Of a stretch of DNA of 64,000 bases, positions 1 to 64,000 are shown piece after piece. The notes beneath the pieces are model-generated. The model saw nothing but the letters and a program-made list of their open reading frames with translations, made no database searches and was not told where the DNA came from. The DNA is from an uncultured Chthonomonadaceae bacterium. Its GTDB lineage: Bacteria > Armatimonadota > Chthonomonadetes > Chthonomonadales > Chthonomonadaceae. The stretch lies in NCBI GenBank assembly GCA_963817895.1, contig CAWFQB010000004.1:576001-640000 (forward strand). The letters run 5' to 3'. Position numbers and translations under genes: made by a program. Position 1 is the first letter of the stretch, and every line of letters starts with the position of its first letter.

Positions 1-1128
1 GCTTCTCTGACGCCCGCCCCGGCAGAAGTTCATATTATCGCGGTTCCCACGCCCGTAAACAGCGACTTTTCGGGCCGCAAATCCCCGGATTTAAGTTATG
101 TGGATGCGGCGGCGCGAACGCTTGCCTCGGTTCTGCAACCGGGCGATCTGGTGGTTCTGGAATCTACCGTGCCGCCGAATACCTGCCTGCAACTCGTCGC
201 GCCTCTGATTTACCAATTGACCGGGCTGCGGCATGGCGAGGATTACGATCTGGCGCATTGCCCGGAGCGGGTGATTCCCGGTTCTATTCTGCATGAAATC
301 ATTGCCAATGACCGCATTATTGGCGGCACGACACCGGAAGCCACGCGCCGAACCGTAAACCTGTACGCTTCATTCGCGAAAGGCAGGCTGCTTGCCACCG
401 ACGCCACGACTGCGGAAACGTGCAAGCTGATGGAAAACACCTTTCGCGATGTAAATATCGCGCTTGCCAACGAGTTTGCCGCGATTTCGGAACGGCTTGG
501 CATTGACGCGGAGGAAGCGATACGGCTGGCAAACCACCATCCCCGCGTCAACATCCACGCGCCCGGTATAGGTGTGGGCGGGCATTGCATCCCCGTTGAC
601 CCCTGGTTCCTCGTTCATGCCGCGCCGGATGTCGCGCCCCTGATGCGAACCGCCAGAAGCATCAACGACGCCCGCCCGCAGCAAGTTGCGAATGAGATAT
701 TGCAAACCATGCGGCAGTATCCGGGTAAGCCGCCCGCGCTTCTCGGCCTGAGTTACAAGGCGGACGTGGACGATATACGCGAGTCTCCCGCGCTGGAAAT
801 CGCGCAGCGTATCGCGGCAGGCACAACCGCGCCCCTTTACGTTGTCGAACCGCACCTTTCCCGTCTTCCGCCTGCCCTACGCGCGTATTCAAATGTCCAA
901 TTCGTCACGCTGGAACACGCGCTGGAAGCAGGGGACATTATGGTGGGACTCGTCGGGCATAGCGTTTTTCGCCAGATAAGCCCAGAGCAATTACGGAACA
1001 AACTGCGGATTGATCCGCTGCATCTCTGGCCCGCGCAGAAGGACTTTCCGGCGGCAACCGCTGTTTGCCGCACTCGTGACAATCAGATAAACATAGTGGA
1101 AGAGTACATTCCCGCGCTTGCGGCGTGA
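1..1128 (+). CDS. wecC: Nucleotide-sugar dehydrogenase (UDP-ManNAc/UDP-GlcNAc dehydrogenase, WecC/WbpA-like), 5'-partial
   Basis: Frame 1 is open from base 1. Motifs: IAVPTP, VVLESTVPP, HCPERVIPG, KLMENTFRDVNIALANE, GVGGHCIPVDP (catalytic Cys), GLSYKADVDDIRESP. Confidence 0.88.
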   Translation, partial: ASLTPAPAEVHIIAVPTPVNSDFSGRKSPDLSYVDAAARTLASVLQPGDLVVLESTVPPNTCLQLVAPLIYQLTGLRHGEDYDLAHCPERVIPGSILHEIIANDRIIGGTTPEATRRTVNLYASFAKGRLLATDATTAETCKLMENTFRDVNIALANEFAAISERLGIDAEEAIRLANHHPRVNIHAPGIGVGGHCIPVDPWFLVHAAPDVAPLMRTARSINDARPQQVANEILQTMRQYPGKPPALLGLSYKADVDDIRESPALEIAQRIAAGTTAPLYVVEPHLSRLPPALRAYSNVQFVTLEHALEAGDIMVGLVGHSVFRQISPEQLRNKLRIDPLHLWPAQKDFPAATAVCRTRDNQINIVEEYIPALAA

Positions 1129-1130
1129 AA

Positions 1131-1253
1131 GTGCCAGGGATTGAAAACCCCTGTTTCAAAAAAGCAAGCGTCCTTCGGACGCAACCCTCTTGCAAAACTC
1201 CCGCGTCCGAAGGACGCTTGCACTTTCCTGCCGGGTGTTTTCAACACCCGGTC
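1131..1253. repeat. Palindromic REP/MITE-like element, family A
   Basis: Perfect inner inverted repeat GCAAGCGTCCTTCGGACGC (1164-1182) / GCGTCCGAAGGACGCTTGC (1203-1221), with outer CCAGGGATTGAAAACCCCTG and CCGGGTGTTTTCAACACCCGG hairpins. A related copy is at 34181-34351. Confidence 0.8.
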
Positions 1254-1330
1254 AACAGAGAAGGATTCTGGTTGTGTGGAGGCGAACAGGCAAGCAAGGA
1301 CGCGCCGCAATGCAAAGGCGCGGGTGATTT

Positions 1331-3346
1331 ATGCTTCCTGCACAGCCACAACACAATACTGGAGACGAGGCAGACGGCCTTCCTGCCGCCACAACAGGGG
1401 AACTGCGCAGCGTGAGCGGGCGCGTGGTAGCCCTTTCCATGCTGCTGATTGGCATGATGTGCTGGTGGATCGCGTACTCGGAAATCAAAACCTCCACAAC
1501 GGAGATTACCTGCACCGCCCTGCCCATCGGCGTGATTTTTGTCGTGTTTGTGGTTGCCTGCGTGAATGCCCTCGTTGCGAAGAAGTTGCCCCGTTTCGCC
1601 CTGTCGCCGGGAGAACTGGCGACGCTGTATATTCTGGTTGCCGTCGGTTCGTCCCTTGCGGGCATCGGCATGATCGGCTTTTTGACGCCCGCGATTGCCA
1701 ACCCCGTCTGGTTCACAAATGACAAGTGGGGCCGTTTTGCCGATTCTGTTCCCGCGTGGTGGTCGCCCCGTGACGCGAACGCGGTACGCGATTTCTATTT
1801 CGGCAACAGCACCTTGTATACGTGGCCGCATGTGCGCGCGTGGTTCTTTCCCATTGTGATCTGGGGTGGTTTCCTGTTTCTCCTGTTGCTGATGACCTTA
1901 TGCTTTGCCGTGATTTTGCGGCGACAATGGGTGGAGCATGAGCGGCTGAGTTTCCCGATTACGATTCTGCCGATAGCTATGACCGCGCAGCCCGGCGGCG
2001 TGGCCGGCCTGCTGCGCAATCGGATGTTTCTGTTTGGGTTCCTGTTGCCGGTGATACTGCAAAGCGTGAATAACCTGCACTGGCTGTTCCCCAATCTGCC
2101 GGAGATTCCCCTCAAACCCACCGCGAACGGCCCGCTCGACATCGGCGCGATGCTGAAAACGCCGCCCTGGAACGCGCTCGGCTATTTCCCGCTTGCTTTC
2201 CATCCCAACACCATCGGCCTGTCGTATCTGCTGGCAACGGATGTGTCGTTCTCCTGCTGGTTCTTCTATCTGGCGCGGAAACTGCTGGATGTGGCCTGCG
2301 TGACGTATGGTTATCGCGATCCGGGCGCGAGCAGCGCGAGTTCGCGGATGCCGTACATGCAGGAGCAGGGCGTGGGCGCGTGGCTGTGCCTTGCCGCCTT
2401 GTCGCTGTGGATGGCGCGGCGGCATCTGGCTTCGGTTGTACGGGGCGCGCTGCATCCCGACAAAGCCGATGACGCGCGGGAAGCCATGTCGTACCGGCTG
2501 GCCTTAGTGGGCTGCGGCTTCTGCTTTGCCTGCGCGACGGCGTTCGCGTGGTGGGGCGGATTGCCGCTCGGCGCGTCCGTTTTGCTGTTCGTTTTGTTCG
2601 CCGCGTACATGCTGGCGCTGACGCGCATCCGCGCGGAAGCGGGAACGGCCTGGCATTTCGGCCCGTTTGTCACGGCCCCCGAAATGGTGACGCGCATTTT
2701 CGGCCCCATGTCGCTCAACGTATCCGCTATAAGCGTTCTTGCCTATCACACCTGGTACAACATAGATTACCGTTCCGTCACCACGCCGCACCTGTTTGAA
2801 GCCTACAAAGTGGCGGAAGCGGGCAAACTGCACCTGCGGCGATTGACGGCGGCGATGGTTCTGGCGATGCTGGTGGGGATTGTCTGCGCGTCGTGGACAG
2901 TGCTGCACCTGTATTACATTTACGGGGCCAGTACCGCGCACGTCAACCCCTGGCGCATCAACATGGGCAAAATCCCGTATCAGGTCGCCAACAGCCACCT
3001 GTCGGGCAACCGGGTCGGCACGGACACATCGGGACTGACCGCGCTCGGCGTGGGCGCGTTAATTACGCTCTTGTTGCACTTCGCCCGCATCTCCCTCCCC
3101 AACTGGCCGTTTCATCCCGCCGGTTACGCCATTGCCAACACCTTTATTCCCGACTTGCTCTGGTTCCCGTTCTTTCTGGGCTGGCTGGCAAAAAGCCTGA
3201 TACTGCGCTACGGCGGCATGAGAGCGTACCGCAATTTCCTGCCGTTCTTTATCGGCCTGATACTGGGCGATTACGTGATCGCCAGCCTGTGGACGTTCGT
3301 AGGCATGTTCCTGAACATCGAAATGTACCGATGCTTCCCGAACTGA
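1331..3346 (+). CDS. DUF6785/DUF6784-type polytopic membrane protein (putative transporter)
   Basis: 671 aa with many TM segments. Family-typical motifs: ELATLY, ILRRQWVEHERLSFPI, IRAEAG, WPFHPAGYA, LRYGGMRAYR..PFFIGLILGD. Confidence 0.75.
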   Translation: MLPAQPQHNTGDEADGLPAATTGELRSVSGRVVALSMLLIGMMCWWIAYSEIKTSTTEITCTALPIGVIFVVFVVACVNALVAKKLPRFALSPGELATLYILVAVGSSLAGIGMIGFLTPAIANPVWFTNDKWGRFADSVPAWWSPRDANAVRDFYFGNSTLYTWPHVRAWFFPIVIWGGFLFLLLLMTLCFAVILRRQWVEHERLSFPITILPIAMTAQPGGVAGLLRNRMFLFGFLLPVILQSVNNLHWLFPNLPEIPLKPTANGPLDIGAMLKTPPWNALGYFPLAFHPNTIGLSYLLATDVSFSCWFFYLARKLLDVACVTYGYRDPGASSASSRMPYMQEQGVGAWLCLAALSLWMARRHLASVVRGALHPDKADDAREAMSYRLALVGCGFCFACATAFAWWGGLPLGASVLLFVLFAAYMLALTRIRAEAGTAWHFGPFVTAPEMVTRIFGPMSLNVSAISVLAYHTWYNIDYRSVTTPHLFEAYKVAEAGKLHLRRLTAAMVLAMLVGIVCASWTVLHLYYIYGASTAHVNPWRINMGKIPYQVANSHLSGNRVGTDTSGLTALGVGALITLLLHFARISLPNWPFHPAGYAIANTFIPDLLWFPFFLGWLAKSLILRYGGMRAYRNFLPFFIGLILGDYVIASLWTFVGMFLNIEMYRCFPN

Positions 3347-3431
3347 GGGCAAGAAGAGGAGACAAGGAGATTGGGAACCGCGAAATACGCTGAATACACG
3401 AAAAAAGATAAAAAATAAGAGAAGAACGAAT

Positions 3432-6311
3432 ATGAAAATTTATGGAATGGTGTTGTTGCTGTTGGTGGTTTTGTTGTTGATTGCGCTTACAGGGGCGGGC
3501 GCGAATGAGGCGAGGCTACGCTGTACGGCGGATACCAATGTGTCGTCCTATGAGGGTGAGCGGAATGCGAATTACGGGCAGAGTACGCGGCTGCGGTTGA
3601 AGGGCATTCAGATGCTCGCCCTGTTTCAGTTCGATACCGCGCCGATTGCAGGCTGGAAAGTGTCGAAGGCCACGCTGCATTTGCGCTATGCCAATGCGGA
3701 TCGAAAGCTGCGCACACTGGGTATATCCACCATCAGCGCGCCCTGGCAGGAAGGGACGGGCGTACAGGAGGCGAAGCCGGGAGAAACCAGTTTCCTGTGG
3801 CGAGAAAACGGCAAAACGCGGTGGACGGGGCCGGATACGGATTTTACGGATGTGTCGTATACGGCGGGACACACAATCGCAAGTTACGCCGACATTCGCA
3901 TGGAACCGGGCAAGGCGGGAGAAGAAGGCTGGTTTACGGTAAATGTCGAGCCGAAACTGGTGCAGGCATTGGTAGCGGGCGTGTCTTACGGGCTGGCGGT
4001 TTCGGATGAGAAGGGGCAAACCGCCGCCAATAACGACGTGTATTCGCGGGAACAGTCGAATTCACAACCCTATTTGACGGTAGAGGGTTCGCCGGACAAG
4101 AACGTCATTGTGGACGCTCTCGAAGTCAACGATTTTGCGCAAGATACACGTCATGCGGGATTTGGCGCGGGAGCCGTTCGCTTCACTCTGACGCCTCCAC
4201 GGGGCGCGTTTGCTTATAATGTGAGCGTGTCTTTGCCGGAAGGTCAACGTCCGCCAGTCGTTCCACGCTGTCAACTTCCGCTTGCAACGCCGGAGCAGCC
4301 ACAAACGCTGCTGCTCACAGGTTTACCGCCTGCACAGTGGATACAGGTGAAGTTGGAAGCCATAAGCGCAAGTGGTAAACCGAGTACCCCGCAATATTTT
4401 GCCTGCAAAACTTCGCCTGCCAAAAACGAACCTGCTGTGCTGCCCCGTCCTCCCATCGGCCCGCCCACAAACGCCTTTGCGCCTGCCAACGATGCTCTGC
4501 GCGTATGGGCGTACCCGGATACGGAGAAAGCCGATCCGGTTTACGGCAATTTGCTGGAAGAAGCGGGCGCGGCCCGGTATGCAATCTCAACAGGTCCTAA
4601 CTTTCGCCGAACGAACGCGGTTTGGAGCGGACAGACCATTCGCCTGAACGGGGCGCGGAATGAGATCATTGGCTTCAATTTGTTGATAGATGCCGTAAAG
4701 CCGACGCTTCATAATGTCCGCATAGAACGTGGAATGCTGTTTCAGGATGCGCGTGGAAAACCCGCGTGGAAATTGCAGGCAGACTTGTTCCGCGATTGGT
4801 ATGTGAAGGACGGCAACTGGTATCCCGAAATCTGCGTTCCGCTCACCAAGCCGTTTGACATTCCCACAACAGATAATGCGGTTCCCGGCCAGCGCAATCA
4901 GTCCGTATTTGTCGAGTTTCTGGTTCCGCGAACTGTTGCGCCGGGAACCTATCATAGCGGGATTACCGTTACCTCAGAGGGGAACACGCCCCTTCAAGTT
5001 CCGGTTGAACTTGTCGTCAATAATTTGACACTGCCGGATACCCTTGGCTTTGACATCAGCCTTAATACGTATGGCACGGTCGGGCAGTATTTCGGCATGG
5101 ACGACCATACGCCCGAATATCGCGCCCTCGAACGCGAGTATCACCGCATGGCGCACCGGCATCGAAGCACTCTGGCAATTCTGGGGTACTCCCATACCGG
5201 CAACATTTCCACCAATTACGCGCCGCCGTTGGCAGGGGAGGGCGCGAACCTGAGCGTAGCGGACTGGCAGGCGTGGGATACGCAGTTCGGGCCGTATCTG
5301 GATGGCACGGCGTTTGCCGATTTGCCCCGCGCCGGGGTTCCCATCACGCATTTCTATCTGCCATTCCACGAAGCCTGGCCGGGTGACATTCGCGGCCATT
5401 ACAAATACAAAGCCACAACAACGGATTACCCCGCCCTGATTGCGGAACACGCCCTGAATGCGCCACCGATTGCGCAGGCGTTGGACGCGGGTTTTGCAGC
5501 CGGGTTTACCAATGTCGCGCGTCAGTTTGCCGAGCATTTCAAGCAGAAGAATTGGACGCGAACGGATTTTCAGTTCTACCAGAATGACAAATACTACTAC
5601 AAAGACCCGAAAACGGGCGGCAGGGGAACGTCGTGGTGGCTGCTGGATGAGCCGAACCATCGGGATGACTGGCTGGCGCTTGCCTACTTCGACCGCCTGT
5701 TCGCGGTGGGAACGCGAACAGTGAAAGGCGTGTCCCTGCCCATGCGCGAAGACATATCTCGCCCGCAATGGCAGCGCGACTATCTGGACAATAACGTAGA
5801 TTTGATGGCAGTGAGCGGCGAATTGTTTACCAAAGGGCCGCGCCTGCGCGAAATGCAGGAGCAGTGGGGTGTTCGGCTGTGGAACTACGGCACGGCAAAC
5901 GCGGTCAATCGCTCGAATACGGAAGCGGAAGCGTGGGCCATCCGCGCATGGCTTGCGGGCGCGGACGCGGTTGTCCCCTGGCAAACAGTTGGCAGTGATG
6001 AGAACTACACAAAGGCGGAGGATACGGCCCTGCTGCTTCCTGGCAAGCGTTACGGCATTACCGGCCCGGTTGCCAGCCTGCGCCTGAAAGCCCTGCGCCG
6101 CGCCCAACAGGACGTGGAATATCTCCTCCTCCTCGCCAAATCCAGACATTGGGACAGAGAACAGGTCGGCGCTGCGCTGCGCAATCTGCTCACTACCAAC
6201 GGCGCGTTCCATAAAAACAATGCTGATGACGCGGGCAGTTATCAGTTCGGGACATTACGGGCGGGTAATTTCATGGATGTGAGACGGGGAGCGGCAATGG
6301 CAGCGAAGTGA
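3432..6311 (+). CDS. Secreted multidomain protein: N-terminal DNRLRE/CBM96-like domain, C-terminal GH123/DUF4091-like domain
   Basis: Signal peptide; ADTNVS...NYG...LFQFD...ATLHL (DNRLRE-like); RLNGARNEIIGFNL; C-terminal SLRLKALRRAQQDVEYL (DUF4091-like). Confidence 0.6.
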   Translation: MKIYGMVLLLLVVLLLIALTGAGANEARLRCTADTNVSSYEGERNANYGQSTRLRLKGIQMLALFQFDTAPIAGWKVSKATLHLRYANADRKLRTLGISTISAPWQEGTGVQEAKPGETSFLWRENGKTRWTGPDTDFTDVSYTAGHTIASYADIRMEPGKAGEEGWFTVNVEPKLVQALVAGVSYGLAVSDEKGQTAANNDVYSREQSNSQPYLTVEGSPDKNVIVDALEVNDFAQDTRHAGFGAGAVRFTLTPPRGAFAYNVSVSLPEGQRPPVVPRCQLPLATPEQPQTLLLTGLPPAQWIQVKLEAISASGKPSTPQYFACKTSPAKNEPAVLPRPPIGPPTNAFAPANDALRVWAYPDTEKADPVYGNLLEEAGAARYAISTGPNFRRTNAVWSGQTIRLNGARNEIIGFNLLIDAVKPTLHNVRIERGMLFQDARGKPAWKLQADLFRDWYVKDGNWYPEICVPLTKPFDIPTTDNAVPGQRNQSVFVEFLVPRTVAPGTYHSGITVTSEGNTPLQVPVELVVNNLTLPDTLGFDISLNTYGTVGQYFGMDDHTPEYRALEREYHRMAHRHRSTLAILGYSHTGNISTNYAPPLAGEGANLSVADWQAWDTQFGPYLDGTAFADLPRAGVPITHFYLPFHEAWPGDIRGHYKYKATTTDYPALIAEHALNAPPIAQALDAGFAAGFTNVARQFAEHFKQKNWTRTDFQFYQNDKYYYKDPKTGGRGTSWWLLDEPNHRDDWLALAYFDRLFAVGTRTVKGVSLPMREDISRPQWQRDYLDNNVDLMAVSGELFTKGPRLREMQEQWGVRLWNYGTANAVNRSNTEAEAWAIRAWLAGADAVVPWQTVGSDENYTKAEDTALLLPGKRYGITGPVASLRLKALRRAQQDVEYLLLLAKSRHWDREQVGAALRNLLTTNGAFHKNNADDAGSYQFGTLRAGNFMDVRRGAAMAAK

Positions 6312-6430
6312 TTCGTTCTGTATCTGTCCCACATTGTCAGCGCGACGGTCTAAATCTATTCGCGCGCTTATATGTATGCCTGTTGCATTTATTCGCGTGT
6401 ATTTGCGTTCATTCGCGGCTAACCTCGTCT

Positions 6431-7247
6431 TCACGCGGTTCCGGCGAAATTGGAGTTGTCGCCGAGGCCTTCGCTGCCTAACGCGAGGTAGCCGCCGTCT
6501 ACGGGGAGTTCCGCGCCTGTGATAAAACTGGCGTCATCGCTGCATAAGAACAGAATGGCGCGGGCAATTTCGCGCGGTTCGGCGCAACGCCGCAGCATGG
6601 AAAAGCGGCCCCAGATCGGTTCCCATCTGGCCCGGTCGCCCTGCGCGGCTTTGTCCACTTCCGGGCGTCCATGTCCAGCCGGGGCTGACCACGTTGACGC
6701 GGATGTTATCGGTTGCCATGTCCAGCGCCTGGCAGCGCGTCAGGGCGAGAATGGCTCCTTTGCAGGCGTTATAAGTCCAGCGATTAGGTTGGGCGATATG
6801 GGCGGATATGCTGCTGATATTCACAATCGCGCCGCCACCTGATTGTTTCTGCGAACCGGTTTGCTTCATCAGGGGATGACACGCCTGCGCCATGTTCGCG
6901 TTGCCCTGCACGTTCACGCTCAGGCTACGCTCCCAATCGGGCGGCGTCGCGTCCAAACCCTTGCCGATGAAACTGACCGCGCTGTTGACCAAGTAATCCA
7001 GTCGCCCCTGCTGTGACGCAAATCCCAGGGCGGCAGATTGACATTGGGCGGCATCGGATACATCTACGCGGGCAAAAATCGCTTTGCCACCCTCCTGCCG
7101 CAACTCCCCCGCAAGATTTTCGCCCGCTTCCGCGTTGATGTCGAAAACGGCAACCGCTACGCCCTCGCGAACAAACTCGCGGGCTGTCGCCTCTCCAATT
7201 CCCGACGCGCCCCCGGTTACAATCGCCGTTCTCCCATTCCAATTCAT
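6431..7247 (-). CDS. SDR family oxidoreductase (one frameshift near 6660)
   Basis: [12 protein letters not shown] and YNACK (YxxxK). The C-terminus [14 protein letters not shown] is in another frame (ORF 6431-6658). Confidence 0.85.
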
Positions 7248-7321
7248 GTTGTTTCTCCTCTGTCACTAAAGATATAAAAGCAGCGACAACCGCCATCGGA
7301 TGTCACTGAACCCGCGGAAAA

Positions 7322-7350
7322 GGGAACATTACTCGGAATTCCTCTGTCTA
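7322..7350 (+). promoter_or_regulatory. Putative ECF-sigma promoter
   Basis: GGAAC-N17-TGTCTA upstream of the Gly/Tyr-rich gene. Confidence 0.4.
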
Positions 7351-7482
7351 TCATGTAACGAGTTGAACGGCTTATCTGTCTGCACCATCGCCTTACAAAG
7401 CGGCTGGCAGGAGAGGCGTTAATTATGTAAGACAGACTCGTTGCGCGCCAGGCAGCGCGCGTTTATGCCAGGAGGCTTTACC

Positions 7483-8046
7483 ATGATTTCGAGAACATCT
7501 GATACCTTGCGAAAAGCAGGGAATCCATTGATACTGCGACGTTCCCTTGCGCTTGCCGGCAGCCTGTCGGCGCTGCTTCTACTGTTGGCGGGGACACAGG
7601 CCGACGCCAAACAGGCGCATTTTCGTTATAACGGAGGGCGCTGGGGCCATGAGCGTCATGCGGGCTGGAATCGCTACTGGGGTGGCCCCTCCATCGGTTT
7701 CTATTACGCGCCCTCTCCTGTTTACGTCGTTCCCGGCTACGCGGCTTCGTCCTACTATAGCGGGCCTGACTTTTGGACTTCCAATCCATCGTTCGGCATA
7801 AGCCTCAACTTTGGCGGCGGCGGATATTACGGTGGGGGTGGCTACTATCCGGGTAGGTACAGCGGCAGGGATTACCATCGAGGCTACTATGGCGGCAGCG
7901 GGGCGCGCTACCACGTCAGCCCCTCCTACAATGGCGGACACACCTACGGCGGCGGCCACACTTATGGTGGTCAGACGGGTCACACTTATGGCGGCGGGCG
8001 CTCCTCGGGAGGCGAACGCTCCTTTGAGGGTCGTGGGCGCAGATAA
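7483..8046 (+). CDS. Secreted Gly/Tyr-rich low-complexity protein
   Basis: GGAGG RBS before ATG 7483; signal-peptide-like hydrophobic segment ending ADA; GGHTYGG repeats. Confidence 0.7.
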   Translation: MISRTSDTLRKAGNPLILRRSLALAGSLSALLLLLAGTQADAKQAHFRYNGGRWGHERHAGWNRYWGGPSIGFYYAPSPVYVVPGYAASSYYSGPDFWTSNPSFGISLNFGGGGYYGGGGYYPGRYSGRDYHRGYYGGSGARYHVSPSYNGGHTYGGGHTYGGQTGHTYGGGRSSGGERSFEGRGRR

Positions 8047-8077
8047 GATTCAAAGCCACTTTTATAAGCGTGTCTAT

Positions 8078-8115
8078 CAAGCGTCAGGCAAATTTGCGAG
8101 TTTGCCTGACGCTTG
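8078..8115. terminator. Hairpin between convergent genes (likely bidirectional terminator)
   Basis: CAAGCGTCAGGCAAA / TTTGCCTGACGCTTG perfect stem. Confidence 0.6.
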
Positions 8116-8197
8116 CCGTTTGGCCTGTATGAATTCTTTACCCTGTTCGCGCCTGTTCTGAAGCGTAGCAAGCGTGGTACAGGTTATGAAACTGTGC

Positions 8198-10722
8198 CTA
8201 CTTTGCCCCCTGATGCAGCCGAATGACCGTGTAGGAGTAGGGCGCGACGTTCAGCGTAAAATGTTCGCCTGCGTCGTTCAGCGTGGAAGAGACGCTGCGG
8301 GTTTGTTCGGGAGTGTCGGGCGTGTTGACGGCCTTTAAGTCGCCGCTGAGTGTCCACACATCGGCGCGGGGCGCGACATTGCTAAATCCCGAAAGGGAAA
8401 TGGGAAGGGTATGGGAAGCGTTGCCGATGTTGACGATGTGCAGCGCGAGGGTTTTGCCGTCTTCGCTGCGCGTGGCGGTCACGTCTATATCCCCATTCGC
8501 GATTTTCGATTTTACTCTCCACGCAAAGCGGCTGATAGTTACTCGCCGCCATCTGCTGCGCGTAAAAGGGCGGCATGCCCCATACTTTATCGGGCGTGAA
8601 GAAGATCTGGCCCTGATCCCAGCCGTTGTCGTTTTGCAGCCAGGGCTGAAGGCAGTTGGCGGGGCAGTCCATCAGGACAAAATCGCCATGCCGCTGCGTG
8701 ACATTCAGGATATGCGCGTGTCCGAGCGCGCGCTGCAGGTCGTGCCGTCCGCCGTTCTCCTCGAAAATGCAGGCTTTCAGTTTGGTTCCGGGCGACCATG
8801 CTTGAAACAACTGCCGCATCTGCGTTAATTGCCGGTCTACGTTCGCGCCCTCGCGCAGATCGTCGCCCCCGACATGAACATCCCATAGCGCGGCTTTGTC
8901 GCCCAATTCCTGCACAATCTGCTTGCAGAACGGTTCTTCCGGTCGCCACCACGCCGCAATTACGAATTGAAGTTCGGGATTGCGCGTTGTGCATCGCCGC
9001 GTACAGCAGTTTGAACCGTTCAAGATAGCGGGCATACCAATGCTTTGTTGCCGTCAATGGCTTCCTCGTTGCCGATTTCGATATATTTGACATGGTAGGG
9101 CGCGGGATGGCCGTTCTGAGCGCGGACTTTGCCCCATCGCGAAGTTTCGGGGCCGTTCAGATACTCCACCATATCGGCTACGTCTTCGGGCGTTTCGTCG
9201 ATGTTGATGGCAAACGCGGGTTCGATATGCGCGGCCTCGCAAAACTGCAAAAACTCTTCAATGCCGAATCCGTTGGTGGACTGCGGGATTCCACCAGCCT
9301 TTTACCTGCGGGCGTTTGTCGCGCGGGCCGAGCATGTATTTCCAGCGATAGGTGGGCGCGTTTACCATCGAGCCGCCGTAGCGCAGAAACGTCAGTCCCT
9401 GTTTTACGAAGGCGTTGGCAATGTCGGCGCGAATGGGCAGATTGTGAAACAAATCCTTCCCGGTCGGCATGAGTTCCACGTAATCTATCCACAGCGTACC
9501 CGGCGTGTCAATCCAGAGGGCAAAGCGGGCACGCGGATCAGAAGTGTTCGAGCTGCAGGGTAAAGTCGCGGCGCGTCCATTCGGAGCTTACCGAGCGTAA
9601 GTTCCTGTCGGGCATACGTGCGGCTGCCATCCGCGCTTTGCAGAGCAACCGTGACGTGTCCCGCAAAATTCTGCCCGACGCAGGTAAACGTACCCCTGTG
9701 AACTGCTGCCCCTTACGCGACAGCAATTCCCCAACGGTTCAGGCCGCTATTGGCGACTCCCGCGATACCTTCGTCCTTCTCCTCGCTCGATGCGCTGCGA
9801 ATAGGCGGTATTGTAGGCGTCCTTGCTGATCCCACGTATAGCGCGTGGGCGCGTTCCCCGTTTGTACCCGGTCCCACATTCCGCTGATGGTGTCGCTGCC
9901 TGCGGGTATAGTGGACTGTTGTAGCGTGTCTGTCGGTTTTGCCCTGCGCGGTTGTGATGACGCAGATTGCGAAAGGCGGCGTTTGTATTCCAGGTGCGCA
10001 GCCCGGCCTTGCCCGCTAGAATAGCGTCCGCGCCGTCCGTATATTCCAGTTGCGGGGTTGCCGCGTTATCCAGCGTGACGCGCAGGGTCGGCCCGGTCAG
10101 TTCCACGCGCAGATGATGCCATTTTCCCGGCTGAATATCGGCGGGAACGGTTTTGAGCAGATGCCAGTCGTCGCGATGCCGGTGCAGCGCGAGATTATGG
10201 TCACTCGCGCTCAGGCTGACCTCGTAGCCCGTCCAGGTATCCGCGCCGACGCGGGGATTGGACACGCGAACAATCAGCGCGGCATTTCCCGCGCGGGCGT
10301 CCGCGAATTGCAGATCACACTCTACAACGCCGTCTCGGATTTCCCCGTCACCGCGCACCAGTTTCGCGCCCGCATCCGCCTCCACATGCAAGGCCTCGTC
10401 CTGAACGCGCCACTGCCCGCCATACGCCATCCAGATCGGAAGCGGGCTGCGGGAAAGCGGCGGCTCCTCGAAACTCTCCCCGAAAATCAACTGCGCGTAC
10501 AGCCCGCCATAAATCTCATGGTTGACATCTTCGATACACGACCCGGTCATCCAGGGCGTGATACGGTTCGTCACTTTGTCCGCATTGACATGAATAGTTC
10601 ATTGGCGTACTGTTGGACGCAGACGTTTGCCCGCATAGCTGTAACTGCGACTGACATAACAGACAAAGCGTTAAACAGGTAGATTCCGGTTCAACCGGCA
10701 TATAAAAAACCCCGGCTGTCAT
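8198..10722 (-). CDS. Alpha-L-arabinofuranosidase (GH51-like) with an inserted DUF1080-like beta-sandwich domain; multiple frameshifts; start uncertain
   Basis: EDVNHEIYGGLYAQLIFGESFEE, FLRYGGSM, YIEIGNEE (acid/base), IFEENGG, C-terminal NTPDTPE...VAPYSYTVIRL. These are distributed over several frames. Confidence 0.8.
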
Positions 10723-10856
10723 GGCCTGCGGCCAACCGTCCTGCGGACGAAGATTGCGCTACGTTCATAGGAATTTGCCTGTAATTGGGAATGTCGGTGA
10801 GAAGAGCGCATTTTCGGCGCAACGTTTCATCCTTCATTCTTCATCCTTCATCCTTT

Positions 10857-11667
10857 TCAAGAGTGCATCACCTGCCCGCCGTCCACGTTGAGCGTTTGCC
10901 CGGTGATGTTTTTGGCGTGGGGAGAGGCGAGATATACGGCAAGGGCGGCGATCTCCTGCGGTTCCTGCCATTGTCCGAGCGGCGCGACCTGCCGCACTTT
11001 CGCCGCCCCCCAATCCTCATAGCTCAATTGGTTTTCCGGCTCTTGTCTGTCGTTCCACGCCTGCCAGACAGCCCGGTTCAATTCCGTCTGCACCATGCCG
11101 GGACAGATAACATTGACGCGAACGCCATAGGGCGCGAGGTCTTTGGCGGCGCACTGCGCGAAGTTGATAACCCCGGCTTTGGCCGCGCTGTAGGGCGGGT
11201 CGGTTTGCGAACCGATCTGCCCCGCAATGGAGGCCAGAAACAGCATCGTGCCGTTTCGGTTCTGCGCCATAGTGGGCGCGAACGCATGGGCGGCATTGAC
11301 CGCGCCCATGAGATTGATTTCCAACACGCGCTGCCAATCGCCCGGTTCCAGATTCCAGAACGGGAACCCGAATTTGCCCGAACCCCGGCCCGCCGCATAA
11401 ATCAGATGTGCGCAGGTTCCCAATCGCGGCTTGAATGGCTTGAGCCGCGCTTTGCACAGCGGCGTAATCGGTGGCATCCACCTGCAAGCCAAGCGTTTGT
11501 ACGCCATACTGCGCCGCCACTTCCGCCGCCGTCGTTTCCACAGCCGGCGCAATGTCCAGCAGCGCGACATTCGCTTTTTCGGCGGCAAACGCTTCCGCAA
11601 TCGCCCGTCCCATCCCCTGCGCCGCCCCGATAACAACGGCGGTTTGTCCTTCAAGTTGTAAGTTCAT
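10857..11667 (-). CDS. SDR family oxidoreductase (frameshift near 11410)
   Basis: GAAQGMG; YSAAKAG; ITGQTLNVDGG. Confidence 0.85.
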
Positions 11668-11689
11668 AATTAGGTCTCAGTCGGAACGT

Positions 11690-11812
11690 TTCACCACCAA
11701 GACAGCCAAGACACCAAGAACACCAAGAAATGCAAAGAGAAAAACGCTGATAAAATCGATTGGGATAAGTCTTCTTTTCTTCTCTTGGTGTTCTTGGCGT
11801 CTTGGTGGTGAA
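11690..11812. repeat. Inverted tandem 9-mer repeat hairpin (CACCAAGAA-type)
   Basis: TTCACCACCAAGAC...CACCAAGAA / TCTTGGTGTTCTTGGCGTCTTGGTGGTGAA. A sister copy is at 12689-12815. Confidence 0.75.
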
Positions 11813-11815
11813 TAA

Positions 11816-12560
11816 CTACTTCTGGTCATAGCCGGTCACAGGACGAATCCAGATGTTGCGGAAGCGGACGAGGTCGCCGTGATCCTGTAGGCGAAGCGGG
11901 CCGACAGGCGGATGCGAACCTTTGGGCGCAAGGTTGCGGTGCTGTGTCGGGCCTTGCAGGGGCGTGGCGTGGTGCAGCACGAACGCCATTGAGCAGAACC
12001 GTGACGACGGCGGGATGCTTGATCTCTTCGCCTTCAAAGCGGGGCGCGCTCCAGAGGATGTCGTAGGTTTGCCATTCGCCGGGTTTGCGGCAGGCGTTGA
12101 CAAGGGGCGGATACTGCCCGTACAACGCGCCCGTCGTGCCGTCCGCATACGTGGGGTTGTCGTAGCAGTCCAATACCTGAATTTCGTAGCGTCCCATCAG
12201 GAACACGCCGCTGTTGCCCCGGCCCTGACTGTCGCCTTTGACGACGGAAGGCGCGGCCCATTCCAGATGCAGTTGACAGTCGCCGAACTCCTGCGCGGTT
12301 TGAATGTCGCCCGTTCCCGGCGCGACTTCCATAAACCCGTTTTCCACTTTCCACGTTGCCGGCCCGCCTTTTACGGCTGTCCAACCCGACAGATCGGTTC
12401 CATCGAACAAAACAATGGCATCGGAGGGCGGCTGTCCGGGCGCGTCGGGCGTACTGCCGGTTCCCGGCTGAATGACGCGCGGCTGCGGGCGTTGAGAATC
12501 GTGGACCCGGTACGCCATTCCGGGGATCATGGGCGTATCGTCATATCCAACATTGGGCAT
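11816..12560 (-). CDS. DUF1080 / 3-keto-disaccharide hydrolase-family protein (frameshift near 11985)
   Basis: [55 protein letters not shown]. Confidence 0.88.
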
Positions 12561-12688
12561 GATAAATCTCCTTCGATAACATCGGTGTTCGGTATTCGGA
12601 GTTCGGTATTCGGTGTTGGCATTTGCACTTTGGTTATTTCGCATCGAACCGGGAAATGCCTGCATGAACCGCAAATTTCTCGCCCATT

Positions 12689-12815
12689 GCGCCAAAATTT
12701 TCACTACCAAGACGCCAGGTACACCAAGAAGAACGAGAAGAAGACGTTCTGAGCCTTTGGAGTTACCTCCTTATCTTGGTGTTCTTAGCGTCTTGGTAGT
12801 GAAAATTTTGGCGCA
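12689..12815. repeat. Long inverted repeat, same family as 11690-11812
   Basis: GCGCCAAAATTTTCACTACCAAGACGC / GCGTCTTGGTAGTGAAAATTTTGGCGC. Confidence 0.8.
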
Positions 12816-12902
12816 ACATAAAGAAGGAACCCAAGGCTTGTGGCGAATACCTACCTGACAGGGTTTTCCATACCTGCAACAATTCACGCGAAGGTAAACA
12901 CC

Positions 12903-13876
12903 ATGCAGATGCTGACCATACCGAACACGAACCTGACAGTTTCCGCGCTTTCACTGGGCGGGGTAGGATTGGGAACGCGCACAACCGTAGAGGATTCGAT
13001 GCGCCTGCTCGACGCTTATGTGGAACTGGGCGGCAACTTTCTGGACAGCGCGCATATCTATGCGGCGTGGGTTCCGGGCGGGGAAGGGACGAGCGAGCGG
13101 ACAATCGGCAAATGGCTGCAAACGCGCGGCAATCGTTCGCAGATCGTGATTGGGACAAAGGGCGGGCATCCGCACATGAACACGATGCACATTCCGCGCC
13201 TGTCGCCCGAAGAGATCAAGCAGGACTTGCAGGAGAGTCTGGAACGGCTGCAGGTAGACACGATTGACGTTTACTGGCTGCATCGCGACGATCCTGCCCG
13301 CCCGGTCGGGGAAATGCTGGAAACGCTGAACGCGGCTGTTGCGCAGGAACAAAATCCGCTGTTACGGCTGTTCCAACTGGTCGGTCGAGCGTATGGAGGA
13401 AGCGCGGCAATATGCGCAAGCGCGGAATTTGACCGGCTTTGTCGCCAATCAGGTCGGCTGGAGTTTTGCGGAGCGCAACCCGAATGTCGGGGATACGACC
13501 ATGCGCTTCATGGACTGAGGAAACCCTGGCATATCATCAGCAAACCGGCTTGATGGCGGCGGCGTACTCGGCACAGGCAAGCGGCTTTTTCGCGGGCGCG
13601 TATGGGCGCGGCAAACTTCCGCCCGCTCCCGGCGTCCATGCAGGCGTCGTAGATGCTTATTACAACGAGGCCAATTTCAGCCGTCTGGAACGCGCCGAAC
13701 AATTGGCCGCGCGTTACAGCTGTACCGCCAACGCCATCGCGCTCGCCTATCTGCTCGGCCAATCTTTCCCCGCCTGCGCCATTATCGGCTGCGGCACTCT
13801 CGACCATCTGCGCGAAAGCTGCGCCTACGCCGACCTGCGACTTCAGCCGGAAGAAGTGAAATGGCTGGATAGGTGA
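12903..13876 (+). CDS. Aldo/keto reductase (frameshifts near 13350 and 13520)
   Basis: GGNFLDSAHIY, SERTIGKWL, IGTKGGHP, SLERLQVDTIDVYWLHRDDP, IALAYLL. Confidence 0.85.
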
Positions 13877-13893
13877 GAGCAAGGAACTCCCAA

Positions 13894-14259
13894 ATGAACT
13901 TAAATCCTCCGGTAGAACGATTAAATCTGATAGAAACGTGGACTTTCCTGCGAGAAACCACCAATCTGATCTGGTGTCCCGAAAAAGTTGATGGAGAAGC
14001 GGATGTAGACTTTACAGATGCTAACCTTGAAGAGTGTGATATGCGTCGCTGCACTTTTGAAAACGTTCGCTTTGTTCAGGCAAATTTAAGTGGCGCAGAT
14101 CTGAGAATGTCTTCATTTGAGAATTGCGACTTCACGGGCGCGAACATGGCAGGCGCGAAGATGAGACGCTCTCAAGCCAAAGGTATAAGCCTGTCGGAAC
14201 AACAAAGGCAACAAATAGATTGGAAGCGTAGAGACGGCAAAGAACCTCCAGGAGGTTAA
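13894..14259 (+). CDS. Pentapeptide-repeat protein
   Basis: DFTDANLEECDMRRCTFENVRFVQANLSGADLRMSSFENCDFTGANMAGA pentapeptide periodicity. Confidence 0.75.
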   Translation: MNLNPPVERLNLIETWTFLRETTNLIWCPEKVDGEADVDFTDANLEECDMRRCTFENVRFVQANLSGADLRMSSFENCDFTGANMAGAKMRRSQAKGISLSEQQRQQIDWKRRDGKEPPGG

Positions 14260-14278
14260 CGGTTGCAGTTTTACATGT

Positions 14279-14650
14279 TTATGGAGGCGGTGGAGTTGGA
14301 GGAGGATTAACGGCAAGGCCAATGGCGTTGGCAAAGGTCTGTTCAACTTTCAGAAGGTCAGCGGCGGATATAGCGCCCAATCTACGAACAACAAGGGACT
14401 GTTCGACTGTGCCAAGTATGCCTTTTACGACTGATGGCTTGATCAATCCGGCGACTGCCCAATCCGTCAGCGCGGTGTCATCAGGCTGCCCGCTGGAAAG
14501 ATTACTGGTAATGGGCGCGACAATAATATCGGCGCGGCGAGTGTTGTAGGCGGTTGTGCTGAAGATGAGGGCAGGACGGCGTTTGGAGCCGGATTGATTC
14601 GTGTAGGGGAAGGGTAGGAGGACGACTTCACCCCGTTTATAGATCGTCAT
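14279..14650 (-). CDS. mazF: PemK/MazF-family endoribonuclease toxin
   Basis: KRGEVVLLPFPYTNQSGSKRRPALI...IIVAPITS...GLIKPSVV. The start overlaps the upstream gene's end. Confidence 0.88.
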   Translation of the reverse strand: MTIYKRGEVVLLPFPYTNQSGSKRRPALIFSTTAYNTRRADIIVAPITSNLSSGQPDDTALTDWAVAGLIKPSVVKGILGTVEQSLVVRRLGAISAADLLKVEQTFANAIGLAVNPPPTPPPP

Positions 14651-14927
14651 AAACGGAGTCCTCGTCATTATCCCAAACCTTTGCAAATGCGGGTTCGGAA
14701 AGACGCATCAGGGAACGGGTCAATTCAGCGTCGGCAATCTCATCGTCCGTAGGCAACTGTAGCAAATCGCGCCCCAAAATACGCCAGTTGCGTCCAATTT
14801 TGACGCCGCGCGCAAGCCCGGCATCCAGTAGATGCTGGACGCTTCGCCGCGAAACCCGCAGCATCGCCGCTGCTTCTTCGGGTGTGTAGTAGATATTCGG
14901 ACTGATTTCGAGGTTTTGCATAATCAT
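14637..14927 (-). CDS. Putative antitoxin: excisionase-like HTH (HTH_17) plus acidic C-terminal tail
   Basis: YTPEEAAAMLRVSRRSV...GVKIGRNWRI (HTH_17); tail LSEPAFAKVWDNDEDSVYDDL; directly upstream of and overlapping the toxin. Confidence 0.75.
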   Translation of the reverse strand: MIMQNLEISPNIYYTPEEAAAMLRVSRRSVQHLLDAGLARGVKIGRNWRILGRDLLQLPTDDEIADAELTRSLMRLSEPAFAKVWDNDEDSVYDDL

Positions 14928-15067
14928 AAACGAGGATTCCCCTCGACTTCCGAAATGATATATTCTATATTCTTGAAGGAGTGGGAGGCTTCCCGTTGTG
15001 CTTCCGGTACAGGTAATTCTCCTGTCTTTGTAAAGTATACCACGTTGCTGCCTGATTAACAATCACT

Positions 15068-16003
15068 CTACTCGCCCGCGCTTGCTCTGGCGGCTTCGCG
15101 CAACCGGCCCACGTCACGTAGCGGCGGCAGTCCGAAGAGCCGCTTGTACTCCCGATTGAAGTGCGCGGCATCCTCATAGCCTACGCGGTAGCCTGCGCTT
15201 GCGGCGTCAATATCTTCTCCCAACAGGAGGCGTCGCGCTTCCTGAAGGCGCAACTGCTTCTGAAACTGCAAGGGCGTCATGGCGGTCACGGTCTTGAAGT
15301 GGTGGTGCAAGCCGGAAGCGCTCATTCCCAATTCCCGCGCGAGGTGGTCAATCCGTAGCGGTTGATCGAAGTTGTCGCGTATCCGTTCTACGGCGCGGGC
15401 AATGCGGTCGGCGCAGCCGCCCCGGGCTACCAGGTGTCGCAGCCGCCCGCCCTGTTCCCCCATCAAAAGCCGAAAGACGATTTCGCGGGTGATTAGCGGA
15501 AGCAGCACGCGCGCTTCCACCGCGCTGTCGAGAAGCCGAACGAGCCGCAGAGTGGCGTCGAGCAGACCCGCATCCAGCGAACTGACATGAATGGCCCTCA
15601 CGTCGGCGTTACCCTGCGGCGTGGATTGCTCGGCCTCGACCAGTACCGAGCCGACGAGGACAGGGTCCAGATTGAGGCGAAAACTCAGGTACGGCTGCGC
15701 CCGCGACGCCTCAATGACGTGGCTCACGATGGGCAACTCGACCGTGTTCAGAAGATAGTGGGCAGGGTCGTATCGGAACCGCTCTTCCCCCACAACGATC
15801 TCTTTATTCCCCTGCGCGATAACGCAGAAGGAGGGTTCCGATACCGCGTGGAACGGTTGGGTAGGCGAAGAGGAGCGGCGCAGAAAAATTCCCTTCAGCG
15901 GCTCAACCACGCCATCTTCAGGAACGGCCTGCGCGATACGCTCCTTCAACTCCTCTCGATTAACTTGCTCCCTCTGCTCCGCTCGCTCGCTGTTTACTCC
16001 CAT
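15068..16003 (-). CDS. AraC-family regulator (AraC_N/YqhC-like)
   Basis: SFCVIAQGNK, REIVFRLL, HFKTVTAMTPLQFQKQLRLQEARRLL, VGYEDAAHFNREYKRLFG. Confidence 0.92.
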   Translation of the reverse strand: MGVNSERAEQREQVNREELKERIAQAVPEDGVVEPLKGIFLRRSSSPTQPFHAVSEPSFCVIAQGNKEIVVGEERFRYDPAHYLLNTVELPIVSHVIEASRAQPYLSFRLNLDPVLVGSVLVEAEQSTPQGNADVRAIHVSSLDAGLLDATLRLVRLLDSAVEARVLLPLITREIVFRLLMGEQGGRLRHLVARGGCADRIARAVERIRDNFDQPLRIDHLARELGMSASGLHHHFKTVTAMTPLQFQKQLRLQEARRLLLGEDIDAASAGYRVGYEDAAHFNREYKRLFGLPPLRDVGRLREAARASAGE

Positions 16004-16157
16004 GCTGCCATCTCCCTTTATTCTTCACTGTTTGCAGGATTGTACAAAAATATTCCACAATCGTTATACCACGTTCCGCCCCCTCAACGTAGAATGGCAT
16101 GAAAGCAGGGAGAAATTTTCTTCGCTGCAAACAATTCCCTGGATTAATGTTCAATAG

Positions 16158-17260
<1,103 letters not shown>

Positions 17261-17429
17261 GCCGGTCAGTCCACGACCACGCCCGAAGCCCGCGCGGAGA
17301 AGAGCCTGGAAGTTCAATAGCAGATTGCGTGTTAACGCAGCTTTTGCCACTCATCGGCTACCCACGCGCTCAACGGACTTAAGGCAACCAATGATGTGGC
17401 GCCCACCCATTAACCAGTAAAGGCAGAAC

Positions 17430-18365
17430 CTGAAAAATGTAATTGTAGTAATTGGCCCCGGCCTGATCGGACAGGCGATTGCCCGTCGCGTCGGCGTCGG
17501 GAAACAGATAGTGCTGGCGGATGTGCGGCTTGACAACGCCAACGCGGCGGAGGTGCTGAGTAACGCCGGATATGAGGTGAGTGTTTCGACCGTTGATGTC
17601 TCCTCACGCGAAGCCGTGAAGGCGCTGGTGGAAACAGCGACAAGCCTGGGCGATGTGACCGGCCTTATCCATGCCGCCGGCGTGTCTCCCTCCCAGGCGT
17701 CGCCGGAAACTATTCTCAAGGTGGACCTCTACGGCACGGCGCTTGTGTTGGAAGCGTTCGGCGCGGTCATGGCACAGGGCGGGTCCGGCGTCGTCATCAC
17801 CTCGCAATCCGGGCATCGGCTTCCCGCGCTCACGGAGGAGCAGAACATGGCGCTCGCCACCACGTCTGTCGAGGAATTGCTTGCCCTGCCCTTCCTCCAA
17901 CTCGATCAGGTGCAAAACTCGCTCCATGCCTACCAACTCGCCAAGCGCGGGAACTCGCTTCGCGTTATGACGGAGGCTTTACACTGGGGCAAGCGCGGCG
18001 CGCGCATTAAAGCGTTTAGAAAAGTCTTTCTGATGCCTACTTTGCCCCGTGCAGGCGCATCATCGAGTGAAAGCGCAACGCTTTCAATACGTTGCGAGGC
18101 GAAATAAAAAAAAAGTTTACTTTTCCCCCCCTAAATCCCCGGTCCGCTCGCTAAGGACGAACTGACCGGGCCGCGAGGAGAAACCTATCGAAATATGATC
18201 GAGGGATCGGTTGCGGGGCGGGCAGGAACTCCGGACGAGGTGGGCAACGTCGCGGCGCTTCTAATGGGGCCGGACGGCGGGTTCATCACGGGCAGCGACT
18301 TCCTGATGGATGGAGGCGTCACCGCAGCCTACTGGTTCGGTGGGCTTGCGCAACCCGGCTCCTGA
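17430..18365 (+). pseudogene. SDR oxidoreductase interrupted by a roughly 130 bp foreign segment at about 18010-18143
   Basis: KNVIVVIGPGLIGQAIARR...AYQLAKRGN...GARI, then unrelated AT-rich sequence, then resumes PLAKDELTGPRG...GTPDEVGNVAALL...FITGSDFLMDGG. The apparent start codon is CTG. Confidence 0.7.
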
Positions 18366-18411
18366 ACGCGCGCCGACGAACCCTTACTTTTACGAACGAA
18401 TGGACAACATT

Positions 18412-19457
18412 ATGAAAGCGGCAATCTTCAAGGGAATTGGAAAGGTCGAAATCGAGGAGCGTCCGAAACCGGTGCTCAAGGAGGGAACCGACGCCGTCGT
18501 CCGCGTCACGCGGTCATGCGTGTGCGGATCGGACCTCTGGTATTTCCGCGGACACTCGGAACATACGGTTGGCCCCATCGGCCACGAGTTCATCGGCGTG
18601 GTTGAGGAAATTGGCTCTGACGTGAAGGCCATAAAGCCGGGTGATTTCGTTATCACGCCGTTCGCCTTCAGCGACGGCACTTGCCCCAACTGCGCCCGCG
18701 GCTTCCACACGGCCTGCGTTCACGGCGGCTTTTTCGGAAGCGGTGACGAGGGGATGGGATGCCAGGCCGAGTATGTCCGTGTGCCGCAGGCGGACGGAAC
18801 GCTCGTGGTCGTTCCTGGCTCGGATTTTTCCGACGACGTTCTGGCGTCCCTCCTGACACTCAGCGACGTGACGGGAACCGGCTATCACGCCGCCGTAAGC
18901 GCCGAAGTGAAGGCAGGCGATACGGTAGCGGTAGTCGGCGACGGAGCCGTGGGACTTGCGGGAGTCCTCTCGGCAAAACTTCTCGGAGCAACGCGCATCC
19001 TTGCGTTCAGCAGGCATGAAGACCGGCAAAGGCTCGCCCGCGAGTTCGGCGCGACCGACATCATCGCGGAACGCGGGCAAGCCGCCATTGAAGCGATCAA
19101 GAAGCGAACCGAGGGCATCGGCGTTGACGCGGTTTTGGAGTGTGTCGGCACCGGCGAAGCGAACGATACCTCCTTTGCAATTGCCCGCGCAGGAGCGATT
19201 GTCGGTCGAGTCGGCGTGCCGCATGAGGTTGAAATTGACGCTACCGGCACGTTCTTCCGTAACGTCGGGATGCGCGGCGGCCCGGCGCCGGTTCGAGCCT
19301 ACATGGACGCGCTGTTGCCCGCCGTACTGGAAGGCCAGATTAATCCCGGCAAGGTATTCGACTTCGTGACGGATCTCGAGGGATCGCGGAGGCATACGCG
19401 GCTATGGATGAACGGCGGGCGGTCAAGTCGCTCCTGAAAGTCAGCGAGATTAGGTAG
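18412..19457 (+). CDS. Zinc-dependent alcohol dehydrogenase (MDR family; frameshift near 19390)
   Basis: CVCGSDLW, GHEFIG, CPNC...C, VVGDGAVG, VLECVG. Confidence 0.9.
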
Positions 19458-19640
19458 CAAGGAAAGAGACGCTATGGAAATCGCTAAAAATGGATATCAA
19501 GCGTCGCAATACACGGGTTCCGCAGCAAGCGTGATTTGCCCGAGTGGCGTGAAGTGAAGGAGCAAACAATGCAGAAAGAGATACTCGGTAATAGCGGGCT
19601 TGTTCCGGTCAACACGAAACCGCATCGGCTGGCGGTGAAC

Positions 19641-20042
19641 ATGAAAGCGAGAAGGTTTTGCTTTTCGGCACATCAGCGCTGATTTTGTGCCTGTTGTGCG
19701 CGTATATGCGCCTCCTCGCTCAACAGAAGCAGAAGCTACGTCGCGCGGTTGGCGGAACTTGAGATTGACCCTGCGCAGCTAAAAAGCTATAAGGCGGCGC
19801 TGCGGGAAGAAATTGAGACTTCCATTCGCATGGAATCGGGAGTTCTGAACCTGTATGCCGTGTCTGTTAAGGGACATCCCGCGCAGATCAGGCTTTTTGA
19901 GCTGTATGCCGATGAGGGCGCGTACAGGGCGCACCTGCAAACGCCGCATTTCAAGAAATACAAGAACGGCACGCAGGGAATGGTCAAGTTCCTCAATCTC
20001 GTCGAGACAGACCCCATCTTGCTCGGCGCGAAGGCGAAGTGA
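19641..20042 (+). CDS. Antibiotic biosynthesis monooxygenase (ABM)/putative quinol monooxygenase; N-terminus frameshifted
   Basis: ESGVLNLYAV...IRLFELYADEGAYRAHLQTPHFKKYK. Confidence 0.75.
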
Positions 20043-20067
20043 ACGGAAGGAAAGAGAGAAAGATCAG

Positions 20068-21054
20068 ATGGAATACACGAAACTGGGAAATACGGGAATG
20101 GACGTGTCCCGAATCTGCCTCGGCTGCATGGGGTTTGGGGACGCGGAGCGTTGGACGTCACAAATGGGTGCTCAATGAGGAAGACAGCCGGCCCATCATC
20201 CAGAAAGCCCTCGAACTGGGGATCAATTTCTTCGATACGGCCAACGTCTATTCCATCGGGAAGAGTGAGGAGATCCTCGGACGCGCCTTGAAGGACTTCG
20301 CGAACCGGGACGAGGTTGTCATCGCCACCAAGGTGCGCGGCAAGATGCAGCGACGGACCGAATGGCGAAGGGCTGTCGCGCAAGGCGATTCTGAGCGAGA
20401 TCGACAAGAGCCTGAAGCGGCTTGAAACGGATTACGTGGACCTCTACCAGATCCATCGCTGGGATTACCAAACCCCCATCGAGGAGACGATGGAAGCGCT
20501 GCATGACGTGGTGAAGGCGGGCAAGGCCCGCTATATCGGCGCTTCCGCCATGTTCGCGTGGCAGTTCCAGAAGGCGCTGCACGTCGCCGAAAAGCACGGG
20601 TGGACCCGCTTCGTCTCGATGCAGGATCACCTGAACCTCATCTACCGCGAAGAGGAGCGGGAGATGCTGCCGCTCTGCCGCGAGGAGAAGATCGGCGTGA
20701 TTCCCTACAGTCCGCTCGCGTCGGGAAGATTGACGCGGGACTTCGTCGGCGGAAAGCACGCTCCGCTCCGAAACCGATCAGATCGCCAAAAGCAAATACG
20801 ATGCGACCGCCGAAACAGATCGGCGGGTGGTGGAGCGGGTCGCGGAAATCGCGGAAAAGCACGGGGTTCCGCGCGTTCATATCGCGCTTGCCTGGCTGCT
20901 GCAGAAGAAGCCGGTGACGGCGCCCATCATCGGGGCAACGAAGATCACGCATCTGGAAGATGCCGTCGGCGCCCTGGCCGTCAAGCTGACCCCGGAAGAG
21001 GTCGCCTACCTGGAAGAGCCGTATGTGCCGCATCCCATCGTCGGCCATCAGTGA
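20068..21054 (+). CDS. Aldo/keto reductase (YajO-like; several frameshifts)
   Basis: MEYTKLGNTGMDVSRICLGCMGFG, GINFFDTAN, DYVDLYQIHRWD, IPYSPLASG, APIIGATK. Confidence 0.85.
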
Positions 21055-21138
21055 ATAGAAGGTGCAGTGGGCATTGTTGAGCACGGGGGCAATTTGTATA
21101 AGAAAGCCGGCTGCCGCAGGGAGCAAAAAGGAGAAAAC

Positions 21139-21536
21139 ATGGAAATCAGAAGAAACGGGTCGCGGCCCTCCGGCAAAGGGCCGGAAGCATGGTTTACGGG
21201 TACTGTGCGCATAGACCCTCTCTTTCAGGCGGACGAGCCCGCCGCGCGCTGCCGGCGCGAGTGTCACCTTTGAGCCGGGGGCGCGTACCGCCTGGCACAC
21301 GCATCCGCTGGGACAGACCCTCATTGTGACGGCGGGATTGGGATGGGCGCAGCGCGAGGGCGGCCCGGTTGAGGAAATCCGGCCCGGGAGACGTGGTCTG
21401 GTTTCTGCCGGACGAGAAGCACTGGCACGGCGCTACGCCAACCACCGCCATGACGCACATCGCCATTCAGGAAAATCTTAACGGCAAGGTCGTGGAGTGG
21501 ATGGAGCATGTCAGCGACGAACAATACCGGAAGTGA
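21139..21536 (+). CDS. Cupin-domain protein (frameshifts)
   Basis: [79 protein letters not shown]. Confidence 0.85.
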
Positions 21537-21550
21537 GGACTGACAAACTG

Positions 21551-21584
21551 AGGAGGCTGATTTAATCACGAATCAGCCTCCTTT
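21551..21584. terminator. Intrinsic terminator-like hairpin
   Basis: AGGAGGCTGATT / AATCAGCCTCCT followed by TT, between convergent genes. Confidence 0.6.
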
Positions 21585-21699
21585 GCGCGAAAGCTGCGCC
21601 TTCGCCCACTTGAAACAGCAACTTGAAGAAGCAGCATGGCTGGATAAAGATTGACCTCACATCACGCCTGCTCCTTTGTGTAAAGAGTACACCCTGACT

Positions 21700-23316
21700 T
21701 TATTCCAGCGAACGATTAAAGGTGGATTGATTGCAAAATACCAGCCCCGCGCGGGTTCCAATCCACAGTCCGCCGGGTACATAGCAAAGCGCCTGCGCTT
21801 CCGCCGAGAGGTTTGGTGAGACAAGATGAATACATTTCAAGTCGCCATTGATAGATTGATGCCACACGTCATGCCGTGTTGCGATATATAAGCCGCCGCT
21901 TGCATCGGGTTCCAGAGCGGTGACGTTTTCTCCTTTCAATTCTTTTGGAGAAGTCCATGCTGCGCCGTTCCATTCTGCCAGACCGTCCACGAATGTGCCT
22001 GCATAAATTTTGTCATTCATGCAGACCAGGGCTGTAATCCAGTCGTCTGTCAGCCCGTTCCGCTCGTCATGCCAGCGCAGTGTGTGGGAATCTCGCGAAT
22101 ATTCTGCCAGTCCGCGCCCCTGTGTGCCAATCCAGAACGTATCGTTTTGCGGGCACAGGGCGGTTACGGGCAAACCCTGCAATTCCGGCACATCCAGATG
22201 ATGCGTCCACGCCTGCCCGTCGAACTCGCTCCATCCGCCCCATTGCGCCACATACAAACGGTGTTCGTCTAGCGGCCAGAGCGGATACTTCCCGGCGCGG
22301 CAATTGGCTGCAAACGTTGCGTTCCCATCTGCCGTTCGCAAACCGATCCACTTTGCCGTTGCCGTGCCGCAAATACAGGGCATTGCCGAATGTCGCCATC
22401 TGACGCGGCGAATTAGAAGAAATCGCGCCCGTGCGGTAATGTCCCCATCCGTTGGTCGCGCGAACCGCCATGCCGTCTTCCAGCGTACTGACCCACAGCG
22501 AGCCACCGACCATGCGCAACGCCTGACAGTTGTGATCTACCGGCTCTCGCGGCAAGTTGATGCGCCTTCCAGTGACCATCCTTATATTCCCATATTCCCG
22601 CCCGCCGCGTTCCAAGCCACAGATGCTCGCTGACTGCCTGCCAGCGCGGTAATTTCCCGCGCTCCAGTCGGCAGGCCGATGTTGACGCGCTGCCAGTCCT
22701 GTCCGTTCCATTCCCAAAGCCCTTCGCCGAACAGCGCAGCCAGTAAGAGATCATTTTGCGGCAGCAGCGCGGTGATATGCGTGCCACTTGAAGGTGGCTG
22801 CGGCAGCGTGTGCCACTTGTTTCCCGCCTGCACACGCAATCCGGCAAGGGTTGCCGCGTAGTTTCTGCCCTGCCATACTGCCGCGCAAGTCTGGTCAGGA
22901 AGCGGGAAAGGGGTTTGCGCCCGTTCCTCCGGCGTTGTCGGCTGCCAGTTTCCGTTGCGCCATACCATGCTGCTCGTTGGAAAGGTCGCCACAATCGCGC
23001 CATTGCGCCATTCCAAGCCGCGAACTTCATTTGCAGGCAGTCCGTCCATGCGCGTGAACTTTTGCCAGGTTCCGTTCACACGGCGCCGCAATATTCCGCC
23101 GAGCGTACCGGCCCACAATTCCCCATCTGGCGCGATTAGCAGGCAGGTCGTGTAGCGCGTGCTGGTAAACACAGCGTCCGCAGCGGGCGTGACGGATGGA
23201 ACTGTGGAGCGTGGCGCAGTCCGATGCCGCCAGATTCCGAACAACAGCAGGACGCCGACTGCCGCCGCGAACCAACGTCCTGCGCCCCGATGAACCAGAG
23301 GTCTTACGGAAAACAT
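21700..23316 (-). CDS. Membrane-anchored beta-propeller protein (two-component-regulator propeller repeats); frameshifts
   Basis: N-terminal TM segment; repeated LWAGTLGG, LWLGTRRAG, FWIGTQGRGL, IYAGTFVDGL, LWIGTRAGL and DGLPANEV/NGLTDDWI blade motifs across three frames. Confidence 0.75.
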
Positions 23317-23319
23317 GAT

Positions 23320-25563
23320 CTATTTCTCCATGTCTACCGTGATGACCGTTCGGTTATGCGCCTTGTCCGTGAGAATGTAGGTGACAGCGCCTTTCTGAGC
23401 CGATAGTTGCTGACCCGATTGTTTTGGACTTCGCGGGCGCGGACGGCAGGGAAACGAGGGCGAAGAAAGTATGCGGGCGCGTACCCGGCTGTAAAGAGAT
23501 TTCTTCGCCCCGCGGCAGAAGCGCCTTGACGCGGGCGGTGTCCGGGCTGGCTTCCAGTTCCAGACGCAGGGTTGGATGCGCCAGATTCACGGTCAGGGCA
23601 CGCCCCAAACCTGTCGGCGGCGTGACATCCACATGGTAATGGAAAACTGCATTTTGCGCGTCCCGTCAGCAAGCACAATGACAATCTTAATGACATACGC
23701 GCCTTCTGCCGCATACGTCGGAATGTCGAAACGCGCTTCCCAGTGATGGCTTGCGGCATTGTACGCCAATCGCTTGATTTCGCCGCCGGGCATAATGGCG
23801 ATAACCTGCTGCGCGTCGGGCGGGGCTTCGATGGTGAGAAGCGGGTCGCCGTGCCGCGCCTGTAGTCCCTGATTGACATAATCCTGCGTGCGCAGTCCGG
23901 TCAGGTGGGCAAGCCGCTCCATTTCCGCAAGCGTTTGGGCCGACCGGGAAGCGTCATTCCGCTGTGAAGCCAACTCCTGTCCCAGTGCCTGCAGTTTCTG
24001 GTTTACCACCCAGAACGCGACGAAATTGGTATACTCGCCCTGATGGTTCTTGTACTGCGCGATCCGGTCCAGTTCCATTCGGAGTTTACGCGCTTCCGTC
24101 GTGCTTTCCGCATGATGGATATACAAGTCCGAAAGCGTTTCGCCGAAGTGATTGTATCGGTATTCAAAGTAGTTGTCCAGCGCGGTATTCGCGTCCTGTC
24201 CGGCTTTGCGGCACAACTGGCGCAGTTGTTCGCGCAGTTTGCGCGCCGTGGGACTGTTCGGGCGGTTGTTCAAAATCTCTTCGGCCAGTCGGCGCGTGAC
24301 CGGTTCGCGCTTCGCTTCCGCAATCTCTTTTTCGTAACGCAGCATTTCCAGTTGGGGTACGGCAAGCCACGAGGTAAAGCGAGAGGGCATCCCGTACCGC
24401 TTGCTTAACGCGATAACCGTAGCGCGGCGGCTGTTGTCCGCGCTCAGGGTGGACATGTAGGCCGCCGCCCACAGTTTGGAAGCAGGATTGTTCGGAACAT
24501 TGCGCGTGGGGAAAAGCAACGGCTGCGCCAGTGTAACCCGGCCTTCGCCAATCCAGTCTTTGTAACGCCAACTGCCACCCGTTTGAGGACCTTGATCCTG
24601 CTGCGACATCGAGTACCGTACGTTGGGCGATGTGCCGGATAGAAACACGCGCGCCTTCCCACTGCCTTTGTAACGTCCCACGACAGTATAAGCATGATGC
24701 GCTTTGATTGTGGCTGCCCCATCCGGCACGACCTGATACGTGGTGACGCCCTGAATACGTACTTTGGGAATGGCAATCAGGCGGTTCGGCGTCAGGACAA
24801 GCACAAAAAAGCCATCTTTGCCCCGTGTGGAGGGCGCGGCGTACAAAACGGCGCGAAGCGGCATCGGGGCGCGGCGCAAAAGAATCTGCAGGTCCTTTTG
24901 CGGTCGGTAATTGGTTCCATGCAGCCGAATGTCAACTCCGCTTGCGGTATGTTGAACAGGCAGGCCGTTCGCGTTGGTGACGCGCGTCACATCCCGGCTT
25001 GGTTTAACGTGTACTCTGACATCTACCGAATCCAGCGAACTCCCGCGCGGCATTTGCAGCGGAAACGTGTAGCTGGTTCCCTGCGCGTCGGAAGGCAGGG
25101 TTTGTACCAGCGTCATTTCTACTTTCAGGTCGCTGTTGGGCAGGACGGGGAAGATGCGGGCGCGAAACGAGTTCTTGCCGACCATCTCAACGAGCGCGGG
25201 ATCCCTCATGCGCGTCGTGATGTGCCGGTAAATCGCGGCGGCCTCCTGCTTTTCCACAATGTGGGCAACCACTTTTTCATGCCCGTACCAGTAGGCGAAA
25301 GCGGTAACAAGGGTGTTGGGCGGAAGCGTATAGATAAAATCGGCTTCGATCTGTTCCGCAGTTTCGTTCTGGAAGGTGAGCGCGAGTTTGTTGACGGCGG
25401 TCTGCCCCTCGATAGCGATATTCGCCTGAATCGCTTTGGTACGCAGGGGAACGGCATTGCGTCCATTGGGTTTGAGAATTACCTGCGTTCGGGCGTTCTG
25501 TGGGCAAGCTAAGGAAGCAAGAACAAGCAAAAGTATTGGCGCACAGCGAAACAATCGGAACAT
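23320..25563 (-). CDS. Secreted VIT (vault inter-alpha-trypsin) domain protein lacking a vWA domain; frameshifts near 23650 and 23400
   Basis: GGAGG RBS and ATG 25563; signal peptide; TFQNE...EADFIYTLP...EKQEAAAIY...DPALVE...FRARIFPV (VIT); KLWAA...LSKRYG.PSRFTSWLAV; C-terminal GDPLLTIEAP...WEARFDIP domain. Confidence 0.78.
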
Positions 25564-25623
25564 CAGGGATACCTCCAGAAAGTGCGGCTTACATTCGAGA
25601 CATTGCCAGTGTACAGCAAGGCT

Positions 25624-25689
25624 CGTGTCCGAAACCGTGTCCGAATTCAAGAGAATGTGTGTCACGAAGGCAGGAGTGGCGTGTCCGAA
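25624..25689. promoter_or_regulatory. Phased direct repeats CGTGTCCGAA (putative operator of the adjacent SARP/STAND regulator)
   Basis: Exact copies start at 25624, 25636 and 25680; a degenerate copy TGTGTCACGA starts at 25658. Spacings are 12, 22 and 22 bp. Confidence 0.55.
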
Positions 25690-25765
25690 GAAGAAAAGTA
25701 AGTAGAATAGTGACGGCATTGAAAGAGCATGAAAAGAAGAAAGAAAGCGCAGGCAACACGAAAGT

Positions 25766-28700
25766 ATGGAACGCGACGGTGAAAATAGTACGCCTCCCCT
25801 GATAATCAAGTTGTTCGGCGCGATGGAAGTGCAGGTCAATGGCGTGTCCCTGCCCGGACTGCGTTCGCGTAAGGAGTTGTGGCTGCTGGCGCTGCTCACT
25901 TTGCAAAATGGCAGGCCGGTGAAACGCGCGTGGCTTGCGCAGGAGCTATGGCCGTTTCCCGACCATGCCGTAGATCAGGCGGCCTACAACCTGCGCCGGG
26001 GGCTGACCAATCTGCGCAAAGCATTGGGAACGGAAGCGCATCGGCTGCAATCCCCCACGCACGACACGCTGCGCCTGAATGTTGAGAATGCAAGTGTTGA
26101 TACAGCCGAATGGGAGGCTGCGCGGCAACTGAAGGATGTCGGATCGCTGGAATCCGCGCTGGCCTGTTACGCGGGGCCGTTGCTTCGGGAGTGTACCGAA
26201 CTATGGGCCGCGCAGCAGCGGACGGAAAAGGAACAGCAGTATCTACAGGTGTTGCAGGCGCGGAGCGAATTGGCCGGTTTAGAGGAGGATTGGGAAACGG
26301 TAGTACGCTGTTTGCGGCGCGTTGTCGAAATTGATCCGTTTTGTGAATTGGCGCAGCGCGGCCTGATGCGCGGGCTGGCGCAGAGTGGAAACCACTACGC
26401 CGCGCTGCAAGCGTATCAGGAATTCAGCCTGCGCCTGCACCGTGAGCGCAACACCCTGCCCGAACCGGAAACTACAGCTCTGTATGAAAAACTCCGCGCG
26501 GAACTGCGGGACCGACCACGCGCCGAAAACAGAAAACATAGAAGCGGCATCCGCATTGCCGAACGCGGAAGGGGATGCGAAAACCGCTGCGCCACTTCGC
26601 CGCCTGCCCGTTCCCCTGACCGCATTGATCGGGCGCGCGCAGGAGTTGGAAGCCATTCGCAGCCGCTTCCAACAGGCGCGTTTGCTGACGCTCACGGGCG
26701 CGGGCGGCATCGGCAAAACCCGGCTGGCAATCCAACTCGCTGAAGAACTCAGCGAGGGAATTCGCGGACGGCGTTTGTTTTGTGGATATGTCTGCCCTGA
26801 CGGACGGGGAACAGATCGCGCAAATGGCTGTCGCCGCGCTGACGATACGCGAAACATCGCAGAGTTCGCCCCTGCAAACGCTGCTGGACTATCTCCGCGA
26901 CAAACACCTGCTTCTGCTGCTGGACAACTGCGAACATCTGGTGGATACGTGCGCCGCGCTTGCCGAAACGCTCTTGCAGCATTGCCGCGCATCTGCATAT
27001 TCTGGCGACAAGCCGACAGCCGCTGGACGTGCAGGGGGAGAGCGTGTGGCGCGTATCCTCCCTGTCCCTGCCGGACGCAAAGCAGTTGCCGGGTGACAAT
27101 GCTTCCCTGACAAATCTGCTGCAAACCTACGCCGCCATTCAACTGTTCGTGGAGCGCGCGATGCAGGCGCAATCCGATTTTGTGTTGACCCCGCAGAACG
27201 CGCCCGCCGTGCTGCAAATCTGCCGGCAATTGGACGGTATTCCTCTCGCCCTCGAATTGGCCGCCGCCCGCGTCAAAGCTTTGCCGGTAGAACAAATCGC
27301 CATTCGCCTGGATGACCGTTTCCGACTGCTGACAAACGGCCCGCGCACCGCCCTGTCCCGGCAGCGCACGTTGGAAGCCGCCATTAAATGGAGTTTCGAC
27401 CTGTTATCTGAGGAGGACCGCGCCATGCTGTCCGCCCTGTCCGTGTTCGTCGGCGGCTGGACACTGGAAGCGGCGGAAGCGGTTTGTGAGGAAAGAAAAG
27501 GAGAAAAGGAGAAGAGGAGAAAAGGAGAAGAGGAGAACCAATCCACGATGAACGGTTTAGCGCGTCTGGTGGATCGGTCATTGGCAATTTATGAGCAGGA
27601 GGGCGGGCAGGCGCGGTATCGTTTGCTGGAAACAGTGCGGCAGTACAGCCGGGAAGAACTGGCGGATGAGGCAGCCGCGCAATAGGGGCGGGAACGGCAT
27701 CTGGATTACTTATCTGCGATCTGGCGGAGGAAGCCAGTCCGCATCTTCAGGGGAAGCAGCAGGCGCAGTGGCTGACGCGGCTGGAAACGGAGCATGATAA
27801 TCTGCGCGCCGCATTGGAATGGAGTTTGCACCCATTCCCCGGCGGCAGAGCGCGGCCTGCAAATGGCGTCGCTGTTATGGCGTTTCTGGCACAAGCGCGG
27901 CTATTTGAGTTTGGGACGGCAAATGCTGGCGAACGCGCTGGAACGGACAGCATCCGTTGGGGACACGCCAATTCGCGCCGAAGCCCTGAACGGCGCGGGA
28001 ATGTTGGCCTGCTTGCAGGGAGATCACGCGGCGGCGGGGGCGTACTTTCAGGCAAGCCTCGCGATTGGAAACGAGCGCGGGGATGCGATGCTGCGAGCCA
28101 ACGCGCTGCACAGTCTGGGACAAATGGCGTGGAACCGCCACGATTACGCGCAGGCGCGGCATTATTTCGCGCACGCGCTTGCGCATGCATCGGGAATGTC
28201 TCCGGGCCGGCGCAGGTTGCCGATCACGCTGAACTATCTCGGCGTGGTTGCCAGTGATGAGGGGGATCACGACGCGGCGCAGCAGTATTTCGAGGAGGGG
28301 CTGGCAATCGGCACGGAACTGGACGATGAGAATTTGATTGCGAGTTCGCTGCACGGATTGGCGCACCGCGCCTTTTACTGCAAGGATTACCCGGAAGCGC
28401 GGCGGTTTTACAGCGAAGAACTGACGCTTGCGCGGCGTCTGCACGACCGCGAATTGACGGCGAAAACGCTGCACCGTCTGGGCTGCGTGGAACACGAACT
28501 GCACAATTACCCTGCCGCCCGCGCCCTGTTTGAGGAGAGTCTGACGCTTGCCAGAAAACTGTCGTACCGCGATTTGCTGTCCGCCGTGCTGTACAGTCTT
28601 GGCAAAACGGCTTCCGCGCAGCAATACTACGCCTTTGCCCGCGACTGTTTTGCGGAACGGCTGGCAATCAGCGCACAGGCCGGGGACAAGCCGGGATTGT

Positions 28701-28948
28701 TTTACACGCTGGACGCGGTTGCCGCCATGCTGGCAGCGCAGGGACAGGCGTTTCGCGCCGTGATGCTGTTCGCCGTCGTTCAAACGCTTCGCGAATCGCT
28801 GCTGCTGCCGCCGCCGCCCGAAATTGTCTCAGAAACGCCGCGCCTGCAAGCCGCCCGCGCCGCATTGGGCGAGACAGAATTTATGCGGGCATGGGAACAG
28901 GGACGTCTCTTATCTTTGGAAGAAGCCATTGAACAGGCTGTGCAATAA
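25766..28948 (+). CDS. AfsR/SARP-type regulator: wHTH-BTAD-NB-ARC(STAND)-TPR; multiple frameshifts and one in-frame stop near 27683
   Basis: IKLFGAMEV...LLALL...LAQELWP; YAGPLL..C..W, IDPFCE..QRGLMR (BTAD); Walker [36 protein letters not shown]-terminal TPR repeats. Confidence 0.88.
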
Positions 28949-29018
28949 GTTGCGCGGCTGTGATAACGAAGTCTGCCTTCGCGGACTGAAGGCCAACGGT
29001 TTGCCTCAAAGGTGAAGT

Positions 29019-30327
29019 ATGAAATTTCGCGTGTTCCTGATGATAACGACTCTGGGGTTGCTGGTACTTGCGCTTGCTGTCGTCTGGCAACTGCATCGGC
29101 AGCGTCAGGGCAGTGAATTATGTGCCGCTATTCGGAATGGAGATACAAGTGTTGCTCTGGCACTGCTGCACAATGGCGCGGATCCAAATACGCGGCAACC
29201 TTTCAACCCGGATACCACACCAATGCAGGCATTGCAGCGCCTTTCGGAACCATTGGCGCAATCCACAAAAAGCCGCCAATGCATACTACGGCGCGTCCGT
29301 GCTGCAACTCGCGGTTCAAAAAGACAATGTTGTTGTTATCAAATATCTCTTGGAGCATGGAGCAAGCGATATTAACGCACTCGCCATACATGATGGGAAT
29401 TATCCCTTTGAAGAACCCCCTGCGCTTGTTGCTGTAGTTACGGCGTTCAAGCATCCTGACTTAGCGTGGATGTTTTTGAAGCGAGGGGCAACGCGTTCGC
29501 AAGAAGATAAAGAACGCTTGTTGTGCGCAGCAGCTTACGCGGACAACATGGAACTGGTTCGTTATCTGGTAAATACCGGCATCAATGCCAATGGCGGCGC
29601 AAAGTGGGATGAGTTCAACAATCCTGACAGAACTCCTCCACTGTTGGACTCCGTTCGCAATCGAAATATCGAAATGGCAACCTTGTTGCTGGAACATAAT
29701 GCCCGAATTAATTTTACCTTTGCGCTCACATCAGTCATGACAGAGGCTGCGGAAAATGGCGACAACGCCATAATCAAACTGCTGTTAGCGCGCGGCGCGA
29801 ATGTAGATGTGGCAGTAGATTTAGGAACACCCTTGTGCGTTGCGGCTGAAAACGGGCATTTAGATGTGGTGAAAACCCTCGTGGCTGCAGGGGCTAATGT
29901 CAACTATAAGAACAACATGGGGGCGGTGCTGACACGCACGGAAGGGATAGATGGTTCTGATAATAATCGCTTGTCCATTCTGAAACTGCTGCTTACAAAA
30001 GGCGCTAAAGTGAATGAGCCGGAGGAAGATGGCTGGACAGCATTACTGGGAGAAGCCTATGCGGGCAAAGCAGTATTGGTAAAACTCCTGCTGGACTATG
30101 GCGCGGATGTAAACCATTATGACATCCACTGCAATACGGCATTGACGGATGCTATCACTGAAAACCATGTCAACGTTGCCCGCTTGCTGCTGTTACGAGG
30201 CGCAAAAATCAGAATGGCAGTCAGGAATAAATACGGCAATAACCCCGCGCAAATACACATTGATGCAATGAAGAAGGAGAAAACGCCCGCCATGAAAGCG
30301 TTGCTGCGGCGTTATGACAAGCATTAG
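29019..30327 (+). CDS. Ankyrin-repeat protein with an N-terminal membrane anchor (frameshift near 29250)
   Basis: Repeated LLARGANVD, GTPLCVAAENGHLDVVKTLVAAGANVN, GWTALLGEA...LLDYGADVN. Visibly AT-richer than the flanks. Confidence 0.85.
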
Positions 30328-30468
30328 CCAGTTTGTCAGGGATTTTCAACACCCGGAACAGGGTGTCTCGCGCCGGATAAAGTTTGCTTCCTCAAGGAAC
30401 GCCAAAAAAAGAGTATACTATTCTATGCGTTTTGTTAGGCGCGTGTTACCTGCTTTGTGGAGGGAACT

Positions 30469-31255
30469 ATGACGGCGACCGTTTCGGCAAAAACCGCTTC
30501 CAAAATCAAAAAACCATATTACCCGACCCGGGATGGAGAACCGATGGCCGAGTTTGATTTGCACTGGGACGTAACCGCATACTGCTGTAATGCGCTGCGC
30601 TCGCGCTATGCGTCTCAGCCCAATGTGTATGTTGCCAGCGACAACTTTCTCTACTATGAACGGGGCCAGCCGAAATCGGTCGTTTCGCCGGACTGTTACG
30701 TGATCTTTGGCGCGGGGATGCGGATGCGCGAACTCGTACAAGGCATGGGAAAACGGCGGACTTCTGCCGGATGTGGTTATCGAAATCACTTCCAAAAAAA
30801 CCCGAAGCGTAGACATAGGGAGTAAGTATCAGACGTATCAGGATGTCTTGCGCGTGTCGGAGTATTTTCTGTTCGATCCGACAGCGGATTATATAGACAC
30901 GCGGCTGCGCGGCTACCGACTCGGCGAGAACGGCTACGAACCGATTGTGCCGGATGCGCAAGGACGTCTGCACAGCGAACAACTTGGGCTGGAACTGACC
31001 GTACAGGGAAATCGCTTGAAGTTTTTCGACGCGCAGACGGGCATGTACTTGCTGACTTACTATGAATTAGAGGCGGCAAAACGGTCTGAAGCGCAACGCG
31101 CCAATGAAGAAGCGCAACGCGCCAATGAAGAAGCGCAACGCGCCAATGAAGAAGCGCAACGCGCCAATGAAGAAGCGCAGGCAAGAGCTGAAGTGGAAGC
31201 GGAAAACACTCGCTTACGGGCGGAACTTGCAAAGTTCCAATCCGGCGGAATGTAG
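30469..31255 (+). CDS. Uma2/DUF820 PD-(D/E)xK endonuclease-fold protein with a coiled-coil tail (frameshift near 30730)
   Basis: YPTRDGEPMAE, VSPDCYV, PDVVIEITSKKT, VSEYFLFDP. Confidence 0.85.
31088..31171 (+). repeat. 21-bp tandem repeat x4 encoding EAQRANE
   Basis: GAAGCGCAACGCGCCAATGAA, four perfect copies. Confidence 0.9.
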
Positions 31256-31343
31256 CGCCGGATTGCAGCGTGTTCAAGCCTGCCGCCAATCAGAAAAAGT
31301 ATTTTCTACAATCTGAAAACCAGGAAGCAAGGAAGTAACGATT

Positions 31344-32328
31344 ATGCCGGTTTGTGTCGGCGTCGCGTTCAAGCGCGTCGCCAAATCGTATTGGTTCGAT
31401 CCCGATGGGCTGACGCTCGATGAGAACGACCGCGTGATTGTGGAAACCACGCGGGGCGCGGAACTCGGCATCGTGAAAATCGGGCAGCGCAGTGTCGGCG
31501 ACGAGGAGATTCAGTCGCCGCTGAAGCGCGTGATGCGCCGCGCCGAAGACCGCGATCTCGAACAGGAGCGCCAGAACCGCATCAAAGCGCGGCAGGCGCT
31601 TGCCCTGTGTCAGGAGCGCGTGAAATCCTACAACATGCCAATGAAACTGTTGCAGGCCGAGTACAATTTCGATGGCAGTCAGGTCACGGTCTATTTCGCG
31701 GCGGAAGCGCGCGTGGATTTCCGCGAACTCGTGCGCGATGTGGCCGGACATTTGCGCTGCAAGGTACAATTACATCAGGTTGGGGCGCGGGATCAGGCCA
31801 AAATGATTGGCGGCATCGGGCCGTGTGGCCTGACGCTGTGCTGCGCTACCTTCCTTTCTGATTTCGCGCCCATTTCCATGAAAATGGCGAAAGATCAGAG
31901 CCTGTTCCTGAACCCCGTAAAATTTTCGGGCGTATGCGGCAAATTGATGTGCTGCCTGCGTTACGAACACGACCCCGAAGGCGAGGCGAAACCGCGCCTG
32001 CCGCAAATCGGGGAAATCGTGATGTCGTCGAGCGGGCAGGGCAAGGTTCTGGACCTGAACTTGAAAACCAGTATCGCCCTTGTGCAGTTGCTGGACGGCA
32101 AAGCGGAACTGGAATTCCCGGCAGACGAACTGCGTATCGAAAAAACGGAAAAGTGCCACGACTGTCAGGGGGTGCAGCGTGGATCAATTGCAGGAGGATG
32201 CCGAAGAAGCCGTGACCGTAGATGTGGACACGCGGCGGAATGCCCTTGAAACGGCTTCCACGCGCGCTTCCGATCTGGCGGCGGAAATGCTGGCGCTGGC
32301 GAGAGAATCGCCGGACAGCGAACTTTGA
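31344..32328 (+). CDS. ricT: PSP1-domain protein RicT/YaaT (stage 0 sporulation family); frameshift near 32170
   Basis: RVDFRELVRD, GARDQAKMIGGIGPCGLTLCC, KMAKDQSL.LNP.KFSGVCGKLMCCLRYE. Confidence 0.88.
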
Positions 32329-32345
32329 AGCAGAGGATAACAATC

Positions 32346-32579
32346 ATGCCCATTTATGAGTTTCTATGCAAGGATTGCCGACACGAGTTCAAAACGCTGA
32401 AACGCGCCGAACAACTGGCGCAGGTGACGTGTCCGACGTGTGGCGCGGGAAAAGTGTCCCGCCTGCTATCCGTAACCGCCCGAACCGCTTCCGATGGCAA
32501 CGCGCAGGGGGCGGAGATGCAGGACTGCGGCAGGCCGGGTGGCTGCTGTATGGGCATGGGCGGCTGTGGAATCAATTAG
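32346..32579 (+). CDS. FmdB-family zinc-ribbon protein
   Basis: MPIYEFLCKDC...CPTCG..KVSRLLS, Cys/Gly-rich tail. Confidence 0.88.
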   Translation: MPIYEFLCKDCRHEFKTLKRAEQLAQVTCPTCGAGKVSRLLSVTARTASDGNAQGAEMQDCGRPGGCCMGMGGCGIN

Positions 32580-32582
32580 GAG

Positions 32583-33724
32583 CTCACCTTACGCAGGCGA
32601 GCAGTTTGTAGTCACAGATTTGCTGTTGTTGACGGTAGAATAGTGTCATGGACAAACAACTTCTGGACCTTTACTCAGACTATCTCCTTTGTTCGTTCGG
32701 CCTGACTACCGCGACGGGCCTTTCCACCCTGCTCGACGGCGCGATTAGCCACGACAAGATCACGCGGTTCTTGTCAGGACGTGACTTCACTTCTTCGGAC
32801 CTGTGGCATCTGGTCAAACCCTTGGTACGGCAGGTACAATGTGAAGACGCAGTTCTGGTCTTCGATGACAGCATCGAAGAAAAACTCTATACGGATGAAA
32901 GCGAACTCATTTGCTGGCATTGGGATCATTGCTTCAACCGCAACGTGAAGGGCATCAACATTCTGACCTGTTTGTATCGCGCGCCCACTGCCGCTCTGCC
33001 CGTTGCCTTCGAGTTGATCCAAAAGTCGGCTTGGGAAACGCATAAGAAGACGGGCAAACCCAAGCGAGTGTGTCCCAAGACCAAGAACGAATACCTGCGC
33101 GAGATGGTGGCGCAATGTCAGAAGAACCAATTGCCTTTTCGCTATGTCCTGGCCGACGCTTGGTTCAGCGCGGCAGAAACGATGATGCACCTCAAAAACG
33201 AAGGCAAAACCGACTTTATCTTCCCGATTAAGGCCAACCGCAAGGTGGCTTTGTCCCAGGAAGACAAGTTGGCAGGCCGCTATATGCCCGTATCCTCGCT
33301 TTGCTGCGAAGCGGACGCCGTATTGAACATCTGGCTGGAGGGGGTAAACTTCCCCCTTCTGCTGTGTAAGCAGGTCTTTACAAACAAGGACGGCAGCCAG
33401 GGCGTTCTCTATCTCGTGACGAGTGACACGACGTTAAGCGGTTGCGACATCCAGACGATCTACCAAAAACGGTGGAAAGTGGAAGAGTATCACAAATCGG
33501 TCAAGAGCAATGCGAGTTTCGCCAAGTCGCCGACCAAAACTATTCGGACCCAGAGCAACCATATCTTCGCCTGTTTATGGGCGTATGTGAAGTTGGAAAG
33601 TCTGCGTTTGCAGACGCGCTTGAACCATTTTGCGATGAAAGGCAGGCTCTACAAAGCGGCCCTTGCCAGCGCCTACCGCGAACTACAACTGCTCAAAGGC
33701 ATGAGTGCGCCTGCGTAAGGTGAG
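32583..33724 (+). mobile_element. Complete insertion sequence (IS701-like DDE family) with terminal IRs and a 7-bp target duplication
   Basis: IRL CTCACCTTACGCAGGCG (32583) / IRR CGCCTGCGTAAGGTGAG (ends 33724), flanked by direct repeat TTAGGAG at 32576-32582 and 33725-33731. Confidence 0.9.
32648..33718 (+). CDS. Transposase (IS701-like DDE)
   Basis: ISHDKITRFL, LVFDDSIEEK, YVLADAWF, YQKRWKVEEYHKSVK. Intact 356 aa. Confidence 0.9.
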   Translation: MDKQLLDLYSDYLLCSFGLTTATGLSTLLDGAISHDKITRFLSGRDFTSSDLWHLVKPLVRQVQCEDAVLVFDDSIEEKLYTDESELICWHWDHCFNRNVKGINILTCLYRAPTAALPVAFELIQKSAWETHKKTGKPKRVCPKTKNEYLREMVAQCQKNQLPFRYVLADAWFSAAETMMHLKNEGKTDFIFPIKANRKVALSQEDKLAGRYMPVSSLCCEADAVLNIWLEGVNFPLLLCKQVFTNKDGSQGVLYLVTSDTTLSGCDIQTIYQKRWKVEEYHKSVKSNASFAKSPTKTIRTQSNHIFACLWAYVKLESLRLQTRLNHFAMKGRLYKAALASAYRELQLLKGMSAPA

Positions 33725-33737
33725 TTAGGAGCAAGCA

Positions 33738-34136
33738 ATGTCGGATATGACTGATGGCAACCCGGATGTGGAAGCCGCTCGTTTTCAGGGCGCGAGTTCT
33801 GCCCACGCCGCTGCGGGCGCAACTTTTGTGGGCAATGAACCTGTCCTCATTTTTACCGCGATGGACAACGAAGAAGCAGACGTGGTTCGCGCCACGCTGG
33901 CGGCGGCGGGTATCCCCGCCATGCTGCAAAGCGCGAGCGTAACAACCGTCATGGGCGCGGTTGATGCTGTCACGCGGGATACGCACAATTTAGGTATTGT
34001 CGTCGCGCCCTCGCACGTCGAAGCCGCCCGCGCCCTGCTCAACGCGCCCGCGCTCACCGAAGAAGAACTCGCGGCGGAAGCCGCCGCCGACCCGACTACG
34101 CTGGCGCAGGCCGAAGCGGAAGTGAGAAAGGCGTGA
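33738..34136 (+). CDS. DUF2007-like (putative signal-transducing) protein
   Basis: EADVVRATLAAAGIPA...IVVAPSHVEAARALL. Confidence 0.65.
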   Translation: MSDMTDGNPDVEAARFQGASSAHAAAGATFVGNEPVLIFTAMDNEEADVVRATLAAAGIPAMLQSASVTTVMGAVDAVTRDTHNLGIVVAPSHVEAARALLNAPALTEEELAAEAAADPTTLAQAEAEVRKA

Positions 34137-34180
34137 AAGGTAGATAAGTAGACGGTAGATAGTAGTATCAATCTACAATT

Positions 34181-34351
34181 TTACTGCCGGACACATTTTG
34201 CCAGGGGTTGAAACCCCTGTCTACATAGCCTACGGCCAAGCGTCCTTCGGACGCAAATGCTTATTTTCAGTGGATCGCGTCCGAAGGACGCCTGGCGGAA
34301 CGCCACTCAGACGGGTATTTTCAATGCCCGGCAAAATGTGTCTGGTAGTGA
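34181..34351. repeat. Palindromic REP/MITE-like element, family A (second copy)
   Basis: Outer IR CCGGACACATTTTGCC / GGCAAAATGTGTCTGG; inner AGCGTCCTTCGGACGC / GCGTCCGAAGGACGC as at 1164-1221. Confidence 0.8.
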
Positions 34352-34369
34352 ATCTACCCATCTATTCTT

Positions 34370-36616
34370 ATGAAACCCTACTACATCACGACGCCTATCT
34401 ATTATGTAAACGGCCTGCCGCATGTCGGCTCTGCCCTGACGACGGTTGCCTGCGATGTTCTGGCGCGTTATCAGCGCCTGCGCGGACGGGAAACGTTCCT
34501 GCTGACGGGAACCGACGAGAACGCTACCAAAGTGCAGGAAGCGGCGATTGCGGCGAATGTGCCGCCGCAGCAGTTTGTGAACGAACTTGCCGGCGCTTTC
34601 GAGGAGTGCTGGAAGCAGCTGCACGTCGCCTACGACGTATTCATGCGAACGACAGACCCGCGTCACGTTCAGGCCGTACAGACGTTCTTCACGCGCCTGC
34701 TGGAACGCGGGTATGTGTATAAAGATGTGTACGAGGGCTGGTACAGCGTCAGCGATGAGACGTTTTTCCGCGATAGCGACGTGAATATTCAAGATGACGA
34801 ACACGGCACGGCCAAAGAAACGGGCAAGCCTGTTCAGCGAATGAAAGAAGAGAACTATTTCTTTCGATTGTCCGCGTTCGGAGATCGCCTGCTGGCGCGT
34901 ATCGAAGCCGACCCCTCCTTCCTGCTGCCCGAATTCCGCCGCAATGAAGTCGTCGCCTTTGTCAAAGACGGCCTGCGCGATATGTGCATCACCCGTTCCA
35001 ATCAGGGGTGGGGCATCCCCTTTCCCGGCGACGACAGCAAAGTCATTTATGTCTGGTTCGACGCCCTCATCAACTATTTAACGGCGACGGGATGGCCCAC
35101 AGGTCAGTGGTCAGGAGAAAAGGAAGAGCAAGGCCTGGCCCCTGACCACTGGCCCCTGACCACTGACCTGTGGCCTGCCGACGCGCATATCATGGGCAAA
35201 GAGATATTTGTGCGGTTTCATGCCACGCTGTGGCCCGCAATGCTGATGGCGCTGGATTTGCCGCTGCCGAAACAGGTGTTCGCGCACGGCTGGTGGACAC
35301 TGCCGTCCGCGTGGAAATTGAAAGAGGGCGAAAAGGCGGGGAAAAGCACGGGCGGGCTGCCGCATCCGACACGGTTTTCCGAGTTTCTGGCGGAGCGGGC
35401 GGGGATGTCGTTCGATCTGGGCGCGGACGCGCAGCGGTATCTGCTGTGCCGCGAAATGAACTTCGGCATGGATACCGAGTTTACGGTAGAAAACTGCCTG
35501 CGCCGTTTCAATACCGATCTTGCCAACGATCTGGGAAACCTGCTCAACCGTACCATCAACATGATGATGAAGTATTATGACAGCGTGGTTCCGCAAACCC
35601 GTGACCATGACCATGAAATCGCCGCGCTGTCCCTACAGGTACAGGAGGATTATACCAAAGCGCTGGCCGAGTTCCGCCTGAACCTCGCGCTCGAAGCCGT
35701 GTGGAAACTTGTTGCCCGCATGAACAAGTACATTGACGAAAAAGCGCCCTGGGCATTGGCAAAAGCGGCGAACAGCGGGGACGAGGCCGCGAAGGAGCAG
35801 CTTGCCCTTGTGCTGTACACCTGTCTGGAAGCCACGCGAATTGTTTCCCTGCTGATAGCGCCATTCATGCCCGTCGCCGCCGACGCCATCCGCGCCCAAC
35901 TGGGTTTGCGCCAGTCGGCAACGGATGCCCACTGGAACGATCTGATATGGGGCGGGTTGCCTGCGGGTACGCGCGTCAGCGCCCCGCAGCCGATTTTCCC
36001 CCGTTTGCAGGACTTGACCGTAGACAGGGACGCCCACGCCCGGTTGGGAAGCCTGCCGAAAGAGGGGAAAGAAGACAAGGAGACAAGGAGAAGAGGAGAA
36101 GAGGAGAATCAATCTTCAGTATCCAATCTAAAATCTAAAATCGAAAATCCAAAATCGAATATCGCCTCAAAGGAGAATGCGAACGCTGTGAGTGATACAA
36201 CAAATACGGATCAACCAACCACCAACTATCGACCACCAACCACCGTGCCGGGTACGCCGGTCGCGCCGGTTGCCGCCGCGCCGGAAAACGCGCCGATTAC
36301 CATTGATGATTTCATGAAGGTGGAACTGCGGGTGGGCGAAGTGCTGGCGGCGGAGCCGGTTCCCAACGCCACAAAACTGCTGCGCCTGACGGTGCAACTA
36401 AGCGAGGATGATACGCGCACAATTCTGGCCGGTATCGCGGAATTTTATCAGCCGGATGAACTGGTAGGGCGGAACGTTGTTGTTGTGGCGAATTTGCAGC
36501 CGCGCAAGATGCGGGGTATCGAGTCGCAGGGCATGTTACTGGCTGCCGATGTGGAGGGCCGCGCCATACTGGTCAAGCCCGATGGGGATGTTCCTGTCGG
36601 CGCGCGGGTTCGCTGA
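34370..36616 (+). CDS. metG: Methionine--tRNA ligase with C-terminal tRNA-binding (Trbp111-like) domain
   Basis: YITTPIYYVNGLPHVG (HIGH-like), GTDEN, YVWFDALINY, DLANDLGNLLNR, ANLQPRKMRGIESQGMLL. Confidence 0.95.
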   Translation: MKPYYITTPIYYVNGLPHVGSALTTVACDVLARYQRLRGRETFLLTGTDENATKVQEAAIAANVPPQQFVNELAGAFEECWKQLHVAYDVFMRTTDPRHVQAVQTFFTRLLERGYVYKDVYEGWYSVSDETFFRDSDVNIQDDEHGTAKETGKPVQRMKEENYFFRLSAFGDRLLARIEADPSFLLPEFRRNEVVAFVKDGLRDMCITRSNQGWGIPFPGDDSKVIYVWFDALINYLTATGWPTGQWSGEKEEQGLAPDHWPLTTDLWPADAHIMGKEIFVRFHATLWPAMLMALDLPLPKQVFAHGWWTLPSAWKLKEGEKAGKSTGGLPHPTRFSEFLAERAGMSFDLGADAQRYLLCREMNFGMDTEFTVENCLRRFNTDLANDLGNLLNRTINMMMKYYDSVVPQTRDHDHEIAALSLQVQEDYTKALAEFRLNLALEAVWKLVARMNKYIDEKAPWALAKAANSGDEAAKEQLALVLYTCLEATRIVSLLIAPFMPVAADAIRAQLGLRQSATDAHWNDLIWGGLPAGTRVSAPQPIFPRLQDLTVDRDAHARLGSLPKEGKEDKETRRRGEEENQSSVSNLKSKIENPKSNIASKENANAVSDTTNTDQPTTNYRPPTTVPGTPVAPVAAAPENAPITIDDFMKVELRVGEVLAAEPVPNATKLLRLTVQLSEDDTRTILAGIAEFYQPDELVGRNVVVVANLQPRKMRGIESQGMLLAADVEGRAILVKPDGDVPVGARVR

Positions 36617-36676
36617 TTTTCGGCATTGGATTTGATGTCTGGAACTTAGTCGCGTAAATAGTTGTAAAGGATACCA

Positions 36677-36700
36677 AAACTTTTGTAACCATTGCGCGTC
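36677..36700 (+). promoter_or_regulatory. Putative ECF-sigma promoter
   Basis: AAAC-N16-CGTC upstream of the Spy/CpxP-like gene. Confidence 0.45.
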
Positions 36701-36819
36701 TATCAGGCGGCACATCAACAGCGAGTGGGTGACATGACAAGAGGGGCAGATTTCTGCTGTGAAACCTCAATAATCTCCCGCTCCCTTCAATCATCTACTT
36801 CAGGGAAGGATGTAAACGA

Positions 36820-37623
36820 ATGAAACACAATTCTATGGGGCTGCTGGGCCTGACCGCGCTGATGCTGGTCGGCACCGGCATAACGGTACTGGCGCAGGAC
36901 GCTCCCCCGGCTGCCGGACAGGCTCCGGCGGCGGGCGCAGGGCGTCAGGGTGGCGGTCGTCAGGGTGGACGGGGCGGCCAATTCGGTGGGGGCGGCGTTA
37001 CGCTGTCCAGCCTGTCGGTTGACTCCCTCGACTCCGGACTGACGCTTACCGCCGATCAGAAAACCAAAATCAAGGCGATTCTGGCACAGAAAGATACGGA
37101 CACCAAAGCGCTTCCGGCTCTGCCCGCGTTTACGCCCGGCCAGCAGCCGGACCCTGCGGATCAGCAGGCCCGACAGGATGGCATGCAGAAGCGGCGCGAG
37201 ATTAGCACAAAAGCCGATACTGACATTCAGGCGTTGCTGACGGATGAGCAGAAGACGAAATGGACCGCCTATCAGCGGGAGTTGGGCGCGATGCAGCAGG
37301 CAGGTCTTCCCGCCGGCGTTCTGGGCGACCTGAAACTGACCGCCGACCAGAAGACGAAAATTATGGCACAGGCGAAAGCCAATCAGCAGGAGATGCAGGA
37401 CAAAATGCAGGCCGCGCAACAGTCCGGCCAGCGCATGTCCCGCGAAGACATGATGGCGATGCGCAAGGATGCTACGGATAAAGTCTCTGCGATACTGACC
37501 CCCACGCAACGCGCCATGCTGGAAAAATACAACCGCGATCATCCGCAGGCCGCGTTCGGCGGCTTCGGTGGCGGACGCCGCCAGAATGGCCCCGGCGCAG
37601 CGGCAGGCGCTCCCGGCGCGTAA
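36820..37623 (+). CDS. Secreted Spy/CpxP-like helical protein with LTxxQ motifs
   Basis: Signal peptide; LTADQKTKI x2, LLTDEQK, ILTPTQR; Gly-rich termini. Confidence 0.7.
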   Translation: MKHNSMGLLGLTALMLVGTGITVLAQDAPPAAGQAPAAGAGRQGGGRQGGRGGQFGGGGVTLSSLSVDSLDSGLTLTADQKTKIKAILAQKDTDTKALPALPAFTPGQQPDPADQQARQDGMQKRREISTKADTDIQALLTDEQKTKWTAYQRELGAMQQAGLPAGVLGDLKLTADQKTKIMAQAKANQQEMQDKMQAAQQSGQRMSREDMMAMRKDATDKVSAILTPTQRAMLEKYNRDHPQAAFGGFGGGRRQNGPGAAAGAPGA

Positions 37624-37677
37624 CAAAGGATGAAGGATGAAGGATGAAAACATTCCTGTCGCTTCATCTACATTATC

Positions 37678-37714
37678 AAACAGCCCCTTTCCGTAATTGG
37701 AAAGGGGCTGTTTT
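37678..37714 (+). terminator. Intrinsic terminator
   Basis: AAACAGCCCCTTTCC / GGAAAGGGGCTGTTT followed by a T tract. Confidence 0.75.
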
Positions 37715-37731
37715 TGGTATCTGTAATGGCA

Positions 37732-37875
37732 CACCGTCAAGGCCGAACAGGTAGGGGCGCTGCTTGCTGCGCCCTGCATTGCTCATTGGGCGTCACATTC
37801 CAAGAGGGTTCAGCAAGCAGAACCCCTACGATGTACCCTGCCGTTCTACCTTGACGGTGGGATAGTTGGCCTGTA
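37732..37875. repeat. GTAG-type REP doublet (REPIN-like), family B
   Basis: GTAGGGGCGCTGCTTGCTGCGCCCT...AGGGTTCAGCAAGCAGAACCCCTAC inside CACCGTCAAGG / CCTTGACGGTG. An inverted copy is at 40650-40818. Confidence 0.8.
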
Positions 37876-37920
37876 CCGTAGATAAGGTAAAGAGCGCTTT
37901 CTATCTCTTACCCCCATCCC

Positions 37921-39504
37921 TCATCCCTTCCTCATGTATTCATCCACAGTGGCGAGGGCGAACTCGTTGCCGTGCTGACGGGCTTCCAGGGCGATGGACA
38001 GGGCGCGGGCGGTATCCAGACTGGTGAGACAGGGGACTCCGGCTTCTACGGAGGCGCGGCGGATACGCGCTCCCTCGCGCTCGATGCGTTTGTCTTTGGA
38101 AAGCGTGTTGATGAGCAGGCTGATTTCGCCGCTGCGAATCAGGTCAACGATATTGCCCTCGCCCTGATGAAGTTTCTTCACGGTTTCCGCCGGGATGTTC
38201 TGTTCCTGTAGGAAACGGGCCGTACCCTCGGTTGCGATGACGTGAAAGCCCAATCGCGCGAATTCCCGCGCGATGGGAACCACTTCCGCTTTGTCTGCGT
38301 CCGCGACCGTGACAATCATTTTACCCCCGGTGGGAACCCCGATACCTGACGCCACCATCGCTTTGTACAGCGCGAGCGGATACTGCGCGTCCATTCCCAT
38401 GACTTCGCCCGTGCTTTTCATCTCCGGCCCCAAACTGATGTCCACTTTCGCCAGTTTTTGAAACGAAAATACGGGGGCTTTCACGGCGATACTGCCCTGA
38501 TCGGGATGCAGGCCGGATTCGTAACCCTGCACCTTCAGCGACTGGCCGAGCATAACCTTTGTGGCGACGTTGACCATCGGGATGCCGGTAATTTTGCTGA
38601 GATAGGGGACGGTGCGCGAGGCGCGTGGGTTTACTTCCAACACCTGCGCGGTTTGGGTTTCGTGATCCACGACAAATTGAATGTTCATCAGGCCGCGCAC
38701 TTCCAGCCGCTGCGCAAGCCGGGTCGCGCTCCGCACAATCTGCGCGATAATGTCCGGGGAAAGCGATTGCGGCGGGTATACGGCCATGCTGTCGCCCGAA
38801 TGGACGCCTGCCCGCTCGATGTGTTCCATGATTCCGGGCAGCAGGCAGTCTACGCCATCCGAAATAACATCCACTTCCACCTCTTTGCCCAGGATATATT
38901 TGTCCACGAGAATAGGGGCTTTGGGGGATACATCAACCGCGTACTGCATGTAGCGGAGCAGGTCTTCGCGGCTGTACACGATTTCCATCGCGCGCCCGCC
39001 AAGCACATAGGAGGGGCGAACGAGGACGGGGTAGCCGATTTCCTGCGCCACTTCAACGGCGGCTTCCGCATTGCTGATCGCGCGTCCCGCCGGTTTGGGA
39101 ATGTCCAGTTCGCGCAACACTTTTTCAAAGCGGTCGCGGTCTTCGGCAAGGTCAATGCTATCATGGGAGGAACCAAAAATCTTGATACCGGCCTCGTGCA
39201 ACGGTCTGGCAAGGTTGATAGCTGTTTGCCCGCCGAACTGCACGATGACGCCTTCCGGCTGTTCCCTGTCCAGAATGTTCAGCACGTCCTCGACCGTGAG
39301 CGGCTCAAAAAACAGCCGGTCCGACGTGTCAAAATCCGTAGAAACGGTTTCCGGGTTGTTGTTGATAATCAGCGCGTCATAGCCCGCTTCGCGCAGCGCC
39401 CAAACGCAATGCACGGAGCAGTAATCAAACTCAATCCCCTGTCCGATTCGTATCGGCCCCGACCCAATCACCACTATTTTCTTGCGCTGTTCATCCCCGT
39501 TCAA
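37921..39504 (-). CDS. carB: Carbamoyl-phosphate synthase large subunit, C-terminal half (carbamate-phosphorylation plus MGS domains)
   Basis: [68 protein letters not shown] domain. TTG start with a GGGGTG RBS-like site. Confidence 0.92.
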
Positions 39505-39612
39505 AAATACACCCCCGATTTGAGTTGTTAGTTGTTAGGTTGTTAGTTTTGAAGGATACGACAGGCTTTGCAATGTCGCGGATTTTCACCTGACAACCTA
39601 ACAACTAACAAC

Positions 39613-40563
39613 TTATTCCCCGTGCAGCGTTAGCATCTCCTGCACAGATTTTTCTACCGATTGCGCCATGTCCGTCACCGATTGCTGAATGTGGGTGACA
39701 TGCGGCACAGTAGGCTGCACCTGCGCAACGTGGCTGTGCGTGAGCGACGACTGCACCAGGGCGAACGTCTGCTGTATCACTTCCTGCTGCGCTTCCAGAC
39801 GCTTCAAACTGGTTTCCAGCGAACGGGCGTTGTTCAGGCGCGTTTCGCACAGCGTCAGACTTTGCGACAGCGCGTGGCGCACGACGGAATCCTCCGCCTG
39901 CGCCAGTTGTTCGGCGATGCTGTGCCGTTGCGCTTCCAGATTGGTCACGCTGTCGTTTTGAATGGCTTCTTCGATCTGCTGCCTCTGCCGCTCCATCTGG
40001 CGGGCGTTTGCCAGCAGGCCATTCAAGTCGTGCAGGGTATGGCGCAGCGAATTTTCATCCGCGTAGTGTTCGCGGCTGACGAGCCATTGCAGCGTGTTGG
40101 CATACGTGCGCTCGAATGGCGACAGTTTCAGCAGGGGTACGACGGCATTGAGTTCTTCCACGCTGATGGTTCGGCGCAGGACATTGGCCGGACGCCGGTA
40201 CGCGATCTGGTGCGACGTGGACTGCAAAATCAGCAGCCAGGTGAACAGCGCGAACATGATGCCGATGATGGGCGTGACGCTGGCGACAAGAGAACCGGCA
40301 ATCGCTGCCAGAAAAAACGCGAGGAAGCGGGCGCGGGCCACGCTGCCCTGCACGTTGTCGCGCTCCAGCCGATGCTCCAGGGCGCGTCGCTCCTCTTCTG
40401 TCGCGTCGCGCTCGTTCATGCCGCGCACGAAGCCGGGAATGTTATACTGGCTCGACAACGGAAAAAATATATCATCCTGAAGATAGTGGTGCAGGGGCGC
40501 GGCCAGGCGCTCCTCCATCTTCGCGGCGATTTGCGGATCAAGATCATCTAAGCCAATCTGCAT
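39613..40563 (-). CDS. Hypothetical membrane protein (TM hairpin plus long C-terminal coiled coil), paralog 2
   Basis: GGAGG RBS and ATG 40563 (MQIGLDDLDPQIAA); two TM segments; coiled coil ending SVEKSVQEMLTL. Confidence 0.75.
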   Translation of the reverse strand: MQIGLDDLDPQIAAKMEERLAAPLHHYLQDDIFFPLSSQYNIPGFVRGMNERDATEEERRALEHRLERDNVQGSVARARFLAFFLAAIAGSLVASVTPIIGIMFALFTWLLILQSTSHQIAYRRPANVLRRTISVEELNAVVPLLKLSPFERTYANTLQWLVSREHYADENSLRHTLHDLNGLLANARQMERQRQQIEEAIQNDSVTNLEAQRHSIAEQLAQAEDSVVRHALSQSLTLCETRLNNARSLETSLKRLEAQQEVIQQTFALVQSSLTHSHVAQVQPTVPHVTHIQQSVTDMAQSVEKSVQEMLTLHGE

Positions 40564-40649
40564 AAGGGTTGCCTCCCAAAAATCTGCATTTCTGTTTACA
40601 TTCCATACGCAAATCGAGCGGCAATTTACGGCACTTTTCCCCACGAACT

Positions 40650-40818
40650 TATGGGCTACTAACCCATCAAGGTAGGATGGTAGGAAACATCGTAGGGGTT
40701 CTGCTTGCTGAACCCTCCTCAAACGTTGGTGGAACCCTTCTCGAAACCGGGCGCAGCAAGCACTCACGGAGGGCGCAGCAAGCAACGCCCCTACATAACC
40801 ATTCTACCTTGATGGAGG
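40650..40818. repeat. GTAG-type REP doublet/triplet (REPIN-like), family B, inverted relative to 37732-37875
   Basis: CCATCAAGGTAGGATGG...GTAGGGGTTCTGCTTGCTGAACCCT...AGGGCGCAGCAAGCAACGCCCCTAC...CCATTCTACCTTGATGG. Confidence 0.8.
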
Positions 40819-40819
40819 A

Positions 40820-41905
40820 CTAACAGGAAGAGCGCAACGTCAAAACTTCTTCTACCGCGCTTTCTACGGCGATTGTTTGCCGGTTCATCTGCGTTACCGA
40901 CTCGGTAATGTCGTTCATGGCGAATTCGGTATTGGTGTCGGCGCGTAAATCTGCGGTAAGGTGCATACGTCCCAGTGAGGACAGCGCGGACGAAAGCGTT
41001 TGCGTAATGGCTTCCTGCTGCGTGTTCAGGCGTTCCAGTCCGATTTGCAGGTTGTGGGCGTTCTCGATGCGCGACAACACCATGCGGCGGCTCTGCTCAA
41101 GGGAAGCGCGGGTCATCGGATCGGTAGCCGTTTCCAGTCGTGATTTTAACTGGTCATATTCCGTTCGCAGTTCGGGTACGACATTGGCTCCAAGCAGGGG
41201 AATCAGGCTCAGGCGTTGTTCTTCCAGTTGTCGGCTGCTTTGCATCAGGTCATTGAGTTGGCGCAATGTCTCGCGCATCGTTTGTTCTGTGTCGGAATTG
41301 GGCTGCGCGCGGGCAAGAAACAGCAGCACGTCGCAATACACGCGCTCGGCTCGCGTCAGGGAGAGGGACGCGAAAACGTCTTTCAAACCTTCCGGCCGCA
41401 ATTCCGTGATTTTAACGGATTGCGGCGCGGCATTGAGGGCGATGTGGTTTCCAGCCGATGCAGCCGCCAGCGAAACCATCAACCACAGTAGATAGAAGCC
41501 CGCAGAGGGATTACCCCGGCTGCCAAATACTATTATTGAAGCCGTGAATCCCAACACCGGCGCGACAAGCGCGTTGAGGGTCATCAGAGCCGCCACCTGT
41601 CGTGATTTGAGACGCTCTTTTAGAAGGGCGCGACAGCCGATTCCGGCTCCCACTCCCCACGTCAGTCCCCATACAGCAAACGGCGACCACCAGATATGTC
41701 GCAAATAACTATGAGAAACCAGCATGATGGCAAGCGGCAGGCCGAGCATCGGCGGCACCGCAAGCGCCGCCGCAAGCGCCGCGTGTCTGCGTTGAGACAA
41801 ACGGGGACGTGGACGGGAAGCCGACACGCGGACGGCCTGAGCGGGAACCATAGCCGCATATTGGGCGGCTATGCGCGGGTCTATTTCGTCAAGAGCGATA
41901 CGCAT
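40820..41905 (-). CDS. Hypothetical membrane protein (about four TM segments plus long C-terminal coiled coil), paralog 1
   Basis: MRIALDEIDPRIAA; several hydrophobic segments; C-terminal helical region alignable with 39613-40563, ending AVESAVEEVLTL. Confidence 0.75.
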   Translation of the reverse strand: MRIALDEIDPRIAAQYAAMVPAQAVRVSASRPRPRLSQRRHAALAAALAVPPMLGLPLAIMLVSHSYLRHIWWSPFAVWGLTWGVGAGIGCRALLKERLKSRQVAALMTLNALVAPVLGFTASIIVFGSRGNPSAGFYLLWLMVSLAAASAGNHIALNAAPQSVKITELRPEGLKDVFASLSLTRAERVYCDVLLFLARAQPNSDTEQTMRETLRQLNDLMQSSRQLEEQRLSLIPLLGANVVPELRTEYDQLKSRLETATDPMTRASLEQSRRMVLSRIENAHNLQIGLERLNTQQEAITQTLSSALSSLGRMHLTADLRADTNTEFAMNDITESVTQMNRQTIAVESAVEEVLTLRSSC

Positions 41906-41911
41906 GTGAAA

Positions 41912-43654
41912 TCATTTCTCGTCTTCGGTATCGTAGCACGAATAGAAATAGGGCGTGGCGGCCTCGAATTCCGCCGCGCACGTATCTACCATCTTATACG
42001 TTGGCACAATGCCAAGACGCTTCCGCAACGCGCGCAGTTTCATTTCCGGTATCTCGGCAATTTCCGCAAGGGTTCGATCTGAAAAACCGGCGCGTTTCGC
42101 TTCGCGCAGGAGATTAATAGTTGAGAGGTTGAGAGTTGAGAGTTGAGAGTCTCCCGGTGTTCGGTCTCCTTTTCTCCTTTTCTCCTTTTCTTCCTCTTCT
42201 TCCTCAACCAGTGCCGCCAGTGCCTTACAATGCTCTTTCAGGCGTTGTTCCAGTTGGACGAGGCCGCTGAGTTTGCGCAGAAACCAGGGGTCTATGTTGC
42301 TCAGGGCGTGGATTTCTTCGATCATCATGCCCCGGCGCAGGGCTTCCGTGATGGCCCACAACCGTTCGTCGTTGGGGACGCGAATGGCTTCTTCCAACTG
42401 CATGTCGCTGAACTGGTGGGCGGTTTTGTTGGACAATCCATAAATGCCGACTTCGAGGGAACGAATGGCTTTCATCAGGGCTGGCTCGAAGGCGCGATCA
42501 ATCGCCATCACTTCGCCGGTCGCCTTCATCTGCGTGTTGATCTGCCGATCCGCGAACGTAAACTTGTCGAACGGCCAGCGCGGAATTTTCACGACGCAGT
42601 AGTCCAGCGCAGGTTCAAAGCAGGCGAGAGTTTTGCGTGTGACGGCGTTTTCGATCTCGTCAAGACGCAGGCCAATGGCGATTTTAGCGGCCACGCGGGC
42701 AATGGGATAGCCGGTCGCTTTGGAAGCCAGCGCGGATGAGCGCGACACGCGGGGATTCACTTCGATGATGTAGTAACGGAAGGAGTGAGGGTCAAGGGAT
42801 AGTTGCACGTTGCAGCCGCCCTCGATGCCCAACGCGCGAATGATTTTCAGGGAGGCTGTGCGCAGCATCTGGTATTCTTTATCCGAAAGCGTTTGCGAGG
42901 GGGCAACCACGATGCTGTCGCCCGTATGAACGCCCATCGGATCGAAGTTTTCCATGTTGCAGACGGTAATGGCGGTATCGTTGGCGTCGCGCATCACCTC
43001 GTACTCGACCTCTTTCCAGCCGGAAAGGTAGCGTTCCACCATCACCTGATGCCGCATGGACAGGGCAAGCCCGCGTCTAGAAATTTCGCGTAGTTCCGTT
43101 TCATTATACGCAATGCCGCCGCCCGTTCCGCCCAGCGTGTACGCCGGACGAACGATTAGCGGCCAGATACCCGATGCGAGCGGGGCGTCCAGATGTGATT
43201 CGTCCGTGACGATCCACGATTCGGGAACGGGTTCGCCCAACTCGCGCATCAGGTCGCGGAACTCCTCGCGGTCTTCGGCTTTGCGGATGGAAGCGAGCGG
43301 GGTTCCGAGCAGGCGCACGTTGTACTTTTCCAACGCGCCCGCTTCAGCAAGCAGGGTGGCGAGATTCAGGCCGGTTTGCCCGCCGAGCGTCGCCAGCAGG
43401 CCGTCGGGACGTTCGCGCTCGATAATGCGGGTAGCAAACTCGACATTGAGCGGCTCGATGTACACGCGGTCGGCGATTTCCACGTCCGTCATAATGGTGG
43501 CGGGATTGGAATTGATGAGGACAACGGAAATGCCCTCTTCGCGCAGGGCGCGGCAGGCTTGCGTTCCCGCATAATCGAACTCAGCGGCCTGCCCGATGAT
43601 AATGGGGCCGGAACCGATGAGCATGACTTTCTTGATGGTCGTATCTCTGGGCAT
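41912..43654 (-). CDS. carB: Carbamoyl-phosphate synthase large subunit, N-terminal half (carboxyphosphate plus oligomerisation domains)
   Basis: [71 protein letters not shown], ending [32 protein letters not shown]. Confidence 0.93.
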
Positions 43655-43672
43655 GGAAGCGAAACAAACTCC

Positions 43673-45709
43673 TTATGGTTGCGTCGGCTGCGCCTGATAC
43701 AACAACAGGCGAAATTTGCCGAACACAACGAAGCGCCGGATGCAATGTTGGGGCGTTATCCATTGCGGATAGTGGCGTTCCCACCAGCGCAGGGGATTGG
43801 GGCCTTCAAAGATCAGGATGTAGCAGGGACGGCCCGCAAAAGTTTCTACCGGCCTGTCGTCATTGCACAGCCCGGGGATGACATTGATTGCTGTAAATTG
43901 GCTGCGCAGGGTCAATCCCGGCGCGGGATCGCCAATCAGCACGGCGTTGGCAGGCAAATTTTGCTGCATCCAGCGGTCACAGTCGCGCTGCGTGTACCGG
44001 ATATGGCCCGCCCAATCCAGCAGCCAACCGGCGTTGATAATCCCCCACAGCAGCATGAGTGATATGGGAAGCAGGCTGCGCTTATGCGCTTCGCCGACGC
44101 TGCTCATGAACCGGCTTATACCATCTAAATTCTTTTGCCGGTTAGCAAGGCCTGCGGCCAACCGTCCTGCGGACGAAGAAACAGGTTGTGTCCTCGGACT
44201 GTTATTTGGTTGTTCAGACTGGCCGACAGTTGGCGTTGCGAACCCAAGCTGTAGCAACAAGCCCGTTCCAATCGTTATTCCGTAAAGCAGCGCATCCGCG
44301 CCCGTACTGCGATGTTGCAGAGCCGCTTCCAGCAAATGATAAATCAGCAACGTCCCTAACAATGCGCGACGGATAGGCGAGGCGGTTATGATACGCGCCA
44401 CTTCATGAATATGCGCCAGCGCCAGCGCGGCGAGCGCGGCGAGCGCGGGATAAAACAACACATAATAACGGGGCGGCGAATAGCGCACAAGGGCAAACGC
44501 TGTAAGCATGATACCCACCCACAGCATCAAAAAGCGAATCGCCTGTACGCTATAACGAGCGGCTTGCGGTTGCGTCGCGTCCATTCGCAGGCGCAAATCG
44601 GGCCATGCAAGCAGCCATGCCAGCGCGAGCGTCCACTGCACGGGCGAGTGGCGGAACAGATAGGAAGAAAACCCCCGTTCGTTGCCGAACAGCGAGTGTC
44701 CAATGTTGTGCCGGATTTCTTCCAGACCGCGCGGCATCAACTGCTGCGCCATATAAAAGTGGTTGACGGTTTGCAGGGACGCGCGATTGGGCAGATACCA
44801 GACGCAAATGTAGACAACAAGGCCAAGCGCAAGTCCCGTCAGCAGGCCAAAAAGTGGCAACTGCGACAGGGATTGCGGCGCGGGCAGGCTGTCAGCGGAA
44901 CGTTTCGTAACGTTGGAATGTTGGCCGCGCCATGCCAGAAACAATAGCGCGGGCAGCAGCAGCGCGCTCAGTCCGCGAATGGCATACGCCGCCATCATAA
45001 GCAATCCACAACATGCCATCCAGAAGGCGTTGGAGTACCTCACCCCAACCCCTCTCCTGGCCGCTCCTTCGTCGCTAGGAGAGGGGCTATTTAGATTTAC
45101 CCCCCTTTTGATTGTTCCTTCGTCATCAAGAGTGGGGCTTTTTATGGCAACGCCGGAACTATTCGGCGCGTTGTTAGCATCAATGGATGCGTTTTCAATA
45201 ACGACGGGAAAGGCGCGGACGAATGCATAAAAGCAGGCGACAAGCGGCAACTGCGCGGGCGTGTCCATTAGCGCCATTCGATTGTACAGCAGGTTGATAT
45301 GGTCGAAACCGAGCAATAGCAGCGCGGGCAAAGCCACTCGCGTTCCGAAAGCGCGGCGGCAGGCGGCGTAAAACAGCCCCATTGTGGCGAAACTGAACAC
45401 GACCGAAATCATGCGCGACGCCACAAGGCTGACACCGAACACGCGGAAAACGCCAACCTGTATAACGTGCAGCAGGGGCATAATCAGGGCGTTATGAAAA
45501 TTATCGCCCACAACGTGGATACTGCCTGTTAAAATCAGGTTACGCGCGTCATGGCAATAGAAGGCCTCGTCCGTGACAAGTTCGCTGCTCCATGTCAGTC
45601 CGGCGTAGCCGTCGCTGTCGAGCCAGAGGACGCGCAGCAATGCCAGCAAACTTACAATGAAACCGATACAAAGGATTCTGGTAAGCTGCCGGCGTTGCGT
45701 TTTAGACAT
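43673..45709 (-). CDS. GT-C fold membrane glycosyltransferase (ArnT/PMT_2, GT39/83-like)
   Basis: DEAFY after the first TM, FGVSLVASRMISV, NRMALMD, PPRYYV; polytopic. Confidence 0.75.
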   Translation of the reverse strand: MSKTQRRQLTRILCIGFIVSLLALLRVLWLDSDGYAGLTWSSELVTDEAFYCHDARNLILTGSIHVVGDNFHNALIMPLLHVIQVGVFRVFGVSLVASRMISVVFSFATMGLFYAACRRAFGTRVALPALLLLGFDHINLLYNRMALMDTPAQLPLVACFYAFVRAFPVVIENASIDANNAPNSSGVAIKSPTLDDEGTIKRGVNLNSPSPSDEGAARRGVGVRYSNAFWMACCGLLMMAAYAIRGLSALLLPALLFLAWRGQHSNVTKRSADSLPAPQSLSQLPLFGLLTGLALGLVVYICVWYLPNRASLQTVNHFYMAQQLMPRGLEEIRHNIGHSLFGNERGFSSYLFRHSPVQWTLALAWLLAWPDLRLRMDATQPQAARYSVQAIRFLMLWVGIMLTAFALVRYSPPRYYVLFYPALAALAALALAHIHEVARIITASPIRRALLGTLLIYHLLEAALQHRSTGADALLYGITIGTGLLLQLGFATPTVGQSEQPNNSPRTQPVSSSAGRLAAGLANRQKNLDGISRFMSSVGEAHKRSLLPISLMLLWGIINAGWLLDWAGHIRYTQRDCDRWMQQNLPANAVLIGDPAPGLTLRSQFTAINVIPGLCNDDRPVETFAGRPCYILIFEGPNPLRWWERHYPQWITPQHCIRRFVVFGKFRLLLYQAQPTQP

Positions 45710-45750
45710 GGACTGCTTTCAAAGCTATTCTCGTTCGCGTCGCTCGCAGG

Positions 45751-46521
45751 CTACTCCCGTTGATTTGGGTTGCCCGCTTCCGTCACGTCGTACTTGCTTT
45801 CGTGATACAACACGCGCACAAAGCGTCCCAAAACGTTTGCGCGGGGCAGCGTTCCCCAGAATCGGCCATCATCGCTGTTGTTGCGATTGTCGCCAAGCAC
45901 AAACAAATGTCCGGGTGGAACGCGCAACGGCTCGTATACGGCATAAGGAAAGTCATACCCCATGCGGTTGTCTACGGGTAGGAGGGGGTAGGCTTCCGGC
46001 AACGCCTTACCGTTCACAAGCAGAGTATTCCCCTGCAACTGAATGGTATCGCCGGGGAGTCCCACCACGCGCTTAATCAAAATCTCGGACCTGCCCGAAC
46101 TGGCGTTACCCGATCCGTTTTGATCCGCCCCGTCCGTGTCTTCATCCGCGTCTTGACTGGTATGGCTGCGCGTGGCCGCGTCTACCGTGTCGCTTGAAGT
46201 TAATTGCGAACCTTCGGGGGGTGGCGTGTTCGGCATCCGAAAAACAATAATGTCGCCGCGTGAGGGCATCGCGCCGAACGGATACGCCAGCCATTCACGC
46301 ATGGTGACAATATGGTCACCGGGGCGCAGATTGGGTTCCATAGACTCCGAGGGAATGAAATTGTGCGTGAATCCTGCCGCAATAAAAATGGTGACGGTCA
46401 GCAGCAGGTACATGAAGCCCTGCCGAATTTTGTGTCGGTACGCGCTGCCGTTTTCAGGCTCAGGATGCGTCTTGTGGCGTATCCTTTCTGTTTTCGATTT
46501 TGTTAGCAATGCCGCTGTCAT
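45751..46521 (-). CDS. lepB: Signal peptidase I
   Basis: IPSESMEPNL (Ser), RGDIIVF, LIKRVVGLPGD (Lys), FVLGDNRNNSDDGRFWG. Confidence 0.92.
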   Translation of the reverse strand: MTAALLTKSKTERIRHKTHPEPENGSAYRHKIRQGFMYLLLTVTIFIAAGFTHNFIPSESMEPNLRPGDHIVTMREWLAYPFGAMPSRGDIIVFRMPNTPPPEGSQLTSSDTVDAATRSHTSQDADEDTDGADQNGSGNASSGRSEILIKRVVGLPGDTIQLQGNTLLVNGKALPEAYPLLPVDNRMGYDFPYAVYEPLRVPPGHLFVLGDNRNNSDDGRFWGTLPRANVLGRFVRVLYHESKYDVTEAGNPNQRE

Positions 46522-47674
46522 TGTCCGCTCCCCTGATTCTGGTCAGGACATCTACGAACTCGCGAAAAAAATACGCGCTGTCGGTCGGGCCGGGTGACGC
46601 TTCCGGGTGATATTGTATCGAAAATATCGGAAGCTCTTTGTGGCGCAAACCCTCTACCGTGCCGTCGTTGAGGTTGACGTGCGCCACTTCCATGCCGTTT
46701 TGCAGGCCGTCCGGGTCAACGGCATAGCCATGATTCTGAGACGTGATATACACCTTGCCGGTGCGCAGGTCTTTCACGGGATGGTTGCTGCCCCGATGCC
46801 CGAACTTCAGCTTGAAAGTGCGGCTGCCGAAGACATGCCCCAGAATCTGGTTGCCCAGACAAACGCCCATGATGGGTTTTTTGCCGACCAGTTCGCGTAC
46901 CGTTTCGACCACATAGCCTAATTGTGCCGGATCGCCTGGACCAGGAGACAACATAATCCCGTCGGGGTTCTCACGCAGAAGTTCCGTCGAAGTCGCTGTA
47001 CATGGATATACGATAGTCTCACAGCCCAGATTAGCCAGACTGCGCACGATGTTGTACTTTACGCCACAGTCCAGCAGAGCAATCCGCAAAGGGGCTTCCG
47101 CTCCTGACGGTTGGGCTGTATCATCGGCAATCGCGCCCGGTAACTGTAGCGGGAGGGGCTGTTGGCTGTGCGCAAGCCACCAGTACGGCTGTTCCGTCGT
47201 TACCTGACGATTGAGGTCTACACTCGCATACCGTTGGGAAGACTGCAAACGGCGGCTCGCTTGTTCCACAGTTTCATCGGTTGTGATTGTACCCATCATC
47301 ACGCCCCGAACGCGCAGGGCGCGGGTGAGGGCGCGGGTATCCACGTTTTTGATCGCCACAATGTTCTTTGACTTCAAATAGGCGTCAAGGTTCATTGCGG
47401 ATCGCCAGTTGCTCGGCGCGTCTTCACATTCACGGACGACAAAGCCCTCCACCTGTATGCGGCGCGACTCGAAATCATCGGGATTGATGCCGTAGTTGCC
47501 GATGAGCGGATAGGTGAGCGTGACGATCTGCCCCGCATACGAGGGATCGGTTAAAATCTCCTGATACCCGGTCATGCCGGTATTGAAAACGACTTCGCCC
47601 GTCGTCCTGCCGGACGCGCCGAGCGATTCGCCCGCAAATACGGTTCCATCTTCCAGTACAAGAAATGCTTTCAT
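46460..47674 (-). CDS. carA: Carbamoyl-phosphate synthase small subunit
   Basis: LVLEDG, GEVVFNTGMTGYQEILTDPSY, LSPGPGDP, GVCLGNQ, QNHGYAV, QYHPEASPGP. Confidence 0.95.
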   Translation of the reverse strand: MKAFLVLEDGTVFAGESLGASGRTTGEVVFNTGMTGYQEILTDPSYAGQIVTLTYPLIGNYGINPDDFESRRIQVEGFVVRECEDAPSNWRSAMNLDAYLKSKNIVAIKNVDTRALTRALRVRGVMMGTITTDETVEQASRRLQSSQRYASVDLNRQVTTEQPYWWLAHSQQPLPLQLPGAIADDTAQPSGAEAPLRIALLDCGVKYNIVRSLANLGCETIVYPCTATSTELLRENPDGIMLSPGPGDPAQLGYVVETVRELVGKKPIMGVCLGNQILGHVFGSRTFKLKFGHRGSNHPVKDLRTGKVYITSQNHGYAVDPDGLQNGMEVAHVNLNDGTVEGLRHKELPIFSIQYHPEASPGPTDSAYFFREFVDVLTRIRGADNDSGIANKIENRKDTPQDAS

Positions 47675-47695
47675 TCGGCTCCTAAACATGGCAGG

Positions 47696-49345
47696 TCAGG
47701 CCAGCGCGTCTTCACCATACAAACATGCGCCACCAACCCAGGTGCCTTCAACCTTTAACTGTTCCCATTCATCAATGGGTGTTTGCGTGGGATCGGCGGA
47801 AAGCAGCACAAAGTCGGCCCATTTGCCCGTTTCCAGACTACCCCGGTCGCGATCCGTGTGCGTGGCATAAGCGGGCGCGGAAGTGTAGTTGTATAAAGCA
47901 ATGTCGGGCGCGAGACATTCTGCGGCATCCAGTATATGCCCGGACGGAGTTTTGCGCTCAATGGCGGCTCTCAGTCCGTCGAGGGGCGCGCCGGGTACGA
48001 CCGGGCAATCGGAACTGAACGCCTGCGCGACATTTTGCTGATCCAGTGTGGCATACGGCGACAGGCGATTGGCGCGTTCTTCGCCCAATGCCATGACATA
48101 CGCATCCCCCAATTGCGACAAAAACTCCGGCTGCCCGATGCTCCACACGTTCTGGCGACGCAAGCGGGCGATTAAATCCGGGTTGAGCAGCATACAGTGT
48201 TCGATGCGGTGGCCGGGACGGAAACGGGTGTTTTCCCGCTGCGCGTCGGCATACGCCGACAAAACTAGATCAACCGCCCGGTCGCCAATCGCGTGTGTGG
48301 CGATTTGCCAGCCCGCAAGGTGCGCCTTCAGGATGTACTCGCGCAATTCGTCCGGCGGATGCAGGGGGATGCCACAGTCGTTAGGCTGTCCGGCCATGCC
48401 CTCAAACGGTTCGGTCAGCCAGCACGTCCGGGTCGTAATCGCGCCGTCGCTGAACAGTTTCGCCTGCCCGACATGGAACTGATGCCAGCTTAACCCCTGC
48501 CACTCCGGCTGCAAATCATCCGGATTTGGAATAACTCCGTCACCAACATGCTTCATCACTTCGGCCCACGCGACCATCCCATTCGCGCGTACCTGCAACA
48601 CTTTGTCCGCAGCCGCGCGGGCAAAAACGCCAATATCATTTGTGGCTAAATTCGAGTCCGTCGCGCTCGTGATGCCGCGTTCCAGCAGATATTGGTTGGC
48701 GCGTCCCAATGCGGCAACCTGTTCGTCCGGGCTGACGTGTGGCAAAATACGGTCAAGATCGTTCCAGCTTGCGGTTTCCAGCAGAACGCCGTTCGCTTCC
48801 CCCTGCGCGTCGCGGACAATTTCGCCGCCAACCGGGTTCGGCGTATCATTTGTAATGCCAAGCATTTGCAGGGCGCGGGTATTGACCACTGCGGCGTGTC
48901 CCGACGTATGCACAATCCGAACCGGTATTGCGGTAGAGACTAAATCCAGATCGTGTCGCGTGAGATGTTCCGGTGGCGACAGTTTGTTCTGGTCGTAGCG
49001 GTTGCCCTGAACACACGTCAACTCTGGTCGCGCATCCAATCGCTCCCGCAACAACCGAATAATGTCCCGCTTATCCTTTACGGGCGGCGAAGCCAGATTG
49101 ACATGCCCTAAATTGATGCCGAGCCACTGAATGTGCAGGTGACAATCGAAAAATCCCGGCAACAGCGTTCGTCCACGCAAATCTATCTGCCGCGTTCCCG
49201 CGCCTGCCAGATTCCGAACCTCATCATTGCTTCCCACCGCCACAATGCGCCCGTCCTGCCCGACCGCAACCGCCTGCGAAGACAACTCCGCGCCCGTCAT
49301 GGTCAGCACATTGCCGTTATAAAGAATTGTCGCCGTGTTAGCCAT
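47696..49345 (-). CDS. Amidohydrolase_3 (YtcJ-like) metal-dependent hydrolase
   Basis: PGFFDCHLH, SGHAAVVN, KLFSDG, HAIGDRA, HRIEHC, SSDCP, GKWADFV. Confidence 0.88.
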   Translation of the reverse strand: MANTATILYNGNVLTMTGAELSSQAVAVGQDGRIVAVGSNDEVRNLAGAGTRQIDLRGRTLLPGFFDCHLHIQWLGINLGHVNLASPPVKDKRDIIRLLRERLDARPELTCVQGNRYDQNKLSPPEHLTRHDLDLVSTAIPVRIVHTSGHAAVVNTRALQMLGITNDTPNPVGGEIVRDAQGEANGVLLETASWNDLDRILPHVSPDEQVAALGRANQYLLERGITSATDSNLATNDIGVFARAAADKVLQVRANGMVAWAEVMKHVGDGVIPNPDDLQPEWQGLSWHQFHVGQAKLFSDGAITTRTCWLTEPFEGMAGQPNDCGIPLHPPDELREYILKAHLAGWQIATHAIGDRAVDLVLSAYADAQRENTRFRPGHRIEHCMLLNPDLIARLRRQNVWSIGQPEFLSQLGDAYVMALGEERANRLSPYATLDQQNVAQAFSSDCPVVPGAPLDGLRAAIERKTPSGHILDAAECLAPDIALYNYTSAPAYATHTDRDRGSLETGKWADFVLLSADPTQTPIDEWEQLKVEGTWVGGACLYGEDALA

Positions 49346-49374
49346 AAAAACCTCGAAAAGAAACTCAATGATGA

Positions 49375-49583
49375 ACCGCGAAACACGCGAAATACACGAA
49401 AAGACAAAAAGAAGAACAAAAGAGAATAGACAGGATTAACAGGATTTTCAGGATGAACAGGATTATATGCAGAGAAGGTGGGGCAGTCCTTTTCTCTCCT
49501 CTGTGAAACCTCTGTGTCTCTGTGTCTCTGTGGTGAACGTCTGTTTTTGTCCTCTTTTCGTTTGTTTCGCCTGTTTCGCGGTT
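49375..49583. repeat. Nested inverted 9-mer tandem repeats
   Basis: AACCGCGAAACACGCGAAATACACGAAA / TTTCGTTTGTTTCGCCTGTTTCGCGGTT enclosing ACAGGATTA-type and CTCTGTGT-type repeats. The left arm also occurs at about 3376-3403. Confidence 0.7.
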
Positions 49584-50875
49584 TATAATCGTATGACGCG
49601 CCCGCCGACAACCGTAAAGGCCGCTTTGCCCTGCACGTTCATGCCGTGAAAGGGCGTGTTTTTGGATTTAGACTGCACTTTGTCGCGGTCTATAGCCCAT
49701 TCGGTTTCAAGGTCGAATACGGCTATATCGGCGGGCGCGCCGGTTTGCAGCGTTCCCACGCCTTCAGGCATGTTCAGGACGCGGGCGGGAACATGCGTCA
49801 TTTTGGCGATGGCGTCCGAAAAGGTTAAAATACCGGGCTTGACCAGCGTTGTGTACACCAGCGGGAAGGAGGTTTCCAACCCTAAAATGCCGAAGGGCGC
49901 GGCATCGAACTCTACTTCCTTTTCGTATTCGGCGTGGGGCGCGTGGTCGGTCACGATGCAGTCAATGGTTCCGTCCGCCAATCCCTGCTTCACGGCTTCA
50001 CAGTCTTCCGGTGTGCGCAGGGGCGGGTTCATTTTAGCGTCGGTTTTGTAGCCCATCACGGCCTCATCCGTCAGCGTCCAGTGGTGGGAGCAGGCTTCCC
50101 CGGTCACGTTGATGCCGTCCGCTTTAGCGCGGCGGAGTAGTTCAACGGTTCCCGCTGTGGAGATGTGCAGCAGGTGCAAATGGCAGCCCGTCAGTTGCGC
50201 CAGCAGGATATTACGGGCAACGGCAATGTCTTCGGCAACGCGCGGTATACCGGGAATCCCCAACACCGTTGCCGTGTAGCCCTCGTTCATCGCGCCTTTT
50301 TCGGTTAATTGTTTGTCTTCGTTGTGCGTCATCAGGCACAGGTCGAGCATCCGGCAGTATTCCATAACGCGGCGCATGGTTTCGGCGTTTTGCAGGGGAA
50401 AAGCGTCGTCGGAAATGGCGCAGGCTCCCGCCGCTTTCAATTCCGCCATTTCGGTCAATTGATCTCCCTGCATCGCCCGCGTTGCCGCGCCAATCGGATG
50501 CACCCGCGCGCTGCCGACCTGCTCCGTCCGCTCCAAAATCTGGCGAACAACCGCAGCCGTATCAATTGCGGGATTGGTATTGGGCATACAACAGACTCGC
50601 GTAAATCCGCCCGACGCAGCCGCCCTCGTTCCACTTTCGATGTCTTCCTTATACTCCTGCCCCGGTTCCCGCAAATGGACGTGAATATCTATCAGGCCGG
50701 GCGTAACCACCATGCCCCGTGCGTCCAGCTTCTCCGCGTCGGCAAACTCCGAACCCGCCGCGCCCGGATCAACAATGCCCGCAACACGGTCGCCGTCAAT
50801 CAGCACATCTGCAACACAGTCTATATTTTGTGATGGGTCAACAACGCGCCCGCCAGATAGAATTTTTTTCAACAC
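49583..50875 (-). CDS. pyrC: Dihydroorotase
   Basis: PGLIDIHVHLREPG, CMPNTNP, HIST, KMNPPLR, TDHAPH, SKNTPF. Confidence 0.95.
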   Translation of the reverse strand: MLKKILSGGRVVDPSQNIDCVADVLIDGDRVAGIVDPGAAGSEFADAEKLDARGMVVTPGLIDIHVHLREPGQEYKEDIESGTRAAASGGFTRVCCMPNTNPAIDTAAVVRQILERTEQVGSARVHPIGAATRAMQGDQLTEMAELKAAGACAISDDAFPLQNAETMRRVMEYCRMLDLCLMTHNEDKQLTEKGAMNEGYTATVLGIPGIPRVAEDIAVARNILLAQLTGCHLHLLHISTAGTVELLRRAKADGINVTGEACSHHWTLTDEAVMGYKTDAKMNPPLRTPEDCEAVKQGLADGTIDCIVTDHAPHAEYEKEVEFDAAPFGILGLETSFPLVYTTLVKPGILTFSDAIAKMTHVPARVLNMPEGVGTLQTGAPADIAVFDLETEWAIDRDKVQSKSKNTPFHGMNVQGKAAFTVVGGRVIRL

Positions 50876-50897
50876 ACTCTCCTCGAAAACATCAACC

Positions 50898-51263
50898 CTA
50901 CAAATCGTCTACTGTGGCAAGTCCGCCATCTCGAAATTGCGCGACAAGTTCTTTATCGTCAAGCAAAGCCGTTCCAAGTAAAGGCCGCCTGCCTGTTGCC
51001 AGAACACGCACCGTTGTTTGTACGCCGTTCCAGCGAATGATAGCGACATGTACGGGAATGTCAACCATGCTGTCGTCTGCTAAATTGGCAGGCATACGAT
51101 GCAGAAAGGGTAAGTTCAGTGCCGCGACGACCGCAGGCGGCAACGTAAGATAGCCGGTAAAACCTGTATCTAAAACAAATTCGAGCAGCAAATCAGGCTG
51201 GCCGGGCAAGCAAAACGCAATCATCATTAGGATTTGACGATTGAAGACATTGCCGTTCATCAT
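50898..51263 (-). CDS. Clan AA (retropepsin-like) aspartic protease, AF_0612-type
   Basis: VLDTGFTGYL (DTG), LADDS, PLLGTALL. Confidence 0.8.
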   Translation of the reverse strand: MMNGNVFNRQILMMIAFCLPGQPDLLLEFVLDTGFTGYLTLPPAVVAALNLPFLHRMPANLADDSMVDIPVHVAIIRWNGVQTTVRVLATGRRPLLGTALLDDKELVAQFRDGGLATVDDL

Positions 51264-51529
51264 GGTAAGGTACGCTCCAAGATACCGCCAATGGCTTCTA
51301 CGGCATTGTAACCAATACGGAGGGCGTACAGCGTTGCGCCTGGATGGCGCACCTGCAAATGACGAGACGTTTCTATGCCCATATCGTCAATCTCATAATC
51401 GCCGCTGTCCACATCCATGACAATAAGTTTGCCGATGTTGGCGGGAGTTTCGATTTGTGGACGAAGTTGCTCGTATAATTGCCGCGCCCGTTCGTTCAGC
51501 GCAGTACTATTCGGAACCGTTGTCTGCAT
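51260..51529 (-). CDS. Small DUF5678-like protein
   Basis: GGAGG RBS; LYEQLRPQIE...GKLIVMDVDSGDYEID...LRIG; ATGA overlap with the protease gene. Confidence 0.7.
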   Translation of the reverse strand: MQTTVPNSTALNERARQLYEQLRPQIETPANIGKLIVMDVDSGDYEIDDMGIETSRHLQVRHPGATLYALRIGYNAVEAIGGILERTLP

Positions 51530-51560
51530 AAGTACCTCCTTTACAACTGACAGAGAAAGC

Positions 51561-51986
51561 CTATCTTTCAATTACGCTTTCTCCTACGGTTAATTCTTGC
51601 CAAGTGTAACGGCGTCTGTTGACGTTGTTCCGCTCAGGGCGAGGCTTGTGCGGCAGTTCGACTGCTTCTGTAAGCAGATAAAAACGGTGTTTGCCACGAT
51701 TGGATGCAAAGTAGTCTGCGCGATCATGAACATATTGGCGAATACGGTCACGACTTGAAGAAGCAACAAAACGCCAAGTAGTTTCATCATGAGGATCAAG
51801 CGTGCAAACAGAATCTACTGAGTAGATTGCATCCATTTCACCACCTTTCTGTCGAAACGCGAGGTACTTATCAGCAAATTCGAGGTAAGAAGCAGGACAG
51901 GAATATACACAGTTTGTTTTTAGCGCAATGTAAGAATCAGCGGCAGGAATGGAGAAAACTTGAGTTTGTGGTGAATGGTTGGTCAT
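51561..51986 (-). CDS. Hypothetical protein (AT-richer than flanks)
   Basis: 141-aa ORF with a GAGGAG RBS, immediately after pyrB. Confidence 0.6.
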   Translation of the reverse strand: MTNHSPQTQVFSIPAADSYIALKTNCVYSCPASYLEFADKYLAFRQKGGEMDAIYSVDSVCTLDPHDETTWRFVASSSRDRIRQYVHDRADYFASNRGKHRFYLLTEAVELPHKPRPERNNVNRRRYTWQELTVGESVIER

Positions 51987-52003
51987 GGTGTTTACTCCTC
52001 TGG

Positions 52004-52942
52004 TTATGCTTCTGCTCCGGTTGTCCCCTGCGTTCCCATGAGCGTGTACAAAACGGCCATGCGGACCGCGACGCCGTTTGTCACCTGTTCTTCAATCGCG
52101 CTGCGGATGCCGCCTGCGCCATCCGCGACATCGGCTGATATTTCAACGCCCCGGTTCATGGGGCCGGGGTGGAGGACAAGCACATCCGGTTTGGCGGCTT
52201 TCAGGCTGCTGCCGGTGACGCCGAACATGCGGCTGTACTCGCGCAGGCTTGGAAGCAGTCCACGCTCCTGCCGCTCGGTTTGCAGGCGCAGGACATTCAC
52301 CACGTCCGCGCCTTCCAGTCCGGCGCGTAAATCATCGAAAACCTGCACGGGCAGTTTTTCGGCGTCGGGCGGCAGCAGGGTGCGCGGGCCGACAAGCCGG
52401 ACGTTCGCGCCCATTTTGGATAATCCCCATATATTGGAACGGGCGACGCGGCTGTGGGTAATATCGCCGACAATCGCCACGTTCAAACCTGCCAGTTCGC
52501 CCTTGTGCTGCTGCATGGTGAGCATGTCGAGCAATCCCTGCGTGGGGTGTTCGTGCCGTCCGTCGCCCGCGTTGATAATGGGAATGTTCAGGTGTTCGGC
52601 GGCGAACTGCGGCGTACCAGAAACGGAATGGCGCATCACGATGCAGTCGGCTTTCAATGCCTGAAGCGTGAGCAGCGTATCCTTCAGGCTTTCGCCTTTG
52701 GCAACCGACGACTGCGCCACCGCGATATTGATGGCCTCTGCCGACATGATTTTGGCGGCCATTTCAAAACTGGTGCGCGTCCGCGTGCTGTTCTCGTAAA
52801 ACAGGGTAATCATCGCCCGCCCGCGCAGGGTAGGCACTTTCTTGACCGGACGCGCCAGAATCTCCTGAAAGGCAATGGCCTCATTCAGCAGATAGCGTAT
52901 GTCTTCGGACGTTGTTTCGCGCAGCGTGAGCAGATGTTTCAT
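52004..52942 (-). CDS. pyrB: Aspartate carbamoyltransferase catalytic subunit
   Basis: FYENSTRTRTSFE, KGESLKDT, INAGDGRHEHPTQGLLD, HSRVARSN, HPGPMNRGVEI. Confidence 0.96.
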   Translation of the reverse strand: MKHLLTLRETTSEDIRYLLNEAIAFQEILARPVKKVPTLRGRAMITLFYENSTRTRTSFEMAAKIMSAEAINIAVAQSSVAKGESLKDTLLTLQALKADCIVMRHSVSGTPQFAAEHLNIPIINAGDGRHEHPTQGLLDMLTMQQHKGELAGLNVAIVGDITHSRVARSNIWGLSKMGANVRLVGPRTLLPPDAEKLPVQVFDDLRAGLEGADVVNVLRLQTERQERGLLPSLREYSRMFGVTGSSLKAAKPDVLVLHPGPMNRGVEISADVADGAGGIRSAIEEQVTNGVAVRMAVLYTLMGTQGTTGAEA

Positions 52943-52944
52943 AG

Positions 52945-53050
52945 GATTTTCGATTTTCGATTTTCGATTTTCGATTGGGCTTGCCGCTCCTCTTCGCCTG
53001 TTGGAACAGCAAGGGGCGTCAATCGTCAATCGAAAATCGAAAATCGGCAA
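52945..53050. repeat. Inverted heptamer tandem repeat (GATTTTC / GAAAATC)
   Basis: (GATTTTC)x4 ... AATCGAAAATCGAAAATCG between pyrR and pyrB. Confidence 0.8.
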
Positions 53051-53052
53051 TT

Positions 53053-53629
<577 letters not shown>

Positions 53630-53642
53630 TCAGCCGGATATG

Positions 53643-53805
53643 CCAAAAACGCCTCCCCACGACCTGAAAAGGCCGACCGGCGAAGGCGTGTAGAAAGGGG
53701 GGGCGGCAACAGAACGGGCGCAAACCGCGTTATCGGTTGCGTGTTCTTTCTGCCTGTATTCCTGCCCCTTGCCAGCCTCACCGGACCAACTTAAAAGGAC
53801 GATGC
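53643..53805 (-). promoter_or_regulatory. PyrR-binding attenuator leader RNA
   Basis: The minus strand reads TCCTTTTAAGTTGGTCCGGTGAGGCTGGCAAGGGG (PyrR binding-loop consensus), followed by a terminator ACGCCTTCGCC...GGGGAGGCGTTTTT upstream of pyrR. Confidence 0.85.
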
Positions 53806-53934
53806 TCAAAAATCATACTCTTGCTTATGAAAAGGAGTCTAGCACATATCGGATAATGAAGTCAACTGCAATCGGCGCGTTGTTTTGGTAGAGCGGGCGT
53901 TAGAGGGTTGCCGACGCGCAAGCGCATAAAGAAA

Positions 53935-54579
53935 TCAGGACTGCGCCAGCAACGCCGTAAGCGTATCGTAGACATCGGGGCGAGGTTCGCGCAGTATCCA
54001 TTCGGCCTGCAACGTCAAGCCGGGGAGAGTGGCGAACGTGACCGGTCCTTCGTTGATAACTGTTTCCGCGTAGCCCTCCTCATTGCGGCGCAGCAGGCGG
54101 ATTTCCTGATTGCGAAGATGAACGAAAACCAACTCCGGTACGCCAAGCCCGAAATACTCGGCTTCCAATTCCCGTAAATGCGAAGGGCGGTCATTAGGAG
54201 AGGCGATCTCAATGATCAAGTCCGGCGCGCCGCGAACGGCCTGCTGTTGAACAATATCCATACGCTCTTGCCGCACAAAGAGCAAATCCGGCATTCTGCC
54301 GCCAAACGTATCCGTCTTGACCATGATGCGCGAACTCAGCATCTCCCCCAATCTATTCTTTTGGATAAAGATGCCCGCTACCTGATAAAGCCAGCCTGTA
54401 CATAATTCGTGATCCAGTTGTATGTTCGGTTTTTCCACGACCACGCCCCGCGCTAATTCAATAAAGCGCTCTTCTGCCATAATGAGAAAACGTTCAAAGG
54501 GGATGGGGCGTTCGCCGACATGAACAACGCGGGCTTCCACACTTCGTTCGGTTTCACATTCCAGTAAAAAGTTCGCCAT
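53935..54579 (-). CDS. Uma2/DUF820 endonuclease-fold protein
   Basis: ELARGVVV, MPDLLFV, GAPDLIIEIASPND, YFGLGVPE. Confidence 0.8.
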   Translation of the reverse strand: MANFLLECETERSVEARVVHVGERPIPFERFLIMAEERFIELARGVVVEKPNIQLDHELCTGWLYQVAGIFIQKNRLGEMLSSRIMVKTDTFGGRMPDLLFVRQERMDIVQQQAVRGAPDLIIEIASPNDRPSHLRELEAEYFGLGVPELVFVHLRNQEIRLLRRNEEGYAETVINEGPVTFATLPGLTLQAEWILREPRPDVYDTLTALLAQS

Positions 54580-54680
54580 GTTTTTACTCCCGAAAAGTTG
54601 TATATGCCACAGAATAATACAGGCGCAAGTAGGCATAGGATACACTTGCCCTACAATTTACGACATCAAAGTGTCCGCCA

Positions 54681-55373
54681 TCACGAAACTTTTGCGCTTG
54701 CTTCTTGATCTGTCCACGGGAAGCGGCGCATATCTATTCGTAAAATGGTCTTGTCGGCATCGATTGGCTGCGGTTCGGAAATTTTCTTTTGCCATGACAG
54801 GCTGTTCAGCAGTTTTGACAGCCCGACACGAAATGCCTGAATGTCATCCTCGCCTGCGCCCGCGTTGGCAAGGTGGGTGAGAGTAAAATAGCGGAAATAG
54901 GGGCGGTCACGTTCACTCGCGCGGTTCAGGTCGGCTTCAATTTCACGCAGAATATCGGCTTCGCTGAGGAATTTGCGGGGCGCATTGGGCTTTGCAAACT
55001 TAATTTGAGGCGCGCCCGCTTCGATCCATGCCTTCAGCGTTGCAGTTTCGTTGTCGTTGAGGGGGTTATTTTCACTGCGGGGAGGCATTGGGTCGCCGGG
55101 TGATTTCGCGGCGCGAATGAAGATACGGGATTCGTCCGGCTTTCCCGGCGCGATATGCCCGTTGTCCACCATGAACTTGTAGTCGTGGAAGGTGAAGCCC
55201 GCCGTTTTGTCTTTGCCGTGACATTTGGCGCAATGTTTCTCCAGAACGTCATAGGCTCTTGTTGCCAGGTCGTTGTTTTGCTGTGGCGCAACGGGACTGT
55301 TCGGGAACGCGACTGACGCTACCAAACTCAAACCGGCAAATGAAAACAGGCATATATCCCGCCTGTTCAACAC
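54681..55373 (-). CDS. Planctomycete-type cytochrome c domain protein (PSCyt1-like), apparently C-terminally truncated
   Basis: Signal peptide; CAKCH haem motif; IAPGKPDESRI..., MPP, LKAWIEAGAP. The following domain (RYFTLTHL...LSKLLNSLSW) ends abruptly. Confidence 0.7.
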   Translation of the reverse strand: MLNRRDICLFSFAGLSLVASVAFPNSPVAPQQNNDLATRAYDVLEKHCAKCHGKDKTAGFTFHDYKFMVDNGHIAPGKPDESRIFIRAAKSPGDPMPPRSENNPLNDNETATLKAWIEAGAPQIKFAKPNAPRKFLSEADILREIEADLNRASERDRPYFRYFTLTHLANAGAGEDDIQAFRVGLSKLLNSLSWQKKISEPQPIDADKTILRIDMRRFPWTDQEASAKVS

Positions 55374-55421
55374 GGTGGTCTGTTTATTATGACATGAGAT
55401 ACGCTTAAAACAATGTTGTTA

Positions 55422-55976
55422 TCAGGAACCGTGCTGGAATGCCTGCCAGTGTCCGTTGCCATCCGAATTGGCTTCCGCCGCCAGTTGATAGTGTTCGATG
55501 CTGCCGCGCGGGTTGGGCAGGTAAAAGCGGACGTGGCGGAAACCGTAGGCGTAGGCATAAGGATTGACGACGCGGGTGAGCAGGTCGGTAACAATGGTGG
55601 CATCGCGTCGGGTCGCGTACAAAACCAGAATGGAACGATCTTCCAGCGCGGGCCGTCCCTCCACGACTATATCTCCGCACTGGCGGCGAAGAATGTCGTA
55701 GAAGGGCGCGCGCTGCGCTTCGTAATCATTGATGGCCTTTTGTTCCGGCGTTTGCACGGGCGCAATATTGGGCAAGGTTGAGGGTTGCGAGTTGAGAGTT
55801 GAGGGAGGAATTGAGTTTATAGTTGAGGGTTGAGAGTTGAGGGGAGTGGCTGTTCCCTGCGTGGACGCATTGGGTGCGGTTGCGCTGTTTGTGGGGAACA
55901 GGCGGGGCGCAATCAGCCACAGCACCAACGCGCAGGTGCATCCGGCGACGACAATCAGCATCAGCAGGCGTCCCAT
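55422..55976 (-). CDS. Hypothetical membrane-anchored protein
   Basis: GGAG RBS, N-terminal TM segment, a linker encoded by CTCTCAA-type heptamer repeats, then a globular C-terminal part. Confidence 0.6.
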   Translation of the reverse strand: MGRLLMLIVVAGCTCALVLWLIAPRLFPTNSATAPNASTQGTATPLNSQPSTINSIPPSTLNSQPSTLPNIAPVQTPEQKAINDYEAQRAPFYDILRRQCGDIVVEGRPALEDRSILVLYATRRDATIVTDLLTRVVNPYAYAYGFRHVRFYLPNPRGSIEHYQLAAEANSDGNGHWQAFQHGS

Positions 55977-55989
55977 GGCATCTCCATGC

Positions 55990-56065
55990 AGGGAGCAGGG
56001 AGCAGGGAGCAGGGAGTGGGGTGTAGACCGCCTTTCTACTCCCTATTCCCCACTCCCTACTCCCT
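55990..56065. repeat. Inverted heptamer tandem repeat (AGGGAGC / CTCCCTA)
   Basis: GGGAGCAGGGAGCAGGGAGCAGGGAGTGGGG ... CTACTCCCTATTCCCCACTCCCTACTCCCT. It overlaps the moaE stop. Confidence 0.75.
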
Positions 56066-56486
56066 GAATTATCGCGTTCTCCCCCTCAATCCAGAACGCG
56101 CCGTCCGGGCAGACTTCCCGTTTCCAGATCGGCACGGTATCTTTCAGAGTATCTATGCACCAGCGGCAGGCTTCAAACGCCTGCGCGCGGTGGGGCGAGC
56201 CGACGCAAATGACGATACTGGCTTCCCCCAATTCCAGACGTCCGATGCGATGCTGCATCACGACCTGACAGTTCCAGCGAGTTTCAGCCTCTTCAGCAAG
56301 GCGCTGCATCTGCTTTTGCGCGAGTGGCACATAAGCGTTGTACTCCAGATACGCCACTTCGCGCCCTCTGGAATTATGTCGCACCTGCCCGATGAACGTA
56401 CAGACCGCCCCGTTTGCCACATCGGAAACTTTCGCTTCTAATTCGGCGGCGTTGATAGACGTTTCCGAAATGATTGCTTCAGCCAA
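56043..56486 (-). CDS. moaE: Molybdopterin synthase catalytic subunit
   Basis: GAVCTFIGQVR, LEYNAY, HRIGRL, SPHRAQAFEAC...IDTLKDTVPIWKRE. Confidence 0.92.
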   Translation of the reverse strand: MAEAIISETSINAAELEAKVSDVANGAVCTFIGQVRHNSRGREVAYLEYNAYVPLAQKQMQRLAEEAETRWNCQVVMQHRIGRLELGEASIVICVGSPHRAQAFEACRWCIDTLKDTVPIWKREVCPDGAFWIEGENAIIQGVGSGE

Positions 56487-56537
56487 TAAGAAACTCCTGC
56501 TAAAATGTTTCGCCCAATCAACCATTACCACCAGTGT

Positions 56538-56783
56538 TTATCCGCCGCTCATCGGGGGAAGAACGGCGACCGTATTTTCTGCCTGCAATTTCTCGTCTAA
56601 GGAAGCATACTCTTCCTCTACGGCGAAGCGGCAATGCGCGGCAATATTAACAAAGCGCGGGTCACGTTCCGCCAGAGTTTGCGCCAAATCGCGAACCGTC
56701 GCGTTTTCGGCAAGCGCAAGAGCGAGTTGCCCATTGGGAACATAATCGCTGTAATGGCCGAAAAAGAGAATGTTTACAGTCAT
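56538..56783 (-). CDS. moaD: Molybdopterin synthase sulfur carrier (MoaD/ThiS)
   Basis: MTVNILFF..., C-terminal VAVLPPMSGG. Confidence 0.9.
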   Translation of the reverse strand: MTVNILFFGHYSDYVPNGQLALALAENATVRDLAQTLAERDPRFVNIAAHCRFAVEEEYASLDEKLQAENTVAVLPPMSGG

Positions 56784-57750
56784 GCGCCTGCCTCCTCTGT
56801 TGTTTCTGCGGTTTTCTGGCTGCCTGCGTCGTTTCCGGGTAATGTGGGCATTTCTCCCCGCGCCAGTTGCCGCAAGCGGGACAGATTGACGGCGTGCATG
56901 ATTTCTGATTCGGGCGTTTCCAGAATGATGGGAATGTGCCGCAGGCGGGTATCCGTGACAAGGCGGGCAAAAGCCTCCATGCCGATATGTCCCTCCCCGA
57001 TATGCGAGTGACGATCCACGCGGCAGCCGAGCGGCTTCTGGCAATCGTTGGCATGAATCACTTTAAGATTTTCCAGCCCGATCAGCCGGTCGAAGTCCGC
57101 CATCGTTTGCGCATACGCCGCCTCCGCGCGCAGATCGTAACCGGCGGCGAAAATGTGGCAGGTATCCATGCAAACGCCCAGACGCGGGGTAGGGCCGACT
57201 TCGCGCAAAATGCGGCTCAACTGCTCGAACTGCCAGCCTAATCCGGTTCCCTGTCCCGCCGTCGTTTCCAGCGCGACGCCTACCGTATATCCCAACTTGT
57301 CCGTATCTTCCAGTACCTGTTTCAGGCTGTCCACAAGCCGCGTCATGGCCTCGTCTTCGCCCTGGTCCCGATGCGCGCCCATGTGCGTGACCACCCACGG
57401 AATACCCAACGATTGCGCCCGATCCAGTTCCGCCCGAAACGCCGCCCGCGATTTATTTAGATCTCTACATCCGGCGCTGCCAGATTAATCAGGTGGGAAT
57501 CGTGCGACACGGTTGAAGCGATGCCGGTTTGCTCCTGCGCGTCGCGGAACGCGGCGATAACGTCCGCGCTGAGTGGCCCCATCTGCCACTGTTTGGGATT
57601 GGCGGTAAACAACTGTACCGCGCTGCACCCGATTTTATGCCCCCCGAGCAGGCTGTTATGCAGGCCGCCCGTTGTCGGCATGTGCGCCCCCAACAGGTGC
57701 GCGGAATCTATATCTGTCACAATCCTTACTTTCTTTTCACTATCGGACAC
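56780..57750 (-). CDS. nfo: Endonuclease IV (frameshift near 57460; start approximate)
   Basis: LLGAHMPTTGG, QLFTANP, HDSHLINLA, ETTAGQG, CMDTCHIFAAGYD, HAND, DRHSHIGEG, ILETP. Confidence 0.92.
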
Positions 57751-57793
57751 ATTCTTACCACTGGTTTTCAACCCCTGTCTCTATGGCCTGCGG

Positions 57794-57880
57794 CGTAGGG
57801 ACACAACTTGTTGTGTCCTCCTTTTGTTGTGTCCTCCTTCGACCTTGCGCAATGCGGACACAACAAGTTGTGTTCCTACG
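57794..57880. repeat. GTAG-type REP doublet, family C
   Basis: CGTAGGGACACAACTTGTTGTGTCC ... GGACACAACAAGTTGTGTTCCTACG. Confidence 0.8.
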
Positions 57881-57895
57881 GTGTTGTTTTTGTGA

Positions 57896-58828
57896 TTAGC
57901 AGGAAACCTTGCCGAAAAGTTCCGCGAGAAGCGCGTCCTGCATCGCATCCTCACTGATTTGAACGGGATAGACGCTTTTCACTTCACTTCCCGCCACCAT
58001 GCGGGCGGCGTTCAGCGCGAGCGCGTTGTTCTTGTCCCGAACGCCCACAATCAGCGTTTCGCCCTCCAGGGCCATGCCAACAATTTCATGGGCGCGGGCG
58101 ATGTGTTCCGGGATCAGCGCGGCGGCGCGCGGGTCAATCAGATAGCCATCGGCCCATACAGGCGGGCGTCCGCGCAGGGCGCGTTCACCCTCCACAAGGG
58201 CGCGAAAAAGCGCTTCTTCCGCAAGGGGCGACGTGCCGCGCGCCAGAAACAGATGCCAGCCAATGGTTTCGTTGCTGTAGCGCGTCCAGAACTCCACGTT
58301 TCCCCACGCCAGCGCGTCCCGCAGGTTGTCCACGCGATCCGCCAATTTCACCAGTCGAACCCACTCGCCCGATTTGCGCAATTCGGCAAAGTATCGCGCT
58401 TCACGCGCCGCCTGAACCTCGCGGGGGCCAGGCATCGGTTTTGTCAGGGTTTCTATAGCATGATAAACTTCGTTACCCGCCTCGCGAATGATGTCCTGCT
58501 CATACGCGCCACGCTGATCGCGGGGGCAGTCTTCCAGTGTATCGTGCAGCAGGCAGGTGGCAAGCGTTCGCAGGTCGAAACGCTGCCACTCGTCGGCCAG
58601 AATACGCGCCACCCGCAGCGGGTGCATGATATACGGCGTGGCTATCGGCTCCGTTTCCGCCGTGCGGAACTGTCCGGCATGGGCGCGAACGGAAATGGCG
58701 AACACCCGATCCAGCGCATCCCGCTCCGAAGAAGACAGATGCGTACGCAGCGCCTCCAGATGCCTCCGCGCATCAAAATTTCCGCTGACAGGTGGCTCCA
58801 CATCGATTCCTTCCAGGGATGATGTCAA
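57896..58828 (-). CDS. RelA/SpoT-type HD hydrolase (Mesh1/SAH-like) fused to a C-terminal T2SSE_N (GspE/PilB N-terminal)-like domain
   Basis: AHAGQFR, PYIMHPLRVA, LLHDTLED, VKLADRVDN; C-terminal DPRAAALIPEHIARAHEIV...LIVGVRD...VYPVQISEDAMQDAL. Confidence 0.75.
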   Translation of the reverse strand: MTSSLEGIDVEPPVSGNFDARRHLEALRTHLSSSERDALDRVFAISVRAHAGQFRTAETEPIATPYIMHPLRVARILADEWQRFDLRTLATCLLHDTLEDCPRDQRGAYEQDIIREAGNEVYHAIETLTKPMPGPREVQAAREARYFAELRKSGEWVRLVKLADRVDNLRDALAWGNVEFWTRYSNETIGWHLFLARGTSPLAEEALFRALVEGERALRGRPPVWADGYLIDPRAAALIPEHIARAHEIVGMALEGETLIVGVRDKNNALALNAARMVAGSEVKSVYPVQISEDAMQDALLAELFGKVSC

Positions 58829-58829
58829 A

Positions 58830-58915
58830 GGTTAGGTTGTTAGGTTAGGAGGGGCAGAGAGGTATACAGGAAGCATTTCCTGATAACCTAACAACTAACA
58901 ACCTAACAACCTGAC
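58830..58915. repeat. Inverted heptamer tandem repeat (GTTAGGTT / AACAACT)
   Basis: GGTTAGGTTGTTAGGTTAGG ... CCTAACAACTAACAACCTAACAACC. The same family occurs at 39525-39612 and 63339-63365. Confidence 0.75.
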
Positions 58916-59922
58916 TTAAGCATTGTCCCGAAACGCTTCGGGAACGGTTTGCAGGGGAACGGCAAGGGCGCGAACCAGAGCGGAAAGCATCTGCTCCTTG
59001 TAGATGCTGTTGAGCGCGAGAGCGGCCTGCGTTTGCGCGTACCCGAACGGGATGCCGATGTCGTGCCGTTCGCCGACGGCTTCAAAGGCGAGATAACGCT
59101 CACCCGACGCCCGCAGGCGTTCCTGCGCGCTGGTAAACTGGAACTCGCCCTTTTCGCGCAGGTCGTTGTCCATCGCGATATTTCAGGCAGTCGAAGATTT
59201 GCGGCGTCATAATGTGCATCCCGAAAAAGCACAGGTACATGCCATGCAGCAATCCGGCCTGCCGTAAATGCTCTTCGGCGTACTCCGGCGTGGGCTTTTC
59301 GAAAATGGCTTCCACTTCATACGCCGTCTGCCCGTGTTCTACGCTCTCTTCCAGACGCTTGCCGCAGACCGTGCCGAACAGGTGCAGCAGTTCGGTCGGG
59401 GTTTGCTGCACGGCGGAAACGCTGGCGTTATATTTCTCATATACGTCCAAAATCTGTCGGGCGCACCGTTTGTTGCCCCCCGCCGTGAAAATATGGTCGC
59501 CAAGCATCACAAGAAACGGTTCGTTGCCGACGAAACTCTGCGCCTGATAGACCGCGTGGCCGTAACCCTCCGGCTTTCTCCTGAACCACGAAATGCAGGC
59601 GCGACGCGATCTGCTGAATACGCGCCGATTGCAGCAATGCCCAATCCTTGCCTTTGAACAGGCGCAACTCTTCGGGCGAAAGCGGCGCGAAGTGCTGCTC
59701 GATCTGGGCGCGGTTGTGCGGATTGACAACCAGACAAACCTCTTCGATGCCGCTGTCCAGCGCTTCCTCAATGATGATCTGAATCGCAGGCTTGCAGATG
59801 CCGTCCCGATCCATGACCGGCAGCATCTCTTTTTGTATGGTAGTGGTGGCGGGATACATCCGCGTACCCCGTCCCGCCGCGGTAATCACCGCTTTCCGAA
59901 TCTTGTTCACGCTTTCCTCCAT
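58916..59922 (-). CDS. Sugar-1-phosphate nucleotidyltransferase (GalU-like; frameshifts near 59575 and 59180)
   Basis: KAVITAAGRGTRMYPAT..IQKEMLP, GYGHAV, PFLVMLGDH, EKP, GEFQFT. Confidence 0.82.
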
Positions 59923-59929
59923 GCGAATT

Positions 59930-60053
59930 TAACCACGGGGAACACGGGGGACACGGGGAGATACAGGGGAGAAATTTACCACCAATGAAAGAGATACTCT
60001 ATGATGAGGCTCTTGTTTTCTCCTCCCCGTGTCCTCCGTGTTCCCCGTGGTTA
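59930..60053. repeat. Inverted 9-mer tandem repeat (CACGGGGAA)
   Basis: TAACCACGGGGAACACGGGGGACACGGGGAG / CTCCCCGTGTCCTCCGTGTTCCCCGTGGTTA. Confidence 0.8.
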
Positions 60054-60063
60054 AATTGTTTTA

Positions 60064-61668
60064 TTATCCTCGCATTATCTGTCGCGCGCCGAAGAGGATG
60101 GCTCCGGGCGAACTGCCCACAATGGCGCGGGGGGTGATGCCGGTACGCTGCTGATACGCCTGACAGACTTCCACAAGCGCGTTGTCCGCGTCGGGCGATT
60201 CGTCATCGCACAACACGGCTACTGTGCCGCCCGCGCCGCCGCCCGTGATACGCGCGCCGTACAATCCGCGTTCCGGCCCGCGCTCCCGTATCAACTGTAC
60301 CAGCAAATCGGTTTCGGGCGAACCGAGATTGAGCCGCTCGCCATACGACGCATGGCTGGCATACATTAATTCGCCCGCCTGCTGTAACAATTGTGGGTCG
60401 CCACGAAGGGGAATGGGCGGGATTGGCAGCGGGCGCGTTTCGGTTCCTGCTTCGCTTTGCAACGCCTCGGCTGTGTCCCGCATTTTACGTTCGGCAATCG
60501 CCTGTTCCTCTTCCGCGCGCAGGCTGGCAATGTGCATCAGGGCGTAGAACGTGCCGACTCGCTCGTTTTCCAGTATGGGATGTTCGGCGCAGGCGCGTGG
60601 ATGGTAGGTGGCGGCGGGATCAACGCGGGTGACGACATCCGGCAAACGGCCATACAACTCCTGATACTCCGCGCCCGTGATGGTTTCAGGAATCAGGTCG
60701 CGGTACTGCGCGAACTCTTCGGGCTTCATTTTGCACAGGTAGTTGTCGAGCAGTTTGCCGCCGCTTTCCAGTTGAATCACTTTCAGGCCCATGAACGCGC
60801 CCACGCGGGCATGAGTGTAGCGGCTGCCGCCAACGGAGTGTTTTACGCGGCTGTCTATGCCGACAAAGCGCCATCCGGGCGGAACCTGCTGGTTGCCCAA
60901 CAAATCGTGCGGCTGACAGCGCAGGGCGAGCAGCGCGTTCTGGCGTCCAAGCGCGGACGTGACCTGATCCATGATGCCGCAGGGCGCGCCGACAATGGTG
61001 TTTTCCACGCGCTGACACCACGAGGCCAGAGTCAGATCGCTGGGGTGTATGCCCGCCGCTTCGCTCAGGGCGTGCATGGTGGCGACTTCCAGCGCGGCAG
61101 AAGAAGAGACTCCGGCTCCGAGCGGCACTTCGCTCCAGATAAGGATGTTCGCGCCCACATCTCCCAGACGCGCGTCTTCTCGAACCGCGTGGGGCGCTTT
61201 CACATACGCCGTAAGCATCACATAAAAACAGCCCAACACATAACTGGCCCAGCGCGTGTGCGGGTCTGCGGTCAGGTGGGCGCGAACCTCGTCAGCCGAG
61301 CGAAGCGAACCGTCCTCGCGCAACAGTTCATCCAGCGAAATAGTGACATCATGCGCCAGCCCTTCGGCCTCCACGTCCAGACTGCGAACGCGCAGGTTCC
61401 GGTCACTGCGCCATTGAATAGCGGCGCAACAGGCGTGGGCAATCGGCATTTCAAGCACCAAACTGCCGGAGTAATCCGCCACGCCGCCCATCACATCCAA
61501 TCGTCCCGGCGCGCGCGCCCCCGCGATAGGACCTTCCCCATCAAAAAACTCCTGCGCTTCATTCTGTACCAGAGTTTCAAACCGCTTCCATTGCGTCTCC
61601 GCATCGGGAAGGGGCGCAAACAGTGTTCGTAACGCGTTGTCATCCGGGTTTTGCGCTGATGCGCTCAT
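60064..61668 (-). CDS. GHMP sugar-1-kinase, L-arabinokinase/galactokinase-like
   Basis: APGRLDVMGGVADYSGSLVLEMPI, VPLGAGVSSSAA, GAPCGIMDQ, GIDS, GARITGGGAGG. Confidence 0.85.
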   Translation of the reverse strand: MSASAQNPDDNALRTLFAPLPDAETQWKRFETLVQNEAQEFFDGEGPIAGARAPGRLDVMGGVADYSGSLVLEMPIAHACCAAIQWRSDRNLRVRSLDVEAEGLAHDVTISLDELLREDGSLRSADEVRAHLTADPHTRWASYVLGCFYVMLTAYVKAPHAVREDARLGDVGANILIWSEVPLGAGVSSSAALEVATMHALSEAAGIHPSDLTLASWCQRVENTIVGAPCGIMDQVTSALGRQNALLALRCQPHDLLGNQQVPPGWRFVGIDSRVKHSVGGSRYTHARVGAFMGLKVIQLESGGKLLDNYLCKMKPEEFAQYRDLIPETITGAEYQELYGRLPDVVTRVDPAATYHPRACAEHPILENERVGTFYALMHIASLRAEEEQAIAERKMRDTAEALQSEAGTETRPLPIPPIPLRGDPQLLQQAGELMYASHASYGERLNLGSPETDLLVQLIRERGPERGLYGARITGGGAGGTVAVLCDDESPDADNALVEVCQAYQQRTGITPRAIVGSSPGAILFGARQIMRG

Positions 61669-61911
61669 TTCTACTCCTCAAGTTCCCTGTAATATCGTCC
61701 GCCTGGCGGCTAAAATCAAATTTCCAAAGCACGATCCCAAATACGAAGCCCACATTCAGGCGCGTTTCTGAAACTTTCCTCATGCTGTTATCCACTTGTC
61801 ACGGTTCGCGCGAATTCTGCTGCGATATGATAGCCCGAAATGCGCCTCCTGTCAATCAGTCCGGCATATTTGCCGGATATAAGAATAAAGGAAAAATTAA
61901 CGAACCCGCGC

Positions 61912-61936
61912 TGAACATTTTATGATGGCCTGCGTC
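61912..61936 (+). promoter_or_regulatory. Putative ECF-sigma promoter
   Basis: TGAAC-N16-CGTC upstream of the small secreted protein gene. Confidence 0.45.
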
Positions 61937-62044
61937 GAAGAGTATGAACGGCGTTGTAAGGCAATGATTGCAAAGTTTACCGGCGTCGTTCATCGAGCTG
62001 CTGATTGAAAATTAAAACAAAAGGATTGTGAAAGGAACAATTCG

Positions 62045-62347
62045 ATGAAGAACACACTGAACTGGAAACTCGGCCTGGGCGCGGCGGGCCTCTGTATTTT
62101 GAGCGGGGCGTTTCTTGTCCCGCAGAACACTCCGGCATCCGCGCAAAACCTTGCGCCCATTCCCGTGCTGAAACAGCGCGGCATGGAGAAGCATCCTGAA
62201 ATCCGCAAGGCTATACGTAATCTGGAGCAGGCCAAAACCAATCTGACAAACGCCGCCCATGATTTCGACGGGCATCGCGAAAAGGCGCTCGACCTGACAA
62301 ATCAGGCCCTCGCCGAGTGCAAACTGGCTCTCAAAGCCGACAAGTAA
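62045..62347 (+). CDS. Small secreted helical protein (HP...HDFxGHRxxA family)
   Basis: AAGGA RBS, signal peptide, EKHPEIRKAIRNLEQAK..L..AAHDFDGHREKAL. Confidence 0.75.
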   Translation: MKNTLNWKLGLGAAGLCILSGAFLVPQNTPASAQNLAPIPVLKQRGMEKHPEIRKAIRNLEQAKTNLTNAAHDFDGHREKALDLTNQALAECKLALKADK

Positions 62348-62389
62348 GCGCGCGTTCGCAGGAAGCAGTCCTGACGCTGCTGCCCATCT

Positions 62390-62449
62390 CCTGCCTCTGC
62401 TCACTCGTTCTAACCGGAACGGAGCCAGTGAACAGAGGCAGGCGTTTTT
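62390..62449 (+). terminator. Intrinsic terminator-like hairpin
   Basis: CCTGCCTCTGCTCACT / AGTGAACAGAGGCAGG followed by CGTTTTT. Confidence 0.55.
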
Positions 62450-62588
62450 GTTGTTTTCCATTCCACATGAAAGGCGCAATTCTGCCGAAAAAGTGTATAA
62501 TGCTGATAGGTTCTGACGCTTTGTTCGAGGCTATCAGGGATTTTCAATCCCAAGCACAAACAATGCCTTAAATCTGAAACGCGCCCCC

Positions 62589-63332
62589 ATGTTGTCGTCT
62601 GTGAAGGATTCTACCCGCATGGTAAGATTGTCGCTTTCTTTGCAGCCTCGTTTTCGTAACAAGCCTCACGCGCTGAATTCACGCCGAATTATCAGGGCTG
62701 TTCTCCCCGTCTTCAAACTGTGTACTCCCCGGCTGCGAACCGCATTTTGTTTGCTGTGCGCGTTTGTTGCGGCGTGTGTCGCCTGCTGTATTCCCTCGGT
62801 TGCTTCCCTGCATGTGCGGGACGACGCGCCTCATGCGGAGCAGTGGTTTCGCCTGTACAATGAGTTGCCGGACGTGTGGAAAACGCGCCGCGTCGTCAAA
62901 CTGCGGGAACTTCCGCCGCGCGAGATGGAGCGGCTTATCGCGAAATTAGGTGGCGGCGAAGCGGATCGGAACGACGATTCCGTTGTGGATGGCTGCTACC
63001 AGAGCGGGGATGAGGACGAGGATACGCCTGTTATTACGCTCTGCGATAATCTGCGCGGCGAACAGGCGGGACTGGTGTTTACGCACGAGTACGGACATTT
63101 CGTATGGGGGGAGTTGCTGACCAACAGTGAACGCGCCCGCTACACGCGCCTCTGGCGAACGCAAAAACGCGCCCATCATCTGGTGACGGAGTACGCGCGC
63201 GACTCGGACGAAGAGGGCTTTGCGGAAGCGTTCGCTTACTTTTTGCGCAGGCCCTCCCAACTGCAAAAGCGCGACCCCGCTTCCCTGCAATTTTGCCGCG
63301 AGTTGGTTGAAAACAGGCAGATAGGTAAGTAG
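62589..63332 (+). CDS. Secreted/anchored zincin metallopeptidase-like protein (anthrax LF / Pro-Pro endopeptidase-like); start uncertain
   Basis: Hydrophobic N-terminal segment; HEYGH (HExxH); downstream EYARDSDEEGFAEAFAYF...RDP. Confidence 0.7.
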   Translation: MLSSVKDSTRMVRLSLSLQPRFRNKPHALNSRRIIRAVLPVFKLCTPRLRTAFCLLCAFVAACVACCIPSVASLHVRDDAPHAEQWFRLYNELPDVWKTRRVVKLRELPPREMERLIAKLGGGEADRNDDSVVDGCYQSGDEDEDTPVITLCDNLRGEQAGLVFTHEYGHFVWGELLTNSERARYTRLWRTQKRAHHLVTEYARDSDEEGFAEAFAYFLRRPSQLQKRDPASLQFCRELVENRQIGK

Positions 63333-63381
63333 GTAAATAGGTTGTTAGGTTGTTAGTTTGTTAGAGCCTGTCATAGTAGTT

Positions 63382-63429
63382 GCCCCTTCTCCCAAAAAAG
63401 CCTGGGAGAAGGGGCCAGGGGTTGAGGGC
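63382..63429. repeat. CCCCTTCTCCC/GGGAGAAGGGG palindromic REP-like element
   Basis: GCCCCTTCTCCCA...TGGGAGAAGGGGC plus GGGGTTGAGGG. Related hairpins lie inside the GT gene at 45038-45138. Confidence 0.65.
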
Positions 63430-63452
63430 CATTCAGAATGGGAGATGTGGGT

Positions 63453-64000
63453 ATGTCCGTGTTCTTGAACCGAGCGAAATCGAAACCGATGTTTGCGCCT
63501 TCCGCGTGGGTGAGTCTGCTGCTGATGGTGGCCCTGATGATCGGGGGCGGACGGGGAGCGCGAGCGACGGAGCAGTACGCGCAAAAGGAGGGCCGGGCCT
63601 GTCAATACTGCCACGTCAGCGGTCTGCCCGGCAGAATCAACGAGGTCACAAAACGGCGCGAACCCGTAGACGTTAATAAGCGCGGATTGTATTACCAGAC
63701 GCACAACCATTCGATGGATGGCTATATCGAACCGCGCGTGATTCCCAACGCGCCGCCGCCCCTGTTCCGGTTCATTGCGCGGGAAATGCTGCCGGATCGC
63801 GCGCGCCGTATCGCGGTTGCGGACGTGACGGGCGACCATACGCCGCGCCTTATAACCTTGAGCGACATTCCGAATGTCAATCTCGGCAGTATCCTATCGG
63901 TGAAAAGATGGGATGGGAAAGCGTTTGTAACCGAATTCAGCGGCGAGGCTCCCGGCGCGGTAGACAAATTGGAAGTGGGGAGGTTCGCTTCGGGCGGCAA
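63453..64000 (+). CDS. Secreted c-type cytochrome-motif protein with a following FG-GAP-like segment, 3'-partial (absent from the ORF track)
   Basis: Open frame from ATG 63453 to the window end: signal peptide, ATEQYAQKEGRACQYCHV (CxxCH), later IAVADVTGD. Confidence 0.7.
   Translation, partial: MSVFLNRAKSKPMFAPSAWVSLLLMVALMIGGGRGARATEQYAQKEGRACQYCHVSGLPGRINEVTKRREPVDVNKRGLYYQTHNHSMDGYIEPRVIPNAPPPLFRFIAREMLPDRARRIAVADVTGDHTPRLITLSDIPNVNLGSILSVKRWDGKAFVTEFSGEAPGAVDKLEVGRFASGG

Follow-up and report, generated by a model that had tools for sequence, protein, structure and literature searches.

A carB gene split at the linker between its two synthetase halves in Chthonomonadales, and its probable re-fusion in one lineage

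A carbamoyl-phosphate synthetase (CPS) with a divided large subunit is already known from Aquifex aeolicus, in which separate genes code for GLN, CPS.A and CPS.B (Ahuja et al. 2001, as summarised in an excerpt of PMC6022934). The split of CarB itself is therefore not new; the new part is its history of fission and re-fusion. A search of the mostly open-access literature turned up no account of a split or re-fused carB from the Armatimonadota. We analyzed a window of 64,000 nt from an uncultured member of the Chthonomonadaceae (Armatimonadota), in which carB is present as two stop-free, separate open reading frames, both on the (−) strand and 2,407 nt apart. A first-pass annotation had described the gene as cleanly split into intact, frameshift-free halves flanking two membrane genes, and had taken the products for a heterotrimeric CPS, with unrelated genes co-transcribed between the halves. 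Our results agree with this description: no other carB was detected, both halves are under purifying selection, the break is order-wide and the intervening gene family is independent of the split. The complex and the co-transcription themselves are presumed.

Organization and integrity of the split locus

The N-half gene carB-N (CPS.A; 41912..43654, − strand, 580 aa) encodes pre-ATP-grasp, ATP-grasp and oligomerisation domains (Pfam PF25596, PF02786 and PF02787), with a low-complexity insert of ~38 aa at about residues 475-512. The C-half gene carB-C (CPS.B; 37921..39504, − strand, 527 aa) encodes pre-ATP-grasp, ATP-grasp and MGS allosteric domains (PF25596, PF02786 and PF02142). All CPS domains recognized by Pfam are present between them, that is, two ATP-grasp synthetase halves, the oligomerisation domain and the MGS domain, and alignments reveal active-site motifs identical or nearly identical to those of E. 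coli in both ATP-grasp domains. We take the ATP-grasp domain of carB-N to be the bicarbonate-phosphorylating half and that of carB-C to be the carbamate-phosphorylating half, and the roles of their active-site residues are likewise assumed. When aligned with E. coli CarB (PDB 1bxr), the N-half corresponds to residues 1-552 (segments 1-478 and 486-552) and the C-half to residues 556-1056. Because the former ends at ~552 and the latter begins at ~556, the break falls in the linker joining the duplicated halves, where the first-pass annotation had placed it. Each half scores above the cut-off of profile NF003671; TIGR01369, which describes single-chain CarB of about 1050-1070 aa, gives two matches in separate frames, neither above cut-off, so that the locus falls outside the single-chain form, and its separate CPS.A and CPS.B genes correspond to the Aquifex type.

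The C-half had been credited with its own start and a ribosome-binding-like site. A putative site of this kind, the purine-rich GGGGGTG, is indeed found 5 nt upstream (39510..39516, − strand), but the start codon is TTG, not ATG; the sister genome G002 likewise uses TTG, preceded by GAAGGGAG. In the spacer ahead of carB-C, short repeats of a heptamer type (TAACAAC-like) are arranged as an inverted pair (39523..39613; repeat I3, arms of 24 nt, 96% complementary), and their doubled unit has 151 matches in the genome. A GTAG palindrome pair, presumably REP-like, lies between the two intervening genes (40692..40794; repeats I2, I4 and I5) and a second, similar pair at 37751-37829, with 99 matches to the pattern genome-wide. 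A promoter and terminator scan remained at chance level (6 vs 7.7 and 25 vs 19.7) and was uninformative on co-transcription.

The small glutaminase subunit is encoded by carA (46460..47689, − strand; TIGR01368 above cut-off), a single-copy gene whose real start is probably a few codons further downstream, and whose motifs GVCLG at 275 and YHPEA at 360 presumably hold the Cys-His-Glu triad. Between carA and carB-N lie genes for signal peptidase I and for a glycosyltransferase of the PMT family (43673..46521, − strand; PF10502 and PF13231), the position of which is conserved in most relatives examined, including the fused genome G014. Upstream of carA, pyrC (dihydroorotase) and an amidohydrolase gene (47696..50875, − strand) provide a pyrimidine-pathway context whose synteny is kept in relatives.

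Besides the two halves, a genome search detected no further carB in the host assembly, which is 81% complete, a level at which a full-length copy could have been overlooked; the near-complete (97-99%) relatives G001, G005 and G013 have no full-length carB either. G032 is the exception, with an additional, distant fused copy. Values of dN/dS for carB-N (0.058 vs G002 and 0.082 vs G001) and carB-C (0.070 and 0.087) are as low, at 0.06-0.09, as that of carA (0.10). Both halves are thus under strong purifying selection, not under the relaxed selection that the first-pass annotation had considered together with a second full-length copy. A misassembly, or a pseudogene decaying after an insertion, could be suspected since the genome is an incomplete assembly, public sequencing runs lack the exact strain (best word share 0.06), and an apparent split elsewhere in our survey (G157) proved to be a frameshift-ridden assembly. 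However, gene order is identical in G001 and G002, dN/dS stays below 0.1 in both halves, and the contig of a relative (~90% alike, from an independent sequencing run) covers the carB-C start and both intervening genes. Relatives' contigs at 80% likeness gave a mixed picture, none singly covering the entire stretch. DNA-level checks show the same split in 36 of the 38 order members inspected, which neither chance nor misassembly explains, and this conservation rules out both artefactual readings.

Genes occupying the gap between the halves

The gap contains two genes of no named family. The first, orfA (40820..41905, − strand, 361 aa), starts 6 nt past the carB-N stop and encodes a predicted membrane protein with a coiled-coil C-terminus; the second, orfB (39613..40563, − strand, 316 aa), encodes a predicted two-helix membrane protein with a helical hairpin and a long coiled coil, and homologs place its start at ATG 40563 instead of the TTG at 40785 in the ORF list. 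As initially proposed, the two are paralogous (28% identity, E 3e-22), each with two predicted hydrophobic helices (residues 45-63 and 104-122 in orfA; 75-93 and 95-113 in orfB), and their dN/dS values are 0.21 and 0.09-0.16, respectively. For orfA, Pfam and NCBIfam returned no match. AlphaFold modelled orfB at a pLDDT of 89 with a 129-row alignment and 54 without alignment, and comparison of the model with known folds returned generic helical bundles (Foldseek best E 0.28; VIA-align best Z 11.5, rmsd 6.8). The family profile is matched by 517 cluster representatives, and the two genes stand for an as yet unnamed family of membrane coiled-coil proteins comprising at least 517 clusters. Language-model features designate PspM/Rv2743c (PF25587) as the nearest named cluster (0.87, 40% of members), and both families have two membrane helices. 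PF25587 was not among the matches listed (25 of 28 families) for 24 members of the intervening family at E≤0.1. No pspA-like neighbour was recognized by eye in 11 short loci, or in the window, where Pfam covered the neighbouring genes, and PspM is reported in an excerpt of PMC11237479 to be restricted to mycobacteria and corynebacteria. We regard the likeness to PspM as a lead only.

OrfA and OrfB could be functional partners of the split enzyme, serving as a membrane anchor or assembly scaffold. In most of the f1 genomes inspected the family sits between or next to the carB halves (15 copies at 12 loci); it is under purifying selection, with orfA almost abutting carB-N, and was not found in G014, the sole fused f1 genome. 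Yet its loss from G014 is also expected from a deletion that re-fused the halves; the search did not detect it in any genome of the split families f6 (0/14), f9 (0/3), f19 (0/4) and f29 (0/7), and it is present in the fused family f8 (4/5). In G023 it has moved, together with a methyltransferase gene, far from both halves, and elsewhere the slot is filled by different genes or is nearly empty, measuring about 70 nt in G033, G034 and G039. A partnership consequently seems improbable to us, and the membrane proteins look like passengers because their presence does not track the split.

Distribution and history of fission and re-fusion

Of the 38 genomes of the order Chthonomonadales that were checked, 36 share this break point in carB; in one more the gene runs into a contig end, and the remaining one, G014, has a fused gene. 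In hand-picked genomes of the phylum Armatimonadota, 75/118 are split and 41/118 fused, and the split form is the norm throughout the order as well as for seven further families; the arrangement is thus not unusual in this group, contrary to the first impression. Every split N-half matching the motif pattern (51/51) stops 7-30 residues past the motif. In 14 named control genomes the search reads through stops, so split and fused genes are indistinguishable there. Several candidates were rejected: G041 and G069 each have a fused gene that meets a contig end, L138 is also fused, the apparent split of G157 reflects its frameshifts, and f11, whose match stops at residue 333 and suggested a third architecture, has a normal split C-half that carries an insert.

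Two halves of one gene could also be rejoined after transcription into a single chain, through stop read-through, frameshifting, splicing or an intein, for which a distance of merely about 70 nt, as in G033, G034 and G039, would be favourable. In our locus, however, 2.4 kb and two conserved genes separate the halves, neither of which matches an intein or intron family in Pfam or NCBIfam, and G039 has a second in-frame stop 5 codons before its C-half. Moreover, the halves are >1 Mb apart in five of the seven single-contig genomes with a split gene (G082, G138, G164, G169 and G172), and joining in cis is therefore unneeded. We consider such rejoining extremely improbable.

All trees were built with FastTree or under LG+G4. 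A single origin of the split in the phylum is rejected (AU p=7e-8), and trees of the N-half and C-half broadly agree by family. Within the order, families f1 and f3 carry the same methyltransferase gene in the gap, which points to a single ancestral split. Both halves of G014 group with f1 (support 100/99) in an order supported at 100/100, G014 keeps the operon order, and its exclusion from the split order gives AU p=0.041 under LG+G4, with a bootstrap that had not entirely converged. G014 is most likely a re-fusion of split halves nested inside the split clade. The G014 branch is long (0.5), and its AU support is modest. A route through duplication and reciprocal loss is unsupported, as both split halves group with their own families and the extra fused copies (G032, G041, G056 and G059) form a distant clade.

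Linker lengths provide a further record. In fused genomes that group with split lineages the linker measures 23-90 residues in 20/20 cases from ten families, vs 19 residues in 8/8 measured non-Armatimonadota loci and 19-21 residues in 17/19 other fused rows. These counts omit 11 rows without a detected motif; G044, G093, G133 and G173, which carry a GAGP motif variant, are fused, with linkers of 23, 19, 19 and 19 residues counted by hand. It could be argued that re-fusion never occurred, that every fused form is ancestral and that a permissive linker was cut repeatedly. Support for the deep nodes of the carB tree is weak and their arrangement varies between runs, the fused f36 (G111) is nested among split lineages with a 20-residue linker of ancestral length, several long linkers resemble translated short repeats (PTPNPQLPTP in G072) and could be plain insertions, and f5 (24) and f12 (40), outside the clade, also have long linkers. 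We find this history unlikely, given that G014 would then require no fewer than three independent cuts at one site within the order (in f3, in f2 and in the remainder of f1), that the same methyltransferase must have landed in the gap of both f1 and f3, and that the linkers of the 20 fused genomes grouping with split lineages differ in length from the others as described above. Re-fusion in G014 remains our preferred reading. A broader and more tentative extension, which we hold to be somewhat less than an even chance, is that the linker works as a switch in both directions: much of the phylum would descend from an ancestor in which carB was split early, and this split would have been undone at least twice, recently in G014 and anciently in the ancestor of the ten families whose 23-90-residue linkers would be scars, and short repeats may drive both directions. 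If so, a core metabolic enzyme would offer a natural series in which fission, the scattering of genes and re-fusion can be followed.

Proposed enzyme and comparison with known systems

Taken together, we judge it highly probable that a single cut, made in the Chthonomonadales ancestor or earlier, divided carB at the linker of its two ATP-grasp halves, leaving an Aquifex-type three-subunit CPS (CarA, CPS.A and CPS.B). The gap would then have become an ordinary gene slot, occupied first by the ancestral methyltransferase gene and next by a membrane coiled-coil gene; in the host genus it lacks the former and holds two copies of the latter. The state appears reversible, G014 having most likely re-joined its halves through deletion of the slot. 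By analogy with Aquifex aeolicus, carB-N and carB-C would be translated separately and their products would assemble non-covalently with CarA. CarA would free ammonia from glutamine, CarB-N would form carboxyphosphate and carbamate, and CarB-C would phosphorylate carbamate and bear the allosteric domain. A strict division of labour is only inferred, because either of the Aquifex halves, CPS.A or CPS.B, catalyses both partial reactions when isolated, according to an excerpt of PMC6022934.

The same property could mean that each half is its own homodimeric mini-CPS and not part of a heterodimer, as would also be suggested by the 41-kDa CPS of Methanobrevibacter smithii, which works as a dimer (same excerpt), and by halves that are unlinked in several families. 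On the other side, the two halves co-occur in nearly all genomes (144 and 146 of 151 searched), half-specific domains are kept (oligomerisation in N, MGS in C), and the half trees broadly agree alongside one carA. Independent homodimers are in our opinion quite improbable, and we favour the heteromeric enzyme.

Half-length carB genes, present in about two-thirds of the Armatimonadota genomes examined, appear from their sequences to be functional and should not be annotated as fragments or pseudogenes. This is a clean case of an essential gene probably re-fused after a split; with its matched relatives, in which the gene is split, scattered or fused, it allows testing whether a covalent link matters in ammonia and carbamate channelling, and cautions against the use of gene fission as an irreversible phylogenetic marker.

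With the M. smithii CPS our enzyme shares a half-size synthetase chain, but that one is described in an excerpt of PMC6022934 as a dimer of one small chain, whereas two different specialised halves are kept here. E. coli CarA-CarB (PDB 1bxr and related) has the same domain order and active-site motifs, but its CarB is one chain of 1073 aa, in contrast with the two chains here, the first of which bears a ~38-aa insert within its oligomerisation domain. The closest likeness is to Aquifex aeolicus, with three genes, a large subunit divided into synthetase halves and a glutaminase subunit. In contrast with that system, the split described here is mapped over a whole order plus seven other families and includes apparent reversals, and its halves lie in a pyrC-carA operon with passengers between them in this order and are unlinked in other families. 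Its origin is likely independent of that in Aquifex.

The split carB of the window

The N-half of carB, carB-N (41912-43654, minus strand, 580 aa; pre-ATP-grasp, ATP-grasp and oligomerisation domains), and the C-half, carB-C (37921-39504, minus strand, 527 aa; pre-ATP-grasp, ATP-grasp and MGS domains), are both stop-free and are separated by 2,407 nt. Alignment with E. coli CarB matched residues 1-478 and 486-552 to carB-N and residues 556-1056 to carB-C, covering the protein without a missing part, and thus places the cut in the linker that joins the two duplicated domains, as the first-pass annotation had proposed from the ends of the two frames. Its claim that carB-C has its own start and RBS-like site also holds: the frame opens with a TTG preceded by GGGGGTG, and the identical TTG is found in the sister genome G002. 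Upstream lie pyrC, an amidohydrolase gene, carA, and genes for a signal peptidase and a PMT-family glycosyltransferase. carB-C shares 82-90% identity with its closest named records (Chthonomonadaceae, Chthonomonas, Chthonomonadales), which assigns the window to Armatimonadota, family f1. The active-site motifs of both halves agree with those of E. coli.

A whole-genome search (14 contigs, 81% complete) recovered carB-N, carB-C and a single carA, with no full-length or further carB. Calculated by Nei-Gojobori (dS 0.5-1.3), dN/dS against the close relatives G002 and G001 was 0.058 and 0.082 for carB-N and 0.070 and 0.087 for carB-C, respectively, and 0.10 for carA; with values below 0.1, the halves are not decaying. 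Contiguity of the locus was supported in part: in run X4, a single contig of a relative covers the beginning of carB-C together with orfB and orfA, in this order. An artefact or a pseudogene is ruled out by this contig, the low dN/dS, the kept motifs and the recurrence of the split in the order. The initial observation is therefore confirmed, and its interpretation as a three-subunit CPSase (CarA + CarB1 + CarB2) is supported; the halves would be co-transcribed, translated separately and then assembled.

Several repeats are present in the window. Within its oligomerisation domain, carB-N carries a low-complexity insert that keeps the reading frame (42110-42230, approximately residues 475-512). 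It is partly built of CTCTCAA-like heptamers, the doubled unit of which has 26 matches in the genome, and a MetRS-like ORF contains similar repeat-derived stretches (approximately 36110-36245). REP-like GTAG-type palindrome pairs lie at 37751-37829 and 40692-40794 (99 genome matches of the search pattern), and an 18-nt inverted repeat flanks the GTAG palindrome element at 40664-40815. A 356-aa ORF at 32648-33718 resembles a DDE transposase. At 30457-31255, a pair of ORFs that overlap in different frames and have a repeated AQRANEE tail resembles a single Uma2-type endonuclease gene split by a frameshift.

Membrane genes between the halves

The slot holds orfA (40820-41905, minus strand, 361 aa, dN/dS 0.21) and orfB (39613-40563, minus strand, 316 aa, dN/dS 0.09-0.16), which share 28% identity, each encode two hydrophobic helices and are under purifying selection. 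Pfam and NCBIfam scans returned no named family for either, and a profile of their family matched 517 cluster representatives. The predicted structure of OrfB (pLDDT 89) suggests a membrane hairpin followed by a long helical bundle, for which structural comparison gave generic matches only. Among named clusters, Rv2743c/PspM comes closest in language-model features (0.87), a lead that neither Pfam nor the gene neighbourhood confirmed; PspM is reported to be confined to mycobacteria and corynebacteria (PMC11237479).

Most genomes of the window's family (f1) carry one copy in the slot, and this genus and G020 carry two. Across the phylum, the membrane family occurs in 35 of 151 genomes; it was not found in four split families (0/28 genomes) and is present in 4 of 5 genomes of f8, in which carB is fused. 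It is therefore not needed for the split enzyme, in agreement with the earlier view that these genes are unrelated to it. As to its role, we would guess a scaffold bound to the membrane or an envelope-stress protein, in either case with no connection to CPS.

Slot contents vary elsewhere. In G023, where the carB halves are themselves separated, a methyltransferase gene has left the neighbourhood of both halves, and the membrane gene has gone with it (L227, G023:C4:1575368-1579315). Unrelated genes occupy the slot in other lineages (L093, L094, L039, L081), including a DNA-methylase-like ORF in G046 and small unnamed genes in G105, G013 and G161.

Distribution of split and fused carB

Each of the 41 genomes covered by the search for relatives contains a C-half, within a frame of 375-667 aa in 40 and of 1124 aa in G014. 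In the 38 of them for which DNA was checked, carB is split in 36, truncated by a contig end in G011 and fused in G014. Outside this count, G016 was also observed split, and G012 and G027 were judged by frame length alone. Split carB is thus the ordinary state for the order Chthonomonadales, contrary to the first-pass annotation, which considered the arrangement unusual.

Searching 151 genomes of the phylum with each half gave 144 and 146 matches. In a non-random set of 118 genomes, hand-picked for family coverage, DNA revealed 75 split and 41 fused genes and 2 at contig ends, G041 being fused on closer look. Outside the order, all genomes were split in f6 (7/7), f9 (3/3), f14 (6/6), f16 (7/7), f19 (4/4), f29 (7/7) and f11 (5/5), the last grouping with a Fimbriimonadaceae record in the C-half tree. 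Every pattern-matched split N-half (51/51) stops 7-30 residues past a Y-x-Y-S/G motif; judged by this pattern, one break point is common to all split lineages. Read-through or cis-splicing is ruled out as a general mechanism, since the halves lie more than 1 Mb apart in five of the seven single-contig genomes with a split gene and close together in two.

Other variants were observed. In the split C-halves of f11 (L081-L085), an insert of 15-45 residues separates the ATP-grasp domain from the AVKAPVFSF motif. One N-half (L253, G051) ends a 936-aa open frame, approximately 380 residues longer upstream than usual, which is possibly a fusion or a mere open stretch. A fused CarB (L138:4488 onward) lacks approximately 40 residues of the oligomerisation domain, and the N-half of G111 is similarly short. 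A second, distant (46-51%) full-length carB exists at L096 (G056), L097 (G059), L095 (G041) and L057 (G032), adjoining the native carB in three of four cases and forming its own clade in the C-half tree.

Changes of state and probable re-fusion

At least five state changes are required by a C-half tree of 135 rows (FastTree; G011, G034, G037 and ten named loci dropped beforehand as incomplete, near-identical or redundant), and six by a tree built from both halves joined (N+C, 56 rows). Forcing all split rows together was rejected both when G014 was excluded (34 rows, AU p=7e-8) and when G014 and f19 were excluded (AU p=9e-76), which indicates that the state changed several times; the trees are gene trees inferred under LG+G4, and their deep nodes are weakly supported. 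Change of carB state across the phylum is repeated and probably reversible, and is the part worth following.

The fused gene of G014 nests within f1 in the tree of C-halves (99) and groups with f1 in the N-half (96) and joined (100/99) trees, the order being recovered at 100/100. A constraint uniting the order's split rows to the exclusion of G014 was modestly rejected (AU p=0.041), and the long branch of G014 would be expected to draw it away from f1, not inward. Members of both f1 (G004, G005, G017, G018) and f3 (G028, G029, G030, G031, G032, G035, G036, G037) have a methyltransferase gene immediately after carB-N, which fits a single ancestral split in the order. G014 retains the operon order pyrC, amidohydrolase, carA, signal peptidase, glycosyltransferase; nothing separates its two halves, and a search of its genome (98% complete) found no member of the membrane family. 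The simplest reading, and in our view a probable one, is that the slot was deleted and the halves joined in frame.

Counted from the Y-x-Y-S/G motif up to where the second half begins, the linker measures 19 residues in 8/8 measured non-Armatimonadota loci, 19-21 in 17/19 fused rows that fall outside the split-rich clade (the other two being f5, 24, and f12, 40), 22 in G014, and 23-90 in 20/20 measured genomes of ten fused families grouping among split lineages (f4, f7, f8, f20, f23, f24, f27, f28, f31, f32). A single clade of long-linker rows was not rejected (p=0.34), so that one old re-fusion is possible. The long-linker kin are not independent and represent one to three events, which counts against a wider re-fusion, as does the 20-residue linker of f36, nested among split lineages. 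The long linkers are explained equally well by simple insertions into a loop that tolerates them: several resemble translated short repeats, and such repeats also entered carB-N of the window. Re-fusion in these families therefore remains a tentative proposal.

Split carB forms are known in some archaea. Our literature search, with few subscription journals in scope, found nothing on carB of Armatimonadota or on carB re-fusion, and neither "carbamoyl" nor "carB" was found as a whole word in PMC11237513. A split carB is described for Aquifex in PMC6022934; the split enzyme itself is of a known kind, and in the order Chthonomonadales it is ordinary.
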